Positions 1-64,000 are shown, counted from the first letter of the stretch. The stretch is DNA of 64,000 bases from an uncultured Bacilli bacterium (GCA_934162425.1 CAKPIS010000004.1:12821-76820); one strand, 5' to 3'. Notes: generated by a model from the sequence alone, not told the origin. Numbers and translations are program-made.

Positions 1-10040: not shown

Positions 10041-10715
10041 TTAACGAATAACTTTGGCTTTTGTATAATTATAAACATCATAAATCATCTTTTTTAACTC
10101 TTTTTCTAAACTTTCTATATTAACATTTATAACCATATGATGTACTTTCATTTCTTTTAATTTACTTAATATAATATCATCTATATAGCATCCATCAAAT
10201 GTAATTACATTAACTTTTGCATTAGTTAAAGATAGTTTTTCTACTTGTTTAAGAAGCTTTTTTCCAATGTTTTTATATTTTATTATAATTAAATCTTTAT
10301 CTGTATAACTACCCTTTTTATCTTCTTCATCGAAATCAGAATAATTTCTTATATTATCTAGTATTTGATAAGCCATTTTAACTTCACATAAATTAAGCAT
10401 ATTATCTTTATCATAAAAAGCTATATCAGCTTTAGTTAAAAGTTTACCATCACTATTAACTACAGGAAACTCATTTACCGTTTTATAACCTAGTGAATTT
10501 AAGTATTTGCTAGAAATATAATTACCGTATATACCTAGCATACTTTTACTTACAATATCAATATTTTCATCTATATTATTTTCATTAGAACAAATTACTT
10601 TATCATAAAACAATCTTACTATATCAATATCCATCTTACTTGCTATTTTTATTATTTCATCATTAATACCAACTTTATTTATAATAAATAGTAATTCTTC
10701 TCTTGTAATTTTCAT
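10041..10715 (-). CDS. Hypothetical protein, possibly with an HTH-like N-terminus
   Basis: 224-aa ORF with an RBS. No recognisable catalytic motifs. Confidence 0.4.
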   Translation of the reverse strand: MKITREELLFIINKVGINDEIIKIASKMDIDIVRLFYDKVICSNENNIDENIDIVSKSMLGIYGNYISSKYLNSLGYKTVNEFPVVNSDGKLLTKADIAFYDKDNMLNLCEVKMAYQILDNIRNYSDFDEEDKKGSYTDKDLIIIKYKNIGKKLLKQVEKLSLTNAKVNVITFDGCYIDDIILSKLKEMKVHHMVINVNIESLEKELKKMIYDVYNYTKAKVIR

Positions 10716-10889
10716 ATTTTTACACCTTCTATTATAATTTTACCATACTAAGTTTGATATTTTTTGTATTTTATTATTAATTGTCATAAATTTACATAAT
10801 TTTTTTCTAAAATAAACGTAAAGTATATTATAATAATTACAATAATATTAATTAATATGATATAATATTATGCATGTAGAGGTGATTTT

Positions 10890-11405
10890 ATGGCTGAGAG
10901 CTTAGTACATACTATTTTAGGATTATTTGATGGTCTTACAAGTTTAAAATATGGTAAAGAATTAATTGTATTTATTATTTCTTTAATGCCTATATTGGAA
11001 CTTAGAGGTGGTTTAATTGCTGCTGCACTATTAGGTCTTAATGTAGTCCCGGCTTTTATTATATGTTTAATTGGTAATTTACTTCCAATACCATTTATCT
11101 TATGGCTTATAACCCCTATATTTAACTGGCTTAAGAAGACAAAACATTTAAGTAAGCTTGTTAATAAAATAGAAAAAAAAGCATTAAAAAAGAAAGATAA
11201 AATAGAAAAAGCTGAGTTTTTTGGACTTTTATTCTTTGTTGGTATTCCCCTTCCAGGTACTGGAGGATGGACTGGAAGTTTAATTGCTGCTTTAATAGAT
11301 ATGGATAAAAAGAAAGCTCTTTGTGCTATAACACTTGGCGTTATTTTAGCAGGGTTAATAGTAGGAAGCTTATCGTTTGGGTTATTAAAAGGAATTTTAG
11401 GATAA
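10890..11405 (+). CDS. Small multi-TM membrane protein, COG2426-like
   Basis: 171 aa with 4-5 hydrophobic segments. The following proS gene begins 13 nt later. Confidence 0.5.
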   Translation: MAESLVHTILGLFDGLTSLKYGKELIVFIISLMPILELRGGLIAAALLGLNVVPAFIICLIGNLLPIPFILWLITPIFNWLKKTKHLSKLVNKIEKKALKKKDKIEKAEFFGLLFFVGIPLPGTGGWTGSLIAALIDMDKKKALCAITLGVILAGLIVGSLSFGLLKGILG

Positions 11406-11418
11406 GGATGTGTTAAAA

Positions 11419-12855
11419 ATGAGTGAAAAACAGGTTAAAGAAATAACAAGTAGAAATGAAGACTTTGCACAGTGGTATACTGATGTTTGCAAAAAAGCAG
11501 ATTTAGTGGATTATTCCTCTGTAAAAGGAAGCATGATAATAAGACCATATGGATATGCAATATGGGAAAATATACAAAGTATAATGGATAAAAAATTTAA
11601 GGAAACTGGTCATGAAAATCTTCAAATGCCTATGTTTATACCAGAAAGTCTTCTTCAAGTGGAAAAAGATCATGTTAAAGGATTTGCACCAGAAGTTGCT
11701 TGGGTAACACATGGTGGATCTAATAAATTAGAAGAAAGAATGTGTGTTAGGCCTACTTCTGAAACATTATTTTGCGAACATTTTAAAAAGATAATTAATT
11801 CATATAGAGACTTACCTTTATTATATAATCAGTGGTGTACAATAGTTAGATGGGAAAAGACAACAAGACCATTTTTAAGAACAAGAGAGATTCTATGGCA
11901 AGAAGGTCATACTATGCATGCAAGCAAGGAAGATGCTATTAATGAAACTCTTAGAATGCTTAAAGTATATGAAGATTTTCAAAGAAATGTACTTGCAGTT
12001 CCAGTATTTACTGGTAAGAAAACAGATAAAGAAAAGTTTGCAGGAGCTGATGCAACTTATGCTATAGAAGCTATGATGTATGATGGTGTAGCTCTTCAAA
12101 GTGCTACTTCTCACTACTTTGGACAAGATTTTGCTAAAGCATTTGATATTAAATTCTTAAATAAGGAAAACAAGTTAGAAACTCCATATCAAACATCTTG
12201 GGGTTCAACTACTAGAATGATTGGTGAAATAGTTATGGTTCATGGTGATGATAGAGGTCTTGTACTACCTCCTAGAATAGCACCATATAAAGTTATTATT
12301 ATACCTATTGGTAATGATGAAAACGTAGATAATGCAACTAGTAAATTATCAAAAGAATTAAAAGAAATGAATATTACATATAAAGTAGATAATTCTAATA
12401 AAACACCAGGATTTAAATTTTCTGAAGCCGAAGTTAAAGGATATCCTATTAGAATAGAAGTTGGTAAAAGAGATTTATCAAATAATACTGTAACAATTGT
12501 AAGACGTGATACTTTAGAAAAAGAAACAGTTACTTTAGATGAAGCTATCATAAAGGTAAATGAATTACTAGTAAATATACAAAATGATATGTATAAAAGA
12601 GCATTAGACAGAAGAGATAGTATGGTATATAATGCTGATACTTATGAAGAAATGACTAATATTTCTAAAACTAAACCTGGATTTATATATACAAACTGGT
12701 GTGGTAATGAATCTTGCGAAAATAAAATAAAAGAAGATCTTGGTTTAAAATCAAGATGTATACCTTTTGAGAATGCAGAACCTACAGGAAGTAAAAAATG
12801 TATTTGTTGCGGTGAGGATGCTACAACTAAAATATACTGGGCTAAACAATATTAA
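11419..12855 (+). CDS. proS: Prolyl-tRNA synthetase, archaeal/eukaryotic type
   Basis: Class II aaRS motifs and a C-terminal zinc ribbon (CIPF...CICCGE). The likely ATG at 11419 has an AAGGA RBS. The ORF track begins at GTG 11410. Confidence 0.9.
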   Translation: MSEKQVKEITSRNEDFAQWYTDVCKKADLVDYSSVKGSMIIRPYGYAIWENIQSIMDKKFKETGHENLQMPMFIPESLLQVEKDHVKGFAPEVAWVTHGGSNKLEERMCVRPTSETLFCEHFKKIINSYRDLPLLYNQWCTIVRWEKTTRPFLRTREILWQEGHTMHASKEDAINETLRMLKVYEDFQRNVLAVPVFTGKKTDKEKFAGADATYAIEAMMYDGVALQSATSHYFGQDFAKAFDIKFLNKENKLETPYQTSWGSTTRMIGEIVMVHGDDRGLVLPPRIAPYKVIIIPIGNDENVDNATSKLSKELKEMNITYKVDNSNKTPGFKFSEAEVKGYPIRIEVGKRDLSNNTVTIVRRDTLEKETVTLDEAIIKVNELLVNIQNDMYKRALDRRDSMVYNADTYEEMTNISKTKPGFIYTNWCGNESCENKIKEDLGLKSRCIPFENAEPTGSKKCICCGEDATTKIYWAKQY

Positions 12856-12912
12856 AACTTATGGATATGCATAAGTTTTTTTATTTTGATTATAATTATT
12901 ATAGGTGATAAT

Positions 12913-13362
12913 ATGCTAAATTCTGATTATGAAAAAGCTTATATAAGTACATTTGCTAAAATATTTACAGTATTAAAAGATGAATACGATTTATATGTTA
13001 AAAATGGTGAATATGAAAACTATGAAATAGAAGTTAAAGCTGTTAATAGTGCTAAAATAAACGATTATTTAAGTATTTGCTTTCAAAAACAAAATGCATC
13101 TTTTACTATCATTCATAGCAATAATATAGATAAAGATATAATTGATAAATTAATAAAAGATATTTGTTATGCTATTAATGATAATTATATTTACAAATAC
13201 AATTTTAAAGATTTAAAAGATTATACTATTTATCATTTTTCTTACTTAAAAGAAAATATAATTATAGATAATAATAAAATAATAGAAGATTTAAAAAAAG
13301 ATGAATTAATAGAAAATATAAGTTTTCCTACTAATTCATATAACGATTCTTTTTATATTTAA
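12913..13362 (+). CDS. Hypothetical protein
   Basis: ORF with an RBS (AGGTGATAATATG). No motifs recognised. Confidence 0.4.
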   Translation: MLNSDYEKAYISTFAKIFTVLKDEYDLYVKNGEYENYEIEVKAVNSAKINDYLSICFQKQNASFTIIHSNNIDKDIIDKLIKDICYAINDNYIYKYNFKDLKDYTIYHFSYLKENIIIDNNKIIEDLKKDELIENISFPTNSYNDSFYI

Positions 13363-13823
13363 ATAATTTTAAGCATAAGTTCTTCTATTTTATCTATAAC
13401 TAACCTTTTATTATCTATTCTATTAGTCTTAATAGCCTTAACTATTTCATTATAATACTTATCATTATCCCTATCATAAATACTTATAAAAACAGTACTA
13501 TCATCACCAAACAAGTTATTTTCATCAACCCTATTTAATTTACCAGTTATACCTACTCCATAATTACTATTAGAAAATTTAGATATATTAAAACTCATTT
13601 CTTTTGCAACTTGGGTGCTATAGACAGAATATTTGTCTATAGTTTCTTTTTTTACACCCATTTTAATTTTATATTCATTTGAATAAGTTATAGCTGAAAA
13701 TTTAAGTACACGACTTGAACCATCTACATTTGTAATAGCACTAACTACTGCTCCTCCAGTAGCTGATTCCATTGTAGATATAGTTTTATTATTATCTATT
13801 AATTTATTAACTAATTCTTCCAT
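13359..13823 (-). CDS. CinA C-terminal domain protein (PncC-like nicotinamide-nucleotide amidohydrolase)
   Basis: TMESATGG motif characteristic of the CinA C-terminal domain. Confidence 0.7.
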   Translation of the reverse strand: MEELVNKLIDNNKTISTMESATGGAVVSAITNVDGSSRVLKFSAITYSNEYKIKMGVKKETIDKYSVYSTQVAKEMSFNISKFSNSNYGVGITGKLNRVDENNLFGDDSTVFISIYDRDNDKYYNEIVKAIKTNRIDNKRLVIDKIEELMLKII

Positions 13824-13893
13824 ATATAATACATCTCCTATTAGTATATAAACTAATTATAACAAAAAACTTACATTAAAGTAAGCCTTTTAT

Positions 13894-14457
13894 TTATCTA
13901 TAGTAATATTTAGCCTTGTATTCATCTGATAATTCTTTAAATCTATTATAATGAACTACTTCTCTTTGCCTTAACCATAAAAGTGGACCTGTTATATCTG
14001 GATCATCAGATAAATCAATTAAGTGTTCATAAATAGCTCTTGCTTTTTGTTCTGCAGCTAAGTCTTCTTCTAAGTCTGCAACCGGATCACCTGTTGTTGA
14101 TATATATGTTGCTGTCCATGGATTACCATTTGAATCACTTGGAAATAAAGCAAGTCCATGTTCTGTATAATGTCCTTCTAATCCTGCATCTATTAATTCT
14201 TCTTTTGTTGCACCCTTCATCATTTGATAAACCATTGTACATATCATTTCAACATGAGCTAACTCCTCAGTTCCTATATCATTTAATAAAGCCCTTCCTT
14301 TACTATCTGGCATAGTATATCTTTGATTTAAATATCTAAGTGCAGCTCCAAGTTCTCCTTGAGCACCACCATACTGACTTATAATAGCTTTAGCCATTCT
14401 TAAGTTTTTTCTTTTTATATCAATTGGATACTGTAATTTTTTAGAATACTTCCACAT
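13894..14457 (-). CDS. cotJC: Spore coat protein CotJC (manganese catalase family)
   Basis: Ferritin-like di-metal motifs (EELAHVE, EQKARAIYEHL). The start MWKY is preceded by an AAGAAGGGGG RBS. It lies downstream of a cotJB-like gene. Confidence 0.85.
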   Translation of the reverse strand: MWKYSKKLQYPIDIKRKNLRMAKAIISQYGGAQGELGAALRYLNQRYTMPDSKGRALLNDIGTEELAHVEMICTMVYQMMKGATKEELIDAGLEGHYTEHGLALFPSDSNGNPWTATYISTTGDPVADLEEDLAAEQKARAIYEHLIDLSDDPDITGPLLWLRQREVVHYNRFKELSDEYKAKYYYR

Positions 14458-14473
14458 AATATCCCCCTTCTTT

Positions 14474-14944
14474 TTATTCATTCCATGGCCAAGGTTCATT
14501 TATCCAAGACCAAGGTGTCATACTAAGTCCTTCATCAAAAGATAAATCAATCGGACCATATTTTTTTTCATAATCTAACGTAAGCCCTTTAGCTTCCGTA
14601 TTATAATTATTATATAATTTTATTGCATTTGTATCATTAGGATGCATATCTAAGTATAAATTAATATCATGTGCTGCAAAAGCTAATTCTTGAATTTTAT
14701 ATAAATGTGACATTTTTTCATTAGATATAGATGGTTTTATATAAGTCATATTTTTATATGGAATATAACTATTCGCTTCCATATTACCTCTTAAAAAGCC
14801 TTCATTTGAATTTAAAAATGTCATGTTATTATACATATTGTTATTATGGTTAGAATTATTATATGTATTTGGCATAACAGCAGGCATCATAAATGTTCTA
14901 ACTAAGATATCATCCATTACGCCATCAAAGTAATTTTGATTCAT
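14474..14944 (-). CDS. cotJB: CotJB family spore coat protein with an N-terminal extension
   Basis: C-terminal 80 aa carry the CotJB motif LYLDMHPND. The N-terminal 75 aa are N/M-rich and might be a fused CotJA-like segment. Confidence 0.6.
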   Translation of the reverse strand: MNQNYFDGVMDDILVRTFMMPAVMPNTYNNSNHNNNMYNNMTFLNSNEGFLRGNMEANSYIPYKNMTYIKPSISNEKMSHLYKIQELAFAAHDINLYLDMHPNDTNAIKLYNNYNTEAKGLTLDYEKKYGPIDLSFDEGLSMTPWSWINEPWPWNE

Positions 14945-15018
14945 ATTTTTACCTCCTAGCCTATTATATACAACTAGGTTAAAAGTTGTCTGGGTATTAA
15001 ACTAAAAGAAGACGTAAT

Positions 15019-16050
15019 TTATTCGCCTTCTTCATAATATTCATCATATATCTTTCCAAGTATTTCTTCTACCGCATCTTCTAGTGTTACAATACCTATA
15101 AAATCATCATTTTTATATACTGCTGACATTTGTACATGTTCTTTTTGCATGCAAGCAAATACATCATCTATTTTTTCATCATAATTAAACTTTTTAACAT
15201 CAAATAACAAATCCCTTAAGTTAAAATCATTATTTGTTTTTTTATACATAATGTATTTTTTTACATTAAATATCCCTATTATATTATTTGTATTACCTTC
15301 ATATACTGGATATCTTGTATATTTACATTTTTTAAGTTTTTTTAACAAAGCACTAAGACTTGTATTAACATCTAATAATTCACAGTTTTCTTTAGCGGTC
15401 ATTACTTTATCTACCATAGTATCATTAAACTTAAAAATATTAAATATATATTCTTGTTCTTTCTTTTCTATTATTCCATCTCTTGTACCAGTAAGTATTA
15501 TTCTTTTTATATCGTCTTCAGTAAACTCTTCTTCTTTTTCTTCTATCTTTAATATTTTACATATAAAATTAGTTGATACTGATAATAGTTTAACTAAAGG
15601 ATAAAATATTATTTGCATAGCACTAATTAGGTTTACAGAAAATGATGCTACTAAAAATGGATTAGAAAGTGCTATTTTTTTAGGTACTAATTCTCCTAAT
15701 ACCAATGTAAAGTAAGATAAAATAATTGTTATTATTACTATTAAAAATGCACTTGTAAATTCTGGATTAATAATCATAAAACCTGCTTTTATTATTTTAT
15801 CTGCAAATGTAGATGCTGCAAAAGCACTAGATAAGAAACCTGCAAGTGTTATACCTACTTGAATTGTTGATAAAAAGTTACTAGGGTCTTCTAATACTTT
15901 TCTTATTTTCTTAGCATTTTTCTTTCTTTTTCTAATCATTTTATCTAATTCGAATCTCTCTATTGATAAAAACGCTAGCTCACTAGCTGATAAAATCCCG
16001 TTTATTATAATTAGGATTAGCAAAAATAAAATATTTAATAACATACTCAA
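15019..16050 (-). CDS. CNNM/DUF21 + CBS-pair membrane protein (HlyC/CorC family)
   Basis: N-terminal 4-TM DUF21 region followed by a CBS pair. Confidence 0.75.
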   Translation of the reverse strand: MSMLLNILFLLILIIINGILSASELAFLSIERFELDKMIRKRKKNAKKIRKVLEDPSNFLSTIQVGITLAGFLSSAFAASTFADKIIKAGFMIINPEFTSAFLIVIITIILSYFTLVLGELVPKKIALSNPFLVASFSVNLISAMQIIFYPLVKLLSVSTNFICKILKIEEKEEEFTEDDIKRIILTGTRDGIIEKKEQEYIFNIFKFNDTMVDKVMTAKENCELLDVNTSLSALLKKLKKCKYTRYPVYEGNTNNIIGIFNVKKYIMYKKTNNDFNLRDLLFDVKKFNYDEKIDDVFACMQKEHVQMSAVYKNDDFIGIVTLEDAVEEILGKIYDEYYEEGE

Positions 16051-16167
16051 ATTACACCTCTGCCTATAATTCTATCATATTTAATAGAATAATAAAATAT
16101 TACTTGTATATATTATTTATAGGTAGAATATTTTTTTGATTTTTTTAGATGTTTTAATAATTTTCTA

Positions 16168-16195
16168 TTGACATAACTTTAAAAATCAGTATAAT
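16168..16195 (+). promoter_or_regulatory. Sigma-A promoter of tRNA-Gly
   Basis: TTGACA (16168-16173), a 16-nt spacer, TATAAT (16190-16195). The tRNA starts at 16214. Confidence 0.55.
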
Positions 16196-16213
16196 TAATA
16201 TTGCCTACTTGAT

Positions 16214-16287
16214 GCAGGTGTAGTTTAATGGTAGAACCACAGCCTTCCAAGCTGTATACGGGAGTTCGATTCTCCTCACCTGCTCCA
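16214..16287 (+). tRNA. tRNA-Gly (anticodon UCC), CCA encoded
   Basis: Cloverleaf folded by hand. Acceptor stem gcaggtg/cacctgc, anticodon loop CTTCCAA, T-arm GGTTCGATTCC-like. Length 74 nt. Confidence 0.9.
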
Positions 16288-16390
16288 TTTGAAATCAACT
16301 TACGGACTTAAAAGTTCGTGAGTTTTTATTTTATATAAATACTATAAAAAAAGAGGAAAAAATTATCAGAATAATTTAATCCTCTTTTTT
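16283..16390 (+). repeat. Repeat copy A. It is the tRNA-Gly 3' trailer/terminator (hairpin 16298-16322 plus T-run) and a second A-run/T-run bidirectional hairpin (16346-16390)
   Basis: Core CCATTTGAAATCAACTTACGGACTTAAAAGTTCGTGAGTTTTTATTTTATATAAAT. A 9-bp stem plus TTTTT forms an intrinsic terminator. A second hairpin AAAAAAGAGGA...TCCTCTTTTTT follows. Confidence 0.65.
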
Positions 16391-16497
16391 CTTTTTCTTG
16401 AATACGGGAATAAAATATATGTCTAGCCAGCACTGAATTTGTACTCCCGAACAAATTCTTATATGTGGAAACCCTTAAAATCCCAACCCCTTTTATT

Positions 16498-17277
16498 CTA
16501 TTGGTTTAAATAATAATAAATTATTTTACCAATATTTCCAATTAGTTTTTTATCTCCATCTTTATCGCTTGAATTCCACACAGAAATTCCTATATAAAAT
16601 AATTTGTCTTTAATGTTCATAACTCCAACATCATGGCTTAAATAATCAAGTGAACCTGTCTTGTGGGCATATTTTACAGGTTCAAAGATATATCGCATTA
16701 TTTGATTTTGACAACGTTGATTATATAAAATATTTATTGCTTTCTCACATAACTCGTTATTTAATATCTTCTTACTAAATAATAGAGTAAAAATATCTAA
16801 CATATCTTTTTGGCTCATATAATTATTTAATCCATTTTTTATTGCTTTTTCATCAAGCATATACCTTTGCACATATGTGTTTTTAATGTTTAAAACATTA
16901 ATAATATAATTATTAATATTTTCCATACCAAAATATTTTAACAATACGTTTGTGGCGGTATTATCCGATTCGATTATCATCCAATTTATTAATTCATTTA
17001 TTGAATAGTAATTTTCACCGTTTTCAAATATCTCTGTATCATCCAAGATATCATTTTTTGTTACTAGAATAGTATCATTTAAATTTACTTTTCCACTTTT
17101 TACTTCTTCAAAAATTGCAAGCATTATAGGTACCTTAATTGTTGAAGCAGATACTAATTTTTCAGTACTATTTAAATTATATATTTCATTTTCCAAAGAT
17201 AAATCTTTAATTAAAATTGAAATATTTTCATTCAAGTTCCATATTAATTTTTCTATTTCACTAACTAAATCATTCAT
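16498..17277 (-). CDS. Class A beta-lactamase-like serine hydrolase
   Basis: S-T-I-K (SxxK), the ESDNTATN SDN loop and HKTGS (KTG) motifs. 259 aa. Confidence 0.7.
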   Translation of the reverse strand: MNDLVSEIEKLIWNLNENISILIKDLSLENEIYNLNSTEKLVSASTIKVPIMLAIFEEVKSGKVNLNDTILVTKNDILDDTEIFENGENYYSINELINWMIIESDNTATNVLLKYFGMENINNYIINVLNIKNTYVQRYMLDEKAIKNGLNNYMSQKDMLDIFTLLFSKKILNNELCEKAINILYNQRCQNQIMRYIFEPVKYAHKTGSLDYLSHDVGVMNIKDKLFYIGISVWNSSDKDGDKKLIGNIGKIIYYYLNQ

Positions 17278-17289
17278 TTTTTACTCTCC

Positions 17290-18030
17290 TTAAATAAAAT
17301 TGTAAGTGTTATATGTTGAATCATATTCGAATCCTAATTTTTGTGCTAAACCAACAGAATTAGTATTTGCTGCGTCCCAACTTATTTTTTTATTCTGATC
17401 TAAACATTCTATAATAAGCCTTGATGCCAATGCAGTAGCAATTCCTTTCCTACGATAATCTTCTTTTACTTTTATATTAACTTCAATACCATCTTTATAA
17501 AAAATATTTGATGATGCTACACCAATTATTTCATCATTGTAAATACAGCAAAAACCTATACCATATTTTTTATAGTTATCTGTTATATTTAAAAATTTCA
17601 TTTTTTTTATATTATCAGCTAAAGTTTCATCTATTTTTGCAATTTCAAATTTTTTATCTAAACTATTTATCATTCGATATAAATTTTCTTTATCAAATGT
17701 TGCTTCTTTTTTTATAGAATATCTTTGAGATTTTCGTATATTGCGAGAATATATTTTTTCTATTTTGCTAGCAATGTCATCGCTTGGTATCAATATATAT
17801 TCTTTAAAATTTTTATCAATAATATCCTTTAAATCTTTATCATCTATATTTCCACTTATGAAACAATAATTTCTAACTACTAAAAAAGCAATATTAGGAT
17901 TTCTAACATTATCTACAAATGCTTTCCCCATGACACCATCTAATACACTATTTCCCATATAAAATCTTATATCATTAAATAGTATCTTTATTTCTTTTAA
18001 ATTTTTTTGTTCTGTTACTTCAAATATCAT
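17290..18030 (-). CDS. GNAT family N-acetyltransferase
   Basis: Motif A RRKGIATALA. Start MIFEV has a GGAGGTG RBS. The ORF track shows a longer 18099 start. Confidence 0.65.
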   Translation of the reverse strand: MIFEVTEQKNLKEIKILFNDIRFYMGNSVLDGVMGKAFVDNVRNPNIAFLVVRNYCFISGNIDDKDLKDIIDKNFKEYILIPSDDIASKIEKIYSRNIRKSQRYSIKKEATFDKENLYRMINSLDKKFEIAKIDETLADNIKKMKFLNITDNYKKYGIGFCCIYNDEIIGVASSNIFYKDGIEVNIKVKEDYRRKGIATALASRLIIECLDQNKKISWDAANTNSVGLAQKLGFEYDSTYNTYNFI

Positions 18031-18198
18031 TTTCACCTCCGAAAAAGTATAATTTAATAAGATTATACTATAAAATAGCAAAATACTCCATATTCCCATT
18101 AAACTTTAATAATATTTTATATATAATAATTTTAGAAAGGGAACAAAGTTCGTAATTTGTATGTGATTCGCTCCAGATTGACACCGAACCCTAAATTG

Positions 18199-18233
18199 AA
18201 AAAGATGATTTTGAACGTTAATCATCTTTTCTT
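18199..18233 (-). terminator. Intrinsic terminator overlapping the stop of 18218..18820
   Basis: AAAGATGATT...AATCATCTTT 10-bp stem followed by a T-run on the minus strand. Confidence 0.5.
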
Positions 18234-18820
18234 GTATTAGGAATAAGTTTTTTTACTTTTGGTTTTTCTTGGACTTTTTCCTGAAGTTCTGGAATTACAA
18301 ATAAACCATCAACTTCGTCAAAAGATTCTATATTCTTATAAGTGTCATGCTGTGGTTCATATTCTTTATATTTTTTTAATAGATCTATATATGGTTGAAT
18401 ACCACCTTTTTTTTCAAATTTTTTTGCTCTTTCACGCCAAACAAAAGTCGCTGAACCATCATTAAATGTTGCAAATACTCCGACATTAAAGATTTTATCT
18501 TCATCTAATGATTTAGCCTTAAAACCATCTAAATTAGTTATATTTAGTGCAAGATCATTTGAATTTAAAACGATAAAATTATTTAAATAAAAATATCCAG
18601 GTCCTTTATAAAGCCAATATATAGGCTCCCAAGGAAAAGTTATTTTAGACTGCTCCTTTGTAATTTGAACTTTTCTGTAAACGCCTTGATCCTCTCTAAC
18701 CATAGCAAATAATGCTCGTTTATTTCCTACATCATATGGTCTTAAATATAAAACACTCTCTGGATTTTGCATAATTCTATTTAAATTTTCATCAATATAT
18801 TCTAATTGAATATTACTCAT
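18218..18820 (-). CDS. Hypothetical protein
   Basis: 200-aa ORF with its own terminator. No motifs recognised. Confidence 0.4.
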   Translation of the reverse strand: MSNIQLEYIDENLNRIMQNPESVLYLRPYDVGNKRALFAMVREDQGVYRKVQITKEQSKITFPWEPIYWLYKGPGYFYLNNFIVLNSNDLALNITNLDGFKAKSLDEDKIFNVGVFATFNDGSATFVWRERAKKFEKKGGIQPYIDLLKKYKEYEPQHDTYKNIESFDEVDGLFVIPELQEKVQEKPKVKKLIPNTRKDD

Positions 18821-18922
18821 TATCTAAACCCTCCCTTTGTAGTTAATATTATATCACATTACTTTATTAAATTGCATAATAACTAATTATTATTTAAATT
18901 TATATATTCAGCATATATTTCA

Positions 18923-19024
18923 GCTCCATTTGAAATCAGCTTAAGAACTTAATTGTTCGTAAGTTTTTTTAATAAATAATATCAAAAAAGAGAAAAAATT
19001 ATAAAAATAATTTAATCCCCTTTT
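18923..19024 (+). repeat. Repeat copy B of the tRNA-Gly trailer family
   Basis: GCTCCATTTGAAATCAGCTTAAGAACTTAATTGTTCGTAAGTTTTT, plus a degenerate copy of the second hairpin (AAAAAAGAGAAAAAATTATAAAAATAATTTAATCCCCTTTT). Confidence 0.6.
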
Positions 19025-19086
19025 ATATATTTTTAAATTTATACTACCACACAAATTCTACTATAGAAAATTTCATCTTCCTATTA

Positions 19087-20124
19087 TTAAAAATTAAAAT
19101 CTAAATATACATAATTATCCATATTGTAAGATAAATTATTTTCGATCATTTCTTTAGCAAGTTTACAACACTTTGAAATTCTTTTACCATTAGATAATGG
19201 ATCAATATATCTAATTTTTGCTCCATGATGAACATAATAAACATTTTGAGGTTTCTCTTTTGATGTCTTCACTTTTTTAGCATTTTTCCAAATGTTAAAT
19301 ATATCACCATATTTAGAAGACTCTATAATATCTATTACTTCACTTTCCTTTAATTCATATAAATCCTTTTTAGATATTTTGTTTTCATCGTTTAATCTTT
19401 TTAAAATATCAGCAATTAATTGCATAGAGTATCTAGTTCTATCCTCGCGATATATAATAGATAATCTACTTGTAGTCTTAACAAAACTTCTAGCACATTT
19501 TTTAGTTTTAAATCCTAACTCTATTTCCTTTTCTTCATTAGTTTGTATTTCTATATCATCATATATTTCTTTGATACTTGCTAGATCTAACAATCTATAT
19601 GTAAACAAAGCATTTGATAATGAGTATTCCAATCTATCTGCAGATAATTTAGGTGTATCATTATCAGCAATAGGATATAAATGATAATTATCTATTTCTG
19701 ATACTTTAATATTATCTCTTTTTAATAATGTCATAATTTCTTTTGAATTTTCTATTATTTTTGTTGTTAAATCTTCTGTTGATTCTTGTGTAATATAATC
19801 TCCATTAAGAAAATCTACACAATGCTTAAATGCTGGTGTTGCTATATCGTGAAATAAGCCAGATAAAGTTTGCTTTTTATCATGTGTAAAGTGCCAAACA
19901 ATTAAAGCAACTGCAACAGAATGATCTAAACTTGAAAAGAAAAAATCACTTTCAAACAAATCTGAATATATAGTACCACAAGTAACACTAATATATTGTT
20001 GCAATAATAATTCCTTTGTGTCTATATATTCATTTAACCATTCTGGAAAATCTGGTTCTAATATTTTAAAATATTCTTTTACTTCTGTATTTAAATTATT
20101 ATAATATTTTTTCATTTTTAACAC
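19087..20124 (-). CDS. HD-domain phosphohydrolase family protein
   Basis: H...HD...HD pattern (SLDHSVAVALIVWHFTHDKKQTLSGLFHDIATP). Confidence 0.5.
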   Translation of the reverse strand: MLKMKKYYNNLNTEVKEYFKILEPDFPEWLNEYIDTKELLLQQYISVTCGTIYSDLFESDFFFSSLDHSVAVALIVWHFTHDKKQTLSGLFHDIATPAFKHCVDFLNGDYITQESTEDLTTKIIENSKEIMTLLKRDNIKVSEIDNYHLYPIADNDTPKLSADRLEYSLSNALFTYRLLDLASIKEIYDDIEIQTNEEKEIELGFKTKKCARSFVKTTSRLSIIYREDRTRYSMQLIADILKRLNDENKISKKDLYELKESEVIDIIESSKYGDIFNIWKNAKKVKTSKEKPQNVYYVHHGAKIRYIDPLSNGKRISKCCKLAKEMIENNLSYNMDNYVYLDFNF

Positions 20125-20161
20125 ATCCTTACATTATAAATATGGGTCTAACATAAATCCC

Positions 20162-20845
20162 TTATTTTTGACATATCTCTATAAATTTCTCAAATATCCT
20201 ATTCATATTTTCGTCAGTTTTATATAGACTCTCTGGATGAAATTGGACAGCCATATAAAATTTTTTGGACTCATCTTCAACCACTTCTACTACTCCATCA
20301 TCTGAATAAGCAACACATTTTAAAATTGAACTATCTGCAGTATAAGCTTTATGTCTTGAATTTACCATTATTTCATCTTTACCTATTATTTTATATAATT
20401 TAGAATTTTTATCAATCTTTATTTTATGTACATATTTATCAAAACTTTTATGAGTTTCCTTATTATCAAATCTAAGTACTTTTCCCCCTACTGCACGAAC
20501 AATATTATTATTTCCTGCACAAATTCCTAATATTGGTATATTATTATCATAACAATATTTTGCAACAAAACATTCATATTCATCTGAAAATCCACCACCT
20601 TGCAATATAATTCCATTACATAAGTTTATTTGTTTTATTAAATCTTGTTTTTCTTTTAATGTAAGGTTATCTTTCCAATCGTTTTTTGCTTGTATTTTTT
20701 CGAAGTTAGGTGGTAATATTCCTATTGCAATTGCTTCATTATCAAATATTGCTTGCTTCACTTCATCTCTTATATATGTATCTGTAAAATGATTACATTC
20801 TTTATTATAATGTTTACTTACTATTCCAATTATTACTTTATTCAT
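20162..20845 (-). CDS. Class I glutamine amidotransferase-like / peptidase C26 (gamma-glutamyl hydrolase family)
   Basis: Cys nucleophile ILGICAG and His motif VQFHPE. Confidence 0.7.
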   Translation of the reverse strand: MNKVIIGIVSKHYNKECNHFTDTYIRDEVKQAIFDNEAIAIGILPPNFEKIQAKNDWKDNLTLKEKQDLIKQINLCNGIILQGGGFSDEYECFVAKYCYDNNIPILGICAGNNNIVRAVGGKVLRFDNKETHKSFDKYVHKIKIDKNSKLYKIIGKDEIMVNSRHKAYTADSSILKCVAYSDDGVVEVVEDESKKFYMAVQFHPESLYKTDENMNRIFEKFIEICQK

Positions 20846-20916
20846 CTATCTTACCCTCTCTTAATGAATACTCATATTGTTCATTATACCATATAATTCA
20901 TAGTGCTACCCCCCCA

Positions 20917-21504
20917 CTAAATATATTTTTCTATTTCACCCATAATATTATTTAAAGTTTCTATTCTATTTTTTGATGTATCATAGTATTTAATTCCATA
21001 TTTAGGGCATTCTTTTTTTAGCATTTCATTTGCAGCATACCAATCAATAGCATGTTTTTTTAGATATTCTCTTGATAATCCAAATGTCCAATCTTTTTCA
21101 ATATCGTGTTCAATACAAAGTTCTACAATTTCATCTACATTTAAATTACCAAGTCCAAGACATACAACAATAGTTTGTTCAAAATCAATCATTTCTTCAA
21201 CTATTTTGGGATGTAATTGCCCACTTTCTAATATATATCCATAATGATTTTCATCTTTTGAAATAGAAGAATTAAAAAATTCTAATAATGTTTTTTGAAA
21301 ATATTCTCCATGTTCAAACTCTTTTTGTTTATCAACATTGGTTCTGTAATATTTTTCTTTGTCTTCTGCTCTAATCATTGCCCACTTTAAGGAATCACTA
21401 TGCACTAAGCTATAATTATTGTATTTAGCTTTTAACATCTTGCTTAATGTAGTTTTTCCTGCTCTGCCTATTCCCATTATTAAGATATTTTTCATATTCT
21501 TCAT
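20917..21504 (-). CDS. P-loop kinase-like protein (AAA_33 / small-molecule kinase fold)
   Basis: Walker A GIGRAGKTT. Size about 190 aa. Confidence 0.5.
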   Translation of the reverse strand: MKNMKNILIMGIGRAGKTTLSKMLKAKYNNYSLVHSDSLKWAMIRAEDKEKYYRTNVDKQKEFEHGEYFQKTLLEFFNSSISKDENHYGYILESGQLHPKIVEEMIDFEQTIVVCLGLGNLNVDEIVELCIEHDIEKDWTFGLSREYLKKHAIDWYAANEMLKKECPKYGIKYYDTSKNRIETLNNIMGEIEKYI

Positions 21505-21507
21505 CTC

Positions 21508-22731
21508 CTAACTTTCTTGTATCATTCTATATAAATGTAAACTAATAAATATTTCAATAACTGATAAAATTATTAGGATTGTTATTACTACGATCATTGG
21601 ATTATTAACTAAAATTGCTGTAAAACTTAAGCTCATAATTGCTCTTACAATTTTTCTTGATAAATCTAACGTAGTAAGTAATGATTGTTGTTGTTCTTTT
21701 TCTGCTTTTTTAAGTGCTAAATCTTGCATATATACCTTAAAAGGATCTCTTATAAATAAAATTATAACATATCCCAAACTCATAATTAGTATTTTCAAAA
21801 TAATTGAGTATGTGATTAAATATCCTCCTACCATTAAGACAAGAGATAATGATAATAAGAATGGTAATAAACATCCTACTTTGTCTTTGTATTTTTTATG
21901 TATTTTATTAAATGAAATATTTGAAATTACTCTCACTATTCTTGATATGCACAATATTCCACCTATTATCAATGCAGTCTTTTCTACATCAAAATTTTTT
22001 AGTAATTCTTGTTGTATAAATAATTTACCATTTGATTGTCCAGAATTTACTATGGGATAAAAAAGTCCATAAGATATTATTATAAATATCATAATTTTTG
22101 AGTAACGTATTTTTTTAATTTGTCTTTCTTTTTTTTCATAAGATTTACCTTTCATACAATCATTATTTGAATAATCAATCATATTAAGAGATAACACAAA
22201 GCAGATAAAGCAAAATAATATGCAACCTATCATTGGTAGATAATTATTTATATTAAACATAATACTCGCAACAAATGATATTATCATTGTTACTACTGCA
22301 TAAATTGCATTAGCATTAGTTCTAAACTTTATATATTCATTCTCTATATTTTGTAATTCTAAATTGTTTTTTAATATTGCGTTTATCATATTTTGAAATG
22401 TGAAAGCAACTTCGTATAATATTTTTCCTATTACTATGATAATATAATTTGTACCAAATGTTAGTAAAATACTTGAGATTAAAAGTAATAATGATCCTAA
22501 TCTTACAGACTTTGTATTTCCTATCCTTTTGATTATACTAAGTAAAGGTACTTGGAGTAATATACAAGTTATCAATGATATGGATGTTAAAAATACAATT
22601 TGTGAAGCTGTAAATTTTTTTACTATTGTTAGAAATAATGTATCTATTGCAATCCAAAATAATAAATCCCCAGATAGTCCTGCAAACCACGGAAATAATT
22701 TATTAAATTTCTTTAAATTTTGTTCGTTCAT
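21508..22731 (-). CDS. Multi-TM transporter, MFS-like
   Basis: 407 aa with about 12 hydrophobic segments. Confidence 0.5.
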   Translation of the reverse strand: MNEQNLKKFNKLFPWFAGLSGDLLFWIAIDTLFLTIVKKFTASQIVFLTSISLITCILLQVPLLSIIKRIGNTKSVRLGSLLLLISSILLTFGTNYIIIVIGKILYEVAFTFQNMINAILKNNLELQNIENEYIKFRTNANAIYAVVTMIISFVASIMFNINNYLPMIGCILFCFICFVLSLNMIDYSNNDCMKGKSYEKKERQIKKIRYSKIMIFIIISYGLFYPIVNSGQSNGKLFIQQELLKNFDVEKTALIIGGILCISRIVRVISNISFNKIHKKYKDKVGCLLPFLLSLSLVLMVGGYLITYSIILKILIMSLGYVIILFIRDPFKVYMQDLALKKAEKEQQQSLLTTLDLSRKIVRAIMSLSFTAILVNNPMIVVITILIILSVIEIFISLHLYRMIQES

Positions 22732-22968
22732 ATCTATACTCCATATCCTTCCTACTTTAAAATTCCTAATCCTAAATAAAATTCTTTATAATTGTTCTTT
22801 TATTTTCTTTTTCAAATTCTTCTAAGAATGTTTTATTTAAATCTGCTATAACATTATAGGGATCTATCCCAATTTTCATATGGTAACTTCCAATACAAAA
22901 TGAAGTTTTAAACTTATAAAAATTATATTATCAACCACACTATTTACCTCATAAAATATATTAACACC

Positions 22969-24156
22969 TTATTTAGTTCCATAAGGATTAGTATGCTTAC
23001 AACTTTTCAGTGCTCTTACGCCAACATAATTTTGGTATGTCAAGAATGGTATACTTACTAAAAAAATTAGAGTATAATTAGTTCCAATAAGATAACCGGC
23101 AATCATGTAGGCCAATCCTCTGCCTATATATGATAGAATATGTTTATAATTTGCAAAGTGTAATTGTAAATGTTTTGGTATTTCGTTTGTTAGTGGTGCA
23201 TCTATTATTGGACTATAAAAATCACTTAGTATATCTATCCACAAAATTGCAATAAATGAAAAAATAGTATTCCTAGTTAGCCCTGCAATTAATAAAATAA
23301 ATATACTTGAAATATTTGACCATTTAAAAAACTTAATTCTATTTATTTTATCACTTTTAAAAGAAACTAATATGCCTAAACAATTGCAAAATATCTGAAA
23401 AACTGCCCAAAATATTCCAGCAACACTTTTATCTATTCCTAAGTTATCTGTAAGTATCACCATAAAAAAACCTAAAATTAAAAATAATTGTAACCTTCTA
23501 GAGCAAGAATATTTTATATAATCCTTTACGCTATCTATTTTAAGAACTTTCTTCATAATATTAGATTCATTTAAAACTATTTTTTCGTTTTTAACTTTAA
23601 ATAAGAGAAAAAAACAGGTTAAAAATAAGAAAATACAAATTATTATACAAATCTGATAAGAAGTAAAATTATGAAGTACTATACCTATGAAAATCCCAGC
23701 AACAATAGTACCTATATTACTTGCCAAATCATATAAGTTATCCTTTAATCCAAAAAACGCATTATTGATTTTAATTTGTGTTAATAATGGATACATCCAT
23801 TGAATTATAAGAGTGTCCACCAATAAATCAATACAACTTTGAAAAATCATAACATATTTATTACTAATTAATAACATACTAACAAAATTGACTAATCTTA
23901 TAATTAAAGCAATTTGAATAGACACTCTTATTCCATTTTTAATAACTTTGTTTCCAATTAATATAGAAAAAAAAGCAGCCATAATTAAGGCAATAAAAAA
24001 AATTATTCCTAAGCCTTCAATAGTTAATCCTTTTTCAATCAGCCATATTGGTTTAAAAACTTCCCATAATCCAAGGCTCAATCCTAATACTATATATACT
24101 ATATATATTGATAAATATTGTTTCTTTAATTCTACCATAACCTTCTTACACTCCAT
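22969..24156 (-). CDS. Multi-TM transporter, MFS-like
   Basis: 395 aa with about 12 hydrophobic segments. Confidence 0.5.
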   Translation of the reverse strand: MECKKVMVELKKQYLSIYIVYIVLGLSLGLWEVFKPIWLIEKGLTIEGLGIIFFIALIMAAFFSILIGNKVIKNGIRVSIQIALIIRLVNFVSMLLISNKYVMIFQSCIDLLVDTLIIQWMYPLLTQIKINNAFFGLKDNLYDLASNIGTIVAGIFIGIVLHNFTSYQICIIICIFLFLTCFFLLFKVKNEKIVLNESNIMKKVLKIDSVKDYIKYSCSRRLQLFLILGFFMVILTDNLGIDKSVAGIFWAVFQIFCNCLGILVSFKSDKINRIKFFKWSNISSIFILLIAGLTRNTIFSFIAILWIDILSDFYSPIIDAPLTNEIPKHLQLHFANYKHILSYIGRGLAYMIAGYLIGTNYTLIFLVSIPFLTYQNYVGVRALKSCKHTNPYGTK

Positions 24157-24295
24157 ATAAAAGTAATCTTTAATTCTAAACTATTATACTATAGAACATC
24201 AAAATTTTCTATACCCCATTAAATTTAATCATATTGCATATATAACATTTTTGTAAAGAGAATATTTTGGTTTGAAAGCTTATGCTTATTATTAG

Positions 24296-24390
24296 TCCTA
24301 TTTGAAATCAACTTACATACTTAATTGTTCGTAAGTTTTTATTTTATATAAATTAGTCATTATGAGAAAAATCCCAATCCTTTTTATATA
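24296..24390 (+). repeat. Repeat copy C of the tRNA-Gly trailer family, preceded by a partial tandem duplicate at 24270-24295
   Basis: TCCTATTTGAAATCAACTTACATACTTAATTGTTCGTAAGTTTTTATTTTATATAAATTAGTCAT. Upstream, TTTGAAAGCTTATGCTTATTA mimics the copy-D form. Confidence 0.6.
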
Positions 24391-25583
24391 TAATTTAATT
24401 TAGTATTTTTATTTAACCTAAATAATATAATTCTATATACTAAACTTCTACAATAAAAATCTACTAAATTTACTATTCCAAATATAAATAAAGAGATTTT
24501 ACTATTTATAAATAATAAACATATTAAAAATCTTATTATTACACCTATTGTAGAACCAATTAATAGGATAAATGATTTTCCTTGTGAAATGCATAGAGTT
24601 TTGTATGTTTCATATTGATAAAGTCCAAATACAGCAGTTGAATAAAATATGATATAAGGAAAACATTTATATAAAGGTAAACTACCATGAGATATAAATA
24701 GATATGCGAATGCAAAAATAAAATTTAACAAAATAATTAATGAAAAGCATTTGTTTTTCATCTTCATACAATTGTTATATTGTTCCTCATAAGTTTTACC
24801 ACTTGGAACTTTAATCATTAAAGTTGCTTGATATGCATTTGTAATAATTTCTAATGATAAGCATACTGAATAGCAAATAGTATGTATTGAATAATTTTCA
24901 GTTCCCATACGACTTGCTAAAACACCATATAGTAATAGAAATATTCTAGATAATACTCTTTCAGATGAGTATGCAAATCCATACTTAACTACGTTTTTTA
25001 ATGATTCTTTATCTGGATACTCAAATTTTAATTTTAAATTACATAACATATATATTATTGATATAATCCAAGAAACAATTGTTGCAATAAATAATAATAG
25101 CAGGTTTTTAGTTAATAAATAAGCAATCGCATCCAATCCAACTAAAGAAATATAATAAACTATTAGACTTTTTCTGTATAGCTTTAATTCACCTTTTAAC
25201 CTTATCATTTCAAAAATTGCATTTGCCAATCTTCCTATAACTATATATGCAACGTAAAAATTTAATAGTAAAGATAACATATCTTTTTGAATGTTTGTTA
25301 AGTCAAATATATTTACTATAATACTTTTACAACATAAAACAATTATTCCCATTAATAAACCAAATAAAATATTAAACCATAAATATTTCCATTCGTTTTT
25401 TCTAGTTGTTCTATATGTATAAGTACCAATTTCGCCAAAAGATTTAAAAATAGAATCAATCAATAAGAAACTACCTGTTACTACTATTGCATCAATACTT
25501 ATTAAATTGTTAAAAGCAGAGTCAATGCTATCAGCAATACTCATAAATATAAAACTTATTAAAATAGATATAAATTCTCCCAT
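24384..25583 (-). CDS. Polytopic membrane protein (MOP/MATE/Wzx-like?)
   Basis: 399 aa with about 12 TM segments. Family uncertain. Confidence 0.45.
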   Translation of the reverse strand: MGEFISILISFIFMSIADSIDSAFNNLISIDAIVVTGSFLLIDSIFKSFGEIGTYTYRTTRKNEWKYLWFNILFGLLMGIIVLCCKSIIVNIFDLTNIQKDMLSLLLNFYVAYIVIGRLANAIFEMIRLKGELKLYRKSLIVYYISLVGLDAIAYLLTKNLLLLFIATIVSWIISIIYMLCNLKLKFEYPDKESLKNVVKYGFAYSSERVLSRIFLLLYGVLASRMGTENYSIHTICYSVCLSLEIITNAYQATLMIKVPSGKTYEEQYNNCMKMKNKCFSLIILLNFIFAFAYLFISHGSLPLYKCFPYIIFYSTAVFGLYQYETYKTLCISQGKSFILLIGSTIGVIIRFLICLLFINSKISLFIFGIVNLVDFYCRSLVYRIILFRLNKNTKLNYI

Positions 25584-25718
25584 TACTTACCTCAATTTGT
25601 ATTATAATAAAATTATACTATATTTAGGCCTTTTTTTCTATGTTCTAATTGGAATTTAGCAAAAATTCACATATAATATTTTAGGAAGATAACATAGTTC
25701 ATAGCCTGTTGTTTATTA

Positions 25719-25810
25719 GTCTCATTTGAAATTAGCTTATGTACTTAATTGTTCGTAAGTTTTTAATTTATATAAATTGATCATCAAAAAAGAAAGACAA
25801 TGCCAACTAG
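25719..25810 (+). repeat. Repeat copy D of the tRNA-Gly trailer family
   Basis: TCTCATTTGAAATTAGCTTATGTACTTAATTGTTCGTAAGTTTTTAATTTATATAAATTGATCATCAAAAAAGAAAGACAATGCCAACTAGC. Confidence 0.6.
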
Positions 25811-25825
25811 CCCAGTCTTTAAACT

Positions 25826-27010
25826 TTACTTATCGTTTTTACTCATCTTTGATAAAAATATTCCCATCAGAATAATGCTAAATGTTAAAAATAACATTAA
25901 AACATTCAAATATTTTCCTGAATCAACTATGGATACTATTAATAATAATATATAACCTATAATTCTGCCTGAATTTAATACAAGTTCTCTTAATGACCAA
26001 AATTCCATTTGATTATTATTTTTTATCAACGGAATATTGGACAAATTAAATAGTCTAATATCAATAATAAAATTTAAAACGCCTACCAATGAACTATAAC
26101 AAAAATAATATAAACATAAGGCAACATTATTATTTAATATTAATAACAGAATTAAACTAACAACTGGAATAATTGTGCAAATAACAATCATATTTTTATC
26201 ATTTCTATTTTTATAATATTTGGTATATATATACTGAAATATTATAGTTAATAAACTAGAAATAGACGAAAAAATTCCCAAATTCAAATCAGTTTTAAAA
26301 GCATTAATTATCAATAATGTAATTAAAACTTTAAGAGCTCCATCTGCAATACTCATACCCTTAAAAAAATCTAATTTTATTATGTTTTTTACATCCTTAT
26401 TCTTTAATATTTTTTTTAACGAAAGAAAAGGAGTGAATTTTGTATTCTTGTACGTAGTAGGTTTTAATAAAAAAGATATAACTATTTGTATAATTGATAT
26501 TATTAATATAATTATAGCGGTCAACACAAAATTAGTGGTAGTTATTATCGTTCCTAAAACTATTGGAGTTAATATACCTACTATTGTAACAATTGTTTTT
26601 CTTTTAAATTCATATTGAGATCGTATATCATTACTTACTTTATCTGATAAAAATAAATTATATGGGTAAAAATATGTTATCATTGATGTACCATATAAAA
26701 ATGAAACAAGCGGTAAATAATTTAATATTTTCTCCTTTAATATAATAATTGTTAGTACATATACTGCATTTAATATTACTCCAATTCTAAACATGCCAAC
26801 TTGAAACTTATTTTTTATTATATATCCTAACATTAACCCAAAAAATCCTACACATAAAAAAACAAGAATATTATAAATGGATAAATCAACTAATGAATTC
26901 TTTGATATCTTAAAAAAATAGGCTGTTAAAAATGGACCTGAAAAAATAGTTATTATTTCTCTTAATACATTTGAAACTATTAATATATTTGCTTCTTTAT
27001 TTTTGACCAT
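25826..27010 (-). CDS. Multi-TM transporter, MFS-like
   Basis: 394 aa with about 12 TM segments. Confidence 0.5.
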   Translation of the reverse strand: MVKNKEANILIVSNVLREIITIFSGPFLTAYFFKISKNSLVDLSIYNILVFLCVGFFGLMLGYIIKNKFQVGMFRIGVILNAVYVLTIIILKEKILNYLPLVSFLYGTSMITYFYPYNLFLSDKVSNDIRSQYEFKRKTIVTIVGILTPIVLGTIITTTNFVLTAIIILIISIIQIVISFLLKPTTYKNTKFTPFLSLKKILKNKDVKNIIKLDFFKGMSIADGALKVLITLLIINAFKTDLNLGIFSSISSLLTIIFQYIYTKYYKNRNDKNMIVICTIIPVVSLILLLILNNNVALCLYYFCYSSLVGVLNFIIDIRLFNLSNIPLIKNNNQMEFWSLRELVLNSGRIIGYILLLIVSIVDSGKYLNVLMLFLTFSIILMGIFLSKMSKNDK

Positions 27011-27710
27011 TTAAAATCTCCTTTATTAAACTGGATACACTATTATATTCTTTAGTAGCGACTAATTTTAATTCTGATACTGAATCTTCCATACAGTAAC
27101 CATTAAATTCATGTACCATTTCTATATCACTATAACTATCACCAATGACATACGTATTAGCTTTATTAACATTATTACAAAATTTAATTAACCAATATAT
27201 AGCCTCAGCTTTATTTGTTTTATTAGAAATAATTTCAACAGAATTTGTATTCACATAATAAGCTTTAACATAATTTCCATATTTGTTGTTAATATAATTT
27301 GCTTTATCTAATGCGTACTCTTTTGAAATGTATTTTGCGTTTATTTTAGTTAAATTTTTGTGTTCAAATGTTACTCTGCTGTCAATTCCACTACAACAAA
27401 AATAATTTATACTTTCACTTAAATTTAAATCATTTTGTATTTGTGAAATAATCTCATTAGAAATACAAATATTAAATAAAACTTTATTATTTTTATCTAT
27501 AATGGTCGCTCCATGATTTAAAATAGCATAATTATAATTAAACTTATATATATCCAATTTATTATGAAAATCTAAATAACTTCTTCCAGTGGCAATAGCA
27601 AATAAATTACTTGAATTCATAAATTTATTTACATATATTTTATTATTTTCTATGTCATCGTCATTTAGATAAAATGTCTGATCGTAGTCACTTATTAATA
27701 ATTTTGTCAT
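26997..27710 (-). CDS. HAD-superfamily hydrolase, Cof-like (HAD-IIB)
   Basis: Motif I DYDQT (DxDxT) and motif IV GDSYSDIEM. Confidence 0.7.
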   Translation of the reverse strand: MTKLLISDYDQTFYLNDDDIENNKIYVNKFMNSSNLFAIATGRSYLDFHNKLDIYKFNYNYAILNHGATIIDKNNKVLFNICISNEIISQIQNDLNLSESINYFCCSGIDSRVTFEHKNLTKINAKYISKEYALDKANYINNKYGNYVKAYYVNTNSVEIISNKTNKAEAIYWLIKFCNNVNKANTYVIGDSYSDIEMVHEFNGYCMEDSVSELKLVATKEYNSVSSLIKEILNGQK

Positions 27711-27865
27711 AATCTTTCTCCTTTCCTTATTTTTATTAATTATACATTAAAATACAAAGTTTTTCTATACTCCCTTGAAAATATATAGAAAAATGATATA
27801 ATGAATTTATCAGAGAGACTTAATCAAATCTTATAGTCTTAATTTCGAATACGTGTATAGTTAAG

Positions 27866-27968
27866 GCTCCATTTGAAATCAGCTTACGGACTTAAAAGTT
27901 CGTAAGTTTTTATTTTTATATAAATTAGTCATCAAAAAAGAAAGACAATGCTAACTAGCACCTCTAAC
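27866..27968 (+). repeat. Repeat copy E of the tRNA-Gly trailer family. It is the copy most similar to copy A
   Basis: GGCTCCATTTGAAATCAGCTTACGGACTTAAAAGTTCGTAAGTTTTTATTTTTATATAAATTAGTCATCAAAAAAGAAAGACAATGCTAACTAGC. It shares the gctcca start with the tRNA 3' end. Confidence 0.6.
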
Positions 27969-28032
27969 TCCACGCTATTTTTTTATAGAACCCCTATTAT
28001 AAAATAAAAAGATAGAATTAACTATCTTTAAA

Positions 28033-28959
28033 TTAAAAACTACCTGAAGCTCCTCCTCCACCAAAGGAACCTCCTCCACCAGAAGAACGTCCTCCTCCAC
28101 TAGAAGAGCTTCCACCATCAAAGAAACTATCTGAAGTAGAACTAGAATTACTACTATTAAAACTAATCGAACCAGGTTTTATTACATATGCAAGTATAAA
28201 TGAAAATACATTAAAAGGTGATACTATCATTGCTATATTAATTAAATTTTTCAATAAAAAACAAATAAATAATGTATTAACAATTATAAAGTATAAAATT
28301 CCTATTATAACTTTAATAAATTTTTTCTTTTTTTTACTCATTAGCCTTAAAATTACACCTAAAATAAAACCTATTGTAATACCTACATAAATGTTTCCAA
28401 CAGCATTAAAAGAACTATTATTACTATTAGCTGGTGCATCATATGATAAATTTAAATTATTAGCATCAACTATTTCTTTATATATAGCATCATAACCATT
28501 TTTAATTCCATCATTCCAGTTATTATTTTTAAGATAAGGTATCATATAAGTATCCCTTATTCTACCAGCCTTACCATCTGTAATTATACCTTCTAACCCG
28601 TATCCTACTTCTATTCTTAACTTTCTATCTTCATATGATACTAAAATTAATATACCATCATTTTTGTCTTTACTTCCTATTTTAGCTTTACGAGCAAACT
28701 CTAAAGAATAATCTTCTATTGTTTTTCCTTCTAAGTTTTTTACGGTAGTAACAACTATTTGGATGCCAGATGCATTATTTAATGCTGTACTCTTATCTAT
28801 TATATATTTTTTAGTTTCACTATCTAATACATTAGCATAATCATTTACATAAAAATCACTAGTTGGATTTACAATAGCTTTTACGTTTGGAATAAACAAA
28901 AAAAAGAAAAGAATAAGTATTAAAATCTTAATCTTATTCAAATGTAACTTCTGGAACAT
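28033..28959 (-). CDS. TPM-domain protein (YgcG-like) with TM segment and Gly/Ser-rich tail
   Basis: Signal peptide, TPM-like region, TM segment, then a C-terminal GGGRSSGGGGSFGGGG tail. Paired with LemA. The start is uncertain (ATG 28959 or 29007) and overlaps the lemA 3' end. Confidence 0.6.
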   Translation of the reverse strand: MFQKLHLNKIKILILILFFFLFIPNVKAIVNPTSDFYVNDYANVLDSETKKYIIDKSTALNNASGIQIVVTTVKNLEGKTIEDYSLEFARKAKIGSKDKNDGILILVSYEDRKLRIEVGYGLEGIITDGKAGRIRDTYMIPYLKNNNWNDGIKNGYDAIYKEIVDANNLNLSYDAPANSNNSSFNAVGNIYVGITIGFILGVILRLMSKKKKKFIKVIIGILYFIIVNTLFICFLLKNLINIAMIVSPFNVFSFILAYVIKPGSISFNSSNSSSTSDSFFDGGSSSSGGGRSSGGGGSFGGGGASGSF

Positions 28960-29512
28960 TATTTGCACTCTCTTTAGCTTCAAAATAAGCTTTATTTTCA
29001 AAACCAAACATACTAGCTATTATATTCTTTGGAAAACTCTTTATAGTCTTATTATAATTTTTTACAGCCTCATTATAATCTCTACGTGCTACAGCAATTC
29101 TATTTTCAGTTCCTGCAAGTTCATCTTGTAAATTAATAAAATTTGTATTAGCTTTTAAATCTGGATAATTTTCAACAACTACTGCTAAAGCATTTAAAGC
29201 ATTTGTAAGTTCTTGATTAGCATTTGCCTTTTCTTCTATACTCTTTGAATTAATCAAATTCTCACGTGCTGTTGTAATATTATCTATTACCTTTTCTTCA
29301 TGACTAGCATAACCTTTTACAGTATTAACCAAGTTTGGTATTAAGTCAGCTCTTCTTTCTAGTTGAACAGATATGTCTGCATACTTTCCTTCAACTTCTT
29401 CTTGTTTGTTAACAAGTCCATTATATGTGCTAGCAAATATAATTACCATCAAAATAACTATTGCAGCTATCACAATTCCAATTATTGTACCTTTTTTCAT
29501 ACTTACCTCCAC
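28934..29512 (-). CDS. LemA family protein
   Basis: N-terminal TM segment and a LemA-like sequence (NKQEEVEGKYADISVQLERRADLIPNLV). Confidence 0.8.
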   Translation of the reverse strand: MEVSMKKGTIIGIVIAAIVILMVIIFASTYNGLVNKQEEVEGKYADISVQLERRADLIPNLVNTVKGYASHEEKVIDNITTARENLINSKSIEEKANANQELTNALNALAVVVENYPDLKANTNFINLQDELAGTENRIAVARRDYNEAVKNYNKTIKSFPKNIIASMFGFENKAYFEAKESANNVPEVTFE

Positions 29513-29595
29513 ATTTATCTTAACATACTAATATCTATATTACAACAAACATCTAGACATTTTACAAGGAGTTTACAAACTTTAAATTATACTTT

Positions 29596-30120
29596 TTATG
29601 TATTTCCACTTTCCTTTTTACTTTTTATAACTTTTTTTCTTCCTAGCCCTATAAATTTAGGATATTCTTTTGGATGCTTAAATACTTCAAGTGAATTTTT
29701 CTTATCCATTAAACTTACTACCCAACTTTCTTTATACTTAGGTGGTTTAATATTTAATGGAAACATATGTTTTACTATAATATCTTCTACCCTTTTATTC
29801 ATAAGCTGTGGAAATGTCTTTCTTGCATTTTCTAAAGCTTCCCTTGCATGAACAAAACCATGCATTTTTGTAAATTTCTTCTTTTGGGTGTTTTCTTGCC
29901 ATGGTTTATAATAAAAGTCATGTAATAATGCTCCAACTGATATATCTCTTACGTTTAAATGATGTTTTTTAGCAAATTTATATGAAGCGTAAGCAACTTC
30001 TAGGCTATGTTGATACACTGATTTATTTGGATGATGTAAATACTCTTTTCTCTTAATAAACTCTTCTGAATTTATTATATCTTTTACATATTCTAAGAAC
30101 TCCTCATCATATTTTTCCAT
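29596..30120 (-). CDS. HD-domain phosphohydrolase
   Basis: H..H...LLHD motif (LHHPNKSVYQHSLEVAY...ALLHDF). Confidence 0.6.
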   Translation of the reverse strand: MEKYDEEFLEYVKDIINSEEFIKRKEYLHHPNKSVYQHSLEVAYASYKFAKKHHLNVRDISVGALLHDFYYKPWQENTQKKKFTKMHGFVHAREALENARKTFPQLMNKRVEDIIVKHMFPLNIKPPKYKESWVVSLMDKKNSLEVFKHPKEYPKFIGLGRKKVIKSKKESGNT

Positions 30121-30217
30121 TTATTTATCTCCTTATTCTTTCTAATTATATCATTAATACTTAAAAATGCAATAAAAAAAACAAACTACTACAAATTACG
30201 ATATATATATAGTTTGT

Positions 30218-30499
30218 TTATTTTTGTTTAATTTTCTTTTCTATTTTTTCTAAGTTATCATATGTTTTTCCAACAAATTCTTCTAAATTAACTAACATAT
30301 CTGCATAAGCTTTTTTAATTAAATAATATTTTAATAATTCTTCATTATTTATATTATTAGTCAAAATAGAAAAGTCATCTTTAGCTATATCAAAATTATT
30401 TAAATTAACCATATAATCATCTCCTCTCAATTTAAAATATAATACATAAAAAAAATGGGCAATATCCATTCTACCACATTTTTTATCTTTGTCAAACAT
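30218..30499 (-). CDS. Small hypothetical protein
   Basis: 93-aa ORF tightly packed inside the operon. Confidence 0.35.
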   Translation of the reverse strand: MFDKDKKCGRMDIAHFFYVLYFKLRGDDYMVNLNNFDIAKDDFSILTNNINNEELLKYYLIKKAYADMLVNLEEFVGKTYDNLEKIEKKIKQK

Positions 30500-30511
30500 T
30501 TTTTGTCGAAA

Positions 30512-31132
30512 CTATTTAATTTTTAATACTTTTTTCATATAGCATTTTCCACATAAAGGTACATACTCATATTTTTCTTTTTTACCATCTATAATGCATT
30601 CATCACCTTTTAGAGTAAATCTTTTGTTTACTTTTCTTGCATTAAATCTTGCTTTAACACCACATGAACATATTGTTTCTAATTCTTTAAACTTATCAGC
30701 TAGTTCAAATATTCTTTTTGAACCTTCAAAAAACTCTGACTTAAAATTAGTTTTAAGTCCAAAACAAATAACTGAAATATTATGTTTTTTAGATATTATC
30801 CATATTTCTTCTACTTGTTTTTTTGTTAAAAACTGAGCTTCATCTACTAAAATTGCATCAGCTTTTAATATACTTTTAATGTATTTATCACAAAGTAAAC
30901 TTTCATTTTCTAATAATTTAATATCTACTTTTCTTTTAGGACCAATTCTTGATACTAAGTAATCTTCTCCTTTAGTATCAATAGAAGGCTTTATCAAAAC
31001 AACTTTTTTATTATTTTCTTCATAATTATAAGCCATTTGCAAAAGTGCCATACTTTTACCTGAGTTCATTGGTCCATATCTAAATTCTAGATTTGCCACT
31101 ACGCACCTCACATTATTTTTTATTTGGAACAA
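30512..31132 (-). CDS. tdk: Thymidine kinase
   Basis: P-loop GPMNSGKS and a C-terminal Cys4 zinc ribbon. The true start is probably GTG near 31098 (VANLEF..., RBS GAGGTG), which would remove the overlap with serS. Confidence 0.85.
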   Translation of the reverse strand: MFQIKNNVRCVVANLEFRYGPMNSGKSMALLQMAYNYEENNKKVVLIKPSIDTKGEDYLVSRIGPKRKVDIKLLENESLLCDKYIKSILKADAILVDEAQFLTKKQVEEIWIISKKHNISVICFGLKTNFKSEFFEGSKRIFELADKFKELETICSCGVKARFNARKVNKRFTLKGDECIIDGKKEKYEYVPLCGKCYMKKVLKIK

Positions 31133-32405
31133 TTACGCTTTTTCCACCCATATAAGGTCTTAAAACTTCTGGTATTAATACACTACCATCTTCTTGTAAA
31201 TTATTCTCTAAAAATGCTATTAACATGCGAGGTGGCGCTATAACTGTATTATTAAGTGTATGAGCAAATTCTTTAGTACCATCTTCTTTTTTATAACGAA
31301 TAAAAAGTCTTCTAGCTTGTGCATCTGTTAGATTTGAACAAGAACAAACCTCAAAATATTTTTTTTGTCTTGGACTCCATGCTTCAATATCACAAGATCT
31401 ATACTTAAGATCAGCAAGGTCACCAGAACAACAAACAAGTTTTCTAACTGGTATATCTAAACTTCTAAATAATTCTACTGAATAATTCCACATTTTATCA
31501 TACCAAGCATCACTATCTTCTTTTTTACATACAACTACCATTTCTTGTTTTTCAAATTGATGAATTCTATATATACCACGTTCTTCTATACCATGAGCTC
31601 CTACTTCTTTTCTAAAGCATGGAGAATATGAAGTCATTGTAATAGGTAAATCGCTTTCTTTTAATAATTGATCTTTAAATTTAGCTATCATAGAATGTTC
31701 TGATGTACCAATTAAATATAAGTCTTCCCCTTCTACTTTGTACATCATATTTTCTTTTTCTTCAAAAGACATAACACCATCTACTGCTGAAGATCTAATC
31801 ATATATGGTGGAATACAGTACGTAAATCCTTTATTAATCATAAAATCCCTAGCATAAGAAAGTACTGCTGAATGAAGACGTGCAATATCTCCCATTAAAT
31901 AATAAAATCCATTACCACTAACACGGCCAGCAGCTTCTTTATCAAGACCATTAAATGTAGCCATTATATCTGAATGATATGGTATTTCAAAATTAGGAAC
32001 TTTAGCTTCTCCAAATACTTGTTCTTCTACGTTTTTAGAATCATCTTCACCAATAGGTACATCATTCGCTATAATGTTTGGAATCATCATCATTTTTGTC
32101 CTTATTTCTTTTTCTAAAGCTATTTCTTCTTCCTCTAATTTTGGAATACTTTCTTTAATTAACGCAACTTCTTCTTTTATTTTATTAGCACCATCTATAT
32201 CTTTGTTACGCATAAGGTTACCAATTTCCCTGCTAAGTGTATTAATAGAACTTCTTTTTTCATCAGCTTGCGCCTTAATACTTCTGTACTTTATATCCAT
32301 ATCATATACTTCATCAACTAAAGGTAACTTTTTATCCTGAAATTTCTTTTTAATATTTTCTTTTACTAAAGCTTTATTTTCTCTTATTAGTTTAATATCT
32401 ATCAT
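31113..32405 (-). CDS. serS: Seryl-tRNA synthetase
   Basis: 430 aa. N-terminal coiled-coil and class II core motifs typical of SerRS. Confidence 0.95.
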   Translation of the reverse strand: MIDIKLIRENKALVKENIKKKFQDKKLPLVDEVYDMDIKYRSIKAQADEKRSSINTLSREIGNLMRNKDIDGANKIKEEVALIKESIPKLEEEEIALEKEIRTKMMMIPNIIANDVPIGEDDSKNVEEQVFGEAKVPNFEIPYHSDIMATFNGLDKEAAGRVSGNGFYYLMGDIARLHSAVLSYARDFMINKGFTYCIPPYMIRSSAVDGVMSFEEKENMMYKVEGEDLYLIGTSEHSMIAKFKDQLLKESDLPITMTSYSPCFRKEVGAHGIEERGIYRIHQFEKQEMVVVCKKEDSDAWYDKMWNYSVELFRSLDIPVRKLVCCSGDLADLKYRSCDIEAWSPRQKKYFEVCSCSNLTDAQARRLFIRYKKEDGTKEFAHTLNNTVIAPPRMLIAFLENNLQEDGSVLIPEVLRPYMGGKSVIVPNKK

Positions 32406-32406
32406 A

Positions 32407-32904
32407 TTACTCCATCTCCTCTAATCTATTTCTTATTTTTTCATACGAAGGAGTATATCTTTTCTCTACTCTTTCATAATCATATACAGTAGGTTCCTTT
32501 ATTCTTGATAAGTCCATGTTATTTTCTAAATCAGCCATTTTAACAACTAAAGCTTCTTTAGATGCATTCTTAATTAAATTATCAATATATTCAAAATAAG
32601 TTACCTTTTTATTTCTAGAAAGAATTATAACATCATCTACTATCTTTTTATCAAATCCTATATCAAGTAAATCTTCTTTTGTAACTTTTTTATCTTCTAT
32701 TACATCATGAAGTAGCGCAACTATTTTTTCATCTATAGTATTTACATTGCGATATACATAAAATAAGTGTAAAAGATATGGAAATCCTCCTTTATCTGTA
32801 TCATTTTTAAATAGTATTAAAGAAAGTTCTAAAGCTTTATATATACTATTATTACTCGTCTTTAATTCTTCATACTTTTCATCAGTTAAATATTCTTTTA
32901 GCAT
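32407..32904 (-). CDS. Small SpoT/Rel-type HD-domain hydrolase (small alarmone hydrolase-like)
   Basis: GGFPYLLHLFYV...VALLHDVIEDKKVTKEDL...VVKMADLENNM matches the ppGpp-hydrolase HD signature (AALLHDvvEDT, KLADRLhNm). Confidence 0.7.
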   Translation of the reverse strand: MLKEYLTDEKYEELKTSNNSIYKALELSLILFKNDTDKGGFPYLLHLFYVYRNVNTIDEKIVALLHDVIEDKKVTKEDLLDIGFDKKIVDDVIILSRNKKVTYFEYIDNLIKNASKEALVVKMADLENNMDLSRIKEPTVYDYERVEKRYTPSYEKIRNRLEEME

Positions 32905-32914
32905 AACATTCTCC

Positions 32915-33160
32915 TTATTTATTTTTAGTTTCTATATTTTGTTCTTCAAATCTATATTTTTGTTTTACGTTTGGATATTTTTCATGGTCTACTTCACTTA
33001 AAAACATATCAAGTGGTCTAACATATAGTTCTAAAGAGCCATGTAATCCTCTATATAAAACTAACTTTTCTTTTGTCTCAGAATGAATTACTGTATCTAT
33101 TACTAAGTAATAATCTCCTTTAAAGTGTTTGTAAATTGTGTTTTTTTGTAATTTTCTCAT
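32915..33160 (-). CDS. DUF1653-like small protein
   Basis: [11 protein letters not shown] motif, 81 aa. Confidence 0.5.
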
Positions 33161-33163
33161 TTT

Positions 33164-33571
33164 CTATTCTCCTTTTATTTTTATTTTATACATATTTGCA
33201 TAGCTATATTTACCATCATCACTAAAAACATATTTAGTTGGAATATTAACATCACCTACGTATTTTGCATTTTGACTTTCAGCTAGCTTAATAGATGCTA
33301 TATTATCTGGAATTATAGCTAAATATAAATCATTATCATCTATTCTTCTTATGTTATCAACTAATAGTTTAAGTGCTTTTTTACCATACCCTTTATTTCT
33401 ATATTCTTCATATAAAAAGTAAGATAAATTACCAACTATACTATCATTTTCATATGTATATGAAATATGTCCTATTTCTTCTAATGTTTCATTTAAGATA
33501 ATTTTAAAATATGCTTCATTAGGAACATCTTCTAAAATAAGAGATATTATTTTATCACTTGCAAATATCAT
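33164..33571 (-). CDS. GNAT family N-acetyltransferase
   Basis: RNKGYGKKALKLL motif A. RBS GGGGGG. Confidence 0.65.
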   Translation of the reverse strand: MIFASDKIISLILEDVPNEAYFKIILNETLEEIGHISYTYENDSIVGNLSYFLYEEYRNKGYGKKALKLLVDNIRRIDDNDLYLAIIPDNIASIKLAESQNAKYVGDVNIPTKYVFSDDGKYSYANMYKIKIKGE

Positions 33572-33591
33572 TTAAATTCCCCCCAATAATT

Positions 33592-33810
33592 ATAAAAAAG
33601 AATAAGCCTATATATTGCTGGAGTGATATTAATCACGGTGCCATCACAGCTTATTCTTAATTTATTTAACGACCCATAAGTGCCGCAAATGCTTTTAACA
33701 TTTGTCTTAGAAGTAGATTCACTAAATACTATTTATCATTTCACACCATGTAATGACTCTCTTTAAAATAGAATTTTAGCTAATAGTCTTCATCAATGAT
33801 TTAAATATAT
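33592..33810 (-). promoter_or_regulatory. T-box-like leader (Ser-specific?) with terminator, heading the GNAT-DUF1653-HD-serS-tdk operon
   Basis: Leader of about 240 nt, GC-rich for this genome. It contains a K-turn-like UGAUGAAGA, a candidate specifier GAAUCUAC, and the T-box-like GUGAUGGCACCGUG. The UGGC bulge is complementary to the GCCA 3' end of tRNA-Ser. The terminator is AAGAATAAGC...GCTTATTCTTTTTT at 33592-33658. Confidence 0.5.
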
Positions 33811-33814
33811 CTTT

Positions 33815-33843
33815 ATATTATAATAAATGCTTTTAATTGTCAA
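33815..33843 (-). promoter_or_regulatory. Sigma-A promoter of the T-box leader/serS operon
   Basis: TTGACA, 17-nt spacer, TAATAT on the minus strand. Confidence 0.5.
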
Positions 33844-33852
33844 TTTATAAAA

Positions 33853-34566
33853 CTATAAATTTACGTTATGATATACTTTTTGTACATCTTCAACTTCATC
33901 TAACATAGAAAGTAATTTATCAAAGTTTTCTTTATCTTCACCTTCTAATGTAGTCATTTCATCTGGTATCATAGTAACTTCATCATAAGTAATATCAGCA
34001 TCTTTTTTATAATCTAAAATAGCTTCTTTTATCTTATATAAATCGCTAGGATCTCCATATATTGTTAAAGTATTATCTTCTGTTTCTATATCTTTAGCAT
34101 CTACTTCTTTCATAAGAAGTGCTTCATAAGCTTCATCTTCTGTTAAATCTTTAACCATAACAACAGCTAAATTTTCATACATATGAGATACACATCCCTT
34201 TGCTCCCATCTTAGCTTTAGACTTAGTAAATGCATTTCTAACTAAACTTACTGTTCTATTAACGTTATCTGTTAAACAATCTACTATAACAGTTGCACCA
34301 CCAGATGCAAAACCCTCATATCTAGCTGCCGTGTAGGATTCATCTACACCACTATTTACCTTATCAATTGCTCTTTTAATAACATCAGCTGGAACTTGCT
34401 CTTTTTTTGCCTTTTCAATTAAATGTCTTAATGTCAAATTACCATTAGGATCTGTTCCACCTTGTTTTGCAACACTATATATTTCTTTTGCATAACTTGA
34501 ATATATTTTAGCCTTAGCTTGACCAGTTTTAGCTTTACTAGCTGCTATATTAGGAAATCTTCCCAT
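33853..34566 (-). CDS. yebC: YebC/PmpR family transcriptional regulator
   Basis: 237 aa. The MGRFPNIAASKAKTGQAKAK N-terminus is typical of YebC. Confidence 0.9.
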   Translation of the reverse strand: MGRFPNIAASKAKTGQAKAKIYSSYAKEIYSVAKQGGTDPNGNLTLRHLIEKAKKEQVPADVIKRAIDKVNSGVDESYTAARYEGFASGGATVIVDCLTDNVNRTVSLVRNAFTKSKAKMGAKGCVSHMYENLAVVMVKDLTEDEAYEALLMKEVDAKDIETEDNTLTIYGDPSDLYKIKEAILDYKKDADITYDEVTMIPDEMTTLEGEDKENFDKLLSMLDEVEDVQKVYHNVNL

Positions 34567-34626
34567 TTAAATCACCATCCAATAAGTATATTCTACTTTA
34601 TTTTATGCTATTTTTCAAGGGTTAAA

Positions 34627-36648
34627 TTATAAAGAATTATTATAAACTATAAGTTCATGCTGACATCTAGTTAATACAACATAATATAAATACTTTTCTC
34701 TTTTAGTATATAAGTTATTTTTGCTAGTATATGATATTACAGAATCAAATTCTAATCCCTTAGATAAATAACTTGGTATTATAATTAAATCTCTGTTAAA
34801 TTTAGATGAATTATTTGTAACTAAGCTTATATCTTTATAAACATCTTTTAACAAATCATATAACCTTACAGCATATAACATATCTTTAGTAATTATTGCA
34901 AGTGATTTATATTTATTCTTTAAGTAATTTATATCATTTTTTAAGTATTTATCATCATCTCTTTTTATTACTGGTACACTTTCTTCTTTTCTTATTGCAC
35001 TTACATGCTTTAAATTAAGTATTTTATTAGTAAACTCTATTATTTCTTTAGAAGAACGATAAGTTTTAGAAAGTTCTACGTATTTTGTATTACCATCTAA
35101 TATATTTTTTAATACTTCTAAGCTGTCATATTTTTGATATGGATTTATCGTTTGATTAACATCTCCTAGCAAAGTAAAAGAAGCTCTTTTAAATATCTTA
35201 GTTAAAATAATGTACTGCATTTCATTATAATCTTGTGCCTCATCTATTACTACTTGTTTAATTAAGTTACTGTATGGAAAACCATTTAATAAACCTTTTA
35301 GATATATAAAGCAAAGAGCATCATCATAATTAATTACTTTACTATTTAATTTTAGACTAATAGATTTATTAAAAGAAGAACTAAATGAATCACTTATAAA
35401 TAAATCTTTATATAATTTTTTGTAATCTGGTTTGATGCTTAATACTTCTTTTATTTTCTTTGTAATACTTATTTTATCTTTTTTTGATATTAAGCCTAAT
35501 TTATTACATAAATGTTCAGCTATATAATCCATTCTTTCAAATATAGGCATCTTATTATATCTATCTTTTAATAAGTAATTTAAATATTCTTTTTCTATTA
35601 AAGAAAACTTAGTTTCTATATTATCTATAATTTTTATATTTTTATCTATTTCTTGTACGTAATTTTCTATAACTTTAATCATTTTATTTGATAGCTTAAA
35701 TCTAATTAAGTCTTCATCATCTCTTTTATTTGTATAATATTTTTCAATAAAGCCTGAAAATGATTCTACGCTTTTAAACTCTTTTATATAATGACTTGCA
35801 AACTCACTAAACGTTGTTTCACTAGTATTTTCTTCTCCTAACTCTGGAAGTACGTTTGATATATATTCTGAAAATATTTTATTAGGTGAAAAGATAAGTA
35901 CGTTTGATGATTTTAAGTTCTTTATTTTATATAGTAAAAAGGCTATTCTATGAAGTGCAACAGATGTTTTACCAGAGCCTGCTATTCCTTGCACTATTAA
36001 ATTTTTATTTGATATATTTCTTATTATTTCATTTTGTTCTTGTTGTATGGTATTTACTATGTTTTTCATTTTATCTGAAGAAGATGAACTTAACACTTCT
36101 TGAAGCATATCATCTACTATGTTTAAATTGTTATCAAATACTCTAAGTAATTTTTTACCTTCTATTTTATATTGTCTTTTAAGCAGAATTTCTCCTTTTA
36201 TTTCACCATCTGGTGCAGTATATTTAGCTTTTCCTTTAGAATAATCATAAAATAGTGATGCAATAGGACTTCTCCAATCGTAAATGATATAGTTTAAGTC
36301 TTTTTCTACGTTAGCTATTCCAATGTATACCTTTCTTGTATCTAAATTATCTTCTTTAAAGTCTATTCTTCCAAAATAAGGACTATATTCTAACTTTAAT
36401 AATTTTCTATAGTAATTCATTTTAGTTAGTACAAAATTTGCTTCTAGTTGTGAAGACATTAATTCAGTTTGCATCTCAACTCCATCAATACTTCCTCTGT
36501 TTTCCCATAAGACTTTTTTAAATTCTGTTATTTTTTCGTTTTTAACATGAATTTCTTTACCTAAAATATCTATTTTTTTAGATATTTCCTCTGTTGCAAA
36601 CTCTAGATAGTCTTTTTCTTGCTTTATATCATTATTAGATAAAGCCAT
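34627..36648 (-). CDS. helD: UvrD-like DNA helicase, HelD (helicase IV)-like
   Basis: Walker A GIAGSGKTSVALHRIAFLL. Size about 673 aa. ATG 36648 has an AAAGGA RBS. The ORF track starts at TTG 36678. Confidence 0.7.
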   Translation of the reverse strand: MALSNNDIKQEKDYLEFATEEISKKIDILGKEIHVKNEKITEFKKVLWENRGSIDGVEMQTELMSSQLEANFVLTKMNYYRKLLKLEYSPYFGRIDFKEDNLDTRKVYIGIANVEKDLNYIIYDWRSPIASLFYDYSKGKAKYTAPDGEIKGEILLKRQYKIEGKKLLRVFDNNLNIVDDMLQEVLSSSSSDKMKNIVNTIQQEQNEIIRNISNKNLIVQGIAGSGKTSVALHRIAFLLYKIKNLKSSNVLIFSPNKIFSEYISNVLPELGEENTSETTFSEFASHYIKEFKSVESFSGFIEKYYTNKRDDEDLIRFKLSNKMIKVIENYVQEIDKNIKIIDNIETKFSLIEKEYLNYLLKDRYNKMPIFERMDYIAEHLCNKLGLISKKDKISITKKIKEVLSIKPDYKKLYKDLFISDSFSSSFNKSISLKLNSKVINYDDALCFIYLKGLLNGFPYSNLIKQVVIDEAQDYNEMQYIILTKIFKRASFTLLGDVNQTINPYQKYDSLEVLKNILDGNTKYVELSKTYRSSKEIIEFTNKILNLKHVSAIRKEESVPVIKRDDDKYLKNDINYLKNKYKSLAIITKDMLYAVRLYDLLKDVYKDISLVTNNSSKFNRDLIIIPSYLSKGLEFDSVISYTSKNNLYTKREKYLYYVVLTRCQHELIVYNNSL

Positions 36649-36789
36649 TTTATCACATCCTTTCTTTTTGGCAAGCAAAAAAGCCGGATATTTCTATCCA
36701 GTAGGTATATTAATACACACAATTTTGCAAACCGTCAATTTAATTATATCTGTTTTATGATTAATTACAAGAAAAAAAGATAAAATTAT

Positions 36790-37446
36790 TTACCTTTTTA
36801 TTTCTATACCACCAAACATACATGTAGCATTAACATAAATTGTTTTATTTTTAGGATTATTTTTATTATTAGATTTATTTTCTATACCACCAAACATACT
36901 AGATGATTTAGTAACTATGTTTACATTTTCTGGAACTGCTATATCAATTCCACCAAATATAGCATAGCAATCAATTACTACATCTGTTTTTAAATTAATA
37001 TCTTTTAAGTTAAGTTCTACTCCTCCAAATACAGCATAGCAAGAAGTTCCTTTAAAATTATCATCATCTATTTTTTCTTTGGTACCACCAAAAATTCCTT
37101 TGTAATTAAAATCTTTGTTGTAAGTAATTTTTTTACTATTATTTTTTTTCTTTACCGATGATAAAACAAATGATAGACCAATTGCTATTAATATGATAGC
37201 AACTGTAATTTTGGAATCAACTTTAGGTATAACATCTAAACCTGATAGTAAGTATAATATACCTATTATAACTAGTGCTATGTTAAATATATCTATTTTC
37301 TTAAATTTAACTGTACTATTGATTCCTAATGCTATTAATATTATAGGCCATATAACATCCCAATCTAAATTAATATTGAATCCTGGTATTAAAAATTTAA
37401 GTAAAAAATAAATTCCTAATAAAATTAAAACTATTCCAATAATCAT
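36790..37446 (-). CDS. LiaF-like (DUF2154) membrane protein
   Basis: N-terminal TM segments plus repeated C-terminal FGG(V/I)E motifs (VFGGVELNL, IFGGIDIAV, MFGGIENK, MFGGIEIKR). Confidence 0.55.
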   Translation of the reverse strand: MIIGIVLILLGIYFLLKFLIPGFNINLDWDVIWPIILIALGINSTVKFKKIDIFNIALVIIGILYLLSGLDVIPKVDSKITVAIILIAIGLSFVLSSVKKKNNSKKITYNKDFNYKGIFGGTKEKIDDDNFKGTSCYAVFGGVELNLKDINLKTDVVIDCYAIFGGIDIAVPENVNIVTKSSSMFGGIENKSNNKNNPKNKTIYVNATCMFGGIEIKR

Positions 37447-37511
37447 ATAACTTACCTCCTATTTAAATAATACTATATTTTTAAAGAAAAAGAAATCCTA
37501 AAAAGGACTTC

Positions 37512-38561
37512 TTATATATTATATTTTAATTCTCCCATACGTGATGTTGGTACAAAGCCTGGTTCTGCTTTTATTACATCAGGTATTCTATTTACGATAC
37601 TTGCACAAGTAAGTTCTACTGTGTTTGGTTTATCAATTACCATTGTAGTGTCTTTATCTGCGCATACAGTCCATATGTTTCTATCATATTCATCTTTATT
37701 GTATACTTTACCTATGCATTCTGTTTCAAGTGTTATGCCTTCTTTAGTTTCTGTTGTTACAACAGCACTCATTCCAGTTGCCATACCAGTTTTAACAGTC
37801 ATATTAAGTGTACTTGATTCTATGTCATAGCTATTAAATTGTGGAACACATTTTTGCTTTTGGCTAACAACTGTAAGTCCTAGTTTGTCACATAACCATC
37901 CATTAACATTCCACATGTATGATGGTGCGTATTTTCCACTTTCTATTATTTTGTTTCTTTCTTCATCAGATATTTCATCTGCTGATGCAATTTGATCTTC
38001 AAATTCTTCCTTTGTAAGTCCAGCTCCATGAGCTTTAGCTAGTGCTATACCATAGTCTTCTACATTGTATGAAGAACTTCCTTTAATTTTTGTTATATTA
38101 TGACTTGCTCCTGCTATGCAAGAAATTAAATTACCCCAAAATGCATCTTGGTAACCACTTCCCGTTATTGTACAATTGTTCTTTTTAGCAAGTTCATCGA
38201 TTTTTTTTGTTAAAGTTGGATTAGAATTCATTGGGTAAAATGCTTCTTCACATGTTGTTATTGCATTTATACCTAATTTTGCACATAAAAGAAGTGCATC
38301 TTTTGTATCTTCTAACAAGCTCATAGTAGTTACTATTACGCAGTCGGGTTTTAAGCTTTTAAGTAAGTCCTCTGCGTCATTTACGCTGCTTACTAAAACT
38401 CCCATATTATCCTTTCCAATTATTTGTCCTATATCTTTTCCAATTACATCTTCATTAATATCTACTGCGCCTACAATTTTAGCACCATTTTCTAATACGT
38501 AACGCATAGTGTAAACGCTCATTTTTCCACAGCCATATTGAAATATTTTTAAATCTTTCAT
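37512..38561 (-). CDS. NAD(P)-dependent amine dehydrogenase family (DapB-like N-terminus; 2,4-diaminopentanoate dehydrogenase-like)
   Basis: Rossmann motif YGCGKMS at the N-terminus, about 349 aa. Start MKDLK has an AAAGGTAGGA RBS. Confidence 0.5.
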   Translation of the reverse strand: MKDLKIFQYGCGKMSVYTMRYVLENGAKIVGAVDINEDVIGKDIGQIIGKDNMGVLVSSVNDAEDLLKSLKPDCVIVTTMSLLEDTKDALLLCAKLGINAITTCEEAFYPMNSNPTLTKKIDELAKKNNCTITGSGYQDAFWGNLISCIAGASHNITKIKGSSSYNVEDYGIALAKAHGAGLTKEEFEDQIASADEISDEERNKIIESGKYAPSYMWNVNGWLCDKLGLTVVSQKQKCVPQFNSYDIESSTLNMTVKTGMATGMSAVVTTETKEGITLETECIGKVYNKDEYDRNIWTVCADKDTTMVIDKPNTVELTCASIVNRIPDVIKAEPGFVPTSRMGELKYNI

Positions 38562-38661
38562 GTTTTTTCCTACCTTTCTATTAATAGTATAGCACATATT
38601 TTTTAGCTGAAAAAGAGGATTAAATCCATCGTTTACATGGTATTTACAAAATGTATAAAAA

Positions 38662-38690
38662 AAAGAACAATTTAGATTGCTCTTAAGTTT
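38662..38690 (-). terminator. Intrinsic terminator after tRNA-Ser
   Basis: AAGAGCAAT...ATTGTTCTT stem plus T9 on the minus strand. Confidence 0.5.
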
Positions 38691-38699
38691 TATAATATA

Positions 38700-38790
38700 T
38701 GGCGGAGTGAGAGGGATTTGAACCCTCGCGCCAGTTGCCCAGCCTACACCCTTAGCAGGGGCGCCTCTTCAGCCTCTTGAGTATCACTCC
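38700..38790 (-). tRNA. tRNA-Ser (anticodon GCU), long variable arm, CCA encoded
   Basis: Reverse complement folds as GGAGTGA...CTGCTAA loop...long variable arm...GGTTCAAATCC...TCACTCCGCCA. Length 91 nt. Confidence 0.9.
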
Positions 38791-38856
38791 AGCTCAACAT
38801 AAACAATTTTACACTATATTGTTTATTTGGTCAAGTTTATTATTATAAATTCTTAA

Positions 38857-39741
38857 TTATTCATCATATTTAATATGATTTATAACTTTGTATAATTTAG
38901 AAATTTTCTTTTTGTTTTCTTCATTATCAAAATATTTTTTTACTTTTCTTTTACTTTTTTCATCTATTTGGTACTTAATATAGCATTCTATAATTGGTTC
39001 TAAAAAATATGAGCTATTACCACAAAAACCAATCAATGAGTATAAATCATCTTCAATATCATTTATGGTTTCTATTGCTCTTTCATCTATTTTTTGATTA
39101 TTTAAAATTAAGTACTTATTATATAAGTAATAATTTTCTATAATGTTTAACATAACAAGTTCATAATTTTCAAAATTTTCTTCATGAAGTTCAATTAATT
39201 TTTCTGCTGTATACATAATTGTATTATCAAGAGCTTCTTTTTTTGTATCGGTTAGTTCACTAAAAATATCATACTGATCAAATATTTCATCTACTGTAAA
39301 AATATTGTAATGAACAATATCAAGTATATGACATGGAAAAATTTTTGTTAAATATGACTTTTTATCATATGAGGCATTTATATATTCTCTTCTAGTATCA
39401 TAATCTAGAAGTACAAAATTATAATTATAATCAAGCAAAATTAATAAGTCATTTATGCTCATTTTATCAATATAATCATCAATATTATCTATTTTTTCAC
39501 ATAATTTTATTTTTTCTTTATATTCTTTATTGTTTGGTCTAAATTTAGCTTCTTCTCTTAGACAAATATAAGATGCCGAAAGTAAAAGTCCTACTATATA
39601 TTTTGAAAAATCACTTTTGTCTTTTAATTTTTCATACATGCTATTAATTACACTATTATACTCTACTTCATCGGCTGAAATCGAATCGTATAAGACTGAT
39701 AAGTCATTTCTTACGTTGTCATTTATTTTTACTACTTTCAT
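38857..39741 (-). CDS. Hypothetical protein
   Basis: 294-aa ORF wedged between tRNA-Ser and a six-tRNA cluster. No motifs recognised. Confidence 0.4.
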   Translation of the reverse strand: MKVVKINDNVRNDLSVLYDSISADEVEYNSVINSMYEKLKDKSDFSKYIVGLLLSASYICLREEAKFRPNNKEYKEKIKLCEKIDNIDDYIDKMSINDLLILLDYNYNFVLLDYDTRREYINASYDKKSYLTKIFPCHILDIVHYNIFTVDEIFDQYDIFSELTDTKKEALDNTIMYTAEKLIELHEENFENYELVMLNIIENYYLYNKYLILNNQKIDERAIETINDIEDDLYSLIGFCGNSSYFLEPIIECYIKYQIDEKSKRKVKKYFDNEENKKKISKLYKVINHIKYDE

Positions 39742-39824
39742 ACAAAACTCCCTTGTTTTTATAATAACATATATTTATGTTTTTTGTTATATATATTTTA
39801 TGCAAAAGGAATTTTTTTTAGCAT

Positions 39825-39860
39825 AATAAAACCTTGTTTTTTAATTAAAACAAGGTATTT
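39825..39860 (-). terminator. Intrinsic terminator of the tRNA cluster
   Basis: ACCTTGTTTT/AAAACAAGGT stem followed by a T-rich tract on the minus strand. Confidence 0.5.
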
Positions 39861-39868
39861 ATTACAAA

Positions 39869-39957
39869 TGGTGCCCGAGGCCGGACTTGAACCGGCACGA
39901 GGTATGAATCTCGCAGGATTTTAAGTCCTGTGCGTCTACCAATTCCGCCACTCGGGC
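39869..39957 (-). tRNA. tRNA-Leu (anticodon UAA)
   Basis: Long variable arm, anticodon loop CTTAAAA, CCA encoded. Length 89 nt. Confidence 0.85.
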
Positions 39958-39961
39958 AACA

Positions 39962-40037
39962 TGGTGTCCAGTACGCGACTTGAACGCGTGACCCTCTGAT
40001 TAAAAGTCAGATGCTCTACCGACTGAGCTAACTGGAC
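39962..40037 (-). tRNA. tRNA-Lys (anticodon UUU)
   Basis: Anticodon loop CTTTTAA. Length 76 nt. CCA encoded. Confidence 0.85.
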
Positions 40038-40052
40038 ATACTACAAAAATTT

Positions 40053-40128
40053 TGGTTGCCTCGGCAAGATTCGAACTTGCGCATGTCAGAGTCAAAGTCT
40101 GATGCCTTACCACTTGGCGACGAGGCAA
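40053..40128 (-). tRNA. tRNA-Gln (anticodon UUG)
   Basis: Anticodon stem TCAGA/TCTGA, loop CTTTGAC. Length 76 nt. Confidence 0.8.
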
Positions 40129-40136
40129 TTCTTAAG

Positions 40137-40220
40137 TGGTGGGGAGAAATGGATTCGAACCATTGAACCCGAAGGAACAGATTTACAGTCTGCCGCGTTT
40201 AACCACTTCGCTACCTCCCC
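40137..40220 (-). tRNA. tRNA-Tyr (anticodon GUA)
   Basis: Long variable arm, loop CTGTAAA. Length 84 nt. Confidence 0.8.
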
Positions 40221-40225
40221 ATATA

Positions 40226-40301
<76 letters not shown>

Positions 40302-40306
40302 ATAAA

Positions 40307-40383
40307 TGGTGGACGCTATAGGACTCGAACCTATGACCCCCTGCTTGTAAGGCAGGTGCTCTAACCAACTGAGCTAAGCATCC
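40307..40383 (-). tRNA. tRNA-Val (anticodon UAC)
   Basis: Loop CTTACAA. Length 77 nt. Confidence 0.85.
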
Positions 40384-40412
40384 AAATATAAATATACGTG
40401 AGAACGTATATA

Positions 40413-40441
40413 AATATATCAGTATTTTTAGATATTGTCAA
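40413..40441 (-). promoter_or_regulatory. Sigma-A promoter of the six-tRNA operon
   Basis: TTGACA, 17-nt spacer, TATATT on the minus strand just upstream of tRNA-Val. Confidence 0.5.
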
Positions 40442-40448
40442 GAGAGTT

Positions 40449-40808
40449 TTAAGATTTTTTGTTAATCTCTTCCATTTTTTTATCAATCCAACCTGGTAAA
40501 GCAGATTTTAGTAGATAAAAACCAAACACTGTTTCTTTTATTTTTCTTTTTTTAGCTTTATATAAATCATCGCTTGTATCTTTTAAAGATAGTTTTAATT
40601 GATTGGGATTTTTAAAATCGTCTAATATCTTAACTTCTACAACATCACCTATTTCTATATAATCAGTTATATTTCTTACATATTTACTAGTTATTTCTGA
40701 AATATGAATAAGGCCACTATATGTCTCATCTATTTGTGCAAAAGCACCATATTTTTCTATAGCTGTTATTGTAGCACTTGCAATATCTCCTTTCTTATAT
40801 CTATTCAT
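40449..40808 (-). CDS. S1 RNA-binding domain protein (YugI/CvfD-like)
   Basis: S1 fold motif GDIASATITAIEKYGAFAQI...GLIHISEI. Start MNRYKK has an AGGGTG RBS. Confidence 0.7.
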   Translation of the reverse strand: MNRYKKGDIASATITAIEKYGAFAQIDETYSGLIHISEITSKYVRNITDYIEIGDVVEVKILDDFKNPNQLKLSLKDTSDDLYKAKKRKIKETVFGFYLLKSALPGWIDKKMEEINKKS

Positions 40809-40912
40809 AAAATGCACCCTCTTGCGTTTGATTATAACATAAATAGTGCATTATTTCAAACTACTTTACAAATTAGCTTAATATAAGTTATAATTAAAAT
40901 AGGTGATTATTA

Positions 40913-41155
40913 ATGAAAACAGAAGAAAAAATAAAGGAAATAATAGAAAAAATTAAACCTTATCTTAATCAAGATGGTGGTGATGTTGAATTTGTTAGAT
41001 TTGAAGATGGTATATGTTTTGTTAGATTAAAAGGTGCTTGTGCAGGATGTATGTTTGCAGATATGACAATTCAAAATACCGTTGAAGAAATGATAGTATC
41101 TGAAGTTCCAGAAGTAATAAAAGTTGAAAATATAAGTGATGAAGAAGCCATTTAA
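40913..41155 (+). CDS. NifU-like (Nfu) Fe-S cluster scaffold domain protein
   Basis: 80 aa containing the GACAGC motif. Confidence 0.7.
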   Translation: MKTEEKIKEIIEKIKPYLNQDGGDVEFVRFEDGICFVRLKGACAGCMFADMTIQNTVEEMIVSEVPEVIKVENISDEEAI

Positions 41156-42090
41156 TTATGGCTTTTTTTTAATAACCAGTCTATTCTTGGAATATATCTA
41201 TTATATAGTTTTGATAAATATATATATGTATCTACTAAAAATTTTTCATATTCTTCTGATTTTATTACTATGTTTTCTATTTTATTTTCATCTAGGTTTA
41301 AATTTACTATGTCATCATATAAATCAAAAAAATATGATGGGTATATTAATCTCCCATATAATAAAAGTGCTTCTTTATAACTTACATAGTTCATTTTAAA
41401 ATACTCTTTTAAGGCATTATAAGCATCACTGTCGTTAAAAAAACAAGATTTAATGTATTCACATGCATCACGCACTCTAAAGTCTAGAACAAGGCTTAAA
41501 GGGTTATATAATTCATAATATGTTTTTTGACTATTTATTCTTTTATGACATACTGATATAAATGCATAAGAATCAGTAGAAAATACATCTTTTATGTACA
41601 TAATAGCATTTTCTGCAAGTCCAATATAGTAATTAGCATAGTTACATAAATTAGGGTATTTTTTACCTATTTCATTTATTTGTGATTCAAAATAATCTAT
41701 TTTTGATTCCCATAAATTAGTCCAATTAGTTCTAAGTAAAGCATTATTTTTTTTAATATCAATAGAATTATTGTTTATAAAACATATTTCAGATAATCTA
41801 ATTTTTGCGTTTTTATTTACGTTTATTTCCATTAGTATATAAGGTTTTAAATTAACGTAAGTTAATATATCTCCATTATTATTTTTTATTATTTCATGCA
41901 TCATTATATTATTTTCTATGAGTTTAGTATCAAGTTCATATAAATTGTTTATATCTTCTAACGGTCTTTTATATAGTTCAAATGAATAATACTTATTTTC
42001 ATAATCAAATATATATTTATCACTATCAGTTAAAATATTATCTGGATATAAATTATAATAGTAAGATAATATGTTTCGCATAGTTATCAC
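41152..42090 (-). CDS. Hypothetical protein, possibly a CotS/YutH-like spore coat (phosphotransferase-fold) protein
   Basis: 312 aa, Tyr/Asn-rich. It has a weak kinase-like catalytic-loop remnant, VCHKRIN. Confidence 0.35.
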   Translation of the reverse strand: MITMRNILSYYYNLYPDNILTDSDKYIFDYENKYYSFELYKRPLEDINNLYELDTKLIENNIMMHEIIKNNNGDILTYVNLKPYILMEINVNKNAKIRLSEICFINNNSIDIKKNNALLRTNWTNLWESKIDYFESQINEIGKKYPNLCNYANYYIGLAENAIMYIKDVFSTDSYAFISVCHKRINSQKTYYELYNPLSLVLDFRVRDACEYIKSCFFNDSDAYNALKEYFKMNYVSYKEALLLYGRLIYPSYFFDLYDDIVNLNLDENKIENIVIKSEEYEKFLVDTYIYLSKLYNRYIPRIDWLLKKSHN

Positions 42091-42130
42091 CTATAAAATA
42101 GTATGTTTAATAAAAAGAAAAAAGAAGCAC

Positions 42131-43685
42131 TTATTTTGCTTCTTCCATAGCTCTTGTTTCTCTTATAACAATTACTTTAACTGTTCCAGGATATTGCATT
42201 TCTTTTTCTATTTTCTCTTTAATATCCCTAGCAGTTTTATAACTACCAACATCATCTACTTTTTCTGGTTCTACTATTACTCTAAGCTCTCTACCAGCTT
42301 GCATTGCATATGCTTTTTCAACTCCATCAAATTCTGTTGCTATATTCTCTAGTTGTTCTAATCTTTTTACATAGTTTTCTAAAGAGTCGTTTCTTGCTCC
42401 AGGACGAGCGGCTGATAGGCTGTCTGCAATAGCTACTAAAACTGATATAACATTATTTGCATTTTTATCACCATGATGTGATTCTATTGCATTTATAACA
42501 GTTTCATCTTCACCATATTTTTTAGCAAGATCAGCACCTATTTGTACATGGCTTCCTTCAACTTCAAAGTCTATTGCTTTTCCTATATCGTGAAGTAATC
42601 CTGCACGTTTTGCAAGTGCTACGTTTTCTCCTATTTCAGCTGCCATTATTCCAGATAAATGTGCAACTTCAATTGAGTGTTTTAATGCATTTTGTCCATA
42701 ACTAGTTCTAAAGTTTAATTTTCCAAGTGTGAATACAAGTTCTGGATCCATCTTAGTTATTCCTAGTTCAAACATTGCATCTTCACCATATTCTCTTATT
42801 TTTACGTTTAGTTCTTTGCAAGTTTTGTCATATAACTCTTCAATTCTAGATGGATGAATTCTACCATCTTTAATTAAAGTTTCAATAGTTTGTCTTGCAA
42901 TTTCTCTTCTTAATGGATCAAAGCTTGATAAAACAATAGCTTCTGGGGTATCATCGATTATTAAATCTACACCAGTTACAGCTTCTATTGTTCTTATGTT
43001 TCTTCCTTCACGCCCTATTATTCTACCTTTCATCTCATCGTTTGGTAAATTAACAACGCTTACAGTTTGTTCATTAGTTACGTCTGACGCATATTTTTGC
43101 ATTGATTCAACTAATAGATTTTTAGCTTTTTTATCAACTTCTAATTTAGCTTCAGCCTCTTTTTCTTTTATGTAAGTTGATATTTCACTACGCATTGAAA
43201 TTTCTACTTGCTTCATTATTTCTTCTTTAGCTTGTTTTTTTGAAAAACCAGATATTTTTTCTAATTTTTCTAATTGTTCTTTAATAACATTTTCTGCTTT
43301 TTCTTCTAATTTTTGAATATCTTTTTGTTTTTGTATAATGCTATTTTCTTTTTCATCTAGCATTTGTTCACGATTTTGTAAAAGACCATCTCTTTTATCA
43401 ATACTAGACTCTCTTTGAAGAAGTCTTTCTTCATTTTCTTTTATTTCTTTTTTTCTTTCTTTTATTTCTTTGTCTGTTTCTATTTTTAACTTATATGTAT
43501 CTTCTTTGGCTTCTAAAAGTGCATCTCTTTTTATTTTATCTGCATCTTTTTTAGCCTTTTCTATTATATTTGAAGCTTTATATTCTTCACTTTTTTTCTT
43601 TAATGCTGTTATTATTATTACTATAACAGCTCCAACAAATAATCCAATTATTAGAAGTAAAACAGGTATTAACACATTACCCATT
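42131..43685 (-). CDS. rny: Ribonuclease Y
   Basis: N-terminal TM, coiled-coil, KH domain and HD domain ([10 protein letters not shown]...LLHDIGK). Start MGNV has a GGAGG RBS. Confidence 0.9.
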
Positions 43686-43799
43686 ACTATTACCTCCATC
43701 TTGTATAATATTTCCTTATACACTTCTATTTTAAACTTTTAAACAGACATAGTCAAGTTTTAGTATACTTAATTGTAATTACAAACTAAATATTTAATT

Positions 43800-44816
43800 T
43801 TATTTTTTAGTTTTTATGTAAAGTTTTTCTTCATGTACTACTTTATTTCCAAGTTTTATTATAGCTTTTCCAACGCATTCATTATTTTTATATTTTTTCT
43901 TATGCTTTACAATGTAATTTACATTTATAAGTTCTTTTTCTTTTTTTGTTATTGGATAAAAATAATCATCTTTCGCATATATTTTTTTGTTTTTTAAATT
44001 CATTTTATCTTTATCAAATATTTTTTGCATGCTGTAATTATTAAAACCGTATTCATATAATTCTTTATGATTTTTAAAATCATTCCCATCGTTTAATGTA
44101 ACAACTATTAAGTTGATTTTTTCATTTGATGCGGATGTAACAAGTGTTCTATGAGCCTTTTTTGTATAACCAGTTTTACCACCTGTTGTATATTTATATG
44201 TGTATAATAATTTGTTTTTATTTCTCCAAACATATGTTTTTTCATTCGTTTTTACTACGTGTTTTTTGCAACCTGTTATTTTTCTAAATTCTTCTATAGA
44301 ATTTGCATAACGCATTAAAAGAGCCATATCATATGCTGTTGAATAATTTTTAGTTTTTTCATCTAAGCCATGTGGATTAGAAAACACAGTATTATTCATT
44401 CCTATTTGTTTTGCTAATTCATTCATTTTTTTAACAAATTTTTCTTCTCCACCAAGATATTCTGAAATCATAAGTGCAGCATCATTTCCACTTTGCATCA
44501 TAAGTCCATATACCATGTCTTCTAATTTCATTTTTTCTCCAATACTTAAATATATATTAGAACCATAGCTTTCTAATACTTTATCTGTTACTTTAACGGT
44601 TTTATTTAGTTTGCCAGAAGATATTGCAAGTGTTGCGGTCATTATTTTGGTTGTTGATGCTATTAACTTTTTAGTATTAGCATTTTTTGATACTAATACT
44701 CTTTTTGTTTCCTCTTCCATTAAAATTGCAGAGTCTCCTAAATTAAATGCACGTATTTTAATTGGCATAATAATTAACATTATTAAAAAAATTATAATTC
44801 TTTTTGTCTTTATCAT
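43800..44816 (-). CDS. D-alanyl-D-alanine carboxypeptidase (PBP5/DacF-like)
   Basis: Signal peptide plus S-T-T-K, SGN (MQSGNDAA) and KTG (GKTGYT) motifs. Confidence 0.85.
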   Translation of the reverse strand: MIKTKRIIIFLIMLIIMPIKIRAFNLGDSAILMEEETKRVLVSKNANTKKLIASTTKIMTATLAISSGKLNKTVKVTDKVLESYGSNIYLSIGEKMKLEDMVYGLMMQSGNDAALMISEYLGGEEKFVKKMNELAKQIGMNNTVFSNPHGLDEKTKNYSTAYDMALLMRYANSIEEFRKITGCKKHVVKTNEKTYVWRNKNKLLYTYKYTTGGKTGYTKKAHRTLVTSASNEKINLIVVTLNDGNDFKNHKELYEYGFNNYSMQKIFDKDKMNLKNKKIYAKDDYFYPITKKEKELINVNYIVKHKKKYKNNECVGKAIIKLGNKVVHEEKLYIKTKK

Positions 44817-44888
44817 AATATCACCAATTAAATATTATTCATTTTTTTATATAACTTGTATAAACTTTATTAGAAAGGAGTTTTTTTA

Positions 44889-46115
44889 TTGAAATTTATT
44901 AAAAATTATAAGTCTACTATTATTCTTTTATTATCAATTATTTTAGGTATGATAGTAGGAATAATATTTAAAGAAAAAGCTAGTTATTTAAAACCTTTTG
45001 GAGATTTATTCTTAAATTTATTATTAGTTATTATAGTACCTCTTATATTCTTAACAATAACTGTATCTATTGGAAAAATGAAAAGTCCAAAAAGAATAGG
45101 AAAAATACTATTTACAAGTTTAATTACGTTTGTAGTTACTTCTATAATTAGTGTTGTAATTGGACTTGGGTTTGCTAAAAATTTTAATATTATAAAATAT
45201 GAGGATAAAAATTCTATTAAAGAAATTATAAAGGAAGATAAAAGTGTTAAAAAAGAAAAATTAAATATATTAGAAAAAACAGTTAATACCGTTAGCACAA
45301 ATGATTTTAAGAGTTTAATTACTAATGATAATATTATTGCTCTTATCTGCTTTTCTATTATTTTTGGTTTAGCTATTAATTTATCTAAAGATAAAAAGAA
45401 ACCAGTTTTAGATATTTTAGATAGTTTTTCAAGCGTAGTTCAAAAATTTATTAAAATAATTATGTATTATGCCCCTATTGGTCTTGGTTGCTACTTTGCA
45501 GCTTTAGTTGGATCTTTTGGTAAGGAACTGGTTTTGGGTTATGCAAAAACTTTTCTAATTTATTTAATAGCTTGCTTATTTATCTATTTTGTTATTTATT
45601 CTTTATATGCAATCTTATGTGGTGGTAAAAATGGATTTATAAATTACTGGAAGAATATAATTCCACCATCAGTTTGTGCTATGTCTACTTGTTCTTCTGC
45701 AGCTTCAATGCCTATAAACATAGAATCTGCTAAGAAAATGGGTGTTACAGAGGATGTATCTTCCGTTTCAATATCTCTTGGTACTAACTTTCATAAAGAT
45801 GGTTCTATAGTTGGCAGTGTATTTAAAATAATGTTTTTAGTACAACTATTTAATAGTAATACATCTACTTTTAAAATTATTTTAATTGCACTTTTAGCGA
45901 CTATTTTAGTTTCAGCTGTTCCTATTGGTGGTGGCACTATATCGGAAACTTTAATAATTACAATGCTTGGTTTTCCACTTAGCACGCTTCCTATACTAAC
46001 TATTATAGCAACTATAATTGATGCTCCTGCAACTGTTTTAAATGTTACTGGCAATACAATATCTAGCGTAATAATAAATAAATTTATAGATAAGAAAAAA
46101 GTTAGAGACGATTAG
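44889..46115 (+). CDS. Dicarboxylate/amino acid:cation symporter (DAACS/SstT-like)
   Basis: 408 aa, polytopic, with DAACS-like motifs (SAASMP, NFHKDGS). The start is TTG. Confidence 0.6.
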   Translation: MKFIKNYKSTIILLLSIILGMIVGIIFKEKASYLKPFGDLFLNLLLVIIVPLIFLTITVSIGKMKSPKRIGKILFTSLITFVVTSIISVVIGLGFAKNFNIIKYEDKNSIKEIIKEDKSVKKEKLNILEKTVNTVSTNDFKSLITNDNIIALICFSIIFGLAINLSKDKKKPVLDILDSFSSVVQKFIKIIMYYAPIGLGCYFAALVGSFGKELVLGYAKTFLIYLIACLFIYFVIYSLYAILCGGKNGFINYWKNIIPPSVCAMSTCSSAASMPINIESAKKMGVTEDVSSVSISLGTNFHKDGSIVGSVFKIMFLVQLFNSNTSTFKIILIALLATILVSAVPIGGGTISETLIITMLGFPLSTLPILTIIATIIDAPATVLNVTGNTISSVIINKFIDKKKVRDD

Positions 46116-46126
46116 TTCTCTAACTT

Positions 46127-47986
46127 TTATTTTGATAATATTTGGCAGATTAAATTGCTTAATTCAGTTGGATTTAAAACAGGTAACCCTTCAATTAATC
46201 TAGCCTCATTATATAAAATCTTAGTATATTTTTTTAACATTTCTCTATCATTATCATATAAATATCTTAACTTTTTAGCTATTTCGTGATCTTCATTTAT
46301 TTCTAATATTAATTTAGCTTCTGCATGTTCATCTGGTGTACTTGCATTTATTACTTTTTGCATTTGTGTTGTAATTTCACCATCACTAGTTAAACAAAGT
46401 GGATGATTTTTTAATTTGTTTGTATATCTTATTTTTTCTACATCACTATCTAATTCATTTTTCATAAACTCAAACATTTCTTTATCATCTTCATTTTTCT
46501 TATTTAACTTTTCTTTTTCTTCCTTACTTGATAAGTCAAAGTCATTTGTAGCTATATTAACAAACTTTTTATCATCATATTTATCTAGCATTTTAAGTAC
46601 AAATTCATCTACATAATCAGTTAAGTATAATATATCTTTATTTTTATCCTTTAAGTTTTCTACCATAGGAAGCATATCTATTTTATCAGTAGTTTCACCG
46701 CAAGCATAATAAATAGTATCATCGTCTTTATCCATTTTATCTACATACTCTTTTAATGTTATGTTCTTCTTTTCTTTAGATGAATAGAAAATTATTAAGT
46801 CTTTTAATTCATCTTTTTTAGCACCATAGTTATCATAAATACCATATTTTATATTAACACCAAAATTTTTAAAGAATTCTTCATACTTATCTCTTTCATT
46901 TACTAACATGTCATGAAGTTCTTTTAAAATTTTCTTTTCTATTGTCTTTGCAATAACTTTTACTTGTCTATTTTGCTGAAGCATTTCTCTTGATATATTA
47001 AGTGATAAATCTGGAGAGTCTATAACACCTTTTACAAAGTTTAAATAATCTGGAAGTAAATCTTTACATGATTCCATAATTAAGACTCCGTTTGAGTACA
47101 ATTCTAGCCCCTTTTTATAGTCTTTTGTATAAAAATCATATGGAGGCATAGATGGAACAAACATAAGAGCATCATAGCTAACTAAGCCTTCTACCTTCGT
47201 ATGAATTACTTTTAATGGTTTAGTATAAGCTAAAAACTTATTCATGTAAAAATCATCATAATCTTCTTCCTTTATTTTGTTTTTGCTTTTTTTCCATATA
47301 GGAATCATACTATTTATAGGATCGGTTAAAGTTTTTTTATTAGTTTTTTCATCAAGCGTTTCCATCTTAATTGGATATGTTACATAATCAGAATATTTTT
47401 TTATTAACGATTGTACTTTAAATTCTTCTAGGAATTCGTCATAATTTTCTTCGTTTTCATTTTCTTTTATATGAAGTGTTATTCTTGTGCCACAACTATC
47501 TTTAACAGTTGGAACTATTTCATAACCATCAGCTCCCCTAGATGTCCATTTATATGCTTCATCATGTAAAGCCTTCTTGCTTTCAACTATAACTTCATCA
47601 CTTACCATAAAGCTTGAATAAAAACCAACACCAAACTGTCCTATTATATTAATTTTATCTTTCTTAGTTAATCCTTCTTTAAATGCTAAAGAACCACTTT
47701 TAGCGATAGTACCTAGATTTGTAGATAACTCATCTTTATCCATACCAATACCATTGTCTTCTATCATAAGAAGTCTTTTTTCTTTATCTATGCTAACTAT
47801 AATATTTAGTTTTTCTTTAGATACTTTTAATTTTTTGTTAGTTAATGATTCATAATACAATTTATCTAAAGCATCACTAGCATTTGAAATTAGCTCTCTT
47901 AAAAATATTTCCTTATTTGTATAAATTGAATTAATCATTAAATCTAATAACTTTTTAGATTCTGCTTTGAATTGTTTTTTTGACAT
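46127..47986 (-). CDS. htpG: Molecular chaperone HtpG (Hsp90)
   Basis: NKEIFLRELISNASDALDK GHKL signature. ATG 47986 has a GGGAGA RBS. The longer track start at 48049 lies inside the promoter. Confidence 0.9.
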   Translation of the reverse strand: MSKKQFKAESKKLLDLMINSIYTNKEIFLRELISNASDALDKLYYESLTNKKLKVSKEKLNIIVSIDKEKRLLMIEDNGIGMDKDELSTNLGTIAKSGSLAFKEGLTKKDKINIIGQFGVGFYSSFMVSDEVIVESKKALHDEAYKWTSRGADGYEIVPTVKDSCGTRITLHIKENENEENYDEFLEEFKVQSLIKKYSDYVTYPIKMETLDEKTNKKTLTDPINSMIPIWKKSKNKIKEEDYDDFYMNKFLAYTKPLKVIHTKVEGLVSYDALMFVPSMPPYDFYTKDYKKGLELYSNGVLIMESCKDLLPDYLNFVKGVIDSPDLSLNISREMLQQNRQVKVIAKTIEKKILKELHDMLVNERDKYEEFFKNFGVNIKYGIYDNYGAKKDELKDLIIFYSSKEKKNITLKEYVDKMDKDDDTIYYACGETTDKIDMLPMVENLKDKNKDILYLTDYVDEFVLKMLDKYDDKKFVNIATNDFDLSSKEEKEKLNKKNEDDKEMFEFMKNELDSDVEKIRYTNKLKNHPLCLTSDGEITTQMQKVINASTPDEHAEAKLILEINEDHEIAKKLRYLYDNDREMLKKYTKILYNEARLIEGLPVLNPTELSNLICQILSK

Positions 47987-48020
47987 ATATCTCATCTCCC
48001 ATTTTTCTAATGCTAATTTG

Positions 48021-48049
48021 ATTATAGTATCATTTTTTAGCACTGTCAA
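48021..48049 (-). promoter_or_regulatory. Consensus sigma-A promoter of htpG
   Basis: TTGACA, 17-nt spacer, TATAAT on the minus strand. Both hexamers are perfect. Confidence 0.65.
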
Positions 48050-48063
48050 GAAGTAAGTGCTAG
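48037..48063. promoter_or_regulatory. CIRCE-like inverted repeat (possible HrcA operator) overlapping the htpG -35
   Basis: TTAGCACTG-N9-AAGTGCTAG compared with the CIRCE consensus TTAGCACTC-N9-GAGTGCTAA. Confidence 0.45.
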
Positions 48064-48114
48064 TAAAATTATTAAAAATTATTAAATAAAAAAATTAAGA
48101 ACTTTGTCTTAATT

Positions 48115-48663
48115 TTAGTATAATCCATGAAGTTTAGATATATCATCACTAGATAATTGTTCTACCTTCCACATACCAGCTTCCTTAGTTAAATTAAGTT
48201 CTATGGTATGTGTTGTTGTATCAGTTACTTCTTCCATTTTATCTATTTTATATTCCATATACTTTTCTTTAGAAAAATTACCTTTATCATCATTAAATTT
48301 TTCTGGAGTTTTATTTAATTCTTCTTCTGCTTTTAAAACAGCACTTCTATAATTTAAAACTGTTAATTCAACCGTTGCAGTTGCAGAGTCTTTTTCTTCT
48401 TTTACATCTTTTATAACGTATGAAAAACTATCATATTGTTTCTCCATTAATTTTTGATATCTATCTTTATTTTCATCAGTTAATTCTTCATTTTTAATAG
48501 TATCTATTAATTGTGTAATTACATTATCATCCTTTGACCTATACTTTTCAAAAAACGTATTAATAGCATCTTCTGGACTAGTATCATTAAGTGAACAGCT
48601 ACATCCAGTAAAAACCAAAGCAATAAAGCATAATACAACTAATGATTTAATTATCTTTTTCAT
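48115..48663 (-). CDS. Putative lipoprotein
   Basis: Signal peptide with lipobox LVFTGC. Confidence 0.55.
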   Translation of the reverse strand: MKKIIKSLVVLCFIALVFTGCSCSLNDTSPEDAINTFFEKYRSKDDNVITQLIDTIKNEELTDENKDRYQKLMEKQYDSFSYVIKDVKEEKDSATATVELTVLNYRSAVLKAEEELNKTPEKFNDDKGNFSKEKYMEYKIDKMEEVTDTTTHTIELNLTKEAGMWKVEQLSSDDISKLHGLY

Positions 48664-48713
48664 ATTTTTTTCCTCCTTCTACAATTAATTTGGCAGATAG
48701 AAAAAAATTTATA

Positions 48714-49352
48714 CTATTTTTTTAATACTTTAAGTAAATTAGATAATTTATTAATTATATTATAATTAGCATTTTCTATAGAACTAATTAATTTATTATA
48801 TATCTTATCTATTTCTTCTTCCTTATAATTAAAACACTCTAAGTATATATATTTAAGTTCATCATATTTTTTATTTTCATAAGCTTTTTTTAAATACATA
48901 TTAAGCTTACTTGCAACTTTATATTCTTTTCTAGTAAGTAAATTATTATATTCTATCTTACGAATAGTATTATATTTAATATTAGTTTTTTCTAAATTCA
49001 TTCCAGACAATATTAAATCATCAGCTTCTTCAAATAAAAGTTTACTTCTTTCTATAACTAATCCATTTTGATCTAATTTTATAGCTAGTGCAGTATAATT
49101 ATCAAATAATATACATGCATACTCTATCTTTTTTATACCATTTTTTGTAAAAATTTCAGTTTTATCTTTTATATTAGATAAAAAATTATCTTCCGTGCAT
49201 AAATCATAATTTATAAATTCATTTAAAGTATTTTCATCTACTTTAATAATTGGCATTTTTTTCACATGAATTATATCATCATCATTATTCCATTCATAAA
49301 ACTCATATGCAATTTTTTTAAAATTAAGTAAAACATCATAAATATCTTTCAT
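48714..49352 (-). CDS. Hypothetical protein
   Basis: 212-aa ORF. No motifs recognised. Confidence 0.4.
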   Translation of the reverse strand: MKDIYDVLLNFKKIAYEFYEWNNDDDIIHVKKMPIIKVDENTLNEFINYDLCTEDNFLSNIKDKTEIFTKNGIKKIEYACILFDNYTALAIKLDQNGLVIERSKLLFEEADDLILSGMNLEKTNIKYNTIRKIEYNNLLTRKEYKVASKLNMYLKKAYENKKYDELKYIYLECFNYKEEEIDKIYNKLISSIENANYNIINKLSNLLKVLKK

Positions 49353-49558
49353 ATTTTTTTCTCCTTTTTTAAAAATACTATGTTTATAATTATTAAACCT
49401 AATATAACGTAATATATATAAGCATTAGAAATTATACACATTATATATTCCTTAAAATTATACCCAAATTCTAGTAAGTTTATGTATAGAATATTACAAG
49501 TTAATCCAAGTACTATTAAACAAAATCCTGTAATGAAAAGAAAAATTTTACCAAGCAC
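49349..49558 (-). CDS. Small two-TM membrane protein
   Basis: 69 aa, overlaps the downstream gene by 4 nt (ATGA). Confidence 0.4.
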   Translation of the reverse strand: MLGKIFLFITGFCLIVLGLTCNILYINLLEFGYNFKEYIMCIISNAYIYYVILGLIIINIVFLKKEKKI

Positions 49559-49671
49559 AATATATCACCTAGTTAATATTATTACATTTTATTATTTTTA
49601 GAAGATAGTAAAAATACATATATTATGACATATATATTAAGTAAATACTTTATATAAAGGAGATTTTAATC

Positions 49672-50481
49672 ATGAAACTAATTCTTATTATTAAATATAT
49701 TATTTTAGGCATTATACAAGGTTTTACTGAACCTATTCCAATTTCATCTAGTGGACATTTATTAATTTTAAAAAAAATATTTAATATAAATACAAATGAC
49801 ATTAATTTTGAAATTATAGTTAACTTTGGTTCATTTATTGCTATTACATTTTTATATAGAAAAGAAATACTTAACATAATTCATGATTTTATTATGTATT
49901 TAAAAGATAAAAATAAGGAATATAAAAGTGGATTTAATTATGGTTTAAAGATTATATTAGCTAGTATTCCAGCTGGTATAATAGGCTTAATATTTAAAGA
50001 TAAAATAGATATAATATCTAATGATATTAAATTAATTGGAATAGCACTTTTAATAACATCAGTATTTTTATTTATAATAAAAGATTTTAAAGGAGTAAAA
50101 GATAAAGATAATATTAGTTTTTTAGATTCTTTAAAAATAGGTATATTTCAAAGTCTAGCACTACTTCCTGGAATATCTAGAAGTGGTTCTACTATAGTAG
50201 GTGCTATGCTTTGTGATGTTAAAAGAGAGGAATCTGTAAACTTTTCATTTATGCTTTATATACCAATTAGTATAGCTAGTTTTATGCTTGGAGTAAGTGA
50301 TATAATAACTACTCCTAATATAAATAGTTATATATATTATTATATTATTGGAATGATATTTAGTATTTTAATTACATACCAATCAGCTAAATGGTTTATA
50401 AATATTATTAAAAAAGGAAAACTAATATATTTTTCAGTATATTGTCTTATAGTTGGAGTATTAGTTTTATTATTCTTATAA
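49672..50481 (+). CDS. uppP: Undecaprenyl-diphosphatase
   Basis: GFTEPIPISSSGHL signature motif. Confidence 0.9.
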   Translation: MKLILIIKYIILGIIQGFTEPIPISSSGHLLILKKIFNINTNDINFEIIVNFGSFIAITFLYRKEILNIIHDFIMYLKDKNKEYKSGFNYGLKIILASIPAGIIGLIFKDKIDIISNDIKLIGIALLITSVFLFIIKDFKGVKDKDNISFLDSLKIGIFQSLALLPGISRSGSTIVGAMLCDVKREESVNFSFMLYIPISIASFMLGVSDIITTPNINSYIYYYIIGMIFSILITYQSAKWFINIIKKGKLIYFSVYCLIVGVLVLLFL

Positions 50482-50507
50482 AAAAAAGACTTATTTAAAA
50501 GTCTTAA

Positions 50508-50621
50508 TTATCTTGTTACAACAAGAATTATACCAATTATTAATGTAACTACAAGAAGTCCTATACTTATAGCCATTTTCTTAATAACACTTCTTTTTTC
50601 CTCTTCAGTTAAATTATCCAT
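50508..50621 (-). CDS. Candidate small membrane protein (37 aa) absent from the ORF track
   Basis: GGAGG RBS 5 nt upstream of ATG 50621. Translation MDNLTEEEKRSVIKKMAISIGLLVVTLIIGIILVVTR. Confidence 0.3.
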   Translation of the reverse strand: MDNLTEEEKRSVIKKMAISIGLLVVTLIIGIILVVTR

Positions 50622-50675
50622 TATATCCTCCATATTCTAAAAATATATTAACATAAGTAGTTAAAAACATCAACT

Positions 50676-51614
50676 CTAAAGGTTAATAAAGAAATTTTTT
50701 AACCCTATTTTTTTGTCTATTTTACCACTTTTTATTTTAAAATCTAAACTATGTAACTGTTTTATAATATTTTTAAGTTCATATGTCATATAATCAGTTT
50801 CTAGTGCAAGCTTAACTCTATATGGGTGAACATTTAATAAATTAGCTATAGATTTTTGATCATAATTAGATTCATTAAGTAATTTACACTGATAAACTAA
50901 TATAAACTGATTGGCTATTAAAGATAATATTTTTATTTCATCTTCTCCAACTGTTATTAAGTCATTATACACACTAAATATTTTATCAAAATCTTTCTTC
51001 ATAATAGCATCAGTTAAATCAAAAACATTGTCATTAAATCCTTTAGAACAGATATTATTTATATCATCTATAGTAATTAGTTTATCACTATCTTTATATA
51101 TAATCATTTTATTTATTTCACTAATAATTATATCTATATTTTTTCCAACATAAGAAACAAAATAATTAGCAGTTTTAATGTCTAATTTAAATCCTTCTTT
51201 TTTAAATTCATTTAAAACAAAACTATATAAATTCTTATCATCTATATCTCCAAAAGATATTACTTTAGCCCTATCTTTAAATAATTTAACTATCTTTTTT
51301 CTATCATCTAACTTTTCTTTTAATACATAAAAAATGGTTATATTTTCATGATTATCATCTTTTAAATATTTTTCAAGATAAGTTAAATCATGATTAATGG
51401 TAGTATCAAAACTAGTTAAAAAAAGTGCATTTTCCCCTATCAAAACTTTCTTACCACTAAATAAAGAAATGCAAGATGCATCATCTAATAAATCATCTAC
51501 TTTAGTATTTGATAAGTCATATTTTACAACATCTAATGTATCTTCTTTTATTTTATCTATCTCTCTTTTAATAAGTGAATAATTACTTCCATAAATTAAA
51601 TATACGTTATTCAA
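50676..51614 (-). CDS. holA: DNA polymerase III delta subunit
   Basis: Size and HolA-like N-terminus (VYLIYGSNYSLIKREIDKI). Confidence 0.65.
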   Translation of the reverse strand: MNNVYLIYGSNYSLIKREIDKIKEDTLDVVKYDLSNTKVDDLLDDASCISLFSGKKVLIGENALFLTSFDTTINHDLTYLEKYLKDDNHENITIFYVLKEKLDDRKKIVKLFKDRAKVISFGDIDDKNLYSFVLNEFKKEGFKLDIKTANYFVSYVGKNIDIIISEINKMIIYKDSDKLITIDDINNICSKGFNDNVFDLTDAIMKKDFDKIFSVYNDLITVGEDEIKILSLIANQFILVYQCKLLNESNYDQKSIANLLNVHPYRVKLALETDYMTYELKNIIKQLHSLDFKIKSGKIDKKIGLKNFFINL

Positions 51615-51727
51615 TGTAAATCACCTTACTTTTTTATTATACATTATAATTATACAAAAACAAACAAATATTGGTCAACGTATTTTTTGATTTTTAGAGC
51701 ACTTTCCTATTATATAAAAAAAAGAAA

Positions 51728-52276
51728 CTATGCAAGTTTCTCTAATAATTCTGCTTTTTTCATTGAAGTATATCCTTCAATTTTCTTTTCTTTTGCCATA
51801 GCTTTTAATTCAGCTACTGTTAATTTTGATAAGTCTTTTGCTTCTTTTTTAGCTTCAGTTTTAGTTTCTTTTTTAACTGTTTTTTTTACTTCTTTTGCTT
51901 TTTCTTCTTTAGGCATTTTACCATCTAGTGCATCTTTTGCTATAACTACTAAATCAGAGAATGCTTTTGGTGAATCAATAGCTATTTCTGCTAACATCTT
52001 ACGATTTACTACAACTCCTGCTTTTGTTAAACCATTTATAAATCTTGAATAACTAATTTCATTTTCACGACATGCTGCATTAATACGAACTATCCATAAT
52101 TTTCTAAAATTACGTTTGTTTTGTTTTCTATCTCTATAAGCATATACATATGAATGCATAACTTGTTCTTTAGCTGTTTTAAATAAACGATGTTTACTTC
52201 CAAAATATCCTTTAGCTTGTTTTAATATCTTCTTACGGCGAGCTTTTGTAGTAGCTCCATTTTTTACTCTTGCCAT
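51728..52276 (-). CDS. rplT: Ribosomal protein L20 with a C-terminal Lys/Glu-rich linker and Rho_N/SAP-like domain
   Basis: Canonical L20 sequence runs to about residue 117. It is followed by about 65 aa, ...[21 protein letters not shown] and then [34 protein letters not shown]. Confidence 0.8.
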
Positions 52277-52305
52277 TATTTATTTCCTCCTTAATTACTT
52301 CTTTA

Positions 52306-52509
52306 TTATAATGTATCAATTATTCTCTTTAATCTGTTTTTGTCAGCACTAGAAAGGTTAGAACCTGCTCTTGCTTTTCTATTAAAGTTTGTAGTCTTTG
52401 AACCAGTATTATGTCTTGATCCTGGTTTACCTACTGTTATTGAACCACTTTGTCTTACATTTAAAACTTTCTTTGTTCCTTTATGAGTTTTTTGTGTTTT
52501 CTTTGCCAT
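52306..52509 (-). CDS. rpmI: Ribosomal protein L35
   Basis: 67 aa, highly basic (MAKKTQKTHKGTKK...). It sits at the infC-rpmI-rplT operon position. Confidence 0.75.
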   Translation of the reverse strand: MAKKTQKTHKGTKKVLNVRQSGSITVGKPGSRHNTGSKTTNFNRKARAGSNLSSADKNRLKRIIDTL

Positions 52510-52530
52510 AATATTCCTCCTACTTTATAA

Positions 52531-53055
52531 CTATTTTTTTATTGGACTTAAATTTGCTGTCATACTTCTTCCATCTAAAACTGGATTTCCATCAAGGCTA
52601 GATATATCACTTAATTCATTTGCGAATTTCATAAGTACATCACGTCCCTTATCAGTAAACTGCATTTCACGTCCTCTAAATCTTATTGATAACTTAATTT
52701 TATGACCTTTTTCAAGATATTTTCTTACGTTAACTAACTTTGTATTAAAATCATGCACATCGATATTAGGAGATAACCTATATTCTTTTGTTTCAACATT
52801 ATTTTCTTTTTGCTTTTTCTGAGATTCTTTTAATTTTTTCTTTTTTTCATATTTAAACTTATTATAATCCATAAGTTTACATACTGGCATATCACCTTTT
52901 TCATTAATTAAAACTAAATCAAAACCAGCATATGAAGCTAATGTCAAAGCTTCATCTTTAGATTTAACTCCAAGTTGTTCACCCTTAGGTCCAATTACTA
53001 GCATTTGTTTGGCTCTTATTTGCTCATTAATTGGCATTTCTTTTTCTTTTGCTAT
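52531..53055 (-). CDS. infC: Translation initiation factor IF-3, with an AUA start codon
   Basis: IF3 sequence (INEQIRAKQMLVIGPKGEQLGV). GGAGGTG RBS sits 7 nt upstream of ATA at 53055. Confidence 0.9.
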   Translation of the reverse strand: MAKEKEMPINEQIRAKQMLVIGPKGEQLGVKSKDEALTLASYAGFDLVLINEKGDMPVCKLMDYNKFKYEKKKKLKESQKKQKENNVETKEYRLSPNIDVHDFNTKLVNVRKYLEKGHKIKLSIRFRGREMQFTDKGRDVLMKFANELSDISSLDGNPVLDGRSMTANLSPIKK

Positions 53056-53254
53056 ATTAAAGCACCTCCATAATAAAAAGTGAATACAAGAGAAGTATCC
53101 ACCTTAAAAACGCTATTAAATTATATCTATTTACTTTGGCGTTTAACCCATTACTCTAGTAATCAGGTGAGATAAATACTAATCTTCTTTCCTTCTATAT
53201 CAAAATTACGTTAACTAGTATACAATATATTTTACGTTTTGTAAAGTATTTTTA

Positions 53255-53875
53255 TTACTTTAATTCATTAATTTGTTTTGTATAATTATCACTATTTGTT
53301 ATGAAAGAACCAGCTACAACAATATCACAACCTGCATATTTACATAAACTTACGGTTTTATTATTTACACCACCATCTATACTTATTATTAAGTCTTTAG
53401 GAGCTAATTTTTTAAAATTAATTATTTTGTCTACTACTTCTTCCTTAAACTCTTGACCACCTTCTCCAGGTGTAACACTCATAAATAATACAAGATCAAT
53501 ATCATCTACATACTGGGTCAACTTATCTATTTTTGTTTCTGGATTAATAGCAAGTCCTACTTTTATACCATGACTTTTAACATAATCAATTATCTTAAAA
53601 TCATCAATTACTTCAACATGAAAAGTTAACATATCTGGTTTTAATAAAGCATATTCTTTAATTAAATATAGGTCTTCTACCATTAAATGCAAATCTATTT
53701 TCTTTTTACTAATACTAATTATATCTTTTACCATTTCTTTAGTAAATTTAGTATTATTAACAAACTTGCCATCCATTACATCAATATGTAAAAAGTCCGC
53801 ATTAGAATCATTTACTTTTTTTACAGCATTAATTAATCTGTCATATTCTTTTAATATTGATACTGAAACTTTCAT
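53255..53875 (-). CDS. rpe: Ribulose-phosphate 3-epimerase
   Basis: LHIDVMDGKFVNN motif. Confidence 0.9.
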   Translation of the reverse strand: MKVSVSILKEYDRLINAVKKVNDSNADFLHIDVMDGKFVNNTKFTKEMVKDIISISKKKIDLHLMVEDLYLIKEYALLKPDMLTFHVEVIDDFKIIDYVKSHGIKVGLAINPETKIDKLTQYVDDIDLVLFMSVTPGEGGQEFKEEVVDKIINFKKLAPKDLIISIDGGVNNKTVSLCKYAGCDIVVAGSFITNSDNYTKQINELK

Positions 53876-53878
53876 ATT

Positions 53879-54724
53879 TTACCTCTTATTTTGATTTATT
53901 TGTTCTATAAATTTTTTATAGTTATCATATCTAGAATCTAATATAGTTTTTTCTTTTAACATTTCTTTTATATAACAACCATCTTCTTTTATATGCATAC
54001 AATCTTGATATTTACATTTATCTTGATTTTCATAAAATTCTATAAAGTTATCTTTTATATCGTTTTTATTCATACCTATAAAATCAAGAGAAGAAAAACC
54101 AGGTGTATCTGCAACTAAACCATCTTCTATTTTAAGTAATTCAACATGTCTTGTTGTATGTCTTCCTCTACCTAATGCTTTAGAAATTTCTCCAGTTTTT
54201 AAGTTAAGATTTTCTTTTAAACGATTTAGTAAAGATGATTTACCAACACCAGTTTGACCTGTTAAAACGCTTACCTTTTTATTTAAAATATTTTTAATAT
54301 TATCTATTTCATCATTTATAAATACATCATATCCTATTTTTTTATAATATTCTATTACACTATCAATGTAAGTTTTATCTTCTAATAAATCATATTTAGT
54401 AAAACAAATAATAGGTTTTATGTTATTGTATTCTATTATAACAAGCATCTTATCAAGTAAGTTACTAGAAAAAGAAGGCTCTATGGTGCTTGTTAATATA
54501 AGAGCTTGATCTATATTAGCAACAGGAGGTCTTATAAGTACGTTTTTTCTTGGTAATATTTTATTAATAACTTTATTTTTTTCATCAACTATAACCAAGT
54601 CACCTACTAAAGGTGACTCTTTTAAATACTTAAATTTACCTATGCATGAGCATTCTAATAATAATCCATTATCAGTTAAAACAGTCCATTTATTACTTAT
54701 TAATTTAATTACTCTTCCTTGCAT
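53879..54724 (-). CDS. rsgA: Ribosome small-subunit-dependent GTPase A
   Basis: GQTGVGKSSLLN G1 motif, C-terminal zinc finger, OB-fold N-terminus. Confidence 0.9.
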   Translation of the reverse strand: MQGRVIKLISNKWTVLTDNGLLLECSCIGKFKYLKESPLVGDLVIVDEKNKVINKILPRKNVLIRPPVANIDQALILTSTIEPSFSSNLLDKMLVIIEYNNIKPIICFTKYDLLEDKTYIDSVIEYYKKIGYDVFINDEIDNIKNILNKKVSVLTGQTGVGKSSLLNRLKENLNLKTGEISKALGRGRHTTRHVELLKIEDGLVADTPGFSSLDFIGMNKNDIKDNFIEFYENQDKCKYQDCMHIKEDGCYIKEMLKEKTILDSRYDNYKKFIEQINQNKR

Positions 54725-54726
54725 AT

Positions 54727-56511
54727 TTACCTTTCTTCAGTTTTTTCATCTGTCTTCACACTAGATGTATTACCTGTTTGTGTAGTTGTATCTTTTTTAG
54801 ATTCTGCAGTTGTTGTAACAGGCTTTTTAGACACTGTTATTTTAAGAGTATCCTTCTTAAATATCTCTTCCCCTGGTTTTGGAGATTGTGCTAAAACGGT
54901 ATTTTCATCTACGCCATCTTTTTCCATAGGTATAACCTTTAAAGTTAAACCATACTTTTCACAAAATTCTTGAGCTCTATCTAAAGACCAAGCATCTGTT
55001 ACCATATCTGGATACTTATTAACTATTTTAGGTATATATAATGTAACTTTCTCACCAGATGCAACCTTTGTACCACTTTTTGCACTTTGATCTATTATTA
55101 ACTGTTCTTTTCCTTCATACTTAGTAGAATCATCTACTTCTTTTTCTTCTATATTAACTACTATACCACTAAGCTCTAACTTAGCTTTAACTTCATATGC
55201 ATTTTGACCAACATAATCTTCCATAGAAAGTTTAGTAGAACCAGTAGAATAAATTATTGTAATTACAGTATTTTTCTTAGCATATCTATTTTTTGTTGGA
55301 TTAGTTTCTATTACTAAATTATTATCAACTTCATCACTTGCTTTTCCTTTAGAATTAATCTTAAATCCTGTTTTTTTAAGTAAAGCCTCAGCCTTTGATA
55401 TCTCCATTCCATATACATCAGGAATTTTTATATCTTTAGATGCAGATATTTTAGGAAAAACTAATACCACTAGAACTAAAATTAAAATAAATACAAATAT
55501 TAATGATGCTATTAACATTATTTTTTTATTATTACTCTTTTCTTCTTTTTCTTCATTTGTAATTTGTTTTACAACTGGTTTATCTTCTTTTTCTGTCTTT
55601 TTACTTTCTTTTACACTATTAATTGCCCTAGTATCTGAAAAGTCCGTTTCTGGATACTTAAATACTATTTTTTCTTCATCTTTTCTATCCTCATCTAAAC
55701 ATGTTTTAATATCTTCTGCCATAGCTCTTGCATCACGATATCTATTCTTTGGATTTTTAGCTGCTGCTTTTAAAATAATATTTTCAACTGATTGTGGAAT
55801 TACAGGATTAAGTTCTTTTGGACTTGGTAATTCTTCTTTCATATGTTTTAAAGCTATCTCAACTGCTGTATCACCTCTAAAAGGCATTTTACCAGTTAAC
55901 ATTTCAAACATTAAAATACCAAGAGAATATATATCACTTCTAATAGTAGACCCTTTTCCACTAGCTTGTTCTGGTGGAAGATAATGGACAGATCCCATAA
56001 CTGAATTAGTTTGTGTAAGCTGTGCACTATTTAAAGCCATAGCTATACCAAAATCTGTTATCTTAACTAACCCACTATCTTTAATCATTATATTTTGAGG
56101 TTTAATATCTCTATGAATAATATAAGAATCATGAGCTGTTGCAAGTGCATCTAGTAATTGAAGCATAATATCCATAACCTCTGGAAGTGATAAAACCCCA
56201 CGTTTTTTAATTAGTTGCTTTAACGTTTTACCTTCAATATATTCCATTACTATGTAAAAATTACCCTCATCTTCACCAACATCATATATTTCAACTATAT
56301 TAGGATGTGAAAGTGATGATGCTGAAAGTGCTTCTCTTTGAAATCTTCTAACAAATTTTTCATCACCAGCAAGATCTCCTCTTAAAACTTTAACAGCTAC
56401 TTTTCTTCCTAATATTGTATCAGTTGCTAAATAAACATTAGCCATACCACCTTCGCCTATTAATTTTTCAATTTCATAACGATCACTAATTTTTTGCCCC
56501 TTTGTAATCAT
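54727..56511 (-). CDS. prkC: Ser/Thr protein kinase with PASTA repeats
   Basis: Kinase subdomains (HRDIKPQN, DFGIA), a TM segment, and extracellular PASTA repeats. Confidence 0.9.
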   Translation of the reverse strand: MITKGQKISDRYEIEKLIGEGGMANVYLATDTILGRKVAVKVLRGDLAGDEKFVRRFQREALSASSLSHPNIVEIYDVGEDEGNFYIVMEYIEGKTLKQLIKKRGVLSLPEVMDIMLQLLDALATAHDSYIIHRDIKPQNIMIKDSGLVKITDFGIAMALNSAQLTQTNSVMGSVHYLPPEQASGKGSTIRSDIYSLGILMFEMLTGKMPFRGDTAVEIALKHMKEELPSPKELNPVIPQSVENIILKAAAKNPKNRYRDARAMAEDIKTCLDEDRKDEEKIVFKYPETDFSDTRAINSVKESKKTEKEDKPVVKQITNEEKEEKSNNKKIMLIASLIFVFILILVLVVLVFPKISASKDIKIPDVYGMEISKAEALLKKTGFKINSKGKASDEVDNNLVIETNPTKNRYAKKNTVITIIYSTGSTKLSMEDYVGQNAYEVKAKLELSGIVVNIEEKEVDDSTKYEGKEQLIIDQSAKSGTKVASGEKVTLYIPKIVNKYPDMVTDAWSLDRAQEFCEKYGLTLKVIPMEKDGVDENTVLAQSPKPGEEIFKKDTLKITVSKKPVTTTAESKKDTTTQTGNTSSVKTDEKTEER

Positions 56512-57251
56512 TTATCTTCACCACTTTCTCTTTCTAAGTAAGCAATAGAAACATTATCAGTTCCACCCCTTAAATTACTTTTTCTAACTAATTTAACTAT
56601 TTTTTCTTCTAATGATAAATCACTATTTAATACTTTTTCAATTTGTCCTTTAGTAAGCATATTAGTAAGTCCATCACTACATAATAATATAGCATCACTA
56701 TTAATATCAACATCAAATATATCAACATCTATAGGATTATTAGCTCCAAGTGCTCTCATAAGTACATTCTTTCTTGGATGATTAACAGCTTCTTCTTTTG
56801 TTAATTCACCAGATTCTACTAATAAATTTACTAAAGTATGATCTTTAGTTACTTTGTATAGTACTTTTTTCTTCATTACAAAACCAGATGAATCACCAAC
56901 GTTTCCAAATAATATATAATCATCTGTTATAACTGATAATACTAAAGTAGTACCCATTCCTTTACTTGCAGGAAATTCATCAGTATATTTAAAAATTGCA
57001 TCATTAAGCTTACTAGCATTTTTTCTTATCCAACTAACAGCTTCTTCTTTAGTACCTATATCTTCTAAATTTTTAAATTCTTCTGTAAATCCATTAACTA
57101 CTATAGACGATGCAACTTCTCCAGCCTTATGACCACCCATTCCATCTGCAACAATCATAAGATACTGTCCAGATAAATTTTTAACTATCATTACTGAATC
57201 TTCATTATGAGTTCTAACTTTTCCAGTATCTGTTATGTAATATGCTTTCAT
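56508..57251 (-). CDS. stp: PP2C-family Ser/Thr phosphatase
   Basis: ADGMGGH and DG...DN motifs. Overlaps prkC by 4 nt. Confidence 0.85.
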   Translation of the reverse strand: MKAYYITDTGKVRTHNEDSVMIVKNLSGQYLMIVADGMGGHKAGEVASSIVVNGFTEEFKNLEDIGTKEEAVSWIRKNASKLNDAIFKYTDEFPASKGMGTTLVLSVITDDYILFGNVGDSSGFVMKKKVLYKVTKDHTLVNLLVESGELTKEEAVNHPRKNVLMRALGANNPIDVDIFDVDINSDAILLCSDGLTNMLTKGQIEKVLNSDLSLEEKIVKLVRKSNLRGGTDNVSIAYLERESGEDK

Positions 57252-57253
57252 AA

Positions 57254-58294
57254 TTATTTCTCCATTTCATTTATTTGTTCACTACGAAGCTGTCCACATG
57301 CTGCTGACACCTTTCTTCCAAATTCTCTTCTTATTGTTACATTTATACCTTGCATCTTTAATATATCATAAAACTCATCAATTGTCACTTTACTACTAGC
57401 TTTAAATCCTATATTACTAGTTTCATTATATGGAATTAAATTAACATAACAATTTAAGTTTTTAAGCTTTGATGCTAATTCGTAAGCACAATCTTTACTA
57501 TCATTAATATCCTTTAATAATATATATTCAAAAGTAACACGTCTATTAGTTTCCTTTATGTAATCTTTAACTGCATCCATTATATCATTAATTTTATATG
57601 CTTTATTAATTGGCATTATTTTATTTCTTATTTCATCTGTTGGTGCATGAAGACTAATTGCTAAATTAACACCAAGCTTTTCTTTAGCAAATTCTCTTAT
57701 TTTAGGAACAACTCCACAAGTTGACACAGTAATATGTCTAATACCTATATTAATTCCTTTAGGATCATTTATTATATTAATAAACTTCATAACATTATCA
57801 TAGTTATCAAATGGTTCACCAATCCCCATTAAAACAACATGACTTATTCTCATCTTTATATCTTCTTCTACTTTTAAAACTTGCATAACAAGTTCATATG
57901 CATAAAGATTTCTTTTTTTCTTTAATCTTCCACTTTCACAAAATGAACATCCCATATTGCATCCAACTTGTGATGATACACATAAACTATTACCATAATC
58001 ATGTTTCATTAAAACAGCTTCTATCAATTTACCATCAAACAATTCAAATAAGTACTTTTTAACATCAACATCTTCTTGTTTTTTAATTATTTTTAATTCA
58101 CCCATACTAAAATTTTCTTTTAAATACTTTATTAAGTCTTTCTTCAAATTAGTCATTAAATCAAAACTCTTAACTCTTTTTATATAAAGCCAGTCAAACA
58201 CTTGCCCGGCTCTAAACTTAGACTCACCAATTTCTTCAAAATAATTTTGTAAATCTTCAAGTGAATAATTGTATATATTGTTCACGAAAAACAC
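57254..58294 (-). CDS. rlmN: 23S rRNA/tRNA m2A methyltransferase RlmN (radical SAM)
   Basis: CNMGCSFCESG motif. 346 aa. Confidence 0.9.
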   Translation of the reverse strand: MFFVNNIYNYSLEDLQNYFEEIGESKFRAGQVFDWLYIKRVKSFDLMTNLKKDLIKYLKENFSMGELKIIKKQEDVDVKKYLFELFDGKLIEAVLMKHDYGNSLCVSSQVGCNMGCSFCESGRLKKKRNLYAYELVMQVLKVEEDIKMRISHVVLMGIGEPFDNYDNVMKFINIINDPKGINIGIRHITVSTCGVVPKIREFAKEKLGVNLAISLHAPTDEIRNKIMPINKAYKINDIMDAVKDYIKETNRRVTFEYILLKDINDSKDCAYELASKLKNLNCYVNLIPYNETSNIGFKASSKVTIDEFYDILKMQGINVTIRREFGRKVSAACGQLRSEQINEMEK

Positions 58295-58451
58295 TTCCTT
58301 TTAACTAGTAAGTATTATATCAAATTAATAATAAAAGGTTAACTAGTTTGCATGTAAATATAAGCAAATTTTAAAGTTTTTCTAACGTTCTTTACACTTT
58401 TTTTAATAATTTATTAAATATTGTTAATAATATTTGTGGAGGATGAAAAAA

Positions 58452-58619
58452 ATGAAAAAAGATAATAAAAAAATAAAATGTGACGTAGAATCTTGCAAAC
58501 ATAATGATTGTGAATGTAAAAACTGCACTTTAGATGAAATAAAAGTAAGTGCACAAGGCGATAAAAAAGAAGCTTGTAAAAAAGAAACAATCTGTGATAG
58601 CTACGAAGAAAAAAAATAG
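58452..58619 (+). CDS. DUF1540-like small Cys-rich protein
   Basis: Two C-x3-C-x-H/C repeats (CDVESCKHNDCEC, CTLDEI...). RBS GGAGGA. Confidence 0.5.
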   Translation: MKKDNKKIKCDVESCKHNDCECKNCTLDEIKVSAQGDKKEACKKETICDSYEEKK

Positions 58620-58633
58620 TTGACTTACAAAAG

Positions 58634-59269
58634 TCAATTATTTTTTATTTTTAAATTTACTTCCAACTCATCTTTAAGCTTTGTCATATCTAATGTAATA
58701 TCTCTATCATTTGTTGAAACTATATTTATATAATAATTATCCATTCTTAACTCATACACATACTGATATACTTTTCCAGCATTTATACCATCAGTTTGTT
58801 TAATTATTTCAAAGACTTCATAATTATCTTTCTTTCTATCTTGAATAATATTTTTAGAATAAATTTTTACACTATCATCATCTGTCTTTAAATAATTAAC
58901 TTTCTTTTTAAAAAACTTACTAGAATTTTCTACATTATCAAATGAAATAAACCCTATAGCATATTCTCCTTCACTACTAGATGCAAATTTAGCTAATACG
59001 CATCCATCATTTTTTAAAGACTCCATATCATATACTTCATTTGAATCATTTTCTATTAACTTATTATCTAATACAAATTTATTATATACATCTTCTATAT
59101 TAACATCTACTTTTTTTTCATTTTTAGTCGTAGTAGTAATAGAAGATGTAATCCTCTTATTTACCTTACTATTCTTTTTCTTATCCCTAATTTTAAAAAA
59201 TAAAGCAGATAAACCAATCAAAACTATAAAACTTATAATTAAAATAACTATTCTCCTATTTTTATTCAT
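58634..59269 (-). CDS. Membrane-anchored hypothetical protein
   Basis: N-terminal TM segment IVILIISFIVLIGLSALFF. 211 aa. Confidence 0.45.
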   Translation of the reverse strand: MNKNRRIVILIISFIVLIGLSALFFKIRDKKKNSKVNKRITSSITTTTKNEKKVDVNIEDVYNKFVLDNKLIENDSNEVYDMESLKNDGCVLAKFASSSEGEYAIGFISFDNVENSSKFFKKKVNYLKTDDDSVKIYSKNIIQDRKKDNYEVFEIIKQTDGINAGKVYQYVYELRMDNYYINIVSTNDRDITLDMTKLKDELEVNLKIKNN

Positions 59270-59364
59270 AACAAAATCCTTTCTACTACATACTTTGATA
59301 ATATCATAAAAGATAGCTTTAATTCAACATTATAAATTAATACCTATAACTTTTTACATATTTC

Positions 59365-59411
59365 TTTACACCAAAAAAGACTATACAAATATCTTTTAAA
59401 GTATAGTCTTT
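59365..59411 (-). terminator. Intrinsic terminator of 59417..60727, also left copy of a 26-nt direct repeat
   Basis: AAAGACTATAC...GTATAGTCTTT 11-bp stem plus T6 on the minus strand. CCAAAAAAGACTATACAAATATCTTT at 59371-59396 is identical to 60957-60982. Confidence 0.55.
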
Positions 59412-59416
59412 ATTTA

Positions 59417-60727
59417 TTATTTAACGTTATAAGTTCTGGTTGCCCACTTATTACCATCTTTATTAACTATTTTGTATCCTTCTGGTTTCCAATTATTAAT
59501 TGATATGCTCTCATCACTATTTCCATTTTTATCTAATAATCTTATGTATACCCTATATGAACTCATATTTTTCTTTTCTAAAGTTATATCTGGTAATGCA
59601 AGGTATATTTTTTCAAAAAACATATTATAATCATATGTTTCATTTAAAACTTCACTGTATTTTGCAGATCCTTTTTTCTTTCCATAAACTTCTAATTGAT
59701 ACTTTTTAAAGTCTTCAGGAGATGCAACATATAATCTCAACTTATTTTCACGTGCTTTTGAATTGATTAATTGAACATAAAATTTATCTTTTTTAACATA
59801 CGTTGAACTATCTTTGTATACAGTTTCAATTACATTTCGCTTAGATGTTCCTAAAGTATCAATATTACAAGCACTCTTATTTTTATACACCTTTACTTGA
59901 TAAGTTAATTTACTATTTTTTTCATTTAGGTTCATCGATTTTATATCAGAAATTTCGTTATTTGAATTTGCTTTTATAAGTTTACAACTACTCTTTCTTG
60001 ATAATTTAGCACCATTTACCTTTGTATCTTTATATAAGAATGTTCTGTAATAATAGTTATTTTCTGAAATATTTTTCAAAAAATATGGAGCAGCTCCAAA
60101 ATAATTATATGACTCACGTGTAACAGTTGGTGTTAAATGATATAAAGGGTCTGGCGTATCACCAATACCACCATATGGTATAAATAAAACACCGCTTTTA
60201 GTTACATCAATAAAAAATCTATCTTCTGTTATAACGTTAGCATTATTATTTAAATCATTTTTAGTTTTATATATACTAAATGAATTAACACTAGAATTTT
60301 GAAGATTTTTAATTTTAACTACTTCACTGCTTTTTGCCTTTACAAAACCTTCTTTAAATGTTTTTCTATATTCTTCTTCATAACTTGTACCTGTCTCTTC
60401 AAAATTAATATACTCAAATTTATAATATATTCCATAATTATTGCTATTTGAAATACGAATGTTTAGTCCATCTTTTGAATATATGTAATTCCAAGACCTA
60501 TCTGCACTTTGTTTTACATTTTTATTTTCTATAATTTCATATGATGCGCCTTTACCAGCATTTCTTACATTTCCACTTATTTTTTTACTACTAAAACTTG
60601 AATTAAGCATATATGCAGTTGATGCTATGGCTACTACTACGGCTAACGTACTTAACACATATACAATTCTTCTTTTTTTGATAGTTTCATTACTTGGTCT
60701 ACCTACACCATTTTTAAATACTCCCAT
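59417..60727 (-). CDS. Secreted or membrane-anchored hypothetical protein (436 aa)
   Basis: N-terminal signal anchor (IVYVLSTLAVVVAIASTAYML). Asn/Lys/Tyr-rich extracytoplasmic region. No motifs recognised. Confidence 0.5.
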   Translation of the reverse strand: MGVFKNGVGRPSNETIKKRRIVYVLSTLAVVVAIASTAYMLNSSFSSKKISGNVRNAGKGASYEIIENKNVKQSADRSWNYIYSKDGLNIRISNSNNYGIYYKFEYINFEETGTSYEEEYRKTFKEGFVKAKSSEVVKIKNLQNSSVNSFSIYKTKNDLNNNANVITEDRFFIDVTKSGVLFIPYGGIGDTPDPLYHLTPTVTRESYNYFGAAPYFLKNISENNYYYRTFLYKDTKVNGAKLSRKSSCKLIKANSNNEISDIKSMNLNEKNSKLTYQVKVYKNKSACNIDTLGTSKRNVIETVYKDSSTYVKKDKFYVQLINSKARENKLRLYVASPEDFKKYQLEVYGKKKGSAKYSEVLNETYDYNMFFEKIYLALPDITLEKKNMSSYRVYIRLLDKNGNSDESISINNWKPEGYKIVNKDGNKWATRTYNVK

Positions 60728-60896
60728 TTTATACTCCTTCTCCTTTTTTATTTTTTGTAAATTATCCTTTACATGCTTATAACTTCATGAAGTTTCATGT
60801 TGGTATCTCACCTTAGGATAACTTGCATATTTATAATTCCCACAAGCCAATGTCAACTTCCTATTGTGGATAATTTACATGTATATAATAACATTA

Positions 60897-60905
60897 CCCC
60901 CCCCC
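60897..60905. repeat. Poly(C)9 homopolymer tract (poly-G on the coding strand of the downstream gene)
   Basis: CCCCCCCCC lies about 170 nt upstream of the 59417..60727 start and 62 nt past the fmt stop. Confidence 0.7.
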
Positions 60906-60949
60906 ATGTCAATATTTCGCCTGTGGAAAACTCTTGCTTTACAAAAAAA

Positions 60950-60995
60950 CTTTACGCCAAAAAAGACTATACAAATATCTTTCCTATATAGTCTT
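60950..60995 (-). terminator. fmt terminator hairpin, also right copy of the 26-nt direct repeat. It overlaps the fmt 3' end
   Basis: AAGACTATA...TATAGTCTT stem plus T-run. The last codons of fmt are encoded inside the hairpin. Confidence 0.5.
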
Positions 60996-61908
60996 CTTTT
61001 TTTATTCCATTTACAAAATCTTTTATATTAACTTTTTTCTTACCAGGCATTTGAAGTTCTGTTATAAGTATACTCTTATCTTTTGTTACTACTTCCATTC
61101 CATTTTTATCAATATTAACTATTGTGCCTGGTTTTTTATCATATTTATTTTCACATATTTTAGATGACCATAGTTTAACATTGTTGCCATCTAAAGAAGC
61201 ATATGCTCCTGGCCATGAATTAAGCCCTCTTATTTGATTATATATTTCTTTAGAAGTTTTATCAAACAAAACGTGTTCCTCTTCCCTTGAAATATTATAT
61301 GCAAAACTTGCATCCTTATCATTTTGCTTTTCTCTTTTATTAGTACCATTTATTATACTAACAAGCGTTTCTTTTAAAAGTGGAACTGATACATCCATAA
61401 GCTTATTATGAAGTGTTTCTGCTGTATCACAATCATCTATATCAACTTCTACTTTAGATATCATATCTCCAGTATCCATTCCTTTATCCATATACATAAT
61501 AGTAATTCCTGTTTTATCATAACCATTTATAATTGCTTTATGAATAGGCGCTCCTCCCCTTAATTTAGGAAGAAGCGATGCATGAACATTTATGCATCCA
61601 TATTTAGGTTTATTTAAGATAATTTCGGGTACTATTTGACCATATGCACAAGTAACTATTATATCAGGGTTTAAATCTAATATTTCTTTGTATTCTAATC
61701 TTATTTTTTCTGGTTGTAAAACTTTAATATTATGTTCTAATGCCTTTTTCTTTATAGGTGAAAACTCTATAGTTTTTTTTCTTCCTACCTCTTTATCTGG
61801 CTGAGTTACAACTGCTATAACATTATAATCATTAATTAAATATTCTAGTATAGGGGTGCAAAACTCTGGAGTTCCCATAAATATAACACTAATATTTTTC
61901 ATAAACAT
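60967..61908 (-). CDS. fmt: Methionyl-tRNA formyltransferase
   Basis: N-terminus IFMGTPEF and the formyltransferase core HASLLPKLRGGAPI. Confidence 0.9.
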   Translation of the reverse strand: MFMKNISVIFMGTPEFCTPILEYLINDYNVIAVVTQPDKEVGRKKTIEFSPIKKKALEHNIKVLQPEKIRLEYKEILDLNPDIIVTCAYGQIVPEIILNKPKYGCINVHASLLPKLRGGAPIHKAIINGYDKTGITIMYMDKGMDTGDMISKVEVDIDDCDTAETLHNKLMDVSVPLLKETLVSIINGTNKREKQNDKDASFAYNISREEEHVLFDKTSKEIYNQIRGLNSWPGAYASLDGNNVKLWSSKICENKYDKKPGTIVNIDKNGMEVVTKDKSILITELQMPGKKKVNIKDFVNGIKKEDYIGKIFV

Positions 61909-61939
61909 CTTCCTTTCTTAAATCAAGAAAAACTTTTCA

Positions 61940-62983
61940 TTAGAAAAGTTTTATAACATCTTTTATAGTAATAAATATCATAAGTGCAAAAAGAAGCATT
62001 AAACCGATGTTATTTACGATAGCATCAACTTTTGGATTTATCTGTTTTCCTGTTATTTTTTCTATTATAATAGTTAATCCTCTATAACCATCAAATGCTG
62101 GGAATGGTAAAAGATTAATAAATCCAACATTGATAGATAAATATGCTAATAAATAAAGTAATCCATAAGCTCCAGTTTTACTTTGCTCTCCTACTATCTT
62201 GTATATTCCAACTGGTCCTGATAATGAGCTTATTCCAACTTTTCCAGTAAATAAAGCTTTTATTGTAATTATCATAGAATCAAATGTAGATACAAATTTA
62301 CTAGTACTAAACTTTAATGCGTTAAGTACGCCATGATATTTTTTATCACTTATACCAATACCATATGAATATGATACATTTCCATCTTTAGCTTTAATTT
62401 TTGCTGGTCTTACTTTAATTGTTTTTTCATTACCATCTTTATCTTCTAAAACAAAGACTTGACTTTTTTTACTATTAGCAAGAATTAATCTTAATGTAAC
62501 ATCATCCCAACTTCTAGTTCTCTTACCATTTATTTTTATTATTTTATCTCCTATTTCAAAACCAGCCTTTTGGCATGCCGAATCTTTAGAAAATACTCCA
62601 ATAACTGGTTTAGTAGAATAAGAACCATATATTAAAGCTATTACAAATAGTACTACAAATGCTAAAATAAAGTTATTTATAACACCTGCTAAAACTATTA
62701 TTAATTTTTTATACCAAGGTTTATTATACAGTTTCTTATCTTTTGGAACTTTTCCATCATCATCTACTTCTTCTCCTGCCATAGATACATATCCACCAAG
62801 TGGTATTAATCTTACACAATACATAGTTTCATCATTTTTTCTTTTGAAAGAAAATAGTTTAGGACCAAAACCAAGTGAAAATTCATAACAATAAACTCCT
62901 GACTTTTTAGCCCAGAAAAAATGTCCTAACTCATGAATAAAAACTATACAACCTAATAATAAAATAAAATATATTAGTGTCAT
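61940..62983 (-). CDS. rseP: RIP metalloprotease RseP (site-2 protease)
   Basis: HELGHF zinc motif, PDZ domain, and the C-terminal LLPFPAFDGYRG. Confidence 0.9.
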   Translation of the reverse strand: MTLIYFILLLGCIVFIHELGHFFWAKKSGVYCYEFSLGFGPKLFSFKRKNDETMYCVRLIPLGGYVSMAGEEVDDDGKVPKDKKLYNKPWYKKLIIVLAGVINNFILAFVVLFVIALIYGSYSTKPVIGVFSKDSACQKAGFEIGDKIIKINGKRTRSWDDVTLRLILANSKKSQVFVLEDKDGNEKTIKVRPAKIKAKDGNVSYSYGIGISDKKYHGVLNALKFSTSKFVSTFDSMIITIKALFTGKVGISSLSGPVGIYKIVGEQSKTGAYGLLYLLAYLSINVGFINLLPFPAFDGYRGLTIIIEKITGKQINPKVDAIVNNIGLMLLFALMIFITIKDVIKLF

Positions 62984-62996
62984 TTATGTTTCCTCC

Positions 62997-63770
62997 TTAA
63001 ATTATACCAGATAGTAAAATATATCCAATAACAACAAAAATAATACTATCTAATCTATCTAATACTCCACCATGACCTGGCATTATATTAGAAAAATCCT
63101 TTATATTATGATTTCTTTTTACAGCACTAAAGAATAAATCTCCTAACTGTCCTAGACATGATAAGAATAGTGTTACTAATAATAAGCCTATAATACTAAC
63201 TGAAGGATCTATTACTATATAGTAGAATGTAGCTGCACATAAAGTACCAAATACTCCTCCTGTTATACTTCCTTCCCATGTTTTATTAGGAGATATTTTA
63301 GGAGCCATTTTATGTTTACCAATTAACATACCACCAAACTGTGCATAAGTATCTGTTAACATAGTAATTAAAAATAAGTATACAAATAAAGCTATTCCTT
63401 CTTGTCTAATTAGTATAAATTCATGGAATACACTTCCTATTAAAGCTGTCATACCAACTAATTTAAAAGCATCATCTGCATTATATTTTTTATTATCATT
63501 ACAATATATTACAAGTAAAAGTATAAATAAAAGTCCTATAAAATAATAACTTTGTCTATTTTTACTCATAAAAGTTAATAAAAAAGTAACTGCATATATT
63601 AATGCATCTACATACCCAGGTCTTTTATCCCCACCAGGTAAATTAAGAAATTCCCTTACTGCTAGTAGTGCAAGAACACTTGCTGCTACTTTAAAATACA
63701 TTCCTCCAAGATATACAAGTGGAATAAAAATTATAAGTGCAACTATTGCACTAATTACTCTCTTTTTCAT
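62997..63770 (-). CDS. cdsA: Phosphatidate cytidylyltransferase
   Basis: C-terminal signature SAVKRNHNIKDFSNIMPGHGGVLDRLDS. Confidence 0.9.
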   Translation of the reverse strand: MKKRVISAIVALIIFIPLVYLGGMYFKVAASVLALLAVREFLNLPGGDKRPGYVDALIYAVTFLLTFMSKNRQSYYFIGLLFILLLVIYCNDNKKYNADDAFKLVGMTALIGSVFHEFILIRQEGIALFVYLFLITMLTDTYAQFGGMLIGKHKMAPKISPNKTWEGSITGGVFGTLCAATFYYIVIDPSVSIIGLLLVTLFLSCLGQLGDLFFSAVKRNHNIKDFSNIMPGHGGVLDRLDSIIFVVIGYILLSGII

Positions 63771-63863
63771 ATTTTCACATCCTCACAAAATAATTATAAT
63801 ACATCTTACCAAATTAAACAACAAATATATTTTTTGCTTTACAAAGAAAAAAGCTAAAAAATC

Positions 63864-64000
63864 TACTTAGCTATTTTCTTATTTTTATTATAATTATATA
63901 TACTAAATAATATACTACCAATTGTTCCCGCTATCATATCAGTTATTGTATCTTTTGTTCCAGTTTCTATATAATGCTGTACATTAGTTTTAAATAAAAA
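63864..64000 (-). CDS. 3' end of an upstream gene (C-terminal about 45 aa, VanZ-like?)
   Basis: Open frame to the window edge. It ends ...ETGTKDTITDMIAGTIGSILFSIYNYNKNKKIAK with stop at 63864-63866. Confidence 0.3.

What the first reader, a model, noticed from the sequence alone, without database searches (positions are those of the whole stretch)
16283..27968. Five same-orientation copies of a tRNA-Gly trailer/terminator-derived repeat delimit an 11.7-kb accessory gene array
The 3' flank of tRNA-Gly has the core CCATTTGAAATCA-R-CTTA-NNN-ACTTAA-WW-GTTCGTAAGTTTTT-TTTATATAAAT. It forms a 9-bp hairpin plus U-run, a genuine intrinsic terminator. The same core recurs at 18923, 24296, 25719 and 27866, always on the plus strand. 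Copies B and E start with the last six nt of the tRNA (GCTCCA). The variation is confined to three positions in the 5' arm of the hairpin. The end copies A and E are the most alike. Extra shared tails link A with B (a second A-run/T-run hairpin) and D with E (TCATCAAAAAAGAAAGACAATGC-Y-AACTAGC). All intervening genes are on the opposite strand and have cargo-like functions: class-A beta-lactamase-like, GNAT, HD hydrolase, C26 amidotransferase, P-loop kinase, MFS/MOP transporters and HAD. The pattern fits serial tandem accretion of islets by site-specific recombination at the tRNA-Gly 3' end, with each event regenerating an att-like copy. An integron-like cassette array is another possibility, with a trailer-derived repeat playing the att role. 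No integrase or recombinase gene is present in the window.
Basis: seen in the sequence. Interest (0 to 1): 0.65.

Follow-up and report, generated by a model that had tools for sequence, protein, structure and literature searches.

The report
Serine-recombinase cassette array at tRNA-Gly
The five repeats are the conserved left ends of small mobile gene cassettes stacked one after another at the 3' end of a tRNA-Gly gene; in more than 70 other gut-bacterial genomes the same 60-base sequence sits at tRNA ends, usually directly in front of a large serine recombinase gene.

Summary
Five plus-strand copies of a ~53-nt core lie at 16288, 18929, 24301, 25725 and 27872, and nowhere else in the 64-kb window. 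It is the left end ("Block L") of a mobile-element family.

- **Distribution.** The same core occurs in at least 118 contigs of uncultured gut Firmicutes. In 74 of 120 copies it follows directly a tRNA 3' end (mostly Gly, also Thr and Cys).
- **Recombinase.** In 73 of 120 copies it is followed directly by orf92, a ~595-aa large serine recombinase and TnpV.
- **Insertion signature.** Complete elements at three different tRNA targets end in a conserved right end plus GCTCCA, followed by unrelated native trailers. One case narrows the crossover to the CT of GCTCCA.
- **Strain variation.** Contigs of the window's own species gain, lose or swap single cassettes at these junctions. The bla-GNAT cassette (98% identical) also sits at another tRNA-Gly in an unrelated context.

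The window carries six recombinase-less units; one extra junction, at 18170-18175, lacks the core. Closest known: IME/CIME accretion, Dehalococcoides ssrA islands and SCCmec. I rate it a new variant of a known kind. No recombination was observed directly.

The parts
16214..16287 (+). tRNA-Gly(UCC). Its last 6 nt, GCTCCA (16282-16287), form the junction with the first element (attL-type: tRNA arm + Block L).
   Evidence: ARAGORN; Rfam tRNA 69.4 bits; junction sequence
16288..16340 (+). Block L copy A: left end of unit 1. It has a 12-bp hairpin plus T-run (terminator-like) whose 5' arm is an inverted copy of the right-end motif AGTYCGTRAGTTG.
   Evidence: nearly identical to copies in at least 118 other contigs
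16341..16484 (+). R1: conserved left-end extension. It contains a bidirectional terminator-like hairpin (about 16350-16395) and the 8-bp inverted repeat GAATTTGT..ACAAATTC (about 16440-16465). It is homologous to the sequence that follows tnpV in autonomous elements (L066 5531-5673) and is a candidate oriT.
   Evidence: blastn; conserved in conspecific L146 up to 16484 with different cargo beyond; lies upstream of a NikA/MbpA-like RHH gene in L012 and L121
16498..18099 (-). Cargo of unit 1: class-A beta-lactamase-like gene (16498-17277) and GNAT acetyltransferase (17290-18099; called as 246 aa in other assemblies).
   Evidence: Pfam; same unit, 98.1% identical over 1966 nt, at another tRNA-Gly in L120 and L127
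18042..18175 (+). Right-end module of unit 1: promoter-like region for the minus-strand cargo, the X6 motif TTAGAAAG..AGTTCGTAAYTTG.., and GCTCCA (18170-18175). The junction with the next unit has no Block L (GCTCCA|GATTGACACC).
   Evidence: homology with L006, L028 and L120 stops exactly at 18175; same junction with a different left-hand cassette in L131
18176..18928 (-). Unit 2: 200-aa hypothetical gene (18218-18820) with its own right end ending in GCTCCA (18923-18928). Its left end is of another type (GATTGACACCGAACC).
   Evidence: in L121 this unit abuts TPM through one Block L
18929..18980 (+). Block L copy B (weakened hairpin), followed by a degenerate R1 (to about 19060).
19087..24300 (-). 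Unit 3 cargo and right end: 345-aa hypothetical, C26 amidotransferase, P-loop kinase-like, two MFS transporters; right-end module 24169-24300 with degenerate GTCCTA (24295-24300).
   Evidence: Pfam. The 345-aa gene (90% identical) lies next to tRNA-Gly in L075 and next to tRNA-Thr in L039, after Block L + R1. The whole unit is absent in L124.
24301..24353 (+). Block L copy C (hairpin with two mismatches), followed by the R2-type tail.
24384..25724 (-). Unit 4: single 399-aa membrane protein (weak MATE similarity), plus a right-end module with promoter-like site 25640-25612 and degenerate GTCTCA (25719-25724).
25725..25777 (+). Block L copy D (most diverged), followed by an R2 tail that holds a minus-strand terminator-like hairpin.
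   Evidence: In L130 and L134 a NUDIX + AP-endonuclease cassette is inserted at this junction; the Block L copy on its far side has decayed.
25826..27871 (-). Unit 5: MFS transporter (25826-27010) and HAD hydrolase (26997-27710), plus right-end module 27725-27871 (promoter-like 27767-27739, X2 motif, GCTCCA 27866-27871).
   Evidence: the same X2 right end precedes Block L + orf92-LSR in L012 (92% identical)
27872..27960 (+). Block L copy E (intact hairpin) plus R2 tail. No right end was recognised beyond it. What follows differs in relatives (TPM/LemA here, RAYT and other cargo in L060, a reverse transcriptase in L124).

Best explanation
The 11.7-kb region is a tandem array of six small, recombinase-less integrative elements (cis-mobilizable, cassette-like units of 0.75 to 5.4 kb). 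They are stacked at the 3' end of tRNA-Gly(UCC).

**Anatomy of a unit.**
- A conserved left end: Block L, usually extended by R1 or R2, which carry terminator-like hairpins.
- Cargo genes on the opposite strand.
- A conserved ~135-nt right end: a promoter-like region, then a motif resembling the tRNA T-arm (rTTyrnAnAy), ending in GCTCCA.

**Autonomous relatives.** In other gut Firmicutes, orf92, a ~595-aa large serine recombinase (LSR) and TnpV lie between Block L and R1.

**Inferred mechanism.**
- The LSR recombines the circular element's joint (right end | GCTCCA | Block L, a ~50-bp imperfect inverted repeat) with the tRNA 3' end.
- The crossover is at the CT dinucleotide of GCTCCA, that is C72-U73 of tRNA-Gly.
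- The tRNA is regenerated. Block L becomes its new trailer and supplies a replacement terminator.
- Further integrations into an existing junction stack the units, leaving right-end | Block L joints between them.
- Units without the recombinase module would move only with an LSR supplied in trans, or by homologous exchange between the shared ends.

**Shown computationally:** the anatomy, the distribution, the attL and attR pairs, and the strain polymorphism.
**Inferred:** catalysis by the LSR, the CT crossover, mobilisation in trans, and the terminator and oriT roles.
For: In 74 of 120 copies the core starts right after a tRNA 3' end. These are mostly tRNA-Gly UCC, GCC or CCC, also Thr and Cys, with single cases at Leu and Lys. 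The remaining 46 follow non-tRNA right ends that share a motif in fixed register and mostly end in GCTCCAT or a close variant.
2. **Recombinase link.** 73 of 120 copies are followed within about 55 nt by a conserved 92-aa ORF. Where enough sequence was held to read on (L066, L012, L025), a 593-596-aa protein with Resolvase + Recombinase + Zn_ribbon_recom domains and a TnpV protein come next. The LSR matches PHROG integrase at 7e-105, and its best NCBIfam hit is CcrB.
3. **Insertion signature.** The same element type (Block L ... X6 right end) sits at tRNA-Gly (L104), at tRNA-Thr (L101) and at a tRNA-Trp 3' fragment (L025). After GCTCCA(T) come three unrelated trailers, of which L101's and L025's read as hairpin-plus-T-run terminators.
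4. **Crossover.** In L025, attL reads ATCCCCT|CCATTTG and attR reads AACCGCT|GCCAATT. This fits only an exchange within the shared CT. That is also the centre of symmetry between the X6 arm AGTTCGTAACTTG and the inverted AGTCCGTAAGTTG in Block L, 24 nt to each side. In tRNAs the corresponding GTTCGA lies 4 nt closer to the centre.
5. **Unit-wise polymorphism in the window's own species** (97-99.9% identical flanks). Units 3 to 5 are absent in L121. Unit 3 is absent in L124. An extra NUDIX/AP-endonuclease unit is present in L130 and L134. Another cassette replaces unit 1 in L131 at the identical junction. Other units lie between the tRNA and unit 1 in L122, L123 and L124. Several arrangements recur in independent assemblies.
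6. **Transfer.** Unit 1 is 98.1% identical from the tRNA to position 18175 in L120 and L127, at a different tRNA-Gly with unrelated flanks.
7. **Module loss.** Copy A plus R1 equals an autonomous element minus the orf92-LSR-TnpV module.
8. **Same locus, same species.** Conspecific strain L121 carries an LSR-TnpV-NikA module in the same array.
Against: - No excision product, circular joint or truly empty attB was observed. The one metagenome scan for the species-specific tRNA promoter returned two contigs: one shows the site occupied, the other ends inside the tRNA.
- The cognate (Block-L-type) LSR was not found in this species. The LSR in conspecific L121 is only 28% identical and is preceded by a different left end.
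- The CT crossover rests on one natural attL/attR pair plus a symmetry argument made after the fact.
- Junctions at tRNA-Lys (L041) and tRNA-Leu (L037) read CACCAT, which a strict CT overlap does not predict.
- Standard serine integrases do not use attL or attR as substrates without a directionality factor, so how the units become stacked is unexplained.
- Copies C and D have degenerate GCTCCA and weakened hairpins. They may be dead joints.
- All comparison data are metagenome assemblies. Repeats of 50-200 nt could cause chimeric joins, although k141 assemblies and recurrence across samples argue against this.
Confidence: 0.8

Rival explanations
1. The units do come from LSR elements, but the shuffling, loss and stacking inside the array happen by RecA-dependent homologous recombination between the shared 50-200-nt ends (Block L, R1/R2, right-end modules) after DNA uptake, not by site-specific recombination. 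On this view the internal copies are inert scars.
For: - The shared ends are long enough for homologous exchange.
- Copies B to D have weakened hairpins, and C and D have degenerate GCTCCA.
- No LSR is in the window.
- The orf92-LSR-TnpV module is itself flanked by TTTTATATAAA direct repeats, which fits loss by repeat-mediated deletion.
- One Block L next to the extra cassette in L130 has decayed.
Against: - First insertions at naive tRNA sites show only GCTCCA(T) shared between the two ends.
- Unit boundaries fall at GCTCCA even where no Block L is present, as at 18175 and the same junction in L131.
- Left and right contexts combine freely across more than 70 genomes.
Confidence: 0.3
2. The repeat is a generic, genome-wide REP-like or terminator repeat family of this organism, and its clustering here is incidental.
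For: - It contains a good terminator-like hairpin.
- It is multi-copy in many MAGs, where many matches lie at contig ends.
- A RAYT gene lies next to one copy in L060 and L120.
Against: - Five copies lie in 11.7 kb and none in the other 52 kb.
- Elsewhere 74 of 120 copies abut a tRNA 3' end and the rest follow a right-end motif in fixed register.
- 73 of 120 precede orf92-LSR.
- All copies within a locus share one orientation.
- The RAYT-linked sequence (TGTCAATGGGGACGGAG) is a different repeat.
Confidence: 0.03
3. It is an integron or integron-like array run by a tyrosine recombinase, with the repeat acting as attC.
For: Array of small, same-orientation cassettes separated by an imperfect palindrome.
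Against: - No tyrosine recombinase Pfam hit among the called genes covering about 6.7-37.9 kb of the window or in the related arrays.
- The recombinase linked to the repeat is a serine recombinase.
- There is no RYYYAAC/GTTRRRY core.
- Each cassette has its own promoter-like right end and terminator-like left end.
- The anchor is a tRNA 3' end, not an attI.
Confidence: 0.02
4. The copies arose by local tandem duplication of the tRNA-Gly trailer together with paralogous transporter genes.
For: Four transporter genes of similar length lie in tandem between copies.
Against: - No pairwise protein similarity among any of the array's genes at E < 0.01.
- The same units occur separately in other genomes.
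Confidence: 0.01

Closest known systems
IME/CIME tandem accretion (ICESt1/ICESt3-type and streptococcal integrative mobilizable elements; review PMC5704250)
   Same: Site-specific integration next to a conserved gene end. Elements decay to recombinase-less units that keep their att sites (CIMEs). Further elements integrate into an att site of a resident one, giving tandem arrays. NikA/MobC-like and relaxase genes occur in some relatives.
   Different: According to the review, IMEs with site-specific serine recombinases insert inside dispensable genes, while tRNA 3' ends are the domain of tyrosine integrases. Here a serine recombinase family is tied to tRNA 3' ends and preserves the tRNA. The units are much smaller (down to one gene) and have standardised promoter-bearing and terminator-bearing ends shared across more than 70 genomes.
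Dehalococcoides ssrA-specific genomic islands (PMC3146451)
   Same: CcrB-like serine recombinase module at the attL side. Multiple tandem islands lie downstream of a tRNA-like gene (tmRNA), each bounded by a short repeat of its 3' end. Some islands lack the integration module and are thought to be cis-mobilizable.
   Different: There the target lies in the T-loop of ssrA with a 20-bp repeat, and the module has six genes including a second small serine recombinase. Here the target is the last bases of ordinary tRNAs with 6-7 nt shared, the module is orf92-LSR-TnpV, and a 53-nt element-borne terminator block forms the visible repeat.
SCCmec / Ccr composite islands at rlmH (own knowledge)
   Same: Large serine recombinase; one chromosomal hot spot at the 3' end of a conserved gene; tandem composites that include ccr-less cassettes; short direct repeats at each joint. 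The best NCBIfam hit of the LSR is CcrB.
   Different: CcrB score is 148.6 bits against a cutoff of 900, so it is not a Ccr. The target is a tRNA, not rlmH. There is a single recombinase gene, and the host range and cargo differ.
Tn4451/Tn4453 (TnpX, TnpV; own knowledge and PMC5704250)
   Same: Clostridial mobilizable element with a large serine recombinase plus TnpV (PF14198) and mobilisation functions.
   Different: Tn4451 has low target specificity with GA dinucleotide ends and does not form tRNA-anchored arrays. The similarity to the solved TnpX N-terminal fragment (a 120-residue chain) is weak (E 6e-8).
Integron cassette arrays
   Same: Ordered array of small, same-orientation, individually exchangeable gene cassettes separated by imperfect palindromes.
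   Different: Serine rather than tyrosine recombinase; no attC or attI; cassettes carry their own promoter-like ends; the recombinase sits inside one of the cassettes rather than on a fixed platform.

Membership tests
Serine-recombinase integrative (mobilizable) element / CIME array | A large serine recombinase gene at one end of the element | tested here: not met
   None in the window (tblastn; gene tables). It is present directly after the same core in 73 of 120 copies elsewhere, and a distant LSR is in the same array in conspecific L121. The window units therefore qualify only as recombinase-less (CIME-like) derivatives.
Serine-recombinase integrative (mobilizable) element / CIME array | Element bounded by attL and attR that share only a short identical core with the target | tested here: met
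   tRNA...GCTCCA|Block L on the left, and right end...GCTCCA(T)|unrelated trailer on the right, in L104, L101, L025 and L120. Window unit 1 spans 16288-18175.
Serine-recombinase integrative (mobilizable) element / CIME array | Presence/absence polymorphism with an empty target site in relatives | tested here: inconclusive
   Unit-wise presence/absence among conspecific contigs is clear. An unoccupied tRNA-Gly site was not found.
Serine-recombinase integrative (mobilizable) element / CIME array | Two-base crossover flanked by inverted half-sites, with attP half-sites longer than attB half-sites (own knowledge of serine integrase att sites) | tested here: inconclusive
   The L025 attL/attR pair places the exchange within CT. 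The motif lies 24 nt either side of CT in the right end|Block L joint, and 20 nt from it in tRNAs. This is one example plus a post hoc symmetry argument.
Serine-recombinase integrative (mobilizable) element / CIME array | Excision as a circle and re-integration | not testable with these tools
   Needs read-level or experimental data.
Serine-recombinase integrative (mobilizable) element / CIME array | oriT and/or relaxase for mobilisation | tested here: inconclusive
   NikA/MbpA-like RHH genes lie downstream of R1 in L012, L046 and L121, and a relaxase (PF03432) is in L123 and L128. The window keeps only R1 with an inverted repeat. No nick site was identified.
Integron | IntI tyrosine recombinase with adjacent attI and Pc | tested here: not met
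   No such Pfam hit in the window region covered or in the related arrays. The linked recombinase is a serine recombinase.
Integron | attC sites with RYYYAAC ... GTTRRRY cores | tested here: not met
   Read directly from the core sequence: AACTTACGGAC / GTTCGTRAGTT does not fit.
REP/BIME-type dispersed intergenic repeats | Many copies at unrelated intergenic sites, in both orientations | tested here: not met
   All five window copies lie in one array in one orientation. External copies lie at tRNA ends or right-end motifs. A whole genome of this organism was not available.
Intrinsic (Rho-independent) terminator | Stable GC-containing hairpin immediately followed by a U-run | tested here: met
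   Copies A and E: 12 pairs, 4 of them GC, then TTTATTTT; -15.6 and -14.2 kcal/mol, z about -5. Copies B to D are weakened (-8.8 to -10.7). Function was not measured.
SCCmec-type element | CcrA/B or CcrC recombinase and the rlmH target | tested here: not met
   CcrB model 148.6 bits against a cutoff of 900. The target is a tRNA.

The most novel reading that the evidence does not exclude
These elements form a serine-recombinase counterpart of the integron. It would be a shared pool of miniature, recombinase-less expression cassettes (one to five genes). Each has a standard promoter-bearing right end and a standard terminator-bearing left end. A few LSR-carrying cassettes would excise, exchange and stack them in trans at the CCA ends of tRNA genes, across more than 70 species of uncultured gut Firmicutes. 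The left end would do two jobs: act as a recombinase half-site and replace the tRNA's terminator.
Probability: 0.4. Interest if true: 0.75.

Novelty: new variant of a known kind. Interest (0 to 1): 0.55.

Why it matters
- **A hypervariable locus explained.** The region between tRNA-Gly and the TPM/LemA genes differs between strains of an uncultured gut Clostridia species. The array model accounts for this, and its cargo includes a beta-lactamase-like gene, acetyltransferases, transporters and, in relatives, defence-like genes.
- **An unusual target for a serine recombinase.** A widespread family is tied to the last bases of tRNA genes. Reviews assign that niche to tyrosine integrases.
- **Possible practical use.** If the att model holds, it gives a compact, conserved ~50-bp attP and a near-universal tRNA-end attB. 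That is of interest for tracing horizontal transfer in the gut and for the serine-integrase toolbox.
- **An annotation caution.** A "tRNA trailer/terminator" can be mobile-element DNA.

Tried and rejected
- **Rfam.** A scan of the whole window at gathering thresholds found only tRNAs. No known RNA family covers the repeat.
- **Tandem gene duplication.** Rejected: no similarity among the array's proteins.
- **LSR, orf92 or TnpV in the window.** None found by tblastn.
- **Known plasmids and phages.** The 2.9-kb recombinase module gave no DNA match in PLSDB or INPHARED, even with sensitive blastn. IMG/VR holds only 7 contigs with the core, so it is not obviously a phage.
- **Exact-protein look-up of the CNNM gene left of the tRNA.** Failed, probably because the ORF start I gave was wrong.
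- **Metagenome scan for empty sites.** I searched with the species-specific tRNA promoter and got two contigs. L146 shows the site occupied; L147 ends inside the tRNA and is uninformative.
- **Candidate native trailers.** I first read the sequences after GCTCCA in L006, L028 and L120 as native trailers. They look instead like diverged relatives of Block L. At least two further left-end families exist (TAAGATAAAATCGTCGCACC.., TTGAGGAATYTGTTCGAAC..).
- **The recombinase module as the only mobile unit.** I considered that orf92-LSR-TnpV alone inserts at TATATAAA inside Block L. The module is flanked by TTTTATATAAA repeats, but complete elements are bounded at GCTCCA. I treat this as an open side question.
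- **Literature.** Searches found analogues but no description of this family.

Full report
**1. Check of the observation**

tRNA-Gly(UCC) lies at 16214-16287. A 40-nt degenerate pattern of the reported core matches five times with at most one mismatch, at 16288, 18929, 24301, 25725 and 27872. All five are on the plus strand. None was found in 100 shuffles, and none elsewhere in the 64-kb window. An nhmmer profile found the same five.

GCTCCA precedes copies A, B and E. Copies C and D have GTCCTA and GTCTCA. The hairpin plus T-run is scored terminator-like for A and E. It folds at -15.6 and -14.2 kcal/mol (z about -5) in A and E, and at only -8.8 to -10.7 in B to D. A and B share a second hairpin tail (R1). 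C, D and E share another tail (R2).

All ORFs between the copies are on the minus strand, and the reported functions largely hold. The HD-domain gene (29596-30120) lies outside the stated interval. 'MOP transporter' rests only on a sub-threshold MATE hit for the 399-aa protein. The window has 25.5% G+C and carries cotJB/cotJC, so the organism is a low-GC spore-former. The transporter genes are not paralogues of one another, so this is not a tandem duplication.

**2. The core is not a local trailer**

They represent 77 distinct assemblies among the 80 rows shown. Nearly all are uncultured human-gut Bacilli or Clostridia (CAG-type MAGs), and many matches lie at contig ends.

In 74 of 120 copies the core begins directly after the CCA end of a tRNA gene. 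These are mostly Gly-UCC, GCC or CCC, also Thr-CGU, Thr-GGU and Cys, with single cases at Leu-CAA and Lys-CUU. The other 46 copies follow non-tRNA sequences that fall into a few families. All of them share a motif (rTTyrnAnAy) in fixed register and mostly end in GCTCCAT or a close variant. The sequences upstream of window copies D and E belong to two of these families.

To the right, 73 of 120 copies run into TTTATTTTATATAAAACTTTAAAAGTTCTCTTTCTAGAAAGGAGGAC, followed by a conserved 92-aa ORF. In L066 the order is tRNA-Gly | core | orf92 | 596-aa protein | 121-aa protein. The 596-aa protein has Resolvase, Recombinase and Zn_ribbon_recom domains. The 121-aa protein is TnpV, PF14198. The recombinase matches PHROG integrase at 7e-105. 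Its best NCBIfam hit is CcrB, far below that model's cutoff. Its closest solved relative is the TP901-1 integrase catalytic domain.

Left and right contexts combine freely. Several other loci carry two or three same-orientation copies (L055, L012, L087, L069, L090). I call the core "Block L".

**3. Anatomy of the element family**

In L066 the sequence right after tnpV (5531-5673) is homologous to window 16329-16470. This is the stretch that follows copy A directly. So copy A plus R1 equals an autonomous element without its orf92-LSR-TnpV module. That module is flanked by TTTTATATAAA repeats.

R1 carries a bidirectional terminator-like hairpin and an 8-bp inverted repeat. In L012, L046 and L121 it lies upstream of a NikA/MbpA-like ribbon-helix-helix gene, and a relaxase occurs in L123 and L128. 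R1 is therefore a candidate oriT.

Cargo genes lie on the opposite strand. They are preceded by a conserved ~135-nt right-end module. This module has promoter-like sites (TAGAAA-17-TATAAT at 24211, 25640 and 27767) and the motif ending in GCTCCA. Each unit is thus a self-contained expression cassette with standard ends.

**4. Site-specific insertion**

Three genomes carry the same element type. It runs from Block L through the recombinase module, R1 and cargo to an X6 right end (...GGTTCGTAAGCTGTTGCTTAACYGCTCCA). The targets are tRNA-Gly (L104), tRNA-Thr (L101) and a tRNA-Trp 3' fragment (L025). After GCTCCA(T) come three unrelated sequences, of which L101's and L025's read as hairpin-plus-T-run terminators. 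This is the attL/attR signature of insertion into the tRNA 3' end.

In L025 the partners differ on both sides of a shared CT. attL reads ATCCCCT|CCATTTG and attR reads AACCGCT|GCCAATT. This places the exchange within CT, which in tRNA-Gly is C72-U73.

The same CT is the centre of an imperfect inverted repeat. AGTTCGTAACTTG starts 24 nt to its left in X6 ends. The inverted AGTCCGTAAGTTG, which is the 5' arm of the Block L hairpin, ends 24 nt to its right. Eleven of the 13 outer positions match. In tRNAs the corresponding GTTCGA of the T-loop lies 4 nt closer. From my own knowledge of serine integrase att sites (not tested here), they have a 2-bp crossover and attP half-sites about 5 bp longer than attB half-sites. 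The layout fits that picture, but it is an inference.

Exceptions exist. The junctions at tRNA-Lys (L041) and tRNA-Leu (L037) read CACCAT.

**5. The window array in this light**

X6 + GCTCCA at 18131-18175 is followed by GATTGACACC rather than Block L. Homology with L006, L028 and L120 stops exactly at 18175. In L131 a different cassette with the same type of right end meets the same GATTGACACC. So there are six units, not five:

| Unit | Span | Content |
|---|---|---|
| 1 | 16288-18175 | bla, GNAT |
| 2 | 18176-18928 | 200-aa hypothetical protein; another type of left end |
| 3 | 18929-24300 | five genes |
| 4 | 24301-25724 | one membrane protein |
| 5 | 25725-27871 | MFS, HAD |
| – | from 27872 | a sixth left end (copy E) with no recognised right end |

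After X6-GCTCCA, other genomes show further left-end families. Examples are TAAGATAAAATCGTCGCACC.., which precedes a 612-aa LSR in L121, and TTGAGGAATYTGTTCGAAC... The superfamily is therefore wider than my search pattern.

**6. Strain-level evidence**

Exact-protein look-ups returned 20 loci (L119-L138), several cut from the same contig, from human-gut metagenome assemblies. Most have flanks 97-99.9% identical to the window.

- **Same array.** The window's arrangement recurs in several samples (L119/L129, L123/L133, L125, L131-L132).
- **L121.** Units 3 to 5 are absent, and unit 2 meets TPM through one Block L. Extra cargo and an orf90-LSR612-TnpV-NikA module lie on the tRNA side.
- **L124.** Unit 3 is absent. 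A right end of the same family as that before copy E precedes copy A. A reverse transcriptase replaces TPM/LemA.
- **L130 and L134.** An extra NUDIX + AP-endonuclease unit sits at the copy-D junction. The Block L copy on its far side has decayed.
- **L122/L126 and L123/L128.** Other units lie between the tRNA side and unit 1.
- **L146.** It shares tRNA + Block L + R1 up to 16484, then carries different cargo.
- **L120 and L127.** Unit 1 is 98.1% identical from the tRNA to 18175. It sits at a different tRNA-Gly, with unrelated flanks.
- **L075 and L039.** The first gene of unit 3 (90% identical) lies directly after tRNA-Gly or tRNA-Thr + Block L + R1.

Recurrence in independent assemblies, including k141 assemblies, argues against chimeric joins, though only long reads can exclude them.

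**7. Mechanism and its limits**

The best-supported reading is this. A family of LSR elements integrates at the CT of GCTCCA at tRNA 3' ends and regenerates the tRNA. The element brings Block L, which becomes the tRNA's trailer and supplies a replacement terminator. Loss of the recombinase module yields small cis- or trans-mobilizable cassettes. Repeated integration into existing joints stacks them.

- **Shown:** the anatomy, the distribution, the attL/attR pairs and the unit-wise polymorphism.
- **Inferred:** catalysis by the LSR, the crossover position, mobilisation in trans, and the terminator and oriT roles.
- **Open:**
  - How a serine integrase would use attL-type or attR-type joints.
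  - Whether internal joints C and D are still active.
  - Why the 3' arm and T-run are invariant in B to E while the 5' part took 10 changes (Fisher p = 0.014).
  - Whether the orf92-LSR-TnpV module moves on its own.
  - Where the cognate LSR is in this species; the LSR in L121 is only 28% identical to the Block-L type.

Homologous recombination between the shared ends is a serious partial rival for the reshuffling inside arrays.

**8. Comparison with known systems and verdict**

The logic matches three known systems. One is IME/CIME accretion (PMC5704250). Another is the Dehalococcoides ssrA islands, which have a CcrB-like serine recombinase and tandem islands bounded by repeats of the tmRNA 3' end (PMC3146451). 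The third is SCCmec composites. The protein set recalls Tn4451 (LSR + TnpV).

It differs in three ways. A serine recombinase family is tied to the extreme 3' end of ordinary tRNAs, whereas the review states that site-specific serine-recombinase IMEs insert within genes. The visible repeat is an element-borne half-site plus terminator, not a tRNA fragment. The units are miniature cassettes with standard ends shared across many species.

I found no description of this family. The recombinase module gave no DNA match in plasmid or phage collections.

This is a new variant of a known kind, of moderate interest.

Noticed in passing
L124 3490-4960 (conspecific contig; corresponds to window about 27900-29600): TPM/LemA are replaced by a 318-aa RVT_1 reverse transcriptase with a structured-looking upstream region. 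It looks like a retron and lies next to a degenerate Block L.
   Followed up: partly
L060 6333-7060; also L120, L021, L053: A RAYT-type Y1 transposase (PF01797) and a REP-like sequence (TGTCAATGGGGACGGAG) sit directly after Block L. In L060, whose HAD gene is 98.5% identical to the window's, they take the place of the window's R2 tail and TPM genes.
   Followed up: partly
L066 2835-2850 and 5520-5535; window 16325-16345: The orf92-LSR-TnpV module is flanked by direct repeats of TTTTATATAAA. The stop codon of tnpV lies inside the right-hand repeat. Window copy A looks like a precise loss of this module, which may be gained or lost independently of the whole element.
   Followed up: partly
window 16341-16484 (R1): This conserved block has a bidirectional terminator-like hairpin and the inverted repeat GAATTTGT..ACAAATTC. 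In other genomes it lies upstream of a NikA/MbpA-like RHH gene, so it may be an oriT remnant kept by cargo-only units.
   Followed up: partly
window 18929-27925 (copies B to E): There are ten substitutions in the 23-nt 5' part of Block L and none in the 14-nt 3' arm plus T-run (Fisher p = 0.014). The 3' arm repeats the right-end motif in direct orientation. I have no explanation for this.
   Followed up: partly
L041 about 7865-7870; L037 about 291-297: Block L follows tRNA-Lys(CUU) and tRNA-Leu(CAA) with the junction CACCAT instead of CTCCAT. A strict CT crossover does not predict this.
   Followed up: no
L121 12483-20780: A conspecific strain carries, in the same array, an orf90-LSR(612 aa)-TnpV-NikA module behind a different left end. 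Next to it is a cluster of an MCM-like AAA ATPase, a ResIII helicase and an N6_N4 methyltransferase, which looks like defence cargo.
   Followed up: partly
window 28046-28141: Tandem 18/21-nt repeats lie inside the 3' part of the TPM-domain gene. They encode a Gly/Ser-rich low-complexity tail.
   Followed up: no
window 38700-40383: A cluster of seven minus-strand tRNA genes (Ser, Leu, Lys, Gln, Tyr, Thr, Val) has no Block L copy next to it.
   Followed up: no
L025 about 5028-5075: The target of the element in L025 is a 3' fragment of a tRNA-Trp, starting at the anticodon loop, and not a full gene. An intact tRNA-Trp lies 2.6 kb away. The fragment may be the att remnant of another integrative element.
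   Followed up: partly

Follow-up and report, generated by a model that had tools for sequence, protein, structure and literature searches.

A serine-specific T-box leader, confirmed by sequence comparison, occupies the 281-nt intergenic gap (33852..33572, minus strand) 5' of a GNAT acetyltransferase gene in the 64,000-nucleotide stretch of DNA analysed here (the window). It is likely that this leader is a riboswitch working by transcription attenuation, in a build where the terminator is nested around the antiterminator and Stem III is missing. All leader and gene coordinates below refer to the minus strand.

The Rfam T-box model RF00230 (positions 1-219) matches the leader from end to end at 33616..33805. 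Its score of 78.3 bits is far above chance level (E = 3e-15 over the whole 64-kb window; 2.8e-17 for the local search). The RF00230 scan proposed as a check of the original prediction thus returned a full-length match, although one under the Rfam gathering score of 93, so that default Rfam annotation misses this T-box. Among the orthologous leaders tested, 9 of 14 score 93.8–113 bits, above the Rfam cut-off. The UCU triplet that had been put forward as a possible specifier (33715..33717, loop GAA-UCU-A) sits at the RF00230 specifier position, with A at 33714 as the conserved purine after it. In 45 orthologous leaders, this column holds UCU (37) or UCA (8) and no other codon, both of them encoding serine, and the following base is a purine in 43. 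Together with the RF00230 match, these Ser-only specifiers bear out the prediction of a Ser T-box. Moreover, the bulge reads UGGU in 28 leaders and UGGC in 17; the UGGC of the window is complementary to a GCCA tRNA end, and the window's tRNA-Ser(GCU) (38790..38700), which ends in ...CACUCC-G-CCA, has G as its discriminator, both as predicted. A UCN-reading tRNA-Ser was not found in the window nor in the related loci examined. Among conspecific gut strains the leader is ~99% identical, with specifier, bulge and arms unchanged.

Upstream of the leader lies the sigma-A-type promoter of the original prediction (33815..33843), with TTGACA at 33843-33838 and TAATAT at 33820-33815 separated by a 17-nt spacer. 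It agrees at 10 of 12 positions in a promoter consensus scan, a score that taken alone is not above chance. Both hexamers, however, stand at matching alignment positions in most of the 45 orthologues, and in conspecific strains the promoter region is identical save one spacer base. According to the Rfam alignment, Stem I (33705..33799) contains the K-turn/GA motif UUGAUGAAG (33796-33788, where a K-turn-like motif had been noticed), the AG bulge AGAGA (33762-33758), the distal loop UGGUGUGA (33748-33741) and the specifier loop. These motifs are kept across the 45 leaders; the window deviates in the specifier-loop region, reading AUUA at 33784-33781 instead of the consensus AGUA. Next come Stem II (33704-33686) and, at 33685-33667, the Stem IIA/B pseudoknot region with its F-box ...GUCGUUA (33667..33704 in all); CCGUUA is kept in all leaders.

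The antiterminator module (33617..33650, core GUGA-UGGCACC-GUG), as delimited by the Rfam alignment, consists of A1 (5' strand GCUGuGA, 33650-33644; 3' strand UCCAGC, 33622-33617), the 7-nt T-box bulge UGGCACC (33643-33637) and the A2 hairpin GUGAU-UAAU-AUCAC (33636-33623). A1 and A2 were recovered by RNAalifold with compensatory changes, and also by pair counts. A1, the UGGNACC bulge and A2 are entirely enclosed by the predicted terminator hairpin, whose 5' arm is AAGAAUAAGC (33658-33649) and whose 3' arm GCUUAUUCUU (33607-33598) runs into a U-tract of U4-6 (33594..33607 together). The SD GGGGGG (33584-33579) lies ~10 nt past the hairpin and U-run, and the GNAT ATG is at 33571. The strong terminator just ahead of the GNAT ribosome-binding site, and the T-box sequence inside its loop, had both been seen at first reading, but the non-canonical nature of the arrangement had gone unrecognised.

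Overall, the expression platform is non-canonical, a terminator nested around the antiterminator, and it is supported by covariation. The nested hairpin is predicted in 36–37 of the 45 leaders, and nearly all of them keep, with covariation, a hairpin that runs directly into at least four U. In a model-guided alignment, 92.6% of nested-arm cells are paired versus 77.1 ± 0.9% after shuffling, a level reached by 0 of 500 shuffles. Compensatory changes affect 15 of 19 nested pairs, and slid controls pair 40–60%. Bottom-rung exchanges in 37 leaders comprise C-G/A-U/U-G and U-A/C-G/A-U; on the 5' arm, the bottom four rungs (AAGA) are nearly invariant, and the higher rungs covary. A classifier recognised a canonical platform in 101 of 117 ordinary T-boxes versus 1 of 45 in the window's clade. 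The mutually exclusive terminator and antiterminator folds that were expected at the outset did not appear in textbook form in silico: in most leaders the terminator and A1/bulge/A2 are compatible.

Judging from the alignments, Stem III is absent from the window's clade of leaders. Its positions are deleted in the Rfam alignment of the window leader, with the flanks retained, and a 113-bit orthologue shows all 17 inner Stem III positions deleted between two aligned flanks. The purine-rich motif AAUUAAG (AAUUAAGAAUAAGC, 33649..33662) corresponds in the alignment to the sequence bordering the missing stem on its 5' side; the Rfam orthologue alignment and the comparison with L039:5389, a leader of the same lineage, disagree on whether its AAG is the RRRxG string or a former Stem III loop. 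[quoted passage not shown] A T-box without Stem III therefore needs a compensating feature, here a hypothetical one.

Like canonical transcriptional T-boxes (RF00230; Bacillus subtilis tyrS, glyQS), the window leader has the Stem I K-turn, the specifier loop (codon plus purine), the AG bulge and the distal loop, Stem II, the IIA/B pseudoknot and the F-box, the 7-nt UGGNACC bulge between A1 and A2, and a U-tract hairpin just ahead of an aminoacyl-tRNA synthetase operon. It differs in lacking the Stem III hairpin and in the 5' strand of its terminator, which is formed by the 3' halves of A1/A2 in canonical T-boxes and here lies upstream of the T-box sequence, replacing Stem III. A minority of T-boxes from AT-rich contigs in the control set (L154, L190, L192 and L197), and L039:5389 as well, also have a terminator nested around A1, bulge and A2, with its 5' arm 5' of the T-box sequence. 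These retain Stem III with GAGUG and AA flanks, whereas the hairpin is gone altogether from the clade of the window; since the Stem III 3' strand is shared with their terminator 5' arm, Stem III and terminator clearly compete. This competition between terminator and Stem III module, seen in four control T-boxes and in the clade's own Asp leader, speaks for the purine latch proposed below. Class II T-boxes (e.g., actinobacterial ileS leaders) likewise depart from the Bacillus archetype while the same bulge senses charging, but their Stem I is shortened, Stem III is retained and the SD is what they sequester, whereas the window leader has a complete Stem I, no Stem III and a U-tract terminator. 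Paenibacillus polymyxa serA is reportedly under serine-specific T-box control; that T-box shares its specificity with the window leader and differs in cargo and platform.

A leader of ~240 nt starts from the sigma-A promoter. Motifs and homology show how it recognises tRNA: Stem I, Stem II and the IIA/B pseudoknot should contact a tRNA-Ser that reads UCN codons at its anticodon and elbow, and the UGGC of the 7-nt bulge should pair with the free 3' GCCA end of the tRNA. We infer that the switch flips through a purine latch. The purine-rich AAUUAAG... segment in the place of Stem III would serve as the terminator 5' arm, the 3' arm following the A1 3' strand. With uncharged tRNA on the bulge, this purine arm would be held against the tRNA/bulge duplex, as the canonical Stem III purine string is; it could then not pair with the 3' arm, the terminator base would stay unformed, and uncharged tRNA-Ser would thus allow read-through into GNAT, DUF1653, an Aph1-family hydrolase, serS, tdk and orf93. 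When no uncharged tRNA is docked, the 5' arm would be free and the hairpin would zip to the U-run, halting transcription by default 10–25 nt ahead of the first gene. In the window's subclade, G33618-C33617 may in addition exchange partners, pairing with G33650-C33649 (A1 extended, ON) or with the bulge G33641-C33640 (OFF).

It is possible, though we consider it rather unlikely, that the T-box switches without such a latch, the tRNA blocking termination either sterically, when the bulky tRNA/Stem I/Stem II complex, only ~8 nt from the hairpin base on its 5' side, would prevent folding at the RNA exit channel, or through register shifts inside the hairpin that would expose or hide the bulge, of the kind seen in the fold of the window leader. 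In line with this, truncated-transcript folding revealed no conserved alternative partner, and hence no conserved competing helix, for the 5' arm. The minimum free energy structure of the window (outer stem, bulge sequestered, -18.5 kcal/mol versus -9.0 kcal/mol for the antiterminator fold) pairs the bulge UGGC with GC/UAU, and in seven leaders and two control T-boxes AGGA-UGGUAC is sequestered by a GUACCA-like 3' arm, indicating that direct competition for the bulge is used in the lineage. However, fully nested leaders keep the bulge free and have no register alternative (e.g., L007, with a continuous 16-bp helix in its terminator fold), and a switch without the latch would leave unaccounted for the conservation of AAUUAAG beyond pairing needs, this motif being also kept in 7 leaders whose terminator leaves it unpaired.

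The transcription unit downstream of the leader consists of six genes: GNAT, DUF1653, HD hydrolase, serS, tdk and orf93. The read-through string of the original prediction stands, but it runs on beyond tdk through orf93. According to the gene list and junction sequences, the gaps from GNAT to orf93 are 3, 10, 1, 13 and 12 nt, and serS starts 1166 nt past the GNAT start codon, in agreement with the 1.2 kb and gaps of at most 14 nt given earlier. The GNAT protein (135 aa, 33571-33164, or 33164..33584 with the SD; Pfam Acetyltransf_3 2.4e-09, Acetyltransf_1 3e-07) shows the R-N-K-G-Y-G acetyl-CoA motif, and it was not assignable to a specific subfamily. DUF1653 (81 aa, 32915..33160; PF07866 1.9e-23), whose only PDB relative is the uncharacterised protein 3BE3, precedes the hydrolase gene in 13 related loci. 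The class II seryl-tRNA synthetase gene serS (430 aa, 31113..32405; Pfam Seryl_tRNA_N, tRNA-synt_2b) follows the stop codon of the hydrolase gene with a gap of 1 nt. Thymidine kinase, tdk (195 aa, 30512..31099; Pfam TK 4.4e-37), likely starts at the GTG at 31099, 13 nt past the serS stop, the mechanical ORF beginning at 31132; it is called as 195 aa in conspecific contigs. The last gene, orf93 (30218..30499, from the ORF list), encodes a small conserved protein with no Pfam or NCBIfam match; it is also gene-called in conspecific contigs, and homologues with 40–44% identity lie downstream of serS in two related loci (L002 and L045).

Directly 3' of the orf93 stop, folding predicts a terminator-like hairpin (AAACAAACUA...UAGUUUGUUU plus U8, 30173..30217), likely the 3' end of the operon. 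The consensus scan overlooked this hairpin, as its stem holds fewer than three G-C pairs. Neither that scan nor the serS-tdk and HD-serS junction sequences revealed a terminator-like site upstream of ~30217-30173. A second HD gene (30120..29596) lies beyond the hairpin and is probably its own transcription unit outside the operon; the range first claimed, 29596-33852, thus takes in a separate gene at its lower bound.

Of 45 related species-level genomes (uncultured gut Bacilli), 44 show the order T-box, HD hydrolase, serS. Wherever serS is included (all 44), the HD gene comes after the T-box and before serS, and the T-box always stands ahead of the first gene of the string. This order is the conserved core, and GNAT and DUF1653 are later, lineage-specific additions. 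Three genes had been described as inserted between leader and serS; this applies to GNAT and DUF1653 but not to the HD gene, which belongs to the core.

It is improbable that internal promoters mainly drive serS and the genes after it, with the leader controlling only GNAT (and DUF1653). Promoter-like hexamer pairs do occur inside GNAT (33360-33332, 33339-33312) and serS (31990-31963, 11 of 12 positions), but promoter-like matches inside genes are no commoner than in shuffles (34 versus 39.2 ± 7.2), the T-box lies directly ahead of the hydrolase-serS pair in ~30 related genomes, and the tight junctions (1–13 nt, or stop and start codons that overlap) point to translational coupling. A separate promoter or T-box ahead of serS, named in the original prediction as counter-evidence, was not found in the window-wide RF00230 scan or at the HD-serS junction of 1 nt.

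Translational, class II-like control is highly improbable; in that reading CUCCU/CUCCA of A1 would sequester the SD in the presence of charged tRNA, and the U-run hairpin would play no part. The CUCC of the A1 3' strand complements the SD (GGGGGG/AGGAGG) in every leader, but this CUCC/GGAG match is expected anyway from A1 (AGGA/UCCU) and any SD, the SD lies outside every predicted hairpin, the covarying hairpin with its U-run is conserved in nearly all leaders, and Stem I has the complete platform that transcriptional T-boxes typically show. A decaying T-box relic, with a constitutively leaky attenuator and serS unresponsive to tRNA, deserves equally little credence: the score under the Rfam threshold, the loss of a Stem III deemed indispensable (PMC7583486) and AUUA in place of AGUA would fit it, but the tRNA-contact motifs are all kept in 45 species, the specifier is limited to two Ser codons, A1, A2 and the arms carry compensatory changes, the leader is near-invariant within the species, orthologues exceed the Rfam cut-off, and no second promoter or T-box was found ahead of serS in the window-wide RF00230 scan or at the HD-serS junction.

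The HD-domain hydrolase (165 aa, 32407..32904) has no Pfam match. It matches PDB 7SMG, a '(p)ppApp hydrolase', with E = 3.6e-22 for the protein and 6.8e-28 for the clade profile, the next PDB match of the profile being 8.6e-08; 7SMG comes ~20 orders of magnitude ahead of any (p)ppGpp hydrolase. By homology, it is thus a member of the Aph1 (p)ppApp-hydrolase family and not of the SpoT type, as which it had first been read. In the clade alignment, H66, D67, D37, D131, R134 and Y150 are invariant and K148 is present in at least 90%. It resembles Aph1 of Bacteroides caccae (7SMG; PMC10083569) in size and in consisting of one HD domain, and is predicted to share its activity. Five of the six Aph1 specificity residues are kept (PMC10083569), D24, D116, R119, K133 and Y134 corresponding to D37, D131, R134, K148 and Y150, whereas R96 is replaced by N109. 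Aph1 is an immunity gene beside a MuF-fused (p)ppApp-synthetase toxin, whereas the gene in the window has its fixed place behind a Ser T-box and ahead of serS; the Aph1 paper links neighbourhoods to 'translation' in general terms only (PMC10083569). Poorly charged tRNA-Ser would raise SerRS and an alarmone-type pyrophosphohydrolase in a fixed ratio.

The 281-nt gap at 33852..33572 on the minus strand, downstream of a YebC/TACO1-family gene (34566..33853, minus), carries a T-box leader. The Rfam model RF00230 matches 33805..33616 over its full length with 78.3 bits (E = 2.8e-17 for the local search, 3e-15 for the whole window). The match is significant by E-value, though it lies below the Rfam gathering score of 93 bits; a default Rfam scan of the window reported no T-box, and the leader was retrieved with an E-value threshold instead. 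It is the sole T-box in the window; a separate one before serS, which the original prediction of a Ser T-box had named as speaking against it, is absent. A profile of homologues of the 165-aa HD protein encoded just before serS was built and used to retrieve 80 loci from species-representative genomes. The first 45 (L001-L045, hereafter the clade) are from uncultured gut Bacilli, including 'Clostridium sp. CAG:594', 'Candidatus Aphodocola', 'uncultured Mollicutes' and 'Erysipelotrichaceae'. Nine of the 14 clade leaders tested score 93.8-113 bits and pass the Rfam cut-off, and the other five fall below it, as does that of the window.

Stem I is complete in the window, with the K-turn, specifier loop, AG bulge and distal loop aligned to the model, and is kept in the 45 leaders. 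The Rfam alignment places UGAUGAAGA, already suspected to be K-turn-like, at the K-turn, AGAGA at the AG bulge and UGGUGUGA at the distal loop, and it identifies CGUUA with the F-box and UGGCACC with the 7-nt bulge; Stem I deviates in having AUUA where AGUA is expected. Model alignment and leader comparison also locate Stem II, the IIA/B pseudoknot region and the F-box (CCGUUA). The proposed UCU specifier is found at the specifier position as GAA-UCU-A, a codon followed by a purine, and this column holds UCU in 37 and UCA in 8 of the 45 leaders, with no other codon. Since both are serine codons, this is strong evidence for Ser specificity. The T-box sequence UGGCACC (33643-33637) forms the bulge between the antiterminator helices A1 and A2, both of which show compensatory changes. 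The A2 closing pair, G-C for the canonical G·U, was dropped as a further deviation because G-C is found there in 28 of 121 control T-boxes as well.

The complementarity that had been noted between the UGGC of the bulge and a G-CCA tRNA end is borne out by the tRNA-Ser(GCU) gene at 38790..38700 (minus), which ends in G-CCA and whose discriminator base G fits the C of UGGC. No gene for a UCN-reading tRNA-Ser occurs in the window or in any of the 45 clade loci. The tRNA-Ser(GCU) gene is isolated; about 1 kb further, six closely packed tRNA genes (Val, Thr, Tyr, Gln, Lys, Leu) occupy 39869-40383 (minus). The anticipated sigma-A promoter, TTGACA-17-TAATAT, is matched by corresponding hexamers in the alignment of most orthologous leaders. 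The observation and its main interpretation were right. As for other structured RNAs, RF00558 (ribosomal protein L20 leader) matches 53066-53195 (minus) over its full model length at 35 bits (gathering score 58.7, E = 0.004), and RNase P class B RNA genes lie at L039:1522-1864 and L040:3107-3444, ~1.5-3 kb upstream of the serS leader.

The tight same-strand gene string from GNAT through serS was likewise found as described. It comprises GNAT (33571..33164), DUF1653 (33160..32915), the HD hydrolase (165 aa, 32904..32407), serS (32405..31113), tdk and orf93 (30499..30218), all on the minus strand, with junctions of 3, 10, 1, 13 and 12 nt. GNAT, DUF1653, SerRS and TK are assigned by Pfam; the hydrolase and orf93 have no Pfam match. 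SerRS is of class II, with the Seryl_tRNA_N coiled-coil arm (PF02403, 1.4e-21) and the core (PF00587, 9.3e-35). Contigs from human-gut metagenomes, up to 670 kb long, carry the same six-gene string behind a 99% identical leader. Directly after the orf93 stop there is an A/U-rich hairpin followed by U8 (~30217-30173), the likely terminator of the operon, and beyond it a promoter-like TTGCAT-N17-TATAAT, read by eye, precedes the gene for a second HD protein (174 aa, 30120..29596, minus, Pfam HD domain). Promoter-like sites inside the genes of the string were not above chance in a consensus scan; the strongest such match in the region (TTGACA-16-TAGAAT plus an extended -10 TG, 11/12 positions, 30468-30495, minus) lies within the first orf93 codons. 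By NCBIfam, the second HD/HDIG protein weakly resembles CCA-adding enzymes and the HD portion of NadD-type fusions. Two ORFs further on (28934..29512 and 28033..29007, minus) overlap by 74 nt, the second having a long Gly/Ser-rich C-terminal tail.

The GNAT matches Acetyltransf_3 with 38.4 bits (cut-off 25.4) and shows an acetyl-CoA motif, RNKGYG, in its translation (motif R/Q-x-x-G-x-G/A); for its subfamily, PDB and NCBIfam searches gave only weak, generic matches. The idea that, like RimL/MccE, it detoxifies seryl-adenylate mimics was dropped, the analysis having given it no support. Fusions of DUF1653 that might hint at its function were absent among its best 120 homologues, all of which stand alone. 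A 242-aa database protein, P0002, has an N-terminal DUF1653 domain and is 99% identical to the hydrolase of the window; rather than a true fusion, it probably reflects a frameshift, an indel or a miscall, since in the window 10 nt separate the two genes and their reading frames differ.

Hydrolase and serS are adjacent in 44 of the 45 clade loci, with a GNAT gene between them in L024 and L027; the exception, L029, spans just 2,085 nt and has no serS match. The other loci retrieved (L046-L080, from Paenibacillus, Clostridia and others) encode HD homologues that are more distant, and serS is not found near them. Each clade locus that reaches far enough upstream has a TGGNACC core shortly before the first gene of the string, whether this gene is that of the HD protein (~30 loci), that of DUF1653 (5 loci) or that of GNAT (7 loci and the window). 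Because the T-box always precedes the first gene, whichever it is, the conserved core consists of the T-box, the HD hydrolase and serS, in that order. DUF1653 and GNAT are additions in the subclade nearest the window. Thus, of the three genes that had been regarded as unusual insertions before serS, GNAT and DUF1653 are indeed additions, whereas the hydrolase belongs to the core. The GNAT between hydrolase and serS (179 aa, Acetyltransf_3; L024:5509-6048 and L027:5508-6047) is only remotely related to that of the window (pairwise E = 0.007), and given its other position, GNATs were recruited at least twice. L012 has, upstream of DUF1653, a longer GNAT of 305 aa with a double domain. Moreover, a gene for a ~156-aa protein follows serS in the close relatives L001 (6869-7345), L002, L003, L006 and L045, and the L001 product matches Phage_YunG-like (PF24591). 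The tdk gene, directly after serS in the window, is 0.7-3 kb further away in relatives.

The hydrolase had been called SpoT-like, a ppGpp-hydrolase-like HD protein. Its assignment to the HD hydrolases stands, but among solved structures it is closest to that of the Aph1 (p)ppApp hydrolase, 7SMG (E = 3.6e-22 with the protein itself). The clade profile matches 7SMG at 6.8e-28, the next PDB match being at 8.6e-08. The metal-binding pair H66-D67 is invariant in the clade alignment. The specificity residues of Aph1 are D24, R96, D116, R119, K133 and Y134 (PMC10083569); five of the six are conserved, invariant or nearly so (D37, D131, R134, K148 and Y150), but R96 aligns to N109 in the hydrolase of the window. 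This match and the residue mapping require the SpoT-like description to be refined: the 165-aa protein is an Aph1-family hydrolase, probably of (p)ppApp type. The neighbourhoods of Aph1 homologues are diverse and include 'translation', with serS and T-boxes absent from the main text of that report (PMC10083569). Our literature search found nothing relevant that ties small alarmone hydrolases to T-boxes or SerRS, which is weak evidence of absence. New here are the Aph-family identity of the hydrolase and the fact that its pairing with serS, controlled by a Ser T-box, is invariant.

In canonical T-box terminators, the 5' strand consists of the 3' halves of A1 and A2, which are exchanged with the antiterminator. 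This is not the design of the clade. Following the order CCGUUA, AAUUAAG, variable segment and AGGA-UGGNACC-A2-UCCU, the leaders contain a segment complementary to the variable part, then a U-run, the SD and the start codon. Upon folding, one long hairpin is obtained, whose outer stem extends A1 and encloses the bulge and A2. An automatic classifier scored 36 of the 45 clade terminators as nested in this way, 7 as bulge-sequestering and one as canonical (L005, which came out nested in a separate fold), and L035 as without a hairpin at the U-tract. In the bulge-sequestering leaders (L009, L038-40, L042-44), the 3' arm GUACNAUUCUUUU pairs with AAAGGA-UGGUAC, i.e., the A1 5' strand and the tRNA-binding bulge; in L035, CCGCAGAA, the bulge end with the A2 5' strand, pairs with a downstream segment. 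In the predicted folds, the 5' side of the T-box discriminator domain is taken by the terminator in every clade leader.

We examined the outer stem for covariation. With MAFFT/RNAalifold, A1 and A2 alone emerged from the 3' domain, since indels put the arms out of register, and a small covariance model of the nested domain was used instead. It finds the leader in all loci and in the window, and also picks up three other T-boxes of the lineage. On its alignment, which is fitted to the structure and made of related sequences, 92.6% of cells are paired compared to 77.1±0.9% in shuffles (0/500 reach it), slid controls being 40-60% paired; 15 of 19 pairs show double changes. For example, rung 5 of the outer stem is C-G in 29 leaders, A-U in 6 and U-G in 2, and rung 6 is U-A in 21, C-G in 9, U-G in 5 and A-U in 2. 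In five leaders (L018, L020, L026, L029, L036) the 5' arm reads GACCA and contains ACCA, resembling a tRNA 3' end, and the matching 3' arm is UGGUC, a copy of the bulge sequence. Truncated transcripts of L026, L029 and L036 are predicted to fold with this ACCA paired to the UGGU in the T-box bulge; it may be a coincidence or a built-in decoy.

Stem III, with its purine string 5'-RRRxG...AA-3', is part of the T-box 'discriminator' and has been described as indispensable for capture of the tRNA 3' end, which the purine string is needed to hold (PMC7583486). The hairpin positions of Stem III are deleted in the Rfam alignments of the window and of the 113-bit leader of L008, while both flanks align; only purine-rich flanks remain, AAGAC / AAAUUAGGA. 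A Stem III-less, nested and non-canonical terminator, for which covariation in 45 species argues, is to be considered new. No description of Stem III-less T-boxes or of competition on the 5' side was found in the literature, a weak indication given incomplete coverage.

How such a leader would switch was considered next to these folds. The mutually exclusive terminator and antiterminator structures that the original prediction proposed to look for were not seen in most leaders from secondary structure alone, nor was a conserved alternative partner of the 5' arm, as truncated-transcript folds give leader-specific partners. The best-fitting model is a latch: uncharged tRNA would pair to the bulge, the 5' arm would dock on this duplex, its pairing with the 3' arm would be blocked, and the terminator base beside the U-run would not form. 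With no uncharged tRNA docked, the hairpin would zip closed. This model fits because AAUUAAG is conserved even where unpaired, because AAGA, at the foot of the stem, hardly varies whereas the upper rungs covary, and because relatives in which the terminator competes with Stem III use the same region. Steric hindrance or register shifts are less probable alternative routes. A 3-4-bp A-U mini-hairpin (AAUU...AAUU), present in about one third of leaders, is too weak and inconsistent to serve as Stem III. SD sequestration by CUCC was rejected as the output, since the SD is outside all hairpins and the CUCC complementarity is trivial. In the window, the latch may be accompanied by an additional exchange of G33618-C33617 between its A1 partner and the bulge: in the predicted antiterminator fold (-9.0 kcal/mol) G33650-C33649 pairs with G33618-C33617, whereas in the MFE fold (-18.5 kcal/mol) G33650-C33649 is in the outer stem and G33618-C33617 pairs with G33641-C33640 of the bulge.

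Control T-boxes were sought in the Firmicutes loci L046-L080; none was real, and a metagenome scan for CGTTA-N15-45-GGTGGTACCGCG (120 loci) was substituted. The same classifier scored 101 of 117 control terminators as canonical, 6 as nested, 2 as bulge-sequestering and 8 as lacking a U-run. Upon inspection, four nested controls are clear (L154, L190, L192 and L197, on contigs of 25-33% G+C) and two look misclassified. Non-canonical terminators account for 6 of 15 control T-boxes with a scorable terminator on contigs below 35% G+C. Unlike the clade serS leaders, the four clear controls keep Stem III. Their terminator 5' arm consists of the Stem III 3' strand, an AA linker and the A1 5' strand, and the terminator therefore competes with Stem III. 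The same design is found in the Asp leader of the clade (L039:5389, specifier GAC, before an Asp/AsnRS-like gene). Thus, 5'-side competition is a minority design in AT-rich genomes, of which the serS leaders, lacking Stem III, represent the extreme.

Taken together, these results could define a second, hitherto undescribed class of T-box expression platform, in which the terminator competes for the 5' side (Stem III/purine latch or bulge) and not for the 3' halves of A1 and A2, with the clade as the Stem III-less extreme and with tRNA-Ser charging hard-wired to an Aph1-family alarmone hydrolase translationally coupled to SerRS. We hold this joint reading tentatively, at somewhat below even chances; both the switching mechanism and the enzyme activity are inferred. 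Forty-five species with a conserved Ser T-box, no Stem III and a terminator wrapped around the antiterminator represent a natural exception to the Stem III rule. If functional, such leaders would offer another way of coupling tRNA sensing to termination and a minimal natural discriminator for structural study. Annotation pipelines can miss them below the Rfam cut-off, or mis-annotate them by assuming a canonical terminator, especially in AT-rich genomes. Moreover, the invariant order of T-box, Aph-like hydrolase and serS provides a concrete physiological setting for (p)ppApp-family hydrolases outside toxin immunity and, if the joint reading is true, points to an undescribed connection, in the physiology of the cell, of serine charging with (p)ppApp-type nucleotides.
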